Source of the DNA: Rhizophagus irregularis
Lineage: Eukaryota
Direction: 5' to 3'
Length of the DNA: 64,000 nt
NCBI RefSeq assembly: GCF_026210795.1
Contig: NC_089430.1
Coordinates: 1,550,001-1,614,000 of the forward strand
Every line of letters starts with the position of its first letter. The stretch's first letter is position 1. The notes under the pieces are model-generated. The model searched no databases, was not told the DNA's origin, and was given only the letters and a program-made list of their open reading frames with translations. Made by a program: the position numbers and the translations under genes. Positions 1-64,000 of the stretch are shown here, one piece after another.

Positions 1-733
1 TTCTCCTGCTTCAATTCTTCTTCATTTCTTGATTCTCTTCTTCATTTTCTTAATTTTCTTTATGAATTCACACTCATTCTATAATAATGTTTCTTATATC
101 TTTTCTTCATTTTTTCAAATATAAAATTAATTTAATATTCAAAAAAAAAAATACCTTTAAAAACTCGATATCCAAGGTCTCTGAGCATGCAAAAAATCAC
201 AAGGAAATCAAAAGTTCCACAGTGGGTAAAAAACATATTTATGTTTTAATGGAACTTCCACATAGAGCTGGCAAAAGATCAAAGTTGTTTCGGTTCAATG
301 AATATGGTGACCACCTAGTGAAAATGGCTATTAAAAAATAATTTTTCTAGAATTAGGTCGAGTTTGCATCAAAGAAAAAAAAATCAGGAAAATCTTTCCT
401 TTAATAGATAGTGTCTGGTGATCCTGACCGAAATTATCATAATTCCATAATTCCGGAACCGAAAAAAAAATGCGTAACAGCTATTAAATAGTAAAAAAAA
501 AATATTAAGTAAAATTTATTTTATAGTCTAAATATTTCAAATCAATGACTGAACTTGAATTTAATGGCTTTTTATTTTTTAAAATTGGTTTAAGAAAAAT
601 AACTTTATTATGATTAGTAGAATAACGATAATAATATAATAAAATTTACGTTACAAAATATTGTATCTACTTTCGTGAATCAATTAGATCAATATTATAT
701 TATTTTATATAAATTAAATTATAATAAATTCAA

Positions 734-2167
734 CTATAAATCCCATTCAAACTCATCAATATGACTATAATAATTTTTAACTATACCTTTTTTTTTATAA
801 TCTTTAATTAAATTTTCTAATTGATGCTTAAATTTCACTTTAAAATAATAATTTCCAATATATAATTTTAATAATAAAGAATTTCTATCTTTCCAATTAT
901 CAAGAAATAATTTTATATCTTCTAATTTAATTGTATTATAATAAAAACAAAATTTAAATTTAAATAAATTATTTGATGATGATTTTATTAATATTTTAAA
1001 AAATTCATCCCAATTAAATTCATTATTTTTATCCTCAATCTATTTCAATAATTAATCCATTTAAGAGTTTACAATTAATAAATAAATTCTCAATTTCTGA
1101 ATTAAGAGTATTAAAATTGGAAAATATTGTTAATTTAAGATATTTTAAATTTGGACAATTTTGATAAATTGTTTTAATAAGAATCTTATCATCATAAAAT
1201 GTGCTGATTTCTGAAAGAGTTTCTTTCGTATTTTCAATTAATTTCGCTAATACTTTAGATGGAACTTTTGCAACTTTTAAAAATTTTTAAACGGGTAATG
1301 ATAAATTTTCGAAATAATTCGAATCATTCCATTTAATATAACCATCAATAAAGTAAAATTCTAAACTTAATAAATTTGTAAGATGAGAAAGAAATCTTGT
1401 AATAGGCTTCCATCCAATTTTTCAAATGTTGAATAGTATCTGCATGTTTAATCAATGATTCTTCAAGAGTTTTGTAAATTGATTCATCTTCTATCATACT
1501 GGCAAACTTAACGTCATTTAGATTTTTTGTACTTCAATTAATTTAATAATATCATTCACATCAGTTAAAAACTCTAACACTTAATTTTTTAATCGATTTT
1601 GCATATTTTAGCCAATCCTTCTAAATGATGTTGATTAACTTTGGTAAAACAACGAAGGGATTGAAGTTCTGAAGGGCAATTTTCGGCTCTCGAAATATGA
1701 TGTAATCGATTATCAAAATCATATGGAATAGAAAGGTGAATTAATTTTGTATTTCTATTAATAAATATTTTTAATATTTCATTTTTTATAACTGATAATG
1801 GATAATTTTGATTCTTCAACTTTTTTTGAAGAAATTATTACACTTTCTAAGTATGATAATTCTAAATATTTCCAAAAAAAAAAATATAATTAAATAAAGG
1901 TTTTTGATATGTTTTTTTTGTAATAAGATTATTAATTCCTTGATCTTTCAAAATATCTCTTGATTCTTTTGATAAATGTGAAATTATTACATTAAATAAT
2001 GCAATAATCTTTGGAATATCATCTCTAATAAAAGGATTTTTCCATAAAATTGGTATTGCTGTTTCACATCATGTTCTGTTAACTAAAAGGCACGAATAGA
2101 GTGATTTTTTATCATTTTTTAATTCTTCAAAAATTAGGAAAAGTATGTCTTTGTTGAGATATACCAT
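734..2167 (-). pseudogene. F-box/LRR-like gene (expanded Glomeromycota family), disrupted
   Basis: Manual translation from ATG 2167: MVYLNKDILFLIFEELKNDKKSLYSCLLVNRT*CETAIPILWKNPF, an F-box-like N-terminus. In-frame stops at 2069-2071 (TGA where Trp is expected) and 1287-1289, plus frameshifts. Family-typical end KLFLDNWKDR...YKKKGIVKNYY...FEWDL* with stop at 734-736. Confidence 0.8.
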
Positions 2168-2712
2168 TTTTTTTTAAAAAAAAAACCCCGACAAAAAGAC
2201 CCCCTTGATTTATTTAAATTTGCGAACGGATTATTTGTAACAAATATTGCGCTCATTATTACATGGCATTACATAGCAATTAAAAAGCCGATGGACATGC
2301 ATAGTATTGCAGAATGTGCTTATGTAAACTATTCCTATTACGGTTGGTCAGGCCATATTTTTTTTTGTTATATAAAAAAAATATGCTGTGGTCAGGCCAT
2401 TTTTTTTTTCGTTATATAAAAAAGAGTTTGTCCGTAATTAACGATTATCCTCAGGATTTATATCCGGTTAATCTGGATATGGACAGATTTTTAGAAGTTT
2501 AGTTGTAATTCTGGCCAAGACTATAACGCCTGCCGGAATTACAAACTTTATTGTAACTTAAATTTAAATTTTGTGTAACATCACTTACGCCAATGGGCTA
2601 AACTATTTATCAGAATTATCAGAGGTCGCGTTATTTACAATTTTCGTAATTTGGGCCGGCACTACAAGGAAAAAAATTTTTTTTTTTTTGCGGATTTAAA
2701 AGGATAAATTTT

Positions 2713-2819
2713 GATGTCCGCACCCCACTCGGGTGATCATTAAAGGATATAACCTTATTATTTACGTCACAAGTGCATAGGTTATATTCTTTGATGATCA
2801 CCCGAGTGGGGTGGATATC
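2713..2819. repeat. Long hairpin / inverted repeat (35-bp core arms, ~23-nt loop)
   Basis: 2721-2755 CACCCCACTCGGGTGATCATTAAAGGATATAACCT pairs with 2779-2813. 33 of 35 pairs are Watson-Crick and 2 are G:T. Flanking GATGTCC/GGATATC can extend the stem across a bulge. Confidence 0.9.
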
Positions 2820-3360
2820 CGGATGGACGGATCCAGACTCTAGATTTGATTTAAATAGAATTCTTTTTATTATAAATATTTACAAAGATTACATAATTTT
2901 TTCGGTCATACGGTTGATCTTCAATAATAATGTGCAACTTCTTTCATTGGGAATAATAAAATATTTAACTTGGTGCCTACTACAAATTAATGGAATAACA
3001 TAAAAACATGATATATTTTGATGAAAGATAAACTGAAAATTATTTGCGTAATTTATTAATTTAACTACTAAAAATAAAAATTTATATTCATGAGGAACCT
3101 TTAATACAAAACATTCTAATTCTAGTTATTTCTCCACTACTCTAAAATGATACTAAAAAAAAACTGCATTTAGCTCGATATTGCGTCAAATTATAGATAT
3201 TTTACGCGAATAAGAAAATTTTTAAATTAATTAGTTAAATTTAAAAAGATTGATCTTAATTATAACATAACATGCAGAATTTTGTAAAATATACTTATTA
3301 ATAAAAACAAAATTAATTTCTTAAAATTAAAATACTTGATACAATTAACTTCCATAAAAT

Positions 3361-5112
3361 CATATTCAATTAACTAATCAACACGCTACTAAAAATTCAT
3401 TATTATGAAACAAATAAAGTAGTAAGCAAAAAAAAAAATTTCAATCAAAAAATAATTGCATTTGGAATGGAATATTTGATACCTTGTTATTATTTTCACT
3501 TCCATCCCCAAAACAAGAAACTTCTTGAGATCCATCACCTAATAAGACAGCATGACTGTATAGTGCTGGTTTGTTAGTTATGTTATGGAAGAGACCAATA
3601 ATATCACCATTCATTAAATGATCAGTGTCATAAGAAGTGGTTAGATTATAACGTCGTATAAGCCATTCATCATCAACACCAATTTCGCCTGGACGTAAAG
3701 TTACTAATTATTAAAATTATAAATTGTTAGTACAGTAGATGTACAATAGTATACCTATCTTTATTCAACTAAACAATACCTTGTTGTTACTTTGATATTG
3801 GTGTGACTTTCCCATTATTAGTATTATGAGAATGTAAACAATATCCTGTTGATTTATGTTTAAATCCAATAATGGGGGTCTTCACAAAAAACGTGATTGA
3901 GATTGAGATTGAAATTTAGTATAGAATTTCAATCTTACTAACATATTAAGATTGAAAATTCTATATGAAATCTCAATCTCAATCTCAATCACGTTTTTTG
4001 TGAAGACCCCCAATATTATTAAGAGGCACTGGATCGACTTCATTTTTACCTTTACCATTAGTTTCAACTAAAATCCAAACATCATTTTCTGAATCTATTT
4101 CCAGATCACTACAAATAACCTTTATAATTTTGAAAAAGTATTAATTTTTTTTTAATATGGAATAATTGCAAAAAAAAAAATATTGTCAAATACCATATAT
4201 TGTTGGTTATTTGAGCCAAAGTCATATTTGACTCCTTTAATAGATAAATATTTTCCAGTTGATAAATGTATAAGAGTAATTTTTGATCCATATACAATCA
4301 GCTTTCTGAGATTCATTCTTTTTTGTTAAAAAAAAAAAATTTACTAAATAGTTCAATTGTAAAGTTTAAGATGTGAAATTACAAAATATCTAATATCTTA
4401 TGATAAAATCTTCCATTACTTCTTCAGGAGATAAGCGCCAATTGAAATAACGAACATTGCTTATATAAAAGGTTATTTAATATTTTATATTTAATTAAAT
4501 TAAATTACTACAATTACAAATCGTACCTAATTTAACCATTAAACCCATTATGACGGATAGCACGCCCAATATGCAATGGTCCATCATTAAAGACAGCTTT
4601 ATGCGTTTTAACTTTCTCAATGCAATAAAATCCAGCCCATTCACCATCTAAATAAATATCTAATCTTTTTTAGGGATCAGAAAGTGTATAAGCTATATGG
4701 TACCATTTGTTTAATGCAAGTCCATCATCAAGCTCCCAAATTCCAGCATTACTATCCCAGTTGCCTGTAAAATCGAGCATGCAATGAGGATCCATTTGGC
4801 ATCAACAGGAGCGCGGGAGTACGGATTAAATGTTCGGTACCTAAAATATTTTATTTTTTACGATTAAAGAAAGCATAAATTAAAAATATTCAAAATCCAA
4901 TCATAATGTTATTGACATGAGTCTTCAGTTAATTAACGAAAAACTGTAGACCAATCAGAAAAATGTTTATGAATTTTCAGAAGTAATGTTATTGAAAGCT
5001 TATCTTTTACTGTAGGCAAGTCAGCATGTTTAAAGATTCGTTGATCCTGTTCTTTCATGGAAATAGGACCTGAAATTAGTTCTGCCCACTCTTTAATGGT
5101 AAATTTCATCAT
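3361..5112 (-). pseudogene. Concanavalin A-like/LamG domain + MIR-like (beta-trefoil) domain gene, disrupted
   Basis: Multi-exon translation: MMKFTIKEWAELISGP..LSITLLLKIHKHFSDWSTVF; IRTPAL..NKWYHIAYTLSDPKKRLDIYLDGEW..GPLHIG..GFNG*; NVRYFNWRLSPEEV (LamG-like); IVYGSKITLIHLSTGKYL, IGFKHKSTGYCLHSH, IIGLFH..ALYSH (MIR-like). Frameshift near 4770, stops near 4532 and 3788, MITE inserted at 3874-4011. Confidence 0.7.
3874..4011. mobile_element. 138-bp foldback MITE with 3-bp target-site duplication (AAT)
   Basis: Termini GGGGGTCTTCACAAAAAACGTGATTGAGATTGAGATTGA and its reverse complement; arms run almost to the centre. AAT at 3871-3873 and 4012-4014. Removing the element plus one AAT restores the host frame PLNNIIGFKHK. 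Confidence 0.92.
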
Positions 5113-8100
5113 CTTTTTTCTAAAGATTGATCAATATAATATTTTGTTTATAATAGAAATAAATAAATTTAATTTTTAAAAAATGTAAACTTTAAATTCC
5201 TTGTAATAGAGTACCAAAATTTGCAAGTATTTTTACCGATAAAAAAAAAAAATAATTTTGTAAAATGCGTAACAAGATATGAACTAACCTTATATATTGT
5301 AGTCTAATGTCGCCGATCTCACAATATCGGTAAGTTTCACAAGGGCTAAAATTCTACATGCAGTTACCGTGTACAAAAATTGTAGTATAAATTGTTTAAC
5401 AAATAGAATAACTTTTTCAATTTTCACATATTTAAATATGAAGTAGATAATTTTATTATTCTGCTTATTCTGCTTTAATCTTGTCATGTTATAGCATTCA
5501 TTAAATTAAATTTTCTACATATTTTTAGAAACTTTTTCTCAAATTTTCAAGTTTGATTTCCATTTTTGAAATAATAAAAAAAGTCCATATAAAAAGAACA
5601 GTATTATCGTTTAGTGAAGAAACTTGGGCAGAATAATGAGTCTGTACCTAAGAGTTAAAATTAATCTTTGTATAATTGAAACAAGGTATAAGAAGGTTAC
5701 TGAAGTTGTAGTACTGCGCCATATTACTTGAGCTTCTCGCAAAATCAATAAAATTTAATGGTTAAAATTATAAACTTGAACGTAGTGAAAGATAAAAATA
5801 GTACAGTTGTATTTGAAACATGTAAAATCATTTGAATAACAATCATTTGAATAACCTCTTTAAACGAATGAAATTTATAAAAGAAATAAATCATGGGTTA
5901 TAATTTGATTAGTTGATCAAAGAATTAAAAGGCTTTAATAAATATTATTAGGTTCATTTAGTTTTTTGATGATTTTTAACCAACGAATACACCTTACATG
6001 TAAAAGTTCACATTGTAATCACCTTTTCTAATTATCTAATAATGTATCTAACGATACGTTTCGATTTTACTTTTAATTAGCAAAACTCAAAATATTAGTA
6101 GTAACCGAATCAACAAATAAATAAACTGAATTTTTCTAATAAAATAATTATCATAAAATTGCTCTTATTAATTGGTTCATATTTTATTTACGTCATGATC
6201 CTTTAGTAAGATTGTTTAATGTGATGTTATAATATTCTGGTCATTTATTTTGTTGAATAAGTATCGTTCAACGGGTTTCAGTCGGAGATATAAAACAAAT
6301 TGGTAAAAGTGGGGTTTTCCAAAGTGTGTTCTGAAATATAATTTGAGTAATAAGCGAAATATTATAAACAAGAAGAACTTGAACCTATAAAAATATTAAA
6401 TTATAGATCACAGAATATATCGTCCGAGTATTAAAGTGTATCCTTTCAAGTAATTATATCAATTGACGTTGAAATTATTACCTTGTAAGTAATTGATAAT
6501 CAAGACTTCGAGTTTATTTCGTAATTTTTAATCAATGAAAATAATGAGTTTATCTAGAATGTAGCGAAGGGCACCATATTTCTACGCAGTTTAGTCACGT
6601 GATTGTTTTACAGTCCCGTTATAAATTATTGTTGATTTTCTCTCACCATCTAATTTTTTTGCTTTCCTAGTTTAACAACATTACCAAAAACGATTGGACG
6701 GATTAATTAACAAACATAATTACGTAGAGTGATACAAGTTATGTTACTACTGAATTAATTATCAGAATAATGTAGTAATGTAAAATATTTGATTTGTTCA
6801 CAACTTGGTGTTTCAAGTATTACAAATATTTGTTGGAATATTAACTTAATCATTAAATTTAATGCATCATGGAAATACTTATTATGGAAATACTTATTAC
6901 TAGTATGTAATTTGATAATATCCTCCATTAATCATTATGCATAGAAATTATTAGAGATTTATTAGAAATAAATGCTCGTTCTTATATATAGAGCTGTTCT
7001 GCATCAACAAATAGTAATATAACAAAAAAGAGTTATATCTGTCTGTAGTTATATAAGAAAGTTATGTGAAAGTGCATTTCATACCTTTTTAAATACATTT
7101 TAATTATTTAATTTTAACTCTGCTTTTCATATAAAAAGTCCTTTTACCCTTTATCTCTAAAAAATTCGGAAATTTTAATCCGATATTTTTTTTGCTAATT
7201 AACGAAAAAAAGTTTAATTTATTTTTTTTAGTAATACGCACTTCTTTATTATAGTTAATGTAAAATATATACAAAAAATAAGGTTAGAAATACATACATA
7301 GTACAGTAGTACATACAATAAAATATATCTACTAATTCCACTAATTCCATAAGTCATCAGTATGATGTGATCGGCCGCAGCATATCGATTGATTTTAAAA
7401 GTTTCTTAATAATAATTTTTTTTTTGAACTTTTTTAGACGGGATCTTTTTTTTTTAATAATAATTTTTTTTTTGCTTTTTTTAGACTGAATCTCTTTTTA
7501 AATTTATTGTCCAATTTTTTTTTTAAACTTAATTTTTAATATTTTTATCCCGATTTTATCTGTCTTTTAGGCTTAGATTCAGTTCATTTGGATTGATGCT
7601 GCGGTACTACAGTAAGCGCGAATTTTATTTTTAATAATTTTTCTTCTATTTTTTTCTTTTTTTCATTTTTCACCTCTTATGTTTTGATCGGCGATACAGT
7701 ATAATTAAAATTTTATTATTGAATAAACATGCTTTGTATGATTTTCGTTAGAACAAGTATATTTTTTCACTTAAAAATAAAAAAAAACATGTTAATATTT
7801 TATAAGTTCTAATTTATCTAACTATAAAAAAAGAATTTTTATTGTTACATTGATTTTAACTATTTAATCCTCAACAGGCTACAGCAAGTAAATATTAATT
7901 TATATTTATAATTATCTTCGTTTTTGTTAAATAATGTGACAACTGTAACATGTGTACAAATTCCTTTACTTTTGACTAAACCAAATTATTTTTTTTTGTA
8001 ACATTTTATCGCTTTGGTAAGATAATATATAATATTGACTAAGTTTTTATTTTTTAAAAAATGATGCGTATAAGATTTTAATAGTTAATTTATTAAATAA

Positions 8101-8664
8101 ATAATGAAAATATTACATACTGTAAATAAATAATGTATATAATTAAATATATAACCATTTAAAATTTAAAATTCCGTCTAACATTGTTCAGTTACATACA
8201 AAAAAAAAAAAAAAAATTATTTGGGTCACAGTGAGAATAAGAAAAGCTAATGTTAAACTGAATTCAAATTATAATGGTAAAAAAAGGAAATTTATCAATT
8301 ACTTATTTTGGCTTTAATCTAAACATTTTCTTTGCCCCTAAATTAATTACTTTTTATTAAAGTTAGAAGATACGTTAAATATAAATAACAAATATAAAGT
8401 CAGTCAATAAATTAAAATTTACCATCTTCATTTAAAAATATCTTTTAAATATGGTCTAATGAATCTATTTGATTAATTAAATTAATAATAGATTTTTTTT
8501 TATAGCAATAATTTATTAATAAATACCTGAAGAATTTTTAGTTATTATATCATCATTTTGTTCATAATAATCGTCAGAATTTTTTGGCTCTGGAAGGTTA
8601 TTAAGACTAAGTAAACTACTACCAGTGTAGTTAGCTTTTGAATGCACTTTATATGATGAGCTAG

Positions 8665-11600
8665 TTAAAGGTGTATTGTTATCATTGATTTCTTCAATTT
8701 TTGTTCTTCCAATTCTAGAGAATTGTCATACTTAAATTCCCATAATTTATCCCTAACTTCAATTGCTGTTGGTCGATTTAATGAATTTGCATCTAAACAT
8801 CTTTTAATTAAATGCACAATGAATTGAGGTACTTTAATAGTGTTAAACCTTGGTCTAAGTCCTAAACAAATTTTCGTTGCTAAAAAGTCATTAAAAATTA
8901 AATTGTGATATGGAGATAATCCAGAAATAACTTCATACATAACTATTCCAAAACTGTAAATATCAGCAGCTTTAGTATAACTTTGTCCTCGTAAAATCTC
9001 AGGGGCAATATAAGGCAAAACACCATATATATTATTTTTTGCATTTTCTGATGGTTTGTAATCTGCAGGTTTACATAATCCCATATCAGTTATAAGAATA
9101 GTTTCGTAATTTTTTAGTACATTACCAGTATGTAGATCTCGATGAATTATTTCATTTCCATGAATATTTTCAAGTCCAGATGCAATATTGTATAAATAAT
9201 TGATTTTAATTTTTAAATCTAATTCATTATTTTCATTTAAAAAATCCCGTAAGCTTCCATTTACTGCATATTCCAAAACCATCATATAATTTTTTGTCTT
9301 TGGATCTTGAGTTATTCCATATAATTTAATAATAAATGAATTATTATCAACTTTATTATGTAATGCAATCTGTATAAAAATATAAATAATATATCAATAA
9401 AATCAAATTCTTAAATTTCATTAATTATAAAAATAAATTATACCTCATTCATAAATTCTAATGAGATATTTTCTGAATTATTTAAACTTTTTAGAGCTAC
9501 AGGCATATTTTGGCTTATTCTTTTCCAATTTTGATATCCATCATCCCAAAAGCTTATATTTCCATCAATCCAATTTGCTTTATATACTATACCAAACCCA
9601 CCTTTTGCAATATACTCAACATTATAAAGTTTATTGTAAGGTATCCATTCTAATGCTTTTTTAACATCGTTTTTATGAGTTGATAGTTGAGTACCTTGAA
9701 TAAATTCATCAATATCATCATTACCACTAGTCCAATTATTGAAATTTAGTAGAAAATGTATTGAACCACATGCACAATCACATTTTTTACACTTATTATT
9801 GTAATAATTTTTCAAAACTATCATATAATCTTTGGTTTCTGGATTCTGTGTTATTCCATAAGTGATAACAACCTAAAAATATTATATATTAGCAAAAAAT
9901 TAAAGTTCATCAAAAATATTAATAAAAAACAAATACATTATACCTCATTTATTAACTTAGAAAATTTTGGACTATTTAATTTTTTCAATACTACAATCAT
10001 ATATTTATCGCTTCTCTCCCACTTTTGATTAATATTATCCCAACACTGTATTTTTCCATCACTCCAATTTGCTTCATAGTACTCATTTTCTGCAATATAC
10101 TTAATATTATAAAATTTATCATAAGATATCCATTCTAATGCATTTTTCAAATTATCATGAGTTGATAGCTGAATATCTTGAATAAATTTATCAACACCTT
10201 CATTACCACTAGTCCAATTATTGAAATTCTTTTGAAAATGTATTGAATAGCATATTTTATTACATTTTTCACATTTTTCACTCAAAACCATCATATAACC
10301 TTTTATTTCTGGAATTTGTGTTATTCCATAAGCAATAGCAATCTATAAATATTACATATTAGCAAAAATTAAAATTTATCAAAAATTTCAATAAGAGCAA
10401 ATTTATCATACCTCATTCGCAAATTCTAAAGTAATATCTTTTGTATTATTTAATTTTTTCAGTATTACAATCATATTTTGACTATTTCTTGCCCAATTCT
10501 GATTATTTATATCCCAATCATATAAATTTCCATCAATCCAATTTGCTTTATACTCATTTGCTGCAATATACTTAATATTATAGAATTTATCATAAGTTAT
10601 CCATTCTAATGCTTTTTTCACATCATAATGAGCTGATAGCTGAGTATCTTGAATAAATTTATCAACATCTTCATTACTACTAGTCCAATTAATAAAATTC
10701 TTTTGTAAATGTATTGCATAGCATATGTTAATACATTTTTTACAATTTTCATTCAAAACCATCAAATAATCATTTGTTTCTGGATTTTGGGTTATTCCAT
10801 AAGCAATAGTAATCTATAAATATTACATATTAGCAAATTTATCAAAAATTTTAATAAGAACAAATTTATCATACCTCATTCGCAAATTCTAAAGTAATAT
10901 TTTTTGTATTAGTATTTAATTTTTTCAGTATTACAATCATATTTTGGCTATTTCTTGTCCAATTCTGATTATTTATATCCCAATCATATAAATTTCCATC
11001 AATCCAATTTGCTTTATACTCATTTTCCACAATATAATTAATATTATAGAATTTATCATAAGTTATCCATTCTAATACTTTTTTCACATCATTATGAGCT
11101 GATAACTGAGTATCTTGAATAAATTTATCAACATCTTCATTACCACTAGTCCAATTATTGAAATTATGTGTAAAATGTATTGAATAGCATTTGTCATTAC
11201 ATTTTTTACATTTTTCATTCAAAATCATCATATAATCTTTTGTTTCTGGATTTTGTGTTATTCCATAAGCAGTAGCAATCTATAAATATTACATATTAGC
11301 AAAAAATTAAAATTTATCAAAAATTTTAATAAGAGTAAATTTATCATACCTCATTCACAAATTCTAAAGTAATATCTTTTGTACTATTTAATTTTTTCAG
11401 TATTACAATCATATTTTGATTTTTTCTTGTCCAATTCTGATTATTTATATCCCAATCATATAAATTTCCATCAATCCAATTTGCTTTATACTCATTTGCT
11501 GCAATATACTTAATATTATAGAATTTATCATAAGTTATCCATTCAAATGCTTTTTCCACATCATTATGAGCTAATAGCTGAATAGTTTGAATAAATTTAT

Positions 11601-14600
11601 CAACAACTTCATTACCACTAGTCCAATTAATAAAATTCTTTTGTAAATGTATTGAATAGCATATGTTATTACATTTTTTACATTTTTCATTCAAAACCAT
11701 CATATAATCTTTTGTTTCTGGATTTTGTGTTATTCCATAAGCAATATAAGCAATAGCAATCTATAAATATTACATATTAGCAAATTTTATATCAAAAATT
11801 TTAATAAGAGCAAATTTATCATACCTCATTCACAAATTCTAAAGTAATATATTTTGTATTATTTAATTTTTTCAGTATTACAATCATATTTTGATTTTTT
11901 CTTGTCCAATTCTGATTATTTATATCCCAATCATATAAATTTCCATCAATCCAATTTGCCTGATATCTATCATTCACAAAATATGTGATATCATAAAATT
12001 TATCATAAGATATCCATTCTAATACTTTTTTCACATCATTATGAGCTGATAACTGAGTATCTTGAATAAATTTATCAACATCTTCATTACCACTAGTCCA
12101 ATTATTGAAATTATGTGTAAAATGTATTGAATAGCATTTGTCATTACATTTTTTACATTTTTCATTCAAAATCATCATATAATCTTTTGTTTCTGGATTT
12201 TGTGTTATTCCATAAGCAGTAGCAATCTATAAATATTACATATTAGCAAAAAATTAAAATTTATCAAAAATTTTAATAAGAGTAAATTTATCATACCTCA
12301 TTCACAAATTCTAAAGTAATATCTTTTGTACTATTTAATTTTTTCAGTATTACAATCATATTTTGATTTTTTCTTGTCCAATTCTGATTATTTATATCCC
12401 AATCATATAAATTTCCATCAATCCAATTTGCTTTATACTCATTTGCTGCAATATACTTAATATTATAGAATTTATCATAAGTTATCCATTCAAATGCTTT
12501 TTCCACATCATTATGAGCTAATAGCTGAATAGTTTGAATAAATTTATCAAAAACTTCATTACCACTAGTCCAATTATTGAAATTCTTTTGTAAATGTATT
12601 GAATAGCATATGTTATTACATTTTTTACATTTTTCATTCAAAACCATCATATAATCTTTTGTTTCTGGATTTTGTGTTATTCCATAAGCAATAGCAATCT
12701 ATAAATATTACATATTAGCAAATTTTATATCAAAAATTTTAATAAGAGCAAATTTATCATACCTTATTCACAAATTCTAAAGTAATATATTTTGTATTAT
12801 TTAATTTTTTCAGTATTACAATTATATTTTGACTATTTCTTGTCCCATCAATCCAATTTGCTTTATACTCATTTGCTGCAATATAATTAATATTATAGAA
12901 TTTATCATAAGTTATCCATTCTAATGCTTTTTTCACATCATTATGAGCTGATAGCTGAGTATCTTGAATAAATTTATCAACATCTTCATTACCACTAGTC
13001 CAATTATTGAAATTCTTTCGAAAATGTATTGAATAGCATATGTTATTACATTTTTTACAATTTTCATTCAAAACCATCATATAATCTTTTGTTTCTAAAT
13101 TTTGTGTTATTCCATAAGCAATAGCAATCTATAAATATTACATATTAGCGAATTTATCAAAAATTTCAATAAGAGCAAATTTATCATACCTCATTCACAA
13201 ATTCTAAAGTAATATCTTTTGTATTATTTAATCTTTTCAGTATTACAATTATATTTTGACTATTTCTTGTCCAATTCTGAATACTTCTATTCCAATAACT
13301 TATATTTCCATCAATCCAATTTGCTTTATACTCATTTGCTGCAATATAATTAATATTATAGAATTTATCATAAGTTATCCATTCTAATGCTTTTTTCACA
13401 TCATTATGAGCTAATAACTGAGTATATTGAATAAATTTATCAACATTTATATTACCACTAGTCCAATTATTGAAATTCTTTTGAAAATGTATTGAATAGC
13501 ATATGTTATTACATTTTTTACATTCTTTATTCAAAACTATCATATAATCTTTTGTTTCTGGATTTTGTGTTATTCCATAAGCAATAGCAATCTATAAATA
13601 TTAAATATTAGAAAAAATTAAATTTATCAAAAATTTTAATAAGGCAAATTTATCATACCTTATTCATAAATTCTAAAGTAATATCTTTTGTATTATTTAA
13701 TTTTTTCAGTATTACAATTGTATTTTGATCTCTTGTCCAATTCTGAATACTTTCATTCCAATTAATTATATTTCCTTCAATCCAATTTGCCTGATATCTA
13801 TCATTCACAAAATATGTGATATCATAAAATTTATCATAAGATATCCATTCCAATGCATTTTTCAAATTATCATGAGTTGATAGCTGAATATCTTGAATAA
13901 ATTTATCAACACCTTCATTACCACTAGTCCAATTATTGAAATTTTGTTGAAAATATATTGAAGAACAAATATAATCACATTTTTTACATTTTTTACTCAA
14001 AACCTTCATATAATCTTTTGTTTCTGGAATTTGTGTTATTCCATAAGCAATAGCAGTCTATAAATATTACATAATAGCAAAAATTAAAATTTATCAAAAT
14101 TTCAATAAAAATATATTTATCATACCTCATTCGCAAATCCTAAAGTAATATCTTTTGTATTATTTAATTTTTTCAATATTACAATCATATTTTTACCTTC
14201 CCTTTTCCAATTTTTATTTTTACTATCCCAATCAATTATGTTTCCATCATTCCAACTTGCCTGATACCTGTCTTTTTCAATGTATTCAATACTATAAAAT
14301 TGATCATAAGGTATCCATTCTAATGCTTTTTTCACATCATTATGAGCAGATAGTTGGGTATATTGAATAAAATTGTCAATATCATTGTTACCGCTGGTCC
14401 AATTATTGAAATTCTGTTGAAAATGTATTGAATAGCATATGTTATTACATTTTTTACATTTTTCATTCAAAACCATCATATAATCTTTTGTTTCTGGAAT
14501 TTGTGTTATTCCATAAGCAATAACAATCTATAAATATTACATATTAGCAAATTTTATATCAAAAATTTCAATAAGAGCAAATTTATCATACCTCATCCAC

Positions 14601-15434
14601 AAATTCTAAAGTAATATCGTTTGTATTATTTAATTTTTTCAGCATCACAATCATATTTTGATTTTTTCTTATCCAATTCTGAATATTTTCATTCCAATAA
14701 TACAAATTTCCATCAATCCAATTTGCTTCATAGTACTCATTTTCTGCAATATACTTAATATTATAGAATTTATCATAAGGTATCCATTCCAATGCCTCTT
14801 TCAAATTATCATGAGTTGATAGCTGAATATTTTGAATAAATTTATCAACACCTTCATTACAACTAGTCCAATTATTGAAATTTTGTTGAAAATATATTGA
14901 AAAACAAATGTATTCACATTTTTTACATTTTTTACTCAAAACCCTCATATAATCTTTTGTTTCTGGATTTTGTGTTATTCCATAAGCAATAGCAATCTAT
15001 AAATATTACATATTAGCAAAAATTAAAATTTATCAAAAATTTCAATAAAAATATATTTATTATACCTCATTCATAAATTCTAAAGTAATATCTTCTGTAT
15101 TTAATTTTTTCAGTATTACAATTATATTTTGACCTTCCCTTTTCCAATTTTTATTTTTACTATCCCAATCAATTATGTTTCCATCATTCCAATTTGCCTG
15201 ATACCTGTCTTTTTCAACATACTTGATATTATGAAATCGATCATAAGGTATCCATTCTAATGCTTTTTTCACATCATTATGAGCTGATAGTTGGGTATAT
15301 TGAATAAAATTGTCAATATCATTGTTACCGCTGGTCCAATTTTTGAAATCTTGTTGAAAATGTCTTGTGTAACATATGCGATTACATATTTTACATACGT
15401 TATATGACAACTTAATCTTTCTCTTTTTATCCAT
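8665..15434 (-). CDS. Giant tyrosine-kinase-like protein kinase (~1965 aa) with 12 degenerate N-lobe repeats, 1 intact N-lobe and a C-lobe
   Basis: 14 exons with GT-AG, phase-0 introns: 15434-15066, 14996-14592, 14527-14126, 14057-13659, 13591-13190, 13128-12763, 12698-12297, 12226-11825, 11760-11350, 11279-10875, 10813-10412, 10342-9944, 9872-9444, 9369-8665. All lengths are multiples of 3. The last N-lobe has AKGGFG and VALK; the C-lobe has HRDLHTGN, DMG and APE. A frameshift near 8700 cuts off the usual tail (..LNNLPEPKNSDDYYEQ.., to about 8420). Confidence 0.88.
9444..15434 (-). repeat. Tandem array of 13 exon+intron units of ~470 bp
   Basis: Recurring ORFs with CKKCxxxCxxxH/Y, NWTSGN, EWIxYD, ANWxDG, VILKKL and EFxNE. 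Near-identical ~65-75-nt introns (GTATGA/GTATAA...GCTAAT...TTTATAG). Confidence 0.95.
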
Positions 15435-16859
15435 TATGCTTTAATAAATAAAAAAGAAGACAACAGAAAAAATTTTTTTGTTTCAGCCAGCCTATTTATG
15501 TATTTTGCGTAGATTATCTTATGTATGGTTACGTATTGTCAATATGCATTTTTTTTAATCATGTGTTTATTTCTATTAATGATCTTTTGCATACATTGCA
15601 TTACTTATTTAATTAGTTACACAAATATTACAATAAATGTTAGAGTTTTGGTTAAATAAATATGTTTTCTAATAACCATTTTGAAATTGTAATTAAATTG
15701 GTATTTAAATTTCGCATTTTATTCATGCATGACACGTAATTTTATGCTACTAATACGTACGAGTACAAGCTATATTAAATTTTAAATTTTTTGACACTCA
15801 TTTTAATAGAAAATTTACAAAACTTCGTTTTAAAATCATAGTTCTTGACATAAATAAACATAAGCAATATTCCTAAAAAAATTCTTAACGTTAAAGAATC
15901 GCTAGGAAAATAATTAGAACTGTAAAAGAATTTTTTTAGTCAACAATTGTTGTACGAAACATGATTACATTTCGTGTGATTAATAATTTGTGACGTCATA
16001 ATGTGTACTTTTTTGCTATATCTTTAAATAAACATAGTTGAAATAATTACAAAAAAAAAATACAAATAATATAATAATATCTAATATATCTAATAACATG
16101 TTTTTGCCAAACTTTATCTATATATACTTTCTATCACTTATCCACTGTCACTTCAGGAAGTTTAGTAGTATTTATCCGTTTATTTTAATGGTACCAACTT
16201 ACTATTTTTAACATAGGCTAGGCTGTTTTGCATATGCAGTTACTGCACTCCTATGCACATCATTAGTACTGTAAGATCACATTTGAAAGTCACACTAAAA
16301 TGAATGAATCTCCGCTAAGCCACCGGGATCAACATTCCAGTTCCCCAAAAATACTAGGAAAAAACAAATCATAATAACAAAACTTCTAACCATTATAAAT
16401 ATGTATCTTATCGCGAAGATTATTTTTTTTATTAAAGTATTTCTAATCATAAATAAGTAATTTCTTTTCCTTAATACAACGATTTAACAAAGAAGAAAAA
16501 ATTCGTATTTACTTTAACAATGCAAGATTTTAATATTTATAAAAATTTGTTTATTATAGATACTCTTTAAATTTTCTCATCAAAAAACATACAAAATTTC
16601 GAAGAACAAAATAAATCAATTAAAAAAATTTCTGTATTTTCTCAAATAAAAGTAATAAAAGTACATTTATAAAGTAACAAAATCATGAAATTTTTTTCAG
16701 ACATATGTATGTAATTCATGACCAAAAAATAATATTTTCTTTAGTAATATACATTTTTTTTTTAAAAAAAAAAAATACCAACCACTTTTTTGTTTTTTTT
16801 TATTTCATTTAATGATTCACATCATAATAAAAAAATAAAAATAGCTTAATTGAAGGGGA

Positions 16860-17800
16860 ACTCTTCCTGCCGATCATTTGGTCCATAAATTTTAGGATGA
16901 AAAAAAGGCGGAAGAGTTCAAAAGTGTATATGGAAAGTTAGTTTTTTTGCGCATTTCAACATGACCAGCTTTTTATTCACTCATTTACGAACATTTTGGT
17001 ATAAGTTAAGTTTGGGTCAAATAGTGTTTTTCGAATTTCTTTCCCAAAAGTTGTTTCTTTCAGTCAGACCACGGTGGTGATCAAAAAAAGGGCCAAGTAG
17101 GGCGAGGTGTTGCTCCAATAAAGCTTTTTCAGAAGGAGATGACAAGGTATAGAGAAATAAAAAGAAAACTTACGTTGGATTAGTGAAGACTAGTGTGGAC
17201 GCTGGACGCTTTGGAAGTTTTGGTTTGATTGGGATTTTTCGTTGAAATTTTTTTCGGTTGGCGCAGCAAAAAATTTTAGCACGCAGCTGGAATAAGGTGA
17301 TTAACTGTGGGACAAATTGCGGCAAAAAGTTTATCCAGGTAAGGATCAGCCATATCCGCAGTTATCACGTGTTATGGAATTGGTGAAACTGTAGAAAGGA
17401 TGATCTACTGCGGGGCCTATCAAACTCTGCGGTGAGTTTTGAAAGTGAGGATTTAGAACAGCTAGTTTCGGGATAGGGAGTGTAATAGTCATGGCTCGTA
17501 AACAGGCATGCACGCTTCGAGAGGAACTAGTTGGGTTTAGGGTAAAGTGTTGGGAAGATGGTTTAGTTTGGTTTAGAAATAATGTTAGTTAGTTTTGTTA
17601 CAGACGTATGACGTATATAGTTTGGTTAAGTAGGGACATGATTGATTGATTGAAGGGTATGTTTTTGTTTTTTTTTTGTTTTTTTTGTTAAGTGTGAAAT
17701 GTGTAAGGTATTAATAAAGTATCTATGTGTGGGAGTTTGATGGAGTTTGGCATTGGCGCTAATGCTTGGTTAAAATTGTTAAACTGGACGTAAAAATGGC
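16860..17800 (-). mobile_element. Decayed GC-richer repeat / possible retroelement-associated fragment
   Basis: GC content clearly above the flanks, broken minus-strand reading frames, weak resemblance in style to 45100-46840. No diagnostic motif; boundaries approximate. Confidence 0.25.
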
Positions 17801-18199
17801 TAGTGTGAAATTTTTTTGGTTTGGGTTTATGTATTTGTATGATAAAAAATTTTTATTGTAAATTATTTGGTGCATCAAAATTCTTTTTCTATAACATAAA
17901 AGTAGGAATTAAACAGCTTCAATTTAAGCTTAAGGTTAAACTGTTTCAAGAAAAAGAACTTCAACGTACTAGTATAAATCTCTTTATTACTCTTTATAAT
18001 AAATAAATTCTACGCACGCTTATTCAATTAAAAACAGTTTAAGCATGAGAAAATTAACATTCCCAGCAACAAATTGCGATTGTTCACATCAGAATCTTAC
18101 TTTACAAACACATCATAAATTGATTATAGTTACCATTTTAAATCGTGCAATTAAATAAGGTGTTGAGCAAACTTTAAAAGTCAAAGTTAGCCTCATGAA

Positions 18200-18364
18200 T
18201 TACATAGCATATGATTTTTCATCCTTTGGAAGAGATTTGTCAGCAATAACTGTTTGTATTTTAAATACATGTTGTTTTTCCAAATTATTTTGAATATTAG
18301 GGTCTACTAATGCATATGCTCTATTGATTACAGCTTTAACTACTTCTTGTCGAATAGTAGCCAT
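18200..18364 (-). pseudogene. Orphan N-terminal fragment of a Glomeromycota kinase family gene
   Basis: MATIRQEVVKAVINRAYALVDPNIQNNLEKQHVFKIQTVIADKSLPKDEKSYAM* resembles the helical N-terminus of another Rhizophagus kinase subfamily (recognised from memory). No downstream kinase exons seen. Confidence 0.55.
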
Positions 18365-20337
18365 AATACTGTGATAAAATTTAAAATACAATTTTAAACA
18401 TTAAAGGATGAACGGAAATAAAAGACTATTAAATTCAGGCAGTCTGAATTCTTAATCACGTGAATTAAAATTGAGTAAAAGGAAAATAATATGAATAAAC
18501 AAAAAAAAACATTAATAAGTGTATATAATAAATTGAAACGTAATATTTTCTATCTAAAGAATTGTATATAATGAAAAAACTTTTTACATCCAAAAGAGGA
18601 ATTTTATTTTGTGGTCTGCCGTCTACGTGTTGCATAAAATAATAAATATGTAAATAAAATAATGAAAATCATTTGGCTGAAATTTTTGAGTCGTACGGAA
18701 CTAACGGAAGATTAATTAGGAAATCCATTAGGAATACTCTTACTACACCACCTAGGAAAGGTGTGATGCCTAACCGTCGCCGTTCACGTGACTGCCGCGT
18801 TCGCGACAGAGAATTTTTTTGTGGTCTGATCTCTATTTGTCACCTGCATAATATGTCACCTGTGTTACCATAAACATATAGCCGAGGGTGGTAAGATGAT
18901 TAATTAGTTTCACAAAATTACGTAAACAGTCGATCCATATGAGTTCTTAATCACGTGAGTTAAAATTGAGCAACAGGGAAATAAAATTTACAATAAAGAA
19001 TTTTTTTTTGAAGAATAATTATTTTACGAAAAATTTTTTATGCGTAAACAAAAAAAAAATTAATAGATGTACTGTATATAATAAATTGAAACGTTACTTT
19101 CTACTAATTCGTTCTTGTTCGTTCTTTTATACTCGTATTTCTCGATTTTGGTACAAGTCACTAATTTTTGTTTATTAATATTTGTCTTAAAAAGAAAAAA
19201 TGTTGTTTATGGGTACTATTCGAAAATCAACTAAATTTTTATGTGCATTTTTTTCCGATAATTAATCACATATCAATTGGATATCCGTTAATGTAGATTT
19301 TTAAAAGATTCACATAAAAAATAGTAAAGTTAAAACGACGCAACCAACTCAAAAAAAAGTAATTTTCAAATTATTTTGATTAGCTCTTTTTTAAAAATAA
19401 AATACAATCGCAATTTCTGAACCTGTGTTCATTGATCAAGCAACGCCTCGCCTATATAAATTTTTCTTAAAATGTTATAATTTGAGTAAAAAGTACTCAC
19501 AATTAAAGCGAAAAATTTAACGCCGTTTTTAATTTATCTTGTTAAATATAGAAAACCAGGTAGACTTAACGCTTTATTTTAAACTGTCCTGTCATTATAT
19601 ATATTATATTTTATTTGACGAATATTAATTTATACATATAGTTTCTGGGGTTAGGCGTATTACATTAAATACCAATGGCCTAACTAAGACTATTAGAAGT
19701 AACCCAACGATATTAATAAGAAATTAGTGAAATGTAGACAAAGAATTATCAATGGACTTTTATTAAACAGTATACAATTTTAAAATTTAACACCGCGTTA
19801 TATAGAAACATAGACATAATTCAAATGTATAAAAAATTAAGCCTTATTAAAAAATCAAAAAAAAGAAAAAATATTATCTGTTCAAAAATTCTAATATTTA
19901 TAATACGAAGCTTATCAATTCTGGGGATTGAACCTGAACTCCTGATAAAAGTCACCGAAAATACAGTAATTTGGACTAAATGTGTAGACTAAAGATTAAT
20001 GATTTGCAAATTTATTAAATTATTAACACTTCGTTGCGTTGAACACACAAAAAAAAAATATCATTAGTGTAATCAATTTCCGCTATTTAATTATCACCTA
20101 TGGACTGATCTTTATTTTAAAGAAAATTTATATATACTTTACAATCAGTTTAGAACCAAAAAAAAAACTATGTATCTAACTAATCAAAAATATTGAAGAA
20201 AAAAAAAACATAAGATAATAAATAAAACGTTATTATTGTTCAATAATAAAAATATTTTTTTTTTAAATAGAGTAAAATAATGATTTCTCTCTCCCATATT
20301 TTAACACTATGAAACGATTATCTAAAAGCTTAAATAT

Positions 20338-23300
20338 CTAACTATCTGTTTGCATCATATGTTGCAATAACATTTCTCCTACTGCAATATCATCACTAAA
20401 TTCGTTATTATTATTTTTTGGATGTTCTACATGTTTCAAGAATAAATCTCCCACTGCATTATTATCACTAAATTCATTATTATTATCTGGAACTAGAGGA
20501 TTAAGTAACTGAGATGTATAATCAGCTTTTACATTATTAATTGATTTTCTGCTTTCAAATGTTAAAAGATTTTTTTTTCTGTATTCTTCTGCTTCTTTGA
20601 ATTGACTTCTAATTTCATAATGTTGTTGTTCTTTTTTGATCGACCTGATTCGTTTAAATGTAAGTGCATCCATAGTATATGAATGTTGATATAACTCAAT
20701 CAGTTCACGTATTTCATTAGCACTTGGTCTATTGTCTGGATTTGAATCCCAGCATTTTTTCATTAGGTCTATGTAGCATTTTGATGCTTCTGACTCATAT
20801 ATTACAGGTCTAGTTCCATTACATATACTAAATGCCAAATTTTTATCATGATCACAGTCAGCAAAGGGTTGTCTTCCAGTTGCTACAAAATACATAACCA
20901 TGCCAAAGCTGTATATATCTGCTGCTCGAGTATAAGGTTTTTCATTTAACACTTCAGGAGCTACATAAGGTAACACTCCATAAATTTTTGTTTCATCTTC
21001 ATTGTCAACTTCCCCACATAATCCCATATCTGATATATATATATTAAAACCCATTATATTAGCTTCATATAAAATATTACACACATGAAAATCACGGTGA
21101 ACTAATTGGTTTTGATGAATTTCTTCAAGACCACCAGCAATAATGGCCAACATTTCCAATTTTTCTTCCCAGGGTAAAGTTTCAAAATTCATATTTATAC
21201 AATCCTTCAAAGTTCCACCTTCTACATATTGAAGAACCATAACATAATCCTTTGTATCTGGAACTTGAGACATTCCATACGTTGCAAGAATACTCCAATC
21301 TGTTCCTTCTAATGAATATGCTTTAATCTATTTAAAATAGAAAATCATTATTATTACATTAGATTAAAAGTTATTTAATTAAATTTAAAGATAAAAAATT
21401 TTATTATACCTCATTTAGAAATTTATTGCTAATATTCTGTGAATTATTTAAACATTTTAGAGCAATTTTTTTATTTGCGGTCCTTTTATGTCTATTCTCG
21501 TCTTTATCATATTCAAATGGACCATCCTTCCATATTGCTGAGTATACTGTAGAAAAACCACCTTTTCCTATTTCCTTAATATCACTAAACTGATCATACG
21601 GTATCCATTCAAATACTAACCCATAATAATCATCAATTTTTGATTGCATATATTTTATAAATTTATCAATTCTTTCACTTCCACTGGTCCAATTATTAAA
21701 ATTTTCATTTAAATGACATAATTTACACCACTTAAAATCAATATTTGCATATTTTACGCCACATTTCTCACAATATTTATCCCTAATTACCATAATATAA
21801 TCTTTTGTATTTGGATTTTGAGAAATTCCATATACAATATCATAAGACTCCTCAACCTATTAAAGCATAAAAAAATTTTTATTATCATATTAATAATAAA
21901 ATGTATTAAATTATTAATAGATATACAGTACCTTGTTCAAAAATTCATCAACAATATTTGATGAATTATTTAAAATTTTTAAAGCAACTTTTTGATCTGA
22001 ATTTCTTTTATATTCATAACTGTTTTTATTAAATTCAAATAAACCATCCTTCCATATTGCTGAACATATCGTAAAAGAATCATCTTTGCCTATTTCTCTA
22101 ATATCATTTAATTGACTATATGGTATCCATTCAAATACCATATCATCATAATTATCAATCTCTGATTGCTTATTTTGAATAAAATTATCAATTTTTTCAT
22201 TGCCACTAGTCCAGTTTTTAAAAGTATTTTTTAAGTAATTTAATTGACATGGTTCACACCATTTATATAATATACTCGTATATTCTTCACCACATTTTTC
22301 ACAATATCCATCACTAAATATTACGATATAATCATTCGTATCTGGATTTTGTGATATTCCGTATATTTTAGGGTCATTATCAGATAAACTATCAGAATCT
22401 GATTCACTCGTTAGATATGTTTTGATCTATTAAATGCGAGAAAAAATTATTAGAGAAGTTATAATATTATTAAGAAATATACATAATAAATTAATGGAAA
22501 AGTTCATACTTTATTTAAGAATTCACTAACAACAACTTGAGAGTTATGTAAACACTTTAAAGCAACTCTTTTATCTGATTTTCTAGTCAATTCTCTTTTA
22601 TCGTAATCATAATTTAGTGGTCCACTTTTCCATATTGCTGAATACATTGTGGTGGAATCACTCTTGACAATCTCTTTGACATCGGTAAAATGATCATTTG
22701 GTATCCATTCAAAAACTGGATCGTCCGGTACAAATTTCAATTGCATTTCTTGAATAAAATCATCAATAATTTTATTTCCACTAGTCCAGTTTGTGAAATT
22801 TTCTTTTAAATAATTTATTATACATTGTCCACACCATTCGAAAGTATCACGCCAATGAGGAATTTCAATTGTATTGTAAGTTACGTATTTCTCACCACAT
22901 TTTTCACAATATAAATCTTCCAAGACAATAATATAATCATTTGTATCTGGATTTTGAGACAATCCATACATATAAAGTATATTTTCACTCGCTTTAACCT
23001 TTAAGATAATTAAAAAAACACATTATTGGGCTAGAAAAGTATTATATTTAAGCCAAATTCATAAAATTCTCATACCTGGTTAAGAAGTTCATTAATGATA
23101 TCTTGTGATGAATTATATAAACATTTTAAGGCAACATTTTCACATGATTTCCTTTCATATTTGTTTGTATCATCATTATACTCTAACGGACCATCCACCC
23201 ACGTTGCCTTATATAATATACTAGAATCATTTTTTCCTATTTCTTTGATGTTATTAAACTGATTGTATGGTATCCATTCGAATATATCATCATAATAATT

Positions 23301-24204
23301 AATTTTTAGTTGTCTTTTTTGAATAAAATTATCAATTATTTTATTTCCACTGGTTTGAATTATAAAATTATTTTTAAGAAAATCCATTTTACATAATTTA
23401 CACCACTTACGCATTTGATGAACATATCTTTCAATACATTTACCACAATCTCCATTTTGAAGAACAATAATATAATCATTTGTGTTTGGATTTTGAGATA
23501 TTCCATATACATCAAGTATATTATTATTTTCATAATTTAAATATGTTTTAACCTATTAAAATAAGGAGACAAAAAATTATTATTATTTGTTATTATCAAA
23601 AAAAAAAATTGTATATTAAAATTTTCTTCAAAAAAAACTTTTACAAATTACAAACCTCATTTAGAAATTCGTTAATGAAATTTTTTGAATTATGTAAATA
23701 TTTTAAAGTAAATAATTTATTTGAATCTCTTTCATATTTTTTTGTAGTTCTTTTATACATTAATGGACCATCATTCCATATTGTTGAATAATTCGTAATA
23801 TTATTATTATCATTACCTATTTTTTTAATTTCATTAAACTGATCATATGATATCCATTCAAATATTATTTCATCATAATCATTAATTTTTAATTGTATTT
23901 CTTGAACAAATTTATCAATTATTTCATTTCCACTTGTCCAGTTTATAAAATTTTGTTTTAAATTATTTATTTGACATGATTTACACCATTGATACTTTGT
24001 ATTTGTATATTCTTCGTTACATATTTCACATCGACTTGAATTTTTTTTTTCTGAGGATGTGTGACTTGAAGTGACAGAGTGATCTTCAGATTCATCTAAG
24101 TCAAGGTCAAGGTCAAGGTCAAGATTATTAAAGTCATCATTATCAAAGTCAAAGTCTTCTTCCATCATTTCTACATCCTCTGTTTCATAATTATTGTCCG
24201 ACAT
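20338..24204 (-). CDS. Tyrosine-kinase-like kinase (~1148 aa): acidic N-terminus, 4 degenerate + 1 intact N-lobe modules, C-lobe
   Basis: Exons 24204-23656, 23552-23076, 22998-22510, 22426-21932, 21856-21410, 21327-20338, all with phase-0 introns and an open frame. Last module GKGGFS/IALK; C-lobe HRDFHVCN, DMG, APE. Confidence 0.88.
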
Positions 24205-24518
24205 TATGAATATTTTAAGAATTTTTTTAAAAAATTTAGCGAAAATGTTTAAAATTTCTACTGCTAGGAGTAAGTATCACAATGAATGGGACGCCCAAAA
24301 TGAGAAGTGTCCGTGATCGACAGTCAAAGATTTTCCACAAAATGACAAAAATATAAGTATTTATTGTACTACAGTATGTAATGCTAAGCTAATCAAATTA
24401 GTCATACCTCGTGTGTCACGTCCCGTAGTGGTACCAATTACCAAACCGCCCTATAACTCTGATCGGCGTGCATTTTAGCGTCATGTTTTTCAACTAAAAA
24501 ACCTTAAAAGCAAATAAC
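24205..24518. promoter_or_regulatory. Putative bidirectional promoter between the divergent kinase genes
   Basis: Only 314 bp separate the two start codons; the central segment is locally GC-richer. Function is inferred from geometry only. Confidence 0.5.
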
Positions 24519-27500
24519 ATGTCATTTCAAAACGGGAACAAAATAAATGAAAGATGTGAAAAATGTGATGAACAAGCCACAAAAGAATGGTGTAAATCAT
24601 GTCGAATAAATTTTTTTAAAGAAAATTTTACAAATTGGACGAGTGAAAATAAAAGAATTGATGATTTCATTCAAGAAGTACAATTAAATATTAATTGTAA
24701 TGATATAGTATTTGAATGGATACCATATAATCAATTTGATAATATTAAAGAAATAAAGAAAGATAATGTTATTATATTAAAATTGTCAACATGGAATAAT
24801 GGTCCATTAAGTTATAATCGTGATGAGAGGAAATGGATAAGAGAACCAAATAAGAAGATTACTTTAAAATGTATATGTAATTCCCAAAACAATATTAATG
24901 GATTTTTAAATGAGGTAAGAAATTTTATAAATTGATTTAAATAATTTTTTTTAATTCAAATAGTAATTTTTCTTTTTTTTTCACTTATTCTTGATAGGTT
25001 AAATCGTATTCAACAAATATCTATGAGGTTGAAAGTAAAATATATGGAATATCTCAAAATCCGGATACAAAGGATTATTTAATGATTTTTGAAAATGAGT
25101 ATTGTTGGAATTGTGGTGAAAAATATACAGATGCAAATAATGAATGGTGTAAATCATGTCGAAGAAATTATTTGAAAAATAATTTTACAAATTGGACCAG
25201 TGGAAATGAAAAAATCGATACTTTCATTCAAAAAATGCAATTAAAAATCAATTATTCACCTGATATAGTAATTGAATGGATACCATGTGATCAATTTTAT
25301 AATATTAAGGAAATTAGCAATAAAAATTTCACCATAGTATATTCAGCAATATGGAAGGATGGTCCATTACGTTATGATTATGATAAAAAGGAATGGATAA
25401 GAGAATCAGAAAAAAATGTTGTTTTAAAATGTTTATATAATTCACAAAACATAATTGATGAATTTTTAAATGAAGTATGAAATTTCTTGATAAAGTATTA
25501 TGAATTTATATATGTATACTTAAGTGATAATAATTTTTTTTTTTCTATTATATAATAGGTCAAAACATATTCAACAAATGTTTATGGTGACGATGATAAT
25601 ATTTTAAATATATATGGAATATCTCATAATCCAGAAACAAAAGATTATATTATGGTCTTACAAGATGGATATTGTAAAGAATGTGGCGAACAATATATTG
25701 ATAAATGGTGCAAATCATGTCAAATAAATTATTTTAAAAGAGACTTCATAAATTGGACGAGTGGAAATGAAAATATTGATAATTTTATTCAAAATATACA
25801 ATTAAAAATTAGTAACCAGTCTGATATAATATGTGAATGGATACCATACGATCAATTTAACAATATTAGAGAAATATGCAGGAGTGATCTCATTACAATA
25901 CATAAAGCAATATGGAAGGATGGTCCATTACATTATAATAAAAATGAAAAGAAATGGATAAGAGAATCGGATAAAAACATTGCTTTAAAATGTTTGTATA
26001 ATTCGCAAAACAATGTTAATAAGTTATTAAGTGAGGTATGGATAGTATTTCTTTATGAATTTATTTTAAAATATATAATAATGATTTTTATTATTAATAG
26101 GTCAAAGCTTATTTTGATAATAATGACGTTGTTGATAACAATGATGTTGAAATGTTAACAAATATTGATAATATCAGCGATAGCGTTAATGTTGATGATG
26201 CTGATGTTGATATTAATATTGATGATGATGATGATATTTACGCCGATGATGATGATAATATCAATGCTGATGATGATGATATTGATGACATTGGTGTTGA
26301 TGATGATATTGATGTTGATGATGATATTAATATTGATGATGATATTGATGTTGATGATGATATCGATATTGATGATAACGATAATAATACTAATTCTATC
26401 AAAATATATGGAATATCTCAAAATCCAAATACGAAAGATTATATTATTGTTTTGCAAGATGTATATTGTAAAGAATGTGGTGAAGAATATGCAGATGTAG
26501 ATGACAAATGGTGTAAATCATGTGTTATACGTGATTTAAGAAACAATTTCGCAAACTGGACTAGTGGAAATAAACATATTGATGATTTAATTCAAGAAAT
26601 GCAATTAAAAGTTGATGATTCATATGATTTATTATTTGAATGGATTCCATATGATCAGTTTAATGATATTAAAGAAATTGGTAAAGGTGGTTTTGCTACA
26701 ATATATTCAGCAATATGGAGTGATGGTCCTCTATATTATGATATTATTAATAGAAGAAAGGAATGGATAAGAGATCCAGATAAAAATGTTGCTTTAAAAT
26801 GTTTACATAATTCATTAAATATTAGTAAACAATTTTTAAACGAGGTATCAAACTTTTTTTTTTTTAGAAATTTAAATTTAAATAAAATTTTTTATTAATA
26901 AATATTCTATATTTTGATAGATTAAAGCATATTCGATAGCTAATTCTAGTAAGATTCTTAAAGTATATGGAATATCTCAAAATCCAGTCACAAAAGATTA
27001 CATTATGGTTCTTGAATATGCAGGTGGAGGGAATTTTAATGATTGGATAAATAGAAATTATAAAAAATTTGATTGGAATGAAAAATTATCTATATTATTT
27101 GATATTTGTGAAGGTCTTAAAGAGATTCATGAAAATAAAATGGTTCATCATGATTTTCATACAGGAAATATATTATTTGCGTATCAAGATGAACGTGATA
27201 TATATATTTCAGATATGGGTTTATGTGGAGAAGTTTCAGAAGTTGATAATAATACAAATGAATCGAAAATTTATGGAGTTATGCCTTATGTAGCTCCTGA
27301 AGTATTATACGGAAAACCTTATACTCAGCCAGCTGATATATACAGCTTTGGTATGATTATGTATTTTATAGCAACTGGAAGAAGACCTTTTTTTGATTGT
27401 GCTCATGGAGATAATTTAGTATTAAACATATGTGGTGGAATTAGACCAGAAATAAATGAGCCAGAAGCGCCAAAATGTTATATTGATTTAATGAAAAAGT

Positions 27501-27946
27501 GTTGGGATTCAAATCCAAATAATAGACCAAATGCTGATGAAATTCAGGAATCGATTTATTTATTTGAAAATTCATATAATCAAGAATTTGATATGCGAAA
27601 ACAGCAATATTATGAAATTAATAAACAATTTAATGAAGCAGAAAAGTATAGAAAATTACACTTTTCATTTGAGGACAACAGACCTACACATCCTAAAGCT
27701 GTTTATACTGCTCGGTTACTTAATCCTTATACAAAAAAGCTTCCAAAATATGATGATAAAATCTATGAATTCAGTGATGATATGGTAGTTGAATTGTTAA
27801 AGGATGGTATTATAACAGAAAATGAATCTGATTTTGAATCTACTAAACCAAATACTGAACCTAAGGAAAACCCCATAGAATTTGAATTTAGTGACAATAT
27901 TGCAGTAGAAGAATTATTACTAAAGCATGTGACGGAATTAGAATAA
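24519..27946 (+). CDS. Tyrosine-kinase-like kinase (~1039 aa): 3 degenerate + 1 intact N-lobe modules, Asp-rich insert, non-RD C-lobe
   Basis: Exons 24519-24914, 24998-25474, 25559-26035, 26101-26844, 26921-27946, all with phase-0 introns and an open frame. Last module GKGGFA/VALK; C-lobe HHDFHTGN, DMG, APE. Confidence 0.88.
26116..26390 (+). repeat. Coding (GAT)n-based minisatellite encoding an Asp-rich tract
   Basis: Repeats of ~18 nt such as GATGATGATATTGATGTT and GATGATGATATTAATATT translate to DDDIDV / DDDINI. Confidence 0.9.
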
Positions 27947-28204
27947 TTGGATATAATTGAATTGATTTCATAATTTTTAATTTTATTATTCACAATCAAG
28001 TTTTTTTATGAATTTGAACGTTAATTCGAATGTTAATTTTTGTCTTATTATCTTGGTAAATTATGAAGAAAGTTTATTTAATTATAGTATAACAGATAAT
28101 ACTCATGTCTTATTGTTTTTTGTTATTTTATTAAAAATAAAAATGCTGTTCTTAATCACTTGTAATGAAAAAATAAATAAATTTGGTATCATAAATTAAA
28201 AATT

Positions 28205-28305
28205 AACTAAGAATCTAAAAAACTTGGATAATATCTATATTTTGAAGCTATAAATTCCGTGAATATGATTCATACATTTACAGAAATTGCATGGAATAAA
28301 AAATC
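28205..28305 (+). repeat. Short dispersed repeat, second copy at ~49189-49285
   Basis: AACTAAGAATCTAAAAAACTTGGATAATATCTATATTTTGAAGCTATAAATTCCGTGAATATGAT matches AACTAAAAATCTAAGCAACTTGGATAATTTCTATGTTTTGAAGCTAAAAATTCCGTGAACATGAT. Confidence 0.75.
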
Positions 28306-29239
28306 AAAAATATGGAAATAAATTTTTTAAGATAGAAATAAAAAGTATTATAATGATACAATAGTTTTTTAATATTAAACAAGTTAGCTAAAAAAATTTT
28401 ATGAAGTTGAGAAATAAAAGATGCTGGGACTCGCATTGGTTGGCATAGTTACCCCTCCTTGTTTGATTTAGAAATTTTTTAGTAGGAAAAATCCAATGTA
28501 CACCACACCTAATTCGAGCCGAATGTCATAAATGCTCAGCCATTTCGGAACATTTTTTCGTGAGAAGCTTCAACATGAGACAGCGGAGAATCCAAAGGAC
28601 CAGGAGGCACCAACGATTTTCCAGAATGTTTCTTCTGTAAAAAAACATTTCAATTCTTTGATGATCAGCAAAAGATTACTCATCTGGAAGAGAACTGAAT
28701 CTGAACAACATGCTCGAGAATGTCTTATTAATTTTTAAGTTAAGTATATTTTATTATTAGTTATAACTTAAGAGTTAGAGTAGGCTCAAGAACTAGAATA
28801 TGTTCCAGTCCCGAGACAATTACGTGACATATTAATAAATCCCCGAATAGTCAGCTTAGTAACGCCTCGGCTGGTGAGAGTGAAGTGACATCTTCCTTCG
28901 GCGTTCTTGAATATACATAGTTATTGCTATAACGCAACTGGGTGGAAACGTTCTAACCGGTTGTCAGGACACATTCCATGTTATAGTCTACTTCATATAA
29001 ATTTTGGATAATAGTTCAAAAAATATGTTATCTAGCTTTATACTAATATGCGTTTTTTTTCATAAAAGAAAGAGAAATCTTTCGTAAGTGTAGACAATTT
29101 CTGAATGTCAGTTGATAAAAAATTCAACAATAAGATAATCGAATGTATTGAGGTTGGTAAACCATTTATATTTAACTCATATTCCGATTAAAATCGCTAA
29201 ATTTCTGGTTTATTATTATGAATAGAGCAGATTCGCTTA

Positions 29240-30380
29240 TGACTCCCTTGTAGGATGCTATTGGGCAATAGACCAGGATATTTGGAAATTCGTGCATAAT
29301 ATTACAGAAAGCCGCGTTTTTGACAAATTTTTAAACAATTCCTCGCTTGAATAACCTTTTTCCACAATTCAAATTATACATTGGCCTTTAACCAAAGATT
29401 GGATACACCACAATCACATTTCTGATATCTGCAGTGACCGCAAGATGGCTTACCAGTCTTTCAAAATCAAGGGTCTCAATCATATTTTGCCGTGTGGCAA
29501 AATTCTATTGAAATATTATAAGAATCTTTACCAATCAACTGGCGTTCCTTGCCCTATCTGTTCTGAACAACCGGATACCAACTATCATTTAGGTTTTTGT
29601 ACACCTTTGCGTCCTAATCTTCAAAGGACACTAACTTCACACAAATCTATTCTCTGAAACATAATGGCTGCACATATCCCTGATCCTGGTCTAATCGAAT
29701 TTTTACCAAACAGTATCAATCAACTGTCCTTGTTCGATTCAGTTACAGACTCATCACATGAAATTTATTTGATTATTCATCAATTGGTTCTCAAAGTCTT
29801 ATTGACATGGTGCATTTGTACACACACAATTATTCATTAACCAAAAAAATCACGTTCGAATTCCTTTCATCACTCCAAATTTACTTTTACGGGGAACTTG
29901 GACTACACATGATACCAGTGGGAAAAGACCATCAATATCTCCAAAAAGGATAAAAAGAAACGCTCACAAACACCCAAACGTGCCAAAACATCGTGCCCTT
30001 TAAAGACGCAAGGTACACCGGCTCAGTCCTCTGAGTCGCCTATTCCCTTGTGGTTGGTTCTGATCACATCGAATTATTTTACATTCTGGTGAATGGACCT
30101 CTTTTCTTAAATATAATGCTTATAGAGATTTTATAGATAATAACGTTTCTTTTTTTTTACTTTTTATTCTTCTTTTTTCTCTTTACATTTGACTTTAGGC
30201 AATGCTGGTCATGCCTAGTGTTGTTTTTCAAAATAACAGGCAGGACGATTTCTTCTTTGAGGGGTTGGGTACATACGCGTACGATGGTCATGGTAGTTTT
30301 CTTTTGTAAGGGCTCAGCCCACAAACTTGTGACTCTCATCATTGTCTATATTTTAAAAATAAAAATAAAAATAAAATAAA
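29240..30380 (+). mobile_element. 5'-truncated, decayed non-LTR (LINE-like) retrotransposon 3' end
   Basis: Broken frame ..IDQDIWKFVHNITESRVFDKFLNN..IHWPLTKDWIHHN..SFKIKGLNHILPCG..CPICSEQPDTNYHLGFC (CCHC knuckle typical of LINE ORF2 C-termini), then a 3' UTR ending in an (AAAAAT)n tail at ~30355-30380. Confidence 0.7.
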
Positions 30381-30557
30381 GTACCATCAAAGGGATGGAC
30401 ATTTTTTATAATAAAATCAATTAGAGATTATTCTACCCTTAAAAAACAATATATTTATCCTAAAAAATTACTAGTGAAAATTTCCTTTATAATAGTAGTT
30501 ATAATTATATATACACTGCGAATTTATGATTTGTATAAGTATGAAGTTAGTTCAAAT

Positions 30558-31398
30558 TAGAGATTGGAACCGGTTAAGGTTAACCAGTTAATTAACCGGT
30601 TAAGGCGGTTAACCGGTTAAGACCTCTCAAAAAACGGTTAACCGGTTAAATTAACCGGTTAAATTAACCGACTAATTAACCGGCTAACTTAACCGGTTAA
30701 AATACAGATCATCCTAAATTAGTAATTCCTAGCCAACTTCTAACTTTAACTTTACTAGCATTAACTTTAATTTTGCCCACCCTAATAGATTCGATGATAA
30801 ACCTGCAATCTTATATTTTAATATAATATATTGCATATGATATTTATAATTTAACATTATTTATGTTAAAATATTCTAAAGTTATAACCTTGATTTATGC
30901 AGAAATCAGCATATGATCGGGTATAGTATTTTAAATAAGAAAAAATGCAAAAATTTGAATACTACAGTGGCCATCAGAATTGGAATGGAATTTCGGATAG
31001 AACTAAAAATATAATTAAAAAACTTTTCAACTTAGTGCTGATACCGGTGACCACTGCATGACTGGGTAGTAAGTAATTACAATATACTGTATGTAATTTT
31101 TTACTAATGTATACATTTTAATACAAATATTTACCAGAAATTACTCTTAAATAATACTATTTAGTTAAAAACACAAAAATTTATCTTTAAATGCGCGTTA
31201 AAATACAAAAAATAGGCCTCTAATTCTAAACACACGTTAAAATATAAAATATATATATTAACCGGTTATTAACCGGTTAGCCTCATTACAAATTAACCGG
31301 TTAATTAACCGATTAATTAACCGACTATTAACCGGTTAGACGCTCTAATTAACCGGTTATTAACCGGTTAAGCTTTTTTTTGACGGTTCCAATCCCTA
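30558..31398. mobile_element. Non-autonomous hAT-type DNA transposon (841 bp)
   Basis: 15-bp TIRs TAGAGATTGGAACCG / CGGTTCCAATCCCTA (1 mismatch). Perfect 8-bp TSD GTTCAAAT at 30550-30557 and 31399-31406. Subterminal arrays of TTAACCGGTTAA at both ends. Confidence 0.92.
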
Positions 31399-31927
31399 GT
31401 TCAAATCAGGTATTCTGTATTTACGCACTAATTGTCACGTGGTCCATTTCATAATACCAGTCGGGTTAGTACATTGCCGGTTATAACGATATTATAACAT
31501 AATACTTCATATATTAATTTATCATACCTTACTTATTACACCATAGTATACTATAACTGTTTATTATATATTCGTTCAAATCAGGAGATATGAAGTAAAA
31601 ATACTATATGATGTCAAAGGAAATCAGTTTTATTTTATATATAAAAAGAAGTTACAGAATTTTAAATGTATTTAAATATATATGTTAATAAAAGATCAAA
31701 GATTATTGTTCATAAAGCTAATCTGTATAAAATTTTATTTTATATTTCACTACTTGATCAGTACCATTATTACTGTTGCTACAACAATCCACACCTTGGT
31801 CCTACTTTAAACAGCTTCGGAACTTATTAACCAGTGAATAGTAATTATATAAAAATCCAAGATATATTATATTCCATCTTTTGACTTCTCAGTAATTAAT
31901 AAAGATTATATTTCACAATCCAAATAC

Positions 31928-33623
31928 TCATCCGTTAGCTTTGTTTGCTTTTACATATTCCAACATATCATTTTTTAATTGTTGATCATCAATATTGGGT
32001 ATAATAATATTATTTTCATCATCGTTTATTCTATAGTATTCATTAACACAATCAATCCATTGAGATATAATATTTTCAAGCATTCTTACAGTTGGCCTAT
32101 TAGAAGGATCTTCATCCCAACATTTTTTCATTAAATCTGTATAACATTTTGGAGTATTTTCCATAATTTTAGGACGTTTCCCTTCACAAATACTTACAGC
32201 ATCACATTCTTCATAACTAAATGGTGGATTACCTGATGTAAATTCCCACATAATCATTGAAAAACTATAAATTTCACTTGCTGGTGTACATGGATTTTTT
32301 CTTAATATTTCAGGCGCCATATAAGGCAAAACTCCATAAGGTTCATTATCATTATCAGAATCTTGTATATCACTTATGGGTTTACATAATCCAAAATCAT
32401 TAATAAATAACTCATTATAATTATCTGAAATTAATATATTACCATCATGAAAATTACCATGAACTAAACTTGATTCATGAATTACTTTAAGTCCTAATAT
32501 AATTTTTTTCAATAATTGTAACTTTTCTTGCCACTTAAATTCAACTATATCAGATAAGCATTTTCTCAAATTTCCCTTTTTTGCATAACTCATTACCATT
32601 ATATAATTTTTATTTGGATATTGGCTAAATCCAAATAATTGAATAAATTTTGAAAATGTTTTTTTCTGACAATTATAATGATATTTCCACTAATAAATAA
32701 TAAAAAAATTATTAAATTTTTATAAAAGAAAATGAAACTTGCTTATTAAATATAAATTAAATATAAATATTATACCTCATCTAGAAATTTATCATTTGAA
32801 TTATCAAGTACTTTAAGAATGACCTCATTTCCCATTTGTCTATCCCATTGTTCCAACCATAAATAGGTCCATCTAACCAGATAGCTTTATGAATTTCACC
32901 AAATCCACCTTGATCATGATAATTAATACTTGAAAGTTTATTATATGGTATCCACTCTAAAATTTCATAATTATCTTTAGCAATTAGTTGTGTTTCTTGA
33001 ATAAATTTATCAATAAATTCATTATTACTAGTCCATTTTGAAAATTCTTGTTGAAATCGTTTAGCATTACATTGTTGGCACCATTGGTAATTACTATATG
33101 GTAGTCTACATTCATTACATAATTCACTTTTATTTTTAGAACTTGCTTTATTACTTTCTGCTGCTTTTCGATGCCAATAATAGGCTTTTTCTAAATTCTT
33201 TTCTGTTCCTTTCCCATCTTTGTAATATATAGATAAATTATTCATTGCTTCTTCATCACCATTTTCTGCTGATTTTTGACACCAATGAAAGGATTTTTCT
33301 AAATCTTTTTCCGTTCCTTCTCCATTTTTAAAACATATGGCTAAATTAGTCATTGCTTTAATATGATCTTTCTCCGCTGCTTTTTGATACCAATGAAAGG
33401 CTTTTTCTAAATTCTTTTCTATTCCTTCTCCATCTTTATAACATATGGCTAAATTAAACATTGCCATTTTATCATTATTTTTTGCTAATTTTTCTAAAGA
33501 ATTGATACAGTCTTCGCACCATAATTCTTTAATAAAAGGTTTGTTGCAATATGAACAACTTTTTGTTCCTACTGTATTGGTATCTTTATCTGAGATATTT
33601 GGTTCACTAAGTTCGGTCTCCAT
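31928..33623 (-). pseudogene. Sel1-repeat + pseudokinase gene with a frameshift
   Basis: C4 finger (CSYC..WCEDC), 3 Sel1 repeats, second finger (CNEC..WCQQC), KWTSNN, EWIPY, QGGFG. The frame shifts near 32850; QWDRQMGNEVILKVLDNSNDKFLDE continues in another frame to the donor at 32775. Exon 2 is 32689-31928 with HGNFHDGN (no catalytic Asp), DFG and APE. Confidence 0.78.
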
Positions 33624-34779
33624 TGGTTATTTTAGAAATTTATTTTGTTGAAAATATATATATATATATTTTTATTGATTTTTTTTTTTTTAAGCGAACT
33701 TTTTAAATAATTTTTTTTTGAAACATGAATGAGTTATTAAAAAAGGAATATTCTAACCAATAAAGAATAAAGGTTAAATTTTTTTTCGGGCCACATTTTT
33801 CCGATGCACTGATCTGCATTAGGTAAAGTTTCTAATGATAGGAAATTCCCGTATCAATAAACAATAATTGTGTAAAAAACTTTGATACACTGGCCTCACA
33901 TGATTATACAAAATTGGAAAGACGAGAACGAATCAAAATAATTGAAGATGAGAAGAGAGGTGCAGATCAGGTGACGATATCAGAAATGACTTGGTCATTT
34001 CGAATTAGGGTCAAATGATTTTCGTTCCGCAAATGCCAAATGCCAAATGATTGGATAGTTATTAAAAAAAAGATTATTGGACATTTAATTACATCATCAC
34101 GGGATGTACAAAACTATATAATCACCACACCAAATTCTTTCTTTTTTTTACTGTAATTTAAAAATCGGCTTTAATAATAGAAATTATTAAAGTGATATAT
34201 ACTAATAATATGTTATTTATTATGTAAATTTTACTAAATATATTTTATGCATAAAAAGAATGTCCTTATTTACAATTATTATTTATTTTTTTTTATTGAT
34301 TATATTATCTATTGTATAATTAGACTTTGCACGGCATAATTTTCATTACTAATTCCACTAAAATTAATGGACGTTAGTGTGAATAAAATTAAATACTGTA
34401 CCTTGTAAAGTAAAAACGGATCATGTGATCATACGAGTGATACGATCGAGCGTAGATTTGTGTAACAGACATTAATTGAAGCTATGATAGTTTAGATCTT
34501 TGAATCAAAAGAAATAATTAAATGGAAAAACACTGTAATTGATAGAAAAATTATAACTAAAATTTACTATTTATTACGGAGAAAATGCGCAATTATTTAA
34601 TATTATAATCACCACATGGAAATCCACATCGAATATTGTGGAAATATGTGAAAATCTGAAAAGTTCCAATATTTTCCAACTATCCTGTGACAAAACACGT
34701 GGTTTTTTCAGCGTATATCCAATGGGAATGCATGGAATTCCACATATTTCTCCTAAAAATCTCGTGATGTTATAATAGT

Positions 34780-35117
34780 ATAAATGTATGATATTAATAA
34801 CAATAAATTAATTTATTAAATAAAAACATAAAAATAATAGTTCATTTAAAGATGGATAATCTCTAATTTAAAAATATTTTACTTTCAAAAGCAACTATTT
34901 AAATTTTCATCAAATTTATTGAATTTTTAATATCATATATACAAAAAAAAAATAAACATGTTAAAAATATGGAAAAGATTTTATTCATTTAAACTTGGAG
35001 AAAAGAATCCCAAAAAGCTTGTACAATAATGTGTTTAATATGGTCTTTAATTAATTTGATAATTAATTTTTAATTTTCTCATTTATTATTAAATATTCAA
35101 AACTAACAAAAAAAAAT
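34780..35117 (+). repeat. Segmental duplicate of ~41550-41890 (3' flank of the membrane-protein gene unit)
   Basis: Near-identical ~340 bp, e.g. AAACTTGGAGAAAAGAATCCCAAAAAGCTTGTACAATAATGTGTTTAATATGGTCTTTAA in both places. 34390-34600 also resembles flanks at ~35935, ~48865 and ~55030. Confidence 0.85.
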
Positions 35118-35155
35118 CAATTTCTATAACATTTCTTACATTATTTGGAATATGC

Positions 35156-35633
35156 TTGATCTTTTCAATGTTAGATACTATTTTAATAATTATGTTTACG
35201 GGACTTTTAGAATGCCATTATTTAGATGAAATAGTAGATTATAAGATAGTGAATAAACTAACGTATGCATCAACTATTATAAGTTTTTATGTCCCGAATA
35301 TTCTTCAAACATTATTGATTACATTATTTTGGCCAATCAATTTTCACTTTGTCAAAGCATGCGTGTTTATACTGATTCTACCTTTAACAAGAAATGTGTC
35401 TTACTTTTCTGATATAAAGGTGCCTGGAGAACTTCCGGCTACTTCAACAACAATAACTCAATGCTTAATAATCAGGTTTATTATAAAAAATGATTTTTAA
35501 ATACATCCTTAAGGAGACACAAATATCAATAGAAGGAATGCAGGAAAAAATTACAAAAATTGATGAATTGCAGACGAAAATTGACAAAATACAGCAGGAG
35601 ACGATGAACGAAAATAAAAACATAAATGGATGA
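35156..35633 (+). pseudogene. 5'-truncated, frameshifted copy of the multi-TM + coiled-coil family
   Basis: FYVPNILQTLLITLFWPINFHFVKACVFILILPLTRNVSYF matches the last two TM segments of 39955-41082. An extra T near 35497 shifts the frame before YILKETQISIE..KIDELQTKIDKIQ..NENKNING*. Confidence 0.85.
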
Positions 35634-36111
35634 TAGCTTACTATTATTATTAAAATTTTTAATTTTTTAGTCAAATTAGTTTAAATATAAATAACATTTT
35701 CCGCACTTTATCTATTAATATGCGATTATAAACCTTAGAATATTATGGTGACTCAGATTTCATACGTTATTTAAATAAAAAATATTTTTTTTTCTTTCAT
35801 TAAAATTTTTATGCCTGCCGACTGCCGAGATTATTTAGTTTCATCAGAGGTAAATTTTTTAGATTTCAAATAATTATATGTTTCAAGTACTATAAAACAT
35901 TAATTTTCATTAAATTTGAGTAGATGTTTGATTAAAATACCTCGTAAAATAAAGCCAGGTCATGTGATCATACGACCGGATTTACACAAGACATTAATCG
36001 AAGCTATATCGGTATTCGGTAGATTAAATAATTGAACCAAATAAAATATATTAAATAAAAAAAAGATAATAATTAAAATTTATTTAATATGGAGAAAACG
36101 CGAAATCATTT

Positions 36112-39100
36112 TAGCATGGTTAAAAATCGTGATTATTGGTTGATTTAGAGTAGCACAAAATCAATTGAATTATGACTATGTAATGATCGGCATTTATATT
36201 GCTATTTTACTTTATAAAATAAGGTACGAAGAGTGTATTTACAAAATTTTGATACGTGTTACTAAGAAATGTCGCGTGTGTTTAATAGAGGATAAAAAAG
36301 GTTTTTTTAAAGATCCCAAAAGTACTTTTTAAGATCCCAAACTTTTATTAATACAAATGATAAACGGTAGACCTCGTAAAAATAAAGGACCGTGTGTAAT
36401 ATGTGGTAAAGAAAATGACAACGAAAAGTTCAGGCAGTTAACACCAAGTTTGTTTCAAAAAGCCTTAAAAAGTCCTGGATTTCAAGATTTAGACGTAAAC
36501 CTTAAGTTATATGATCAGCTTTGCGGAAGACATTACAATAAATTGGTTGTATTTGATAGGAATACTTCAAAATCAAGTAGAAAACCTATGCATGAAGTTG
36601 ATTTATCGTATAATGAAAGTGGGAATAAAGCAAAACGGGTTTGTTTATCACAAGAAACCTATGAAAATTTATTAAATAGTGCCTCAAGTGTACCACAACT
36701 TGAACAAGAAATATTAGAACTAAAGGAAAAAGTGAACGACTACATGTGTGATCTTGAGCAAATTAATATTTGATTATTATGCCTAACGTGTTTGATATAT
36801 TTATAATTAACTAATTATATTTACCAAAAGAATCCAGACAATTCTCTGAGTATTTTAATGATCAAATGGCACGAATGACAAAAGTTCTTTATCAAGAAGG
36901 AAATTTTCCAAAGCTAAATGCTGCAGATTTTGTTAAATTAATTGAAAATCATGATCCAAATCTTCAAGGATTTTTTGACACTTTATACAATGCAATGAAT
37001 CCTAAAGGAAAAAATAAGAGGACTCAGGAATGCTTAAAACAAAAAATTATGCTACTTTGCTATCAAATGGCAGGACTACGAAATAAACAAGTAAGCGGTG
37101 CAAAAACTGCAGTTGGATTGTTTTTTGTGAAGTCTGGAGCATCTGCCCATTGTGTAAATACGGCGGCTAATATGGGACTATGTGCAATATACCAAACAGC
37201 CTTTAACAAACTTGGCAAAATAGAAGAAATCATAATTTAAGTGTACGATCATATTCAAACTTTTGTAAGTTAAATTTTGATAAGTTTTATTTGTTTTGAT
37301 TTTAAAATACATACTAAATCAATCTTCAGTCCAACAACCTTTTAATTGCATGTATAGATGATTATCACAATCTCCATGGAACCTGTATTCCATCGGTAAA
37401 TTCTACTTCACAAATATCTCATATGGCGACTATTTTATTTAATACGACCCAAGCTCCACCTATTCCTTATTATACTGATTATCATTTAGCCATTCACAAT
37501 CCCTGCGGTGTTGATGCTTCAATTTTAAGGAACGTTTGTCAAGAATTTATGCTAACATTGGCTAAAAGTTACAATTCAGAAAAATCAAGTTGGAACTGGG
37601 CATCAGACCTTGTAGTAGTAGATGAGACAGAGATTATCGAAAGGTTGACAATTCACTCATACGATTCTGACATTTCTGAAAAGTATCAACGAAAATTTAA
37701 TCAAACAAAACTAGTGGATTGTATTGAATTGGATTTAAAAAATACAAAAAATTACATACAAGCCGCTAATACTTTTCTAAGGTTTGTAATTTAATATTGT
37801 TATTGGAAGGTTCATTTAATAATAAACTAATATATTGCTTCATAAGATTGCCGGAAACCAAGGAATATCTTAAAATGTTTGTCATTCCTTTTCCAGCAGA
37901 TTTTCCGGGTCAGCTGTTTATAAGAAGAGCCGTTACAAAAAGATTGAAAATGGAAGCAGGAACTGAACCTGAACCCGAATTGGAATCATCCATTCCAAAG
38001 GAAATTATGCATCTAGTTCCTTTTTTAGGTCCCCTCCACGTTTCACTTAACACACGAGAATCGGTTATGATTATATTTCACTCTTTTTTTGATTATATGT
38101 ACAAAATAGTCTTCAATAAAAAACAAAAACTTGCAGCAAAACCTAAGCCATGGCGCATTAATCTGCTATTATACTTGGCTCATGAAGGCCGGTTATTAAT
38201 TAAAAATTGTGTATTAAAAAGATTTGCCATGTCTAAAGATATTTCGTATGTTACATTTCTTGATCTTCTAGATAATTTAGTGCCCTCAACCCTAGACATA
38301 TATTCAAACTTATTTCGAAGCAATTATTTGGAAGAATATATTAGTACAATATTTCGGTTGTGGACTATTATGCGACGATTTCAGTGGCATAATTATGACA
38401 AAATTATGCTAGCTTTTTTGTCAGATATTCACTATTGGAAAAAAATAAATCACCCAATAATCCATACCTTAAAAACGCATTTAAATACTTTTGATGAATA
38501 TCCTGTAGAGAATTATCATAGCATATTACGTCGTCATACAAATGCAAAAGTATCTACAGGCAAATCTTTAAGGCGAGATGCATTATTTCTTGATCATTGT
38601 CGTCATGAAAACTTATTTGTAAAATCATTTGAGCCAACACGAGATTATCCTTATACCAAAAAGGATCTTGATAATTTAGTAAAGCTGACGGCTATTTTTC
38701 ACTTGGATTTTTTTGATAACTTATGGAAAAATCCTGGACGCACAGAATTAAAAAAGGAAGGAAAAAAAATAAAAAAAGATTTTTATTACTTTCCTGGTAT
38801 TAAATCACAATTTTCCTCAAAAGCTTTGCCATTAGGATATCATTCAAAAAAATGGCCATCAGCTAATAAATTATGTGATCGTTTGGAATGCACAGATCCA
38901 TCATGGATTGATGGTATGGTGTTAAATTGTGGACATGGGTATCATGAAACATGTTTTCGAACTTTAGGCTTAAAATGTCCACATTGTTTTAAATATCTTT
39001 CTGATTCAATTGATGAATTATCACAATCTTATAACCAAAGGTTGCAAATGGACGAAGATATTAAAAAATGGGCAGATTGTGAAAGTGAAAATCATGAATC

Positions 39101-39617
39101 ATGACGATAATAATGAGTTAGAAAATGATGAAAATCTAAATATAAGAAAGCAAGCTGAAATAGATGAAGCATTAAAGAGAAGGATACTTGGTATGTTTAA
39201 TTCATTTTTATTCAATTATAATTAAATATCTCAATTATTTACAAAATTAACAGAATTTATCGAAAATTGTGCATCGGGCTGAGTGAATTGAATAAGTTGT
39301 TACCAAATATAATTTACAAAGGATATTATCTACTAGGATGTTATAAAATGTTTTGGATATTTGTATACTATACTTTAGGTTTTAAAAACATTATCAATAT
39401 ATTAATAGTTATATTAATACAGTTACTAATACAATACAGAATTTTTTTTTTCGTCGCAAGACTTTGTATTACAATAAATTTATTGGTCAATAACTCAAAG
39501 TTATCACGTGTATAAACCATTTCGATTTTAGCCAATAAATTTATGTTTAATTTAATTGGTTAATTAATGTTGATCATCACGTGAAATCAAACCAATAAAC
39601 AGATTTTTAACCAAGCT
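36112..39617 (+). mobile_element. ~3.5-kb DNA transposon with imperfect TIRs
   Basis: Left end TAGCATGGTTAAAAATCGTGATTATTGGTTGATTT; reverse complement of right end GAGCTTGGTTAAAAATCTGTTTATTGGTTTGATTT. It interrupts the conserved gene-family flank at ..CGCGAAATCATTTT. No TSD identified. Confidence 0.65.
36357..39190 (+). pseudogene. Putative DDE transposase (Academ-like, inferred) with THAP-like N-terminus and RING-H2-like C-terminus; frameshifted
   Basis: N-terminal CVIC..LCGRHY (C2CH). Candidate catalytic motifs IDDYHN, PADFPGQ, LGPLH and DEYPVENYHS. C-terminal C..C..CGHGYHETC..CPHC. Introns present; frameshift near 37230 and a 7-bp AATCATG duplication near 39090-39103. Confidence 0.6.
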
Positions 39618-39622
39618 CGGTT

Positions 39623-39708
39623 ATGGTGGTACGCATATTTGTAATAGTTTTGGTGTACCACTCTTCTAGTAATAAAATAAATAAAATAAATAAATGGTGG
39701 TACGCATA
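39623..39708 (+). mobile_element. 56-bp retroposed insertion with A-rich tail and 15-bp TSD
   Basis: ATGGTGGTACGCATA at 39623-39637 and 39694-39708 flanks TTTGTAATAGTTTTGGTGTACCACTCTTCTAGT followed by an (AATAA)n tail. Confidence 0.85.
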
Positions 39709-39954
39709 CCCCTTAAACCTAAAATTATTTAAGTATAAAGTCCTACGTTGTATTAACTTTACGTAATAATATTGATTGTATTTTTTCTTATTGAGACGCT
39801 TCGGAAATACATGTGCAATTCATTGAGACTTTATGCATAAATGTAACAATATTTAGGTATACATTGCCTATAAATACACAACAAAATAAGTTAAAATATT
39901 CATCTCACAAATTCGCCACACGAATTCGCTAGGAAAAATTATCAAAGAATTAAA

Positions 39955-41082
39955 ATGCAAAGAGTTCATGATTTTATCATGTTCAAGAATGGGATTAACC
40001 ACAATACTATTAAGAAGAAAGCTAGTGGGATATCAAACCTTTTGAATTTTATCATTTGGAATATTATGTTCTTTTCACTATTTCCACTTGCTTCAGCATC
40101 AATTGCATCATTTGTTGACACAAATTATGTGTCACATACAGATTTGTATGATGCAATTCTCAACACATTTTTTCCAATCTTTTTTGTGATTTTTCTAAAT
40201 GCTTCAGGTAAAGATGGGTCCATCAAAAATATAGTATTACCATTACTAGATGATGTATTGTATAATATGATCACTTGGGTGATTCCACTTGTAGTTTCTT
40301 TTGCCTATGATGACTTGATGAACATAAAAATATTTTCAATCATAAACATGTGTTTACATGTGTTTTGTGCAGTATTTGCAATAATTAAATGGAAAAGAAT
40401 TAATTATAATGATGATTATAATGATGATTTATTTCTCTCAATTATTTTATTCTTGATAATTTTTCCAGTTCTAGTTATTCCAATATTCTGGATAATTATC
40501 ATCACACATAAACATACTTTTGATTCAATTCCAATAATATTTCTTATATTATTCGGAATATGCTTAGTTTCTTTTGTGTTAATAATAATTACACTTATAA
40601 CTCAAGACTTGAAAGACATGACACGGAGAATAATATATACATTATTTATTATATGTTTTTATGTTCCAAATATTCTTCAGACATTATTGATTACATTATT
40701 TTGGCCAATCAATTTTTACTTTGTTAAAGCATGCGTATTTGTACTGATTCTATCATTAACAAGAAATGTGTCCTACTTTGCTGATAAGGTACCTGGTAAC
40801 TTTCTGGCTACTTCAACAACATTGACTCAATGTGGAATTAGGTCTACTCTAAAAGGAAATAAGAAAGCTATCTTAAAAGTGACACAAATATCAATAGAAG
40901 AAATGCACGAAAAGCAGGAAACAATGCAGACGAAAATTGACGAAATTGACAAGATGCAGACAACAATGCAGAAAACAACGCAGACAACAATTGATGATAT
41001 GCAAAAAACAATGCAGGCTAAAATAGATGAAATACAGAAGATAATGAATGAAATAAAAACATCAGTGGAAGAGACAAAATAA
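39955..41082 (+). CDS. Uncharacterised multi-pass membrane protein (signal-like segment + ~7 TM) with C-terminal coiled coil
   Basis: Intronless 375-aa ORF. Hydrophobic segment ending PLASA, then seven hydrophobic stretches, then an MQTKIDE-type repeat tail. Paralogues at 35156, 47307 and 53447. Confidence 0.85.
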   Translation: MQRVHDFIMFKNGINHNTIKKKASGISNLLNFIIWNIMFFSLFPLASASIASFVDTNYVSHTDLYDAILNTFFPIFFVIFLNASGKDGSIKNIVLPLLDDVLYNMITWVIPLVVSFAYDDLMNIKIFSIINMCLHVFCAVFAIIKWKRINYNDDYNDDLFLSIILFLIIFPVLVIPIFWIIIITHKHTFDSIPIIFLILFGICLVSFVLIIITLITQDLKDMTRRIIYTLFIICFYVPNILQTLLITLFWPINFYFVKACVFVLILSLTRNVSYFADKVPGNFLATSTTLTQCGIRSTLKGNKKAILKVTQISIEEMHEKQETMQTKIDEIDKMQTTMQKTTQTTIDDMQKTMQAKIDEIQKIMNEIKTSVEETK

Positions 41083-42829
41083 AATGTAACCAAAGGAATA
41101 ATGCGGAAAACTATCCTTATTAAAATTTTTAGTTTATTTATTTTTTTTTTTTAGTTAAATTAGTTTAAATTTAAAACAATATTTTTCACAATTAGTATCC
41201 ATTAATATGTTGATTAAATATACCTTATATTATTATATTGATTTCTGACTTTCATAAATTATTTAAATAAATAAATTATTTTTTTAAAAAATCAAATAAA
41301 AGAATAATGCATTATAATTTTTTTTTAAAAAAAATGATTATAATTAAAAATTTATTTATTCCAGGGAAACACGCAATCATTTTATGTTCTAATTACTCAA
41401 TCTATCAATTTTCATTTCTATTCTATACTATGATAACGTTAATAATAAATAAAAGAGCGAAAAATATATCTGCCAAAATTTCATGATTCTTTCCATATAT
41501 TTCACAAAGTATTTTTTATCGGATATAAATTTAAATTTATTGATTAATTATAATAATATGATATTAATAATAAATTAATTTATTAAATAAAAGCATAAAA
41601 ATAATAATAGTTCATTTAAAGATGGATAATCACTAATTTTAAAGAAATTTTAAACATTCAAAAGCAACTATTTAAATTTTTATCAAATTTATTAAAATTT
41701 TTAATATCATATATACAAAAAAAAAATAAACATGTTAAAAATATGGAAAATATTTTATTCATTTAAACTTGGAGAAAAGAATCCCAAAAAGCTTGTACAA
41801 TAATGTGTTTAATATGGTCTTTAATTAATTTGACAATTAATTTTTAATTTTCTCATTTATTATTAATATATTCAAAACTAACAAAAAAATTAAGTCATGG
41901 TAAAATTAACAGGTTTTCTAATGAAAGCCTTCAATAATTCTTTAGCAAAATTGTCCAAGTTAGAAACAATATCAGCATAACTAAACTGAACTCGTATCAA
42001 AGAATATCTTGAAGCCCATAATACCACATGATACAAACCATGAGACCAAATACTTCTTCAAGATAATGTAAAAAGCTGTAGCTACAAAATTGAATTAAAA
42101 AAACATTAGTAACATTAGTAGTAAATATATAATTAAAAAAATTCAGTCACGTTTAAATTACCTTCTATATAAATAATTTGTAGTGTATCAATATAAAGGA
42201 GTGCACATTCCGATAGGCTAATCCCAATTCCGGTTAATGTATTTTGATCGGAATATTTTTTTTTTATCATTCTTTTCAATATTTTTAACCTTTTCTTTTT
42301 TCGGGTTGGTTTATTTTCAAACCTGAATATATTTTTTTCCGTTTTCTTTTTTGGTTTAATTTTTTATTAAACTGAAAAATTTTTCATTCATCATTTAGGT
42401 TTGTGCAAAACCATGGTAGGCGGCTTTTTTCCATTTCTTTATTTCTTTATTTATAAATTTCTAAAAAAAAGATCAAAAGAATTGAATGACTGCATATTAA
42501 GCTTAATGCCTTAATACCTTTTAGGATTTCAAAAAGGACTTCTCTTTGACAATATTTCAACTGTTTATACAATATATTGATTTTGCAAATAACACTCAAA
42601 ATAAAAACAAAAATATAAATCGTCCAGGCATAATGTTTATAGAGTTATTATAAATTAATTAATATTTAGGTATTACTAACAGTCACCCATTGCTTCACAC
42701 CGGGACCAATGAGTTTGTTTAAATAGAACAATTTAGTATTATAATGTAATACTAAGTAAATTAAATATGGTTACAGTAGTTTTTTGTTTATAATTAGAAA
42801 TTTAATATGGTAATAATTAGTTAACAAAA

Positions 42830-43440
42830 AATAATAAAATAAATGTATTAAATTATATTAGAATGATACAAATTATATTTACAATAATGTAGCTAATTAT
42901 GTTAATGATTTGACATTTAAGTGTAGAATGAAAAATTCGGATTAATTGGGAATTGTGAAAAAATAATTATAAATAAAAATTGATTAATTTTTTAGAATAT
43001 TATGAAATATTACAAATATTTTTATTAATTAATTATAAATTTTATACATAATTATTTCTTAATTATTTTATATTACGTCAATTTTAAACTTATAATCAAC
43101 TTAGGAAAAATATTTGAACAATTAAATGTATTAGAATTTGTTCATTTCATTTATTATTATTCAGTTCTTTTGATACTCATTTTATTCGATAAATTATTAA
43201 TTTAACTAAACCATTTGAATTAAAAATTTTTATTTAAAAATCTGGTGATTATTTAGAGAATTTTGGATATGGATTTGGTTATAATAGTTTATTATTAAAT
43301 CAACAATTTCTTCAATTAATTAATTATAAAAATATCAATTTTTTGATTTATATGAATTTAAAAATCAGACTATTTATTCAGCGCTCAATTTAATTGAAAA
43401 TCTTAATCATCATCTTTCTATCAATGTCGGTCAATTTTCC
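42830..43440 (+). pseudogene. Decayed F-box/LRR-like family fragment
   Basis: Broken frames give FEQLNVLEFVHF, IINLTKPFELK and KSGDYLENFGYGFGYNS, motifs I recognise from the Glomeromycota LRR-like family. Multiple stops and frameshifts. Confidence 0.6.
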
Positions 43441-45099
43441 TATATGTTATATTGATTTTTTTTTTAAAAAAAAAATAATTTTGTAAATATAATTATTTAA
43501 TATAATATTTTATTTCTTTATTTAATAATAACAGATAAGAAAAAATTGAAAGAATAAGAAAAAAAATTAAACCTAAACGGGAAAAGAATGAGAAAAAAAC
43601 AAATTTTTCGGTTTGAAAAAAACTAAACCAAAAGAAGAAAGGGAGAAATTTTTTTTCGGTTTGAAAAAAAAACGAAAAATTTAAAATTAATAATCAAAAA
43701 AAAATTCTGATTAAGGTAAAATTTCATTAACTGAAATTGTATTAGTTGATTAAAATGTACACGGATCGAATAAATAGATTAGGTAGAGGGTTTTAATTAT
43801 ATGGTATGGGATTTCAAAGTTACAATTCAAATTATATATGCAGAGACTAATCCAAACGTCAGACAAATTTTTTTTAATTATATAGTTTTTTTAGTTATAT
43901 AGATTTATCAAAAAATTTATTATAGGTTTAATAATTAAAAACAATCTCGCTAAAAAAAATTCGTTAATATCGAAAAAAAAAATTTCACTCAAATTTATTA
44001 GTCAGAAATAATATTGAAAAAAAACAATCTCAATAAACAAAAAAAGTTCTCACTAAATCAAAAAATTCTCACTAAAAAAAAAATTTCACACGAATTTATT
44101 AGTCAGAAACAATATCAATGACTAAAAAATCTCTCTAAATATAGAAAAAGCCGTAGGACATAGTTCTAATCTGATTGATCTGATTATAGTCTTGACCCAA
44201 ACCAAAAAAAAAAAAGAATAAACAATATTTTTTTGGGTTAAAAAAAAATTCCAAAAATTTTGATAAATTCCGATTAAAAAAAAATCCCTAAAAAAAATCC
44301 AAAAAAAGAATAAGAAAAAATTTTGGTTAACCAAAAGAAACAATAATAATAAAAAGAGGGATAAAAAAATCAATAAAAAAAAAGACTAAAAAGGTAGTTT
44401 CGGTTTTTACTGAAAAACAAAAAAAATTATTATTATAGAAATGGTTAGTCGTGGTAACTAAGAGAGCGGAAATGACCACAAATAAAATGCAATTAATAAG
44501 AAAAATTATACTTTTTTTTTGTTAGTATTAATTCATCAGAATAAAGAAAAGTCCAGTTAAAATTTTTATTAACCGGAAATGTATTAGTTTAAAGATTGGT
44601 TATCGTAGTCAGTAATAAATACGAAATAGATCGAACGTAAGAATATCACACTTTCAATATTACACAATTCAAATTATTTATACAGGGTAATCTAAATATG
44701 ACGATATTTTAATTAGATAGATTTTTATTTTATCTGTATAATAATGTTCATATTATTTCTGAACTCATCAAAAAAAGATAATTTGCGTAGGGCTTTTATA
44801 TATTCATTTATACATATTTTATGTATAAATGATTTTGAGGCTAAAGTATGTACAGTATATTTTCAATATGGAAATTAAATTTTATTCTAAATAGCTGCAT
44901 TTTCAATAATGAATTTGGATCTTATCCATTGAGTATCGATAATTTTTATTATTGATGATATCACAATTATGATAAATCTAGAGAACCGACACCAAGGAAG
45001 AGAGAAAAAATGAGATGTAATCAACTAGTTAGTAAGCGAACAAATGTTATATAAAAGGAGTTCAAACATAAACTAATAGTCCGCATTTTTCTTTTATCT

Positions 45100-46840
45100 A
45101 ATGATACTACACGTAAATACTGTCAGATGCAGAACGATACATATTATTAAGGGTCCGTTATTGTTTTTGTAGTGTGGGAATTTGAATTATTCACGCGCCA
45201 GAGTCGGCGGATAGATGACTGTGTCTACCGATTCAGCGGCAGAGATATCAGATATATCACTCATGGTGGTATTAGAATCGTTGTCCGGAGGAGGTGTGCG
45301 TCTTAAAAATACGTCCGGGCGTTGATGATCGCTTGATCTTTTTTGGAGATAACATATTTAGTGTGAGCGCTTGCTTTTGTAACGTCTTATATGATAAGTA
45401 GCGGTTGTTGTTGTAAATAGCGTCGTCGCATATTGATTGCTCGTCTATATCCGTAACTGTATCGTAGGATGAAACGTCGTCTAACCTTGTATTCAAAAAG
45501 ATTAATGTTATAAGTGTCACGATGGTAGATTCGTAGGTCGCCAGGTGTACCTCGTGGTACTGGAGGAAGAAGTTACTTTTTCTTGTTACGTTTTCTTTCT
45601 ATTACGTCTTATCCAATTCTTTTCACGCCGTCTTTCTTTGATGTCATTAGCAAAGGTGCTTTCTCCAATCTGAACGTAAAAGTTTCTGAGTTTTAAAAGC
45701 TTGCGTGGGACATGGTGCATTTGTTTGATGACTATAGGTTGGGCACTTCCGAAGTACGTGTATGTAAAATAAAAGGTTTGTTGGTGTTGGTATTAGATTC
45801 GTGTTTAATAATACTTTTTGTTAAACGGTTCCATCGGGTGGTCTATCGGGTAAAACGTATGGCGTTGAAACGCAGATGGGAATATTCTTTGTAGTAAACG
45901 CGTCTAGTTCGTACGTGTTCATTGTGGTTAAAAATGTTCATGTGACGGTTGTTGGTGTCTTTATGTTGTGTCTGCTCGTATTTTTTGATGTTCACAGTGT
46001 AACTAATTCCTAAGCGATTGGAGTAAATGTCTTTTTTCTTGTCTTTATAAAGTAAATGTCTAGTGGTCGATACATTCAGTTTTTCAGTTGATTCGGCATA
46101 TTGGAGTTGAGTTGTTTCGTTACTTGTCGTTACTTGATCTTTATAAAAGCGTGCATCACTGGCCATACTCGAACCAATGAGTTTTAATGTTTTGGAATTA
46201 TTTATATGTTCTCCACATCTTTAACGGCCGTTTGACATGACGAAGGTGACGGGTAGTTCACATTTTATGCCGCAGCGAAAATAAAATCTAAATAAATCAC
46301 GTGGGACCGGAACTGAACCGGATGAATATTTTTGTGCGTCTATTACTTATCGCATTTGATGAAAATCTTTGTTTGAGAGCAAAAAATTTTTCTTTGAGTA
46401 ACTCCCGTAATCGTTTAAAATATTTGGAAACGATTTGTGGTGAAAATTGTCGATTTAGGGAAAATACGTAAGTGAGATAATATGTCCCTATGAAGAAATT
46501 CATATTGGGTTTGTTACTTGTTGATCGGTATGTGTGGACATGCAGGTGACTATCGTGTATACTTTAAAATTATTGTAGATCGTCAAGGTAAATCATATTT
46601 TGACAAAGAGAGTAGGAAATATCTGTCTTTTTGGGTATGATACAGCGTGCCACTCCCGTTTTGTAAGGGCAGGTTTTCTGTGGCGGAGGAAAATTATACG
46701 TTTCGCAAGACGAAAAACAGCTTAGCAGGTCAGTATTAGGAGCGAGGGTGTCTTTAGTCATGATATATTTTTGAGGAGACTTCGTATATCTGTTGGGGAA
46801 GAAAAGGTGGTACTGTGGCGTCAGACCAGGTGGAGATACA
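45100..46840 (-). mobile_element. Decayed GC-richer repetitive element / multicopy hypothetical ORF
   Basis: Collinear broken minus-strand ORFs (46761-46570, 46503-46297, 46166-45843 with YSNRLGISY..VYYKEYSH, 45520-45272). GC well above the flanks. The right edge abuts the conserved upstream flank (TTCTGCCGGAATTAT) of the membrane gene unit. Class not determined. Confidence 0.4.
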
Positions 46841-47306
46841 TTCTGCCGGAATTATTTTAATTTCACATTTGAACAATTTTCACTACTGCTAGAAAGCCAT
46901 GTGATCATGTAATATTTCTTGCAAAATATAAAAGTTTGGAAATGAAAAGCTATAATAAACTTTATTTTGTTATATTTAGTTATGATATTAAGCATTTAAA
47001 TGACTTATGTGTATATGCATGCAACGATACATAGAATGAAAACCCTAACACAAAAACATATTTTGTTTATTGTACATGATACATTAAGAAATATTTAGCC
47101 TACGAGGCGTAACATGTACTACATGCAAAATGATCGTCACAAGAGAAACTCTCTATGCTATTGCATTTAATTGTGAGACTGTATTTATATGCATGTGTGT
47201 AATGATAGTACAGACAGTACACTTTGTATATAAATACGCTATAAACAAATTTCATATTAATTCCACATATTTTGCTATACTAATTTGCAAAACGCACGAA
47301 TTCGTT

Positions 47307-48515
47307 ATGAACAATTATCGAGAAATTAAAAAGCAAAACTTTTATGACTCCATTTTTGAATTCATCATTTTCAGGAATAGGATTAAACACCATATTATTA
47401 AAAGGAAAACTAATGGGATATCAAACTTTTCGAATTTTATCATTTGGAATATTGTGTTCTTTTCGTTCATTCCACTTGCTTCAGCATCAATTGCACCATT
47501 TGTTGACATAGATTATAAATCACAAGAAGATTTGTATGATGCAATCCTTAACACATTATTTCCAATCCTTTTTGTGATTTTTCTCAATGTTTCAGGAAAT
47601 ACTGGGTCTATCAAAAATATAGTATTACCATTACTAGATGATATATTATATAATATGATTACTTGGATGATTCCATTGATAGTTTCTTTTGCCTATGATG
47701 ACTTGATGAAAATAAAGTTATTTTCAATCGCAAACATGTTTTTACATGTAATTTGTGCAGTACTTGCAATAATTAGAGCGAAAAGAGTTGAAATGGCTGT
47801 TAATAACGATCTTTTGAATTTCTTTCGTTCTATCGCTTTAGTCTTGATAATTAATCCAGTTCTAGTTATTCCAATATTTTGGATAAATATCATCACGCAT
47901 ACTAGTCATACTATCGATTCAACTTCTATAATATTTCTTACGTTATTCGGAATATGCTTAATTTCTTTTGTGTTATTACTTACTTTAATATTATTATTGT
48001 CATTTGGTAACAATATTATTGAAAAGGAAATAACAAAAATAATTTGCATATTATGTATTATATGTTTTTATGTTCCAAATATTCTTCAAACATTATTTAT
48101 TGCATTAAGCTGGCCAATCAATTTTTATTTCGTCAAAGCATGCGTGTTTATACTGATTCTATCTTTAACAAGAAATGTGTCCTACTTTACTGATAGGGTG
48201 CCAAAAGACTTTCTGGCTACTTCAACAACAATGACTCAATATATACTCAGTTTCAGTATTGCAAGAGAAATGCAAAACATCTTTAGGGGGATACAAATGT
48301 CAATGGAAGAAATGCACGAAAAGCAGGAAGAAATGCACAAAATACAGAAAACAATGCAAGCGGAAATTGACGAGATGCAGACAACAATGCAGATAAAAAT
48401 TAACGAGATGCAGACAACGATGCAGACGAAAATTGATGAGATGCAGACAACAATGCAGACGAAAATTGATGAAATACAGAAGTCAATAAACGAAAATAAA
48501 AACATAAATGGATGA
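47307..48515 (+). CDS. Multi-pass membrane protein paralogue (~7 TM + 11-residue-repeat coiled coil)
   Basis: Open ORF. An upstream in-frame ATG exists at 47130; 47307 (MNNYRE) is preferred by homology with 53447. Tail contains repeats of DEMQTTMQTKI. Confidence 0.85.
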   Translation: MNNYREIKKQNFYDSIFEFIIFRNRIKHHIIKRKTNGISNFSNFIIWNIVFFSFIPLASASIAPFVDIDYKSQEDLYDAILNTLFPILFVIFLNVSGNTGSIKNIVLPLLDDILYNMITWMIPLIVSFAYDDLMKIKLFSIANMFLHVICAVLAIIRAKRVEMAVNNDLLNFFRSIALVLIINPVLVIPIFWINIITHTSHTIDSTSIIFLTLFGICLISFVLLLTLILLLSFGNNIIEKEITKIICILCIICFYVPNILQTLFIALSWPINFYFVKACVFILILSLTRNVSYFTDRVPKDFLATSTTMTQYILSFSIAREMQNIFRGIQMSMEEMHEKQEEMHKIQKTMQAEIDEMQTTMQIKINEMQTTMQTKIDEMQTTMQTKIDEIQKSINENKNING

Positions 48516-50096
48516 GACAAAAAAAGGCAAGGATGATAACTGAATACAGCAGAAGCTTACTTACTATTCCTATATATATATTTTTTTTCAGTCAAAATGG
48601 TTTTATTTTAAACAAAGTATTTTCTGCACTTATCCATTAATATGTGATTACAAACCTTGGAATATTATTGTATATTGATTTTCTGATTTTCATACGTTAT
48701 TTAAATAATAAAAAAAAAAATTTTTTCCTATCTTAAAATTTAACTCTGATGATCCCAGCTAACGTGAAAATTTAAAAACAGATTTCAGATAATTATATAC
48801 TTCAAATATAAATTAATTTCCATTAAATTTAAATGGGTGTTCGTATATATAAAATTACAGCAGTAAATACTGTACCATCATGCAACCGATTTGCGCAACA
48901 GAAGCTACTGTCGATAGGTTAAATACGAAATAAATTAAATGTAAAATGCACTATAATTTTAAAATAGATTATACTAATTAAAATTTATTATTATGAAAAA
49001 CGCGCAATCATTTTATATCCTACTAATTACTAGAAAACTCAATTATTAACTTTCATTTCCGTTCTATTCTAACGTTGATGATACATGAAAGAGAAATATT
49101 TTTGCTAGAATTTATACAATTCCATATCCTACATTTCCGCTTCCCTGTAAGTAAAAACTCCGTGAATATGATGTATTTACGGAAAAATAACTAAAAATCT
49201 AAGCAACTTGGATAATTTCTATGTTTTGAAGCTAAAAATTCCGTGAACATGATACATTTACGGAAATAACATGGAATAACAAACGAGGAATCAATTTTTT
49301 ATAAGAGTACCATTTGCATGTATACACTTTAATCATAATAAGAAAATTATATTATGTGCGTTATATAAGCTTAATATATATTTTTTCTTTCAATAAAATA
49401 AGTTCTGCCGGAATTATCTTTATTTCAAATTTTGAACAATTTTCACTGTTCTGGAAAGTCATGTGATATTTCTTGACTTTTTTACAAAAAAAGCAATTTT
49501 TTTTGTATCCACGGCAACAGGACCCCAAACAATACTAATATAGGTAGGAGCTGAAGATGCTTAATAGCTCTCAATATGTTAGAATTTGGGAATGCGTACA
49601 ATCATCAAAAAATTTTGATAAGGTTAGAATTTGATTTTGCGTAATTTTGATTGGATTTTAGGATAGTAAGATGTTGAATTTGCTTATTTTTGGTACATTT
49701 TTGGAAATAAGTAATAATAATTTAATATTTTTAATTTTACTAGTGTTCACCTGTTGTCTATGACAACAGTTAATATGTAATTCCGGCCAGAATTAAAAGA
49801 TCTGCAAAGAATTTCCTTTTTTTTGGAAATTTGAGCAACACAATTTTTTTAATTTCTCTGAAAAGTAACAGAAGACAAAATTTCCTTTTTTGGAAATTTG
49901 CGTAACCGACAATTTCCTTTTATGGAATCCTGTATAACCCAAAATTTCAGTTTTTCGCCAGAAATAAAATTTCCTTTTTTGGTCTTGTGTAACATTGGCG
50001 ACGAATAGGAGTAGGGTTACACAATTCAAATGACTTATTTATATGGTTAATCTAAACATAACGCCCACGTGATTGCAGTGTTTTTTAATATATATA

Positions 50097-52682
50097 TGGT
50101 GCGTCTCACCTATAAACCACAAAGTCCGAAATTTCAAAAACGTAGATTTCACGTGACTTAGCGTGATATCATGTGACTTCGTCATATGATTACGAATCGA
50201 GTTTCAAAACAAATTGCAATCGCGCAGTTTATTCAACTTTATTTAACTCAACTAAAACATAATCTGGAATACAACGGTGGGATTTATACTTTTTGGCTGC
50301 ATATTCAGCCAATTTACCTGTTATTCCATTTCTATATAAATCCATATAACGCCACGCCTTCCTTGCAAATTTTCTTATCATAATCGTATCGACAGACTCT
50401 AAAGCTACAGGAACAACACGTTGCAAGCTTGACCACGAATAGTCACAGTTTTCGCGAGCATATCTTTTCGCTGCCCCCCAATATCTTTCAATAAAGTTAA
50501 GTTCACAATGGAACTTTGGGTAGAAAATGCACAAGTGCCCAGCTTCTAGTATTGCTTCCTCTAACGCACTTTTTTGTGCCAAAAAATCAGGTTGCAATGA
50601 AATAATCTGGCGTGCACAACAATCAATCCGTGTTATATCATCCACCTTATCTTTACACAACTGACAGTCGGCATTAAGGCCATTTTTCCATAAGCCACGT
50701 TCAATTAAAACTTGTTTCATCCCTTTGGGTTCCCCATTTTCGTTTACCATTGATTGGTACTGATTGTTTAATCCAAAAACCGTGTTCCTCATTTTTGGCT
50801 GTTTTCCGCCCGGTTTTAAGTTCATTTTACTGGCTACAAGAGCATCATGCCTAAATGCTGCGTGGTTCGAACTATTATCAAATGCAAACAATCCAATACA
50901 ATTAGGAAAAAGAGTTTCGAAAATAGGGATTGCTTTTGTCTTTACTTGATCGATTAGGTGTTCACTTGTCCAATATCCTTCTCGATCTTTGCCTGGCTGA
51001 AGATAAGTGCGCGCTTCTTGAGGTATGGAAGAGTTTTCTTGATGCTGTTGTGCATTTAATTTAAGACGGCCACATTCTTCTGACAAAAATTCGCTAACCA
51101 TTATCGAACGTCCATTTCCCTTTTTACGCAATGGCAATTCTCCTGTTTTTGTCCATACACCTCGTTTCCCATCATTAGAGTAAAATATACACTCATCATG
51201 TGTTACAAGGATTATCTCTTTATTATTAGATTCTAACATTGGTGGTATTCGTTCCATAGTTTCACCTTCATACTTCGCCATGTACCTTTCATAACTATAA
51301 ATTTTATCCAGAAATAACTTTCGATATTCAACAACATCAGGACGTTCATGACCATCATAGTATGTACCTTAATATAAATAATGTGTGATTGTTTTTTTTG
51401 TATAATACTGTATTAACGAATTCTTACCTTGTTTTTGTGATTGAAAGCTATAGCCAAGTACATTTAACCATCGAGTTGCAGTTGCTTTGGCGATAGTTTT
51501 CTTTTTCGTTATTCCAGAATTAATGAGCAATTTTTGCTCAACAAATTCCTTAAACTTCAATGGGGTGGTTGTTCCGCCTTGAGATCGAATCCATGTGTGA
51601 CATTTCACTGCTATATCCTCATCATCTATTAATCGTATTGTTTTTTGATGTTTCCCTTGACGACTCATTGGAAGGTGATTATTCTGAAGCCAAAAATTCG
51701 CCCAATATTGAATTGATCTTGCTCTGTTTGGTGCACAATCTATAAAAATCAACTGCGCAGCTTCTTTGCTAGCTTTCATCTTCCCCTTTCCATTTTCATC
51801 TAATCTCTTTAAATACTCATATATTGCGCGTTTTTTATTATATTCAGTTACTGTTAAAATCTTTTGCTGTTCTCCAAGTTCAGTCTTTAGATTTTTGATT
51901 CTTTCATCTATATTGAGTTGATTCTGTTCCTCTTCATCCAAATCATCCAAAACTTCTACAAAATCATCCGGAATTGTCTGATTTCTATTCATGAAAGTTG
52001 AAATTTTCATGGTTCTTTTTGCAGCTTTTGTAAAGGAACCACTTGGTCCATACTTGTCAAAATATGTTGATTTTTTTATTTTTCCGGTAAGATATGGTCC
52101 ACGTTTTTTTTGTTCCAAGTGTGTGTTATCTGACCAAGTCAACTCAAGAGCTTTTTTTTCGTTTAATAAACTAACTTCATCATCATCCCACCCACTATCA
52201 TTTTCGTCTCCCCATTCATCCAATTCATCAGATATCCTTGATTTTTTTGTAAACGTTCCATAGTTGTTTCTTTCTTGCTCTTTAGCCTTGGATTTTCGCT
52301 TTGATGGACGAGTCATTGATTAATGTGTGAGAAATTAATTGAAATCGGTAATTTTCATATGAAATTCGCGTAACATTAGGTTGGATATATCCTGATCTTG
52401 TAACGATATATTCCGATCTATGAAATTCACATGATGATATATCCCCGATCTCAGTCCGAAATTTTCCTTTTTTCATATAGATCATATAAATTATTCTTGA
52501 ACTTTCGAACTTAATAAAATTAAATTTTTCTAATAAATCTTAAAAAGTAAACCGTTAGAAATGTTTAGCTTATGCTATTATATTATTTTATCGGTTTCAA
52601 TTTGTATTTTATTACTTAATACCTGACTTATAAAAATTTAAAGTCACATGATATTTTTGTGGTTTATAGGTGAGACGCACCA
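50097..52682 (-). mobile_element. Full-length IS630/Tc1/mariner-superfamily transposon (2586 bp)
   Basis: Perfect 27-bp TIRs TGGTGCGTCTCACCTATAAACCACAAA at 50097-50123 and 52656-52682. TA TSD at 50095-50096 and 52683-52684. Confidence 0.93.
50229..52316 (-). CDS. Intact DDE transposase (~675 aa) with a long D-E spacer
   Basis: Exons 52316-51428 and 51367-50229 joined by a phase-1 GT-AG intron (QKQG|TYYDGHERPDVV). Catalytic motifs THDEC, FDNSSNH and HCELNFIERYW. Confidence 0.9.
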
Positions 52683-53446
52683 TAGAAGATAGAAGATGAT
52701 TTAACGATCATATCAATGTATAGATCTCTGATCACTCCTCTTTATGAAAATAATAAATAAATAAATAAATATTTAACGATCATCTTAAAATAAATTTTTT
52801 TTTTTCGAAAAAAAATCATTTCTGTATTGCATACATAATGTTTCATTGGAAATATGGTAAAGAGTGATTGGCTAACATAAATACGTTACTCATATTATTA
52901 ATGCAAAAAAAGTAGTATGTATATGTGGGAAAGGAATCAAATTAAACTACAGGTATGAAGAAGATTATTTAAATAGACATGTAGCATGTTCAGGATGTAA
53001 AGCAGACGAAGACAGAGAACAATTTGATACAACTAATAAAAGAGCCAATTAAAATTTTAAAAACTGTTAGAGGATTAAAATGCGTATTTTGTAAAAATTT
53101 CAGGGTTAGGAGCTATAAATGCGTACTGATCATAGTCAAAAGTGCTGCGTACAGCTAATAGTAAATTTTTTTTTCTGGACCTTACCTATATCAGTATTGT
53201 TCAGGGTCCTACGGCAACTGTGCATGTGGTAATTTTTAAAATGGAATGGGCGAAAATCTGGCCAAAATGAAATGATTGACTAAAATCATTTCCTTTTAAA
53301 GAAAAAAAATCGCCTATCTTTGTGTTATCCTGAATGATCATCCAAATCAACGGAATTAATTTAATTAAACTCTAAGCCTTACGAGGCGTAGCATGTACCA
53401 TAGGTACAATACATTTTACCAAACAAATTCTCTTTACAAAATCACT

Positions 53447-54677
53447 ATGAACAATTATCAAGAATTATTTTTTCTGATTAATCAAACAAGGCAAAGATTT
53501 CATGATTACATTTTTGGATCCATTATTTTCAGGAATGGGATTAAACAACATATTATTAAAAGGAAAACTTATGGGATATTAAACTTTTCGAATTTTATCA
53601 TTTGGAATATTGTGTTCTTTTCGTTTATTCCACTTGCTTCAGCATCAATTGCATCATTTGTTAACATAGATTATAATTCACAAGAAGATTTGTATGATGC
53701 CATTCTTAACACATTTTTTCCAATCCTTTTTGTGATTTTTCTCAGTGTTTCAGGAAAAACTGGGTCTATCAAAAATATAATATTACCATTACTAGATGAT
53801 GTATTATATAATTTGATTACTTGGATGATTCCATTGATAGTTTCTTTTGCCTATGATGACTTGATGAACATAAAGATATTTTCAATCATAAACATGTGTT
53901 TACATGTAATTTGCGCAGTACTTGCAATAGTTAGAGTGAAAAAAGTTGAAGAGGTTTTGATAACGATGGTTATTTTAGTTCGGATTTATTTCTTTTTATC
54001 ATTGCTTTCTTGATATTTTTCCAGTTCTAGTTATTCCAATATTTTGGATAATTATCATCGCGCATAGTCATAGTACTATCGATTCAACTTCTATAATATT
54101 TATTACATTATTCGGAATATGCTTAATTTCTTTTATGTCAATATTTATTTTAATATTTATTGAGCACAATTTTAAATATGAAAGAGGGGACAAAACATTT
54201 TACATATTGTATATTATAAGTTTTTATGTTCCAAATATTCTACAAACATTATTGATTGCATTAAGCTGGCCAATCAATTTTTATTTCATCAAAGCATGCG
54301 TGTTTATACTGATTCTATCTTTAACAAGAAATGTGTCCTACTTTACTGATAGGGTGCCAAAAGACTTTCTGGCTACTTCAACAACAATGACTCAATGTAT
54401 ACTAATCAGTATCCGTATTACAGGAGACATGCAAAACATCTTTAGGAGGGCACAAATGTCAATAGAAGAAATGCACGAAAAGCAGGAAGAAATACACAAA
54501 ATACAGAAAACAATGCAAGTGGAAATTGACGAAATGCAGACAACAATGCAGACGAAAATTGATGAGATGCAGATATCAATGCAGATGACAATGCAGACGA
54601 AAATTGACGAGATGCAGACAACAATGCAGACGAAAATTGATGAAATACAGAAGACAATAAACGAAAATAAAACATAA
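53447..54677 (+). pseudogene. Multi-pass membrane protein paralogue with two apparent frameshifts
   Basis: Collinear with 47307-48515. The frame changes near 53952 and again near 54018; GFDNDGYFSSDLFLFIIAFLIF lies in the middle frame. Could be real lesions or read errors. Confidence 0.8.
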
Positions 54678-55649
54678 ATGGATGAGTCAAAAAAAGGCAA
54701 GGATGATAACTGAATACAGCAGAAGCTTACTATTTCTATATATATATTTTTTTCAGTCAAAATGGTTTTATTTTAAACAATATTTTTTGCACTTATCCAT
54801 TAATATGTGATTACAAACCTTAGAATATTATTGTATATTGATTTTCTGATTATATACTGACGTTATTTAAATAAAAAAAAATAATTTTTTCCATCTTAAA
54901 ATTTAACTCTGATGATCTCAGCCAACGTGAAAATTTAATAACAAATTTCAGATAATTATATAGTACTTCAAATATAAATTAATTTAATTTCCATTAAATT
55001 TAAATGGATATTAGTGCATATAAATTTAAATACTGTACCTCGTAAAGTAAAACCAGTTCAAGTGGCCAAACGACCAAGCGTATTAGATTTGTACAACAGA
55101 CCGCATTGGTATTCTATAGATTAAATAATACTTGAATCAAACGAAATAAATTAAACTAATGTATAATGCGCTATAATTGATAAAAAGATTACAATTAAAT
55201 TTATTTATTAGTACATAGAATACACATAATCATTTTTACTAAATCTGTCAATTTTCATTTCTGTTCTAATATAACGCTAATGATACACGAAAGAGAAAAA
55301 TATTGCTAGACTTTATACAATTCCATATCCTACTGTACATTCTCGCATATTTTATAGAATATATATTTATTGATTTATAAATGTATGGTATTAACAACTG
55401 AACAAATTAATTTATTAAGCAAAAGCATAGAAATGGTAGGTTATTTAAAGGTGGGATAATCGCTAATATCTATGTTAAGGAATTCTGAAAATATAATTTA
55501 CAATTTTACATTCAAAATAAAACGTTTTAAATTTATCAAATTTATCAAATTTATTAAATGTTATATAATACAATAAAATAAGTATGATAGATTTTATTTA
55601 TTTAATAATATAATACAAAAAAAAAACATAATTTATTATTGTTTTTTTT

Positions 55650-58185
55650 TTAATTTTTTAATTTTTTAATTTCATCTGCACTCCTATAAAATAAATTTTT
55701 TATATTTTTAAAAATTCCTTCCCCAGTTTTATAATTTTCAGCAATTTCGTTAGGATTAAGCTTGATTAAAGGTTCACCAAATTCTGCTATAAACTCATGA
55801 AAGCTAAGCTTTTCAAATTCACTCATTCCATCAATAAAAGTATTGACTAAACTTGTAGATTTTCCTCCAGCCTTTTCTCTAATTTCACCTTTTTCATCAT
55901 TATCAAGATCAAAACAATCTAACACAGCCCCTAACATATTTGAATATCCTTCACTATATAATTCTTTATACAATTCAGTAGCTTTATCATAACTTTGTAT
56001 TGTACCTTCTCCTTTTTTATATAATGCAGCAAGATTACGTTTAGCTACCTTATGACCTAAATCTGATGCTTCTTTAAGTAATTCAAATGCTTTCTTCTTG
56101 TCAACATTAGTTCCAATTCCAATTTTATAACATATTCCCAACAGATTCATTCCATTTAAATTTTTTCCTTCAGCTGACTTTTTAGCCAATTCAAATACTT
56201 TATCATCATCTTTATCAACACTATCATCAACTCTATACATTTTACCAAGTCTATATTGAGCTTCATGATGTCCTAAATTTGCTGCTTCTTCAAATAATTT
56301 AAATGCTTTTTCCTTATCAATGCTAGTTCCGATTCCAACGTAATAACATTCCCCTAACATATTTATTCCATTTAAATAACCCCCTTTAGCTGATTTTTTA
56401 AGTAATTGAACAATTTCTTGATTATCTCGATAAATATCTTTTCCTTCTTTATACATACAAGCAAGATTATACTGAGCCACGCTATGATCAAGGTTTGCCG
56501 CTCTTTTATATAACTCAACAGCTTTTTTCTTATTGACGCTAGTTCCAATTCCTAAATAATTAAAGATTCCAAGTAAAGAAATATGATTTGAATCATTTTG
56601 ATTATCTAATAACCAATTATGAATTTCTTTTGGATCGATATCATTTTTTTTACAATGATCATAAATAATAGAATCTTTCAACTCTTTCTTTTCATCAAAA
56701 ATAATCTCATTTAATTTATCTACTACTTTATTTATTAATTCTTTCTTTTCATGTTCAAAATATTCCACTACTTCATTTGTAATTAATTTACTTAAACCAA
56801 TACTAGAAGCGTTAGAAGAAGTTTCATCAATATTTGAATGTGATTCATTTACAATATTATATAAACCATTTTCGTTAATTTCGTCAATCGAAGACATAAT
56901 TTCTTTTAATTGATCAACTACTTCATTCATGTTTGGACGCAAAGTTGGTTCTCCATCCCAACATCCTAAAAAAAAAAGGTATTAGATTGAATAATAATAA
57001 TACAAATTATAAAAATACAGTATATAAATTTCCCGTATATATTTACTTGTATAGAGCTTAACATAAGCATTAGGTGTACCAGGAATAGGATTTTCTCTAG
57101 AACCTTTCGCAATGCCACAAATCAAACCAATATCATATGCTACACTTTCACCATAAAAAGGTTGTTTACCACTGGATATCTCCCATAACAATACTCCAAT
57201 ACTGTAAACATCGCTCATTTCATTTAACTTATATTTTCGATCGGTTATTTTCTTTGGATCAATATAAGGAATAATACCAAATATTTTTGAATATTGTTTA
57301 TCATTTGATGTTTCTTCAATCCTCTTTGATAATCCAAAGTCAGCCAATTTGACGGTATCTTGATGAACCAAAATATTTTTGGAATGCTATTATAAATTTT
57401 TGTATAAAATGATAATCTTATTAATATTTTAAACGTAATAGAAGAAATGAAAAGATTAAAAATTTACCAAATCCCGATGTACAATCCCTTCATCATGTAA
57501 GCATAAGATGGCACAAGCCAATTGATGAGCGATATCTAATTTTTTTATCCAAGTAAGCTCACTAATATTATTCTTCAAATAATCTTGAAGCGTACCACTA
57601 TCAGCAAATTCCATTACCAATAAATAATTATTCAATATATCATTTGAATTATCTGATATATAAATATATAAAAAAAAAAAAAATTTTCGATAAATTTGTG
57701 AATTATGAAATAATAAATTACAAAATATACGATTATTATTATTTTTACAATACCTGGTTCATATTTTGTAATTCCAAAGAAACGAATAACATTATTATGA
57801 AAATCAACTTCACGTTGAAGCATTAACTAAACAATTTAAGAATAATGAAATTATAATAAATATAAATAAAGAATTAAGAAATATATATACTGTATATATA
57901 TATACGTTTTTGTCCTATAAAAAAAAAACATTTTATTTATTTTACCTCACGTTTAATCTCTTCAACCGTAACGTTATCAAGTTTAAAAAAAGATTTTAAA
58001 GCCATATATTGTTCTGTCTTTTTCCAATTTGCCCGAAAAACTTTTCCGAATCCACCGGAACCAATTTCTTGTATATTATTAAAATTTTTGAAATCATAAT
58101 ATTTAAAATAATTTTTTTTGATAGCTTCTTCAATCCATTCATTATTAGTACTAGTCGAATTATCAATATCAGAATTATCAGACAT
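55650..58185 (-). CDS. Tyrosine-kinase-like kinase with 6 C-terminal Sel1 repeats (~717 aa)
   Basis: Exons 58185-57946, 57826-57754, 57652-57468, 57386-57047, 56965-55650 join in frame. Motifs GSGGFG, MALK, HRDL|HSKN, DFG, PYIDPK, CWDGEP..RP, then six 36-aa Sel1 repeats. Confidence 0.9.
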
Positions 58186-60798
58186 GATGATTAAATAATA
58201 TGACGATTTTTATTTTGATAAAATGACTACGTATTTTTTCGAAAAAAACAAAATAAAAAAAAAATTATTTTTTTTTTTTAAATCGGGGTTTTTGAGTTTT
58301 CATTAAATAATTCCGGACCCATTTTTGCCTATTATTGCAACAAATCGATCATCTGACCTTACTCGCCATTTCTAAAAAAGTAAGAGCAACAAGTTTACCA
58401 ATCTTGATGAACCGGGAATTTACAGTAACTATATTTTACCTAAAAATTCCTGGTGCAACACGTGATGATCAGATGGTATGATCTGAATGATACAGTAGTT
58501 ATTTATATACCAAAAAGCTATTTAATGCAAGAAAACCTTAACGTTGAATTTTTCGTATTATAATAACTCTTAACGAAATTTGATACGATCAAATTTCTTA
58601 TTAGTTTATGATTTAAAATACATTATTAAATACTCAAATTTCAATACCGAGAATAATTTACTTCGCTCAAAATGTCAATTTTTTTTCCTGGCTATAAATA
58701 ATTTTGGCAATCATTTTTTGGAGGTCTAAAATTTAATGTTCACTTTTAATACATGATTACTAGCAATTGTAGAATGAAGTTTGTAAAGTAGAATCAACAA
58801 AAGCAAAGTGCTAGAATAAAATTTTTTATTATCATGAGAATTTTAAGAGATATTAAGTCTAAATTTAATTTGAAATTTTGAAATATAGATACAAATTATT
58901 ATTTTTAAATTACTTTTGTGAAAATTTTATTCCTCAAGTTCTATTATTTTGAACTTTAAACAATTTTTAACAATAACGACGTCTTTATTAAAATTACAAT
59001 CGCATAATTTAACTATTTCTTTGTAACTTTTTGATATAAAGAACTCCCACGGTTTGAAGCTTTGGATTGTTTTAAAAATAAATAGAACGTAAAGCTGCAG
59101 AAGCTGCATAACTGCCGATCATTTAACGCAGTTTTTAAATTTGGCCAGTCCACCACCTCCTTCGGATACTGATGGCGACATAGATAATAAAACTGTAAAT
59201 TAAAAACTATAATTGTATTCTATAAGATTCTTTCTATTAAATATACAATAAAATTATAAATTATTTTGTGAAAATGGATCGAATTAATAAATGGTAAGTA
59301 CAACTAGAAACGTGCACGTCAAAAGAGACTAGTGGGAATCGTCACCATAAAATAATTAGTTAACAAACAAACATACATAATTATTTAAATAATCATTCAT
59401 AACTTTACTTATTGTTAAATAAATTAAAGAAAATAATCAATAAATATAAATGAAAAAATGAGTAATTCGATCAAATCAATTAAAATAATATTTCAGATTT
59501 AATCCTCCATACAAAGAATTAAAATACTGTATATTAAACATATTCTCCGATACTTCTCCGATGAATTTGTAAATTGGTAACTAATACTTTCTATTCAAGC
59601 AAAGTTCTCATCGGGTTTTACTCAAGTATTTATAACTTTATTATTTTAAGAAAATGACCGATGAAAGTACTTGGGATGAAAAGAAATTATTAATTATAAG
59701 GATCGTCATATAATTAATGTTTCAAGTTGAAAGATATTCAGCGTTGCTGATAGAGTATTTTAAAAATGTGATTGTTTACTAAATTATTTAACATATCCGC
59801 ATTGAAACGATAAAAAATTTAAAACCTATTATGAAAAATGATTGGATATGCAATACTATCGCGTGAAAATATCTGTACAAGGCGTACTAAGCGCACGCGA
59901 AATTTTCAAAAAAAAAAATAGCATCATATTATTTAATCTAAACAAAATTATTTACAATTAAAAACTCCATTTGAGTAGAATCTAAGAATAGTATTTTAAA
60001 AATAAATTTAGTTATTAATTTTTTAATATATTATTTACTTTTTTAAAAAAAAAATCTTTTTTTTTGTAACTTATGATTCGAAACGATACCAAAATAAAAG
60101 CTTTAACTAAGGTAATTTTGATGATATTAAAATAAAAAATTATTATTGATAGTTAAAAAGGTAACATACTCTCAGTATCCTCTCAGATTTTTTGAATAAT
60201 AAAATTTCCCTAACTTTAAAATAAATAATGATAAAAATTTGTTATTACTTAAAATCTTTAAATTATGATTGATATAAAATAAATAAACATAGAATCATAC
60301 CAAATTTTGCTAAGCTTTTACAATTTTTTAAACTTTAATATATGCTAAAGCTTTTAAAAACAAATAAAAATAGTTAAATTTTATATTTAATATCTGATAT
60401 ACAAATAACGTGTTATATATTTGTATTTATGAAGTAAAAGTTCCAAAGTTCCGGATGATCATGTAACGGCGTTGTAACGCAATTGAAATTAGGGGGGTTG
60501 TGGAACAAATATGTTGTAACGTAATATTTGTTATACAATAATGTAACTGGACAAAATTATGGGGGATTATTCGATTTTCACGTTGAGATGAATGAGATGT
60601 GCCAAAATGGATATTTAACGGATATTAATTTCCGGATTATCCATTACTTGGCGTATTTATGTGTTTATTTAAATATAGTTTTTACGCTTCAATTATTCCA
60701 TTACATTCATAAGGAAATCTGAAATCTTGTAATTAATTAGTAACAAAGAAAATCATCAAATATTATTAAACGAGATTATTATAACAGATTATTAATTT

Positions 60799-62742
60799 AT
60801 GATGTCACAAGAAACTGGAAAACTGTCTCAATCAATGCCACCACTAAAAGGTAGTTTATGGCTCTGGAGAGATATATATAAAAAAAATCCTGAAGACATT
60901 TGGAATGTAAATCGACCTCGCGATAAATGTTTCATATGTAATAATAGATACCCTGAAAAACTTAAGACCACTCCTACGACATACGATTGTGAAAAATGCT
61001 TTCAGATGATTATTGAAGAAGATTTTAAAAATTGGACAAGCGGCAATCAAGAACTTGACAGGGTTATTAGACAATCTCAACTTAATGCCAAAAAATCGAA
61101 TAATGTTTTCCTTCAAGTTTTTCCTTTTAAATTTGGACAACTAGAAAAGATTGGAAGGGGCGGTTTCTCAACCATTTATTTAGGAGATTTGCCAATATCT
61201 CGATATTCTAATATTTGGGAACAACCAGAGGTGATCGGAATGAGCACAACCAGGTATTTAGAACAAATTAAACATTTAGCAAAACATCGATATGATTGGG
61301 AAAGCGATAAGCGTGCAGTTCTCAAGTCTTTTTCGAAATCAAACTCGAATATTATAACAAATTTGGTCAAAGAGGTATTTTATTTTATGTTGTACACTAA
61401 AAGCTATGAATTTATTCTAATCAAAAGTTTTAATGTCTAGCTTGAGGTAAACTCTAAACTTCATGGCGATTTTATTACAAAATGTTATGGGGTTACGCAA
61501 AATCCAGATGATGGACAATACATGATTGTGATGGAATATGCGGCCCATGGTGATTTACGTCGATATTTACAAGATCCAGAGACGTTAATTAATTGGAAAT
61601 ATATAATTTGTCTTTCTCGATGGATCATAGGATCACTATGCAAAATGCATGAGTGTGGGTTTATTCATAAAGATTTTCATACTGGAAACGTACTTATTAA
61701 TCATGCAAGAAGACCACTAATTGCAGATATGGGGCTTACTACTTTGGAATCAGACGATGTAATCGGTGTCATGCCATATATTGCTCCAGAAGTTTTTTGT
61801 CTTAAGTCATATACTCAAGCAGCAGATATATATAGTTTTGCCATGATTATGTGGGAATTCTCATCACAACAACCACCGTTTGGCAAACTAGTACATGATC
61901 ACAATTTGGTAATAGAAGTTTGTATAAAGCACCGGCGACCTACTATTGCAAAGGCAACACCCCAGTGTTGGATTGATCTTATGCAACAATGCTGGGATTC
62001 TGTTCCAGAAAAACGCCCAACTGCAATGCAAGTGTTTCAAAAACTTGATAAATGGTATCAGGATACTCAAAACAATATATGGTCAGAAGATATAAAACAA
62101 TTTCTTTTATGTGATGAGGAACGATATAAATTTCGTAGCATGTCAAAAGAGAAAATTGAAGAACATTATTCTACGCATCCACAAGCAATTTATAAAAGTC
62201 GATCTATGTCTCATTATATTAGTCTTATGCAATCTTGTCAAATTGATTTGAATGAAAAAGCCAACGAAAAATCAATTAATACTCCCTTGAATTCTTCAAA
62301 AAAAAGATTATATTCAAATATCGGGTTGAAGGAAAACGAAACTGGCATAACGCAACAGATTATCGATATTTCACTCACTAATAATTCATCAAAGAAAGAA
62401 TTATACTCAATACAAGAAAGATCTGAGCTGGAAGCAAACGAAATTAGTATGACGCAACAGATTGATATTTCACTTATTCCTAATTTACCAAAAAAAAAAT
62501 TATGTTCGATACAAGAAAAATATGAGCAGGATTCAAACGAAACTGACATAACGCGACAAACCAATGACATTTCACCCAGTCTTCATTTATCGAAAAAAAG
62601 ATTATACATGGAGATACAAGAGGTGGAGGATGATCATAATGAAGAAAAATTTGAATCGGAAATGAGTGAAACTGGTATAACGCAACATATTGATTTAGTT
62701 TCGCTTAGTTCTTCTTCATATAAAAAGGTTCGCCGCACATAA
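60799..62742 (+). CDS. Tyrosine-kinase-like kinase (~625 aa), single N-lobe module, repeated C-terminal tail
   Basis: Exons 60799-61374 and 61441-62742 (phase 0). Motifs CFIC..CEKC, NWTSGN, GRGGFS, AVLK, HKDFHTGN, DMG, APE. Four ~33-aa tail repeats. Confidence 0.9.
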
Positions 62743-63199
62743 TACTTAATGTATTTATTTATTTACTTTTCGATTTAATAGTTCGTATTTCAAAAAGTAT
62801 TGAAAATAGCAATGATTCATATTAAGGTTTAGATTCATAAGAGTGTATATTAATAATGACTGTACGTCTGTATAATTAATAATTTCACAGAATCTATTTA
62901 GGAAATTTGTATTCTATATAACCACACCTTTGATGCTTAGGACTAGGTTAGAATAGTAGTGTTGATTTACACTCTTCCAAATTTCATTTACCGCTTATTA
63001 GCATCTTTGTATTTGTGTTTAGAAAATAAAATCCATATATTTATTACATGAAACAAAAATTGATAATACAACAAAGACGTGAAAATGACCATTATAGAGT
63101 TTTTTCTAAAAATTTTTTAGAATTTAACGGGACACAGATTTTTCGTGTTAATTTCAAATCCTAAAAAAAGCTTTACAACTTTCAATTAGATTGAAGAAA

Positions 63200-64000
63200 T
63201 TAATGATAATATTTAAAAATATTGACTCAGATATGGCAGAACTTTTGCTGTTAAATAATCAATAAGTTAGAATTGAACCAATTGCTAGCTTTAAATATTT
63301 GATTGAACAAGATGATTTGCTTTTTCAACAAATATTCATCCTGCAACAATTAACTTCAACCGCATTTTTAAAAGAATTTATGGAATAATTATTTTCAAGA
63401 AATAATTCATTAGCTAAATCATTAATTAAAAAAATTAATTATATTAAAAAGAATAATAATTATTAATTTATCCAATCTATAAAATCTTGTTTATATCAAC
63501 AAAGTACAAAGTTTTTTCTTTTGATACAAAACGACTTGATAGATTAAATAAAGAATTTCCAATTCTCGAAAATTTTACCAGTAAGGAAACAAATTATCTT
63601 TTTAAATTTTGGAAATCAATTAAAAAGTAATTTTATGCTTTTTGCATCAATAACTTAGAACAATTTTAGATTTTTTAATTAAACTACAAAATAAATTTTT
63701 GAATAATATTATAATTTTTCCAATTGAAAATGTAACTACTACTCAAAAAATATATTATATTTTAATATATTGACAGTGACGCAAGCATGAGATAATAATT
63801 TATTGATTATGAATGGGATGATAAAATTTTAAAATATAGTCAAAGAGATCTGAATACGAATAAAAATGCAAACTTTACATTTGATTTACAAAAGATTGAA
63901 ATGACATTATCTAGGAAGTTAAATTGTAATTTTAGGTTGGGAGATAACCATAACCAATTCTATTTAAAATTTTTCATTTAAATATGAATTATTTTATAAC
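63200..64000 (+). pseudogene. Decayed fragment resembling the C-terminal part of RNF213/mysterin-like proteins
   Basis: From about 63799: FIDYEWDDKILKYSQRDLNTNKNANFTFDLQKIEMTLSRKL, resembling the YEWD..I..YSQ..YDL.KIE segment of fungal RNF213-like proteins (recognised from memory). Surrounding frames are broken. Confidence 0.45.

What the first reader, a model, noticed from the sequence alone, without database searches (positions are those of the whole stretch)
8665..15434. Kinase carrying a 12-copy array of catalytically stripped N-lobes in front of one complete kinase domain
Seen: one open 14-exon frame. Each protein repeat is a Cys finger, the NWTSGN..IDxFIQ helix, EWIPY, strands b1-b3 with the Lys (VILKKL), helix aC with its Glu (EFxNE) and b4-b5 (YGITQNPETKDYMMVL). 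It then restarts at the next Cys finger instead of entering the hinge (EYA). Relative to the 13th, intact lobe, all 12 repeats lack the Gly-rich loop (YIAKGGFGIVYKANW becomes e.g. YIAANEYKANW) and the aC-b4 linker (IALHNKVDNNSFIIKLYG becomes IAIAYG). Established: the Gly loop positions ATP and an N-lobe alone cannot catalyse. Inference: the half-kinase has been repurposed as a repeat binding, decoy or scaffold domain, analogous to pseudokinase decoys in plant tandem-kinase immune receptors. I know of no description of tandem isolated N-lobe arrays.
Basis: partly seen in the sequence, partly recalled or inferred. Interest (0 to 1): 0.92.

Follow-up and report, generated by a model that had tools for sequence, protein, structure and literature searches.

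The report
Fungal kinases with half-kinase arrays
A gene of an arbuscular mycorrhizal fungus carries 12 head-to-tail copies of the front half of a protein kinase, each missing its ATP-binding loop, ahead of one intact kinase; the same layout recurs in many predicted proteins from three fungal orders, and the copies likely act as a binding or sensing surface rather than as enzymes.

Summary
Observation confirmed. Fourteen exons (15434-8665, minus strand) splice in silico to 1965 aa: 12 repeats, then one intact kinase. The gene is from Rhizophagus irregularis or very close kin.

It is not a one-off. 155 of 238 homologues pair such an array with a catalytic lobe, and stripped arrays also occur in Glomus, Acaulospora and Ambispora. 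In a tree they group with their own lineage's intact lobes, so they likely arose several times.

Predicted repeats fold as kinase N-lobes (Z 9.4; all 50 top matches kinases). Six ATP-site residues are all kept in 133 of 145 terminal lobes but 1 of 1266 array lobes, while the fold core is kept. Core omega is 0.17, and 6 of 6 exon indels are in frame.

Against: no RNA evidence; no significant positive selection; this allele has a frameshift, seen in short reads, that drops the family's C-terminal tail.

Closest precedent: the single partial kinase duplication (KDup) of wheat RWT4, which binds an effector. Ten paper searches found no N-lobe array. One earlier scan note (other DNA, untested) read a fungal kinase-front array as non-coding. 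Best reading: a multivalent binding or sensor array, function inferred.

The parts
8665..15434 (-). Predicted 14-exon gene, 1965 aa: 12 stripped N-lobe repeats plus one TKL-like kinase; no hydrophobic signal or membrane segment
   Evidence: max 19-residue hydropathy 1.25; named records P0014 and P0056 match its two ends
9792..15395 (-). Array of 12 units. Each is a 3-Cys motif, a helical cap with NWTSGN..IDxFIQ, EWIxY, b1-b2 without Gly loop, a b2-b3 hairpin insert, b3, aC, a phase-0 intron, then b4-b5. Approximate unit starts: 15395, 14927, 14458, 13988, 13522, 13059, 12629, 12157, 11682, 11210, 10744, 10273
   Evidence: fold; unit starts worked out by hand from the exon and residue positions
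9274..9791 (-). 13th, intact unit: cap plus N-lobe with AKGGFG loop, VALK, EFMNE and full aC-b4 linker, interrupted by intron 13 (9443-9370)
   Evidence: all six ATP-site residues present
8730..9273 (-). Hinge and C-lobe with HRDLHTGN, DMG and APE
   Evidence: Pfam PF07714 E 2.9e-37 on exon 14; Foldseek hits RIPK2, JAK1, FGFR2, BRAF
8525..8702 (-). Family C-terminal tail (..YKVHSKANYTGSSLL..) lying in another frame behind a frameshift at an A-run near 8700; the translated product ends at 8665 instead
   Evidence: tail motif in 135 of 165 C-lobe proteins; in frame in the 93% identical P0013; 4 of 4 runs show no gap there
9370..15065 (-). 13 homologous phase-0 GT-AG introns, each directly after the aC Glu codon; the DNA repeat unit is exon plus intron, about 470 bp

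Best explanation
The gene is predicted to encode a cytoplasmic TKL-like kinase whose front half (helical cap plus N-lobe) was tandemly duplicated 12 times and lost its ATP-facing residues, and the copies likely serve as a multivalent, variable binding surface that senses partner or foreign proteins and controls the one intact kinase behind them.

Shown: the architecture, the specific loss of ATP-site residues, purifying selection on the core, and the spread of the layout. Predicted: the N-lobe fold. Inferred: growth by unequal crossing-over of a roughly 470-bp exon-plus-intron unit whose ends fall at the N-lobe boundary; b5 of each unit leading into the next unit where the C-lobe would normally sit; ligand binding on the outer surfaces (cap loop, b2-b3 hairpin, aC region), where the variable positions lie; and kinase activation by clustering or release. 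The ligand is unknown. Proteins of endobacteria, other microbes or nonself hyphae that target this kinase family are the guess.
For: Fold. AF2 of P0056 (near-identical to the last repeats and the kinase) gives pLDDT 77.5, with the same five-strand order in repeats and intact lobe. A two-repeat paralogue gives pLDDT 83.8. Against 48,161 PDB chains all 50 listed rows are kinase folds, best Z 9.4, rmsd 2.4 A over 74 residues.

Selective stripping. All of Gly, Gly, Phe, b3 Ala, b3 Lys and aC Glu are kept in 133 of 145 terminal lobes and in 1 of 1266 array lobes. Of columns at least 85% conserved in terminal lobes, 42 of 56 (subfamily A) and 31 of 45 (B) stay conserved in arrays. The 14 lost in A are all in the Gly-loop segment, b3 Ala, the b3-aC loop, aC and one b5 Met; the 14 lost in B are mostly in the same elements.

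Selection in this gene. Omega is 0.46 overall and 0.17 in the third of sites conserved family-wide (2dlnL 30 against omega 1). 6 of 6 exon indels are in frame against 1 of 6 intron indels.

Spread. 155 of 238 homologues have array plus catalytic loop, and 52 have 10 or more lobes. They come from three Rhizophagus species and Glomus cerebriforme, Acaulospora and Ambispora, that is three orders. Subfamily A, Acaulospora and Ambispora each form a clade holding both intact and stripped lobes (SH-aLRT 90.6, 100, 96.4).

Precedent. The RWT4 KDup binds AvrPWT4. An N-lobe beta-finger of Sr62 is the predicted effector-binding site. Fungal NLR sensors use shuffled repeat arrays.
Against: No transcript or protein evidence: the runs laid behave as DNA, or their kind is a guess. 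No ligand and no binding is shown. The variable third of sites has omega 1.2-1.6, not significantly above 1 (2dlnL 0.5), and the middle third sits at 1.0. So the diversifying selection typical of immune sensors was not detected in 12 repeats. The most variable columns are largely the same in terminal and array lobes. This allele has lost the conserved C-terminal tail, and 83 of 238 homologue models lack a recognisable catalytic loop, so many copies may be decaying or mis-annotated. High-copy kinase genes of R. irregularis have higher CG methylation than core genes (PMC8647823, passages). All homologues are gene predictions.
Confidence: 0.5

Rival explanations
1. Tolerated by-product. The exon-plus-intron unit amplifies by unequal crossing-over in a repeat-rich compartment. 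Selection only keeps the frame open and the units folded so that the kinase behind them is still made; ATP residues decay because they are unused, and the array does nothing.
For: Omega is near 1 at two thirds of sites. This allele is tail-frameshifted. There is no RNA evidence. Kinase genes are high-copy, methylated and enriched next to MULE transposons (PMC8647823). Diversispora P0386 shows a plain duplicate with the Gly loop intact. An earlier scan note read a fungal kinase-front array as non-coding (e1-9917726, not tested here).
Against: Fresh intact duplicates should then be common, yet 1 of 1266 array lobes keeps all six ATP residues. b3 Ala falls to 1% in subfamily A arrays while neighbouring core positions stay near 90%. 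Long arrays persist in three orders at a cost of 1600 extra residues in this gene. Polar cap residues (T, S, N of NWTSGN) stay at 92-96% in subfamily A arrays.
Confidence: 0.22
2. Scaffold or spacer for the fungus's own conserved partners. The repeats form a semi-rigid rod that docks substrates, adaptors or other family kinases through the conserved cap and b4-b5 surfaces, possibly under phosphorylation control at the repeated TSG loop. No foreign ligand is involved.
For: The cap and the YGITQxPxTxxY motif are as conserved in arrays as in active lobes. pTM 0.64 for two units suggests some fixed relative orientation (inference). No positive selection was detected.
Against: Copy number from 2 to 17 and a median within-gene identity of 62% are hard to square with one fixed partner. 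Some arrays lack the Cys motif altogether (P0127).
Confidence: 0.18
3. Built-in inhibitor. Stripped lobes occupy the C-lobe or dimer surface of their own or related kinases and hold them off until displaced, as pseudokinase domains do in JAK or as proposed for Sr62.
For: Loss is concentrated on the ATP site and on aC, the regulatory element. An autoinhibited arrangement is proposed for Sr62.
Against: One inhibitory lobe would suffice, so 12 copies are unexplained. The C-lobe-facing elements (aC-b4 linker, hinge) are the parts deleted in this subfamily: median linker 7 residues against 16.
Confidence: 0.1

Closest known systems
Wheat RWT4/WTK3 integrated partial kinase duplication, KDup (10.1101/2024.04.30.591956; passages seen)
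   Same: An N-terminal partial copy of the protein's own kinase N-terminus, unable to catalyse, in front of an active kinase. Two residues in it are needed for effector binding.
   Different: Single copy, plant, part of a kinase-pseudokinase tandem, and it lacks the catalytic Lys. The fungal repeats are whole five-strand lobes with a cap, keep the Lys in 1073 of 1266 cases, lose the Gly loop, and come in arrays of up to 16 or so. No homology of the repeat to KDup was tested.
Plant tandem kinase proteins and JAK-type kinase-pseudokinase pairs (Sr62: 10.1101/2024.08.30.610287, passages; JAK from established knowledge)
   Same: A non-catalytic kinase-derived module sits beside an active kinase; in Sr62 an N-lobe beta-finger is the predicted sensing site.
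   Different: Those domains are complete two-lobed folds. Here no repeat has a C-lobe, and the extra hairpin lies between b2 and b3 rather than extending the last two strands.
Expanded tyrosine kinase-like genes of Rhizophagus irregularis (PMC4219462 and PMC8647823; passages)
   Same: The C-terminal kinase belongs to this known expansion; records are named only 'kinase-like domain-containing protein', Ypk2p, Tpk3p and the like.
   Different: The passages seen do not mention repeated N-lobes, and no Pfam family models the repeat.
Fungal NLR sensors with WD, ANK or TPR repeat arrays (PMC4986451; passages)
   Same: An effector domain joined to a shuffled, length-variable repeat array with recent internal duplications.
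   Different: No NACHT or NB-ARC domain; the repeat is a 134-aa kinase fragment; positive selection was not detected here.

Membership tests
Eukaryotic protein kinase, TKL-like (C-terminal domain) | Gly loop, b3 Lys, aC Glu, HRD..N, DFG-like and APE motifs | tested here: met
   AKGGFG, VALK, EFMNE, HRDLHTGN, DMG, APE; PF07714 E 7.2e-45 on the matching record P0056; Foldseek hits RIPK2, JAK, FGFR, BRAF
Eukaryotic protein kinase, TKL-like (C-terminal domain) | Phosphotransfer activity | not testable with these tools
   No assay; this allele lacks the family tail
Tandem kinase proteins / kinase-pseudokinase pairs | Two complete two-lobed kinase folds in one chain | tested here: not met
   One C-lobe only; each repeat restarts after b5
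Tandem kinase proteins / kinase-pseudokinase pairs | Direct effector recognition triggering defence | not testable with these tools
   No ligand known
RWT4-type integrated partial kinase duplication (KDup) | N-terminal partial duplicate of the same family's kinase N-lobe, without an ATP site | tested here: met
   Repeats are 75-81% identical in DNA to the intact unit, fold as N-lobes in prediction, and have lost ATP residues
RWT4-type integrated partial kinase duplication (KDup) | Single copy within a kinase-pseudokinase tandem | tested here: not met
   12 copies and no pseudokinase domain
RWT4-type integrated partial kinase duplication (KDup) | Binds a pathogen effector | not testable with these tools
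   No ligand known
Fungal NLR with hypervariable repeat sensor | NACHT or NB-ARC domain | tested here: not met
   No such Pfam match on the 6 of 14 exons scanned or on P0056 and P0014; the protein is fully accounted for by lobes and kinase
Fungal NLR with hypervariable repeat sensor | High internal repeat conservation and repeat-number variation | tested here: inconclusive
   Window repeats are 77-99% identical in DNA; 30 of 182 proteins have a pair at least 90% identical; 2-17 lobes across paralogues; allelic variation not established
Fungal NLR with hypervariable repeat sensor | Positive selection on a binding surface | tested here: inconclusive
   Variable third omega 1.2-1.6, not significant; 12 sequences, with likely conversion between them

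The most novel reading that the evidence does not exclude
Arbuscular mycorrhizal fungi have repeatedly turned the kinase N-lobe into a stand-alone repeat domain. They use arrays of it, on hundreds of cytoplasmic kinases, as a shufflable library of decoy sensors: an undescribed class of fungal immune or nonself receptor, and a multi-copy parallel of the integrated kinase decoy in cereal resistance proteins.
Probability: 0.35. Interest if true: 0.92.

Novelty: new variant of a known kind. Interest (0 to 1): 0.76.

Why it matters
The kinase N-lobe is normally treated as half of one enzyme. Here it appears as a modular repeat, kept folded but stripped of ATP contacts, in three orders of the fungi that partner most land plants. 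The known but unexplained kinase expansion of these fungi gains a defined, unannotated N-terminal domain (no Pfam model) and a concrete hypothesis: array plus kinase as sensor plus output. This can be tested by cDNA, deletion, pull-down and structure. The family also gives a natural experiment on which N-lobe residues serve the fold and which serve catalysis.

Tried and rejected
No whole genome is held for the window, so genes per genome could not be counted.

RNA. No RNA holder was listed on record. I laid 4 of the 24 listed runs. Three have contigs that read through a whole intron (X1 and X3 intron 12; X5 introns 12 and 13), and the fourth covers intron 12 too; none of the joints shown matches a modelled intron. 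They say nothing on splicing. The four runs that might be RNA remain unlaid, so expression is open.

Complex prediction of two repeats with the kinase: no answer (score 0.01, alignments not used), counted neither way.

Foldseek of the two-repeat model gave no match at E 0.001 or better, though the listed rows were all kinases. The cap and Cys motif (residues before about 43 of that model) were barely tested by the fold search. A profile of the repeat found only chance hits in PDB sequences, so a recalled resemblance of the NWTSGN helix-loop-helix to the TGF-beta receptor GS segment stays an untested lead. Pfam hits on repeats (DUF72, adenovirus fibre head, UvrA and others) had no passing stretch or were below the cut-off and are rejected. 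The ESM Atlas returned only Mucoromycota-labelled kinase clusters; a second Atlas query did not complete.

Assembly expansion of the whole array: rejected. Assembly error at the tail frameshift: rejected. Each array made afresh from its own terminal lobe: not supported, since 139 of 142 terminal lobes are closer to another gene's terminal lobe than to their own array. One single ancient origin of all arrays without later exchange: not supported.

The 28-position 'core' figure (0.917 against 0.918) used columns I picked by eye from both groups, so it is circular; one search replaces it. NG86 dN/dS of 0.80 ignores the strong transition bias (kappa 4.1), so the ML value is used.
Full report
OBSERVATION. 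The minus strand of 15434-8665 holds a tandem repeat of about 470 bp whose exons are each open. Joining them at GT-AG sites gives 14 exons, 13 phase-0 introns of 61-74 nt and one 1965-aa frame. The protein has 13 units that begin at a CxxCxxxC motif. Twelve end after strand b5 and restart; the thirteenth goes on through the hinge into a C-lobe with all catalytic motifs. Every repeat lacks the Gly-rich loop and most of the aC-b4 linker. Short-read contigs of 4 of 4 laid runs, from 3 studies, cross that site without a gap, so the break is real in those samples. The repeats differ from one another (77-99% DNA identity), and only one exact duplicate exceeds 114 bp (540 bp). The array is therefore real, with doubt only about the newest duplication. 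Splicing is predicted, not seen.

SOURCE AND SPREAD. One exon finds 304 longer proteins; the 120 listed are all Rhizophagus. Two short-read gene models of R. irregularis match the two ends of this gene, one 100% over 328 kinase residues. An exon from a second array gene in the window finds 768 proteins, the 120 listed being Rhizophagus and Glomus cerebriforme. A Glomus query again listed only those genera. These lists are ranked by score and so favour long arrays: they show that the layout is common, not what share of all kinases have it. Of the 238 distinct proteins have three or more lobes, 52 have ten or more, and 155 have an array plus a catalytic loop. A profile search matched 3336 clusters at 50% identity. 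I looked up 10 of the 134 new representatives, chosen among the most divergent: 5 were Acaulospora morrowiae, 1 Ambispora leptoticha, 1 Diversispora epigaea and 3 Rhizophagus. The Acaulospora and Ambispora proteins carry stripped arrays before a Gly-loop lobe; the Diversispora protein has two intact copies. That spans Glomerales, Diversisporales and Archaeosporales. All of these are gene predictions.

FOLD. The window's spliced protein itself was not folded. The matching record P0056 (two and a third repeats plus kinase; 78 sequences) gave pLDDT 77.5, with the same strand order in repeats and intact lobe and a shorter aC in the repeats. A paralogue with two repeats and no kinase gave pLDDT 83.8 and pTM 0.64, with aC of normal length. 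Against 48,161 representative chains, all 50 listed matches of that kinase-free model are kinase folds. The best are PTK7 (Z 9.4, rmsd 2.4 A, 74 residues), MLKL, RIPK3 and RIPK2, aligned on residues 59-147, from EWIPY to b5. Foldseek gave only weak rows, also kinases. The cap before the lobe has no tested match. The kinase domain is closest in structure to RIPK2, JAK, FGFR and BRAF. No Pfam family models the repeat.

WHAT IS KEPT AND WHAT IS LOST. Of 1770 lobe hits in 239 proteins, 1469 of at least 115 aa were aligned: 145 terminal, 1266 internal, and 58 last units without a recognised C-lobe, which were set aside. Six ATP-site residues are all present in 133 of 145 terminal and 1 of 1266 internal lobes; singly, the second Gly is kept in 144 of 145 against 84 of 1266, and the Lys in 142 against 1073. 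Choosing columns only by their conservation in terminal lobes, 42 of 56 (subfamily A, this gene's) and 31 of 45 (subfamily B) stay conserved in arrays. The lost ones cluster in the Gly loop, b3 Ala, the b3-aC loop and aC. Subfamily A often deletes the loop and shortens the aC-b4 linker (median 7 against 16 residues); B mostly substitutes the glycines and keeps the linker. Among this gene's 12 repeats omega is 0.46: 0.17 in the family-conserved third, 1.0 in the middle third (possibly an optimiser that did not move), and 1.2-1.6 in the variable third, not significantly above 1. Exon indels are in frame in 6 of 6 cases, intron indels in 1 of 6.

ORIGIN. With ATP-related columns masked, 912 lobes from 145 proteins split once into subfamilies A and B, each holding terminal and array lobes. 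Terminal and array states change 62 times against a mean of 134 in 50 shuffles, and 139 of 142 terminal lobes are closest to another gene's terminal lobe. So arrays form lasting lineages yet are intermixed with intact lobes. In a tree of 82 lobes (a random subsample of A and B, plus the other genera; 3 dropped for gaps), subfamily A, Acaulospora and Ambispora each form a clade with both states (SH-aLRT 90.6, 100, 96.4), and B is monophyletic only if Ambispora is included. The simplest reading is at least three separate origins. Conversion between terminal and array lobes within lineages could give the same tree; no rooted or constrained test was run. The breakpoints fall at the end of b5 in every array inspected, the natural edge of the lobe.

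MECHANISM. An N-lobe without C-lobe cannot catalyse (established knowledge), and these have also lost the residues that hold ATP. Their core is nevertheless maintained, so I take them to be folded, non-catalytic modules. The protein has no hydrophobic segment and would be cytoplasmic. I favour a multivalent binding or sensor array controlling the kinase (0.5). Reasons: the family is large and variable in unit number; the layout recurs; and a single partial duplicate in wheat RWT4 is needed to bind an effector (10.1101/2024.04.30.591956). Rivals: a tolerated by-product of unequal crossing-over (0.22), a scaffold for the fungus's own partners (0.18), and an inhibitor (0.1). Against my reading: no positive selection detected, no RNA, no ligand, a truncated allele here, and 83 of 238 models without a catalytic loop.

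LITERATURE. Ten full-text searches showed no description of N-lobe arrays; the phrase search for duplicated or tandem N-lobes returned the RWT4 preprint and two unrelated papers. I saw passages, not whole texts, of PMC4219462, PMC8647823, PMC10234402, PMC4986451, PMC13600239, 10.1101/2024.04.30.591956 and 10.1101/2024.08.30.610287; all others only as listings. No supplements were read. The original genome papers on the kinase expansion (Tisserant 2013, Chen 2018, Morin 2019) were seen only as citations; they or their supplements may show these architectures. Subdomain names (b1-b5, aC, Gly loop, C-lobe) and the JAK comparison rest on established knowledge, not on a call.

VERDICT. Real, family-wide, apparently recurrent, and without a description that I could find. 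It works like an integrated kinase-fragment module but fails membership of tandem kinases, of the single-copy KDup type and of NLRs. New variant of a known kind; interest 0.76.

Noticed in passing
window 20338-24204 (-) and 24519-27946 (+): Two more array kinases, head to head about 315 bp apart, of the 4-Cys subfamily: 4 stripped plus 1 intact lobe, and 3 stripped plus 1 intact. Their Gly loops are substituted, not deleted.
   Followed up: partly
window 26193-26376 (+): An in-frame Asp-rich tandem repeat (18-bp period) in the last aC-b4 linker of the array in the plus-strand gene.
   Followed up: no
window 31928-33626 (-), 55650-58209 (-), 60796-62742 (+): Three more kinases: one with Sel1 repeats in front of the same cap and lobe, one with C-terminal Sel1 repeats, and one divergent single-lobe member with a 99-bp repeat in its tail. 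The window holds six kinases in all.
   Followed up: no
window 39895-41082, 47088-48515, 53369-54677 (+); fragment 35093-35500: Paralogous hydrophobic, probably multi-pass membrane proteins ending in a 33-bp coiled-coil-like repeat; the one scanned had no Pfam match above cut-off.
   Followed up: no
window 50229-52319 (-) and 36333-39104 (+): A transposase-like ORF pair (weak DDE_3 hit) and a run of long ORFs ending in a weak RING-like match, probably mobile-element derived.
   Followed up: no
window 30578-30701 and 31291-31371: Two clusters of short palindromic TTAACCGGTTAA-type repeats upstream of the Sel1 kinase's 3' end.
   Followed up: no
P0013, P0127, P0178, P0008: P0013 (kinase 93% identical) has the tail in frame and a different upstream array, which may be allelic shuffling or a short-read chimera. 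P0127-type arrays lack the Cys motif. P0178 has array, kinase and Sel1 repeats. P0008 has internal lobes with near-intact Gly loops, possibly intermediates.
   Followed up: partly
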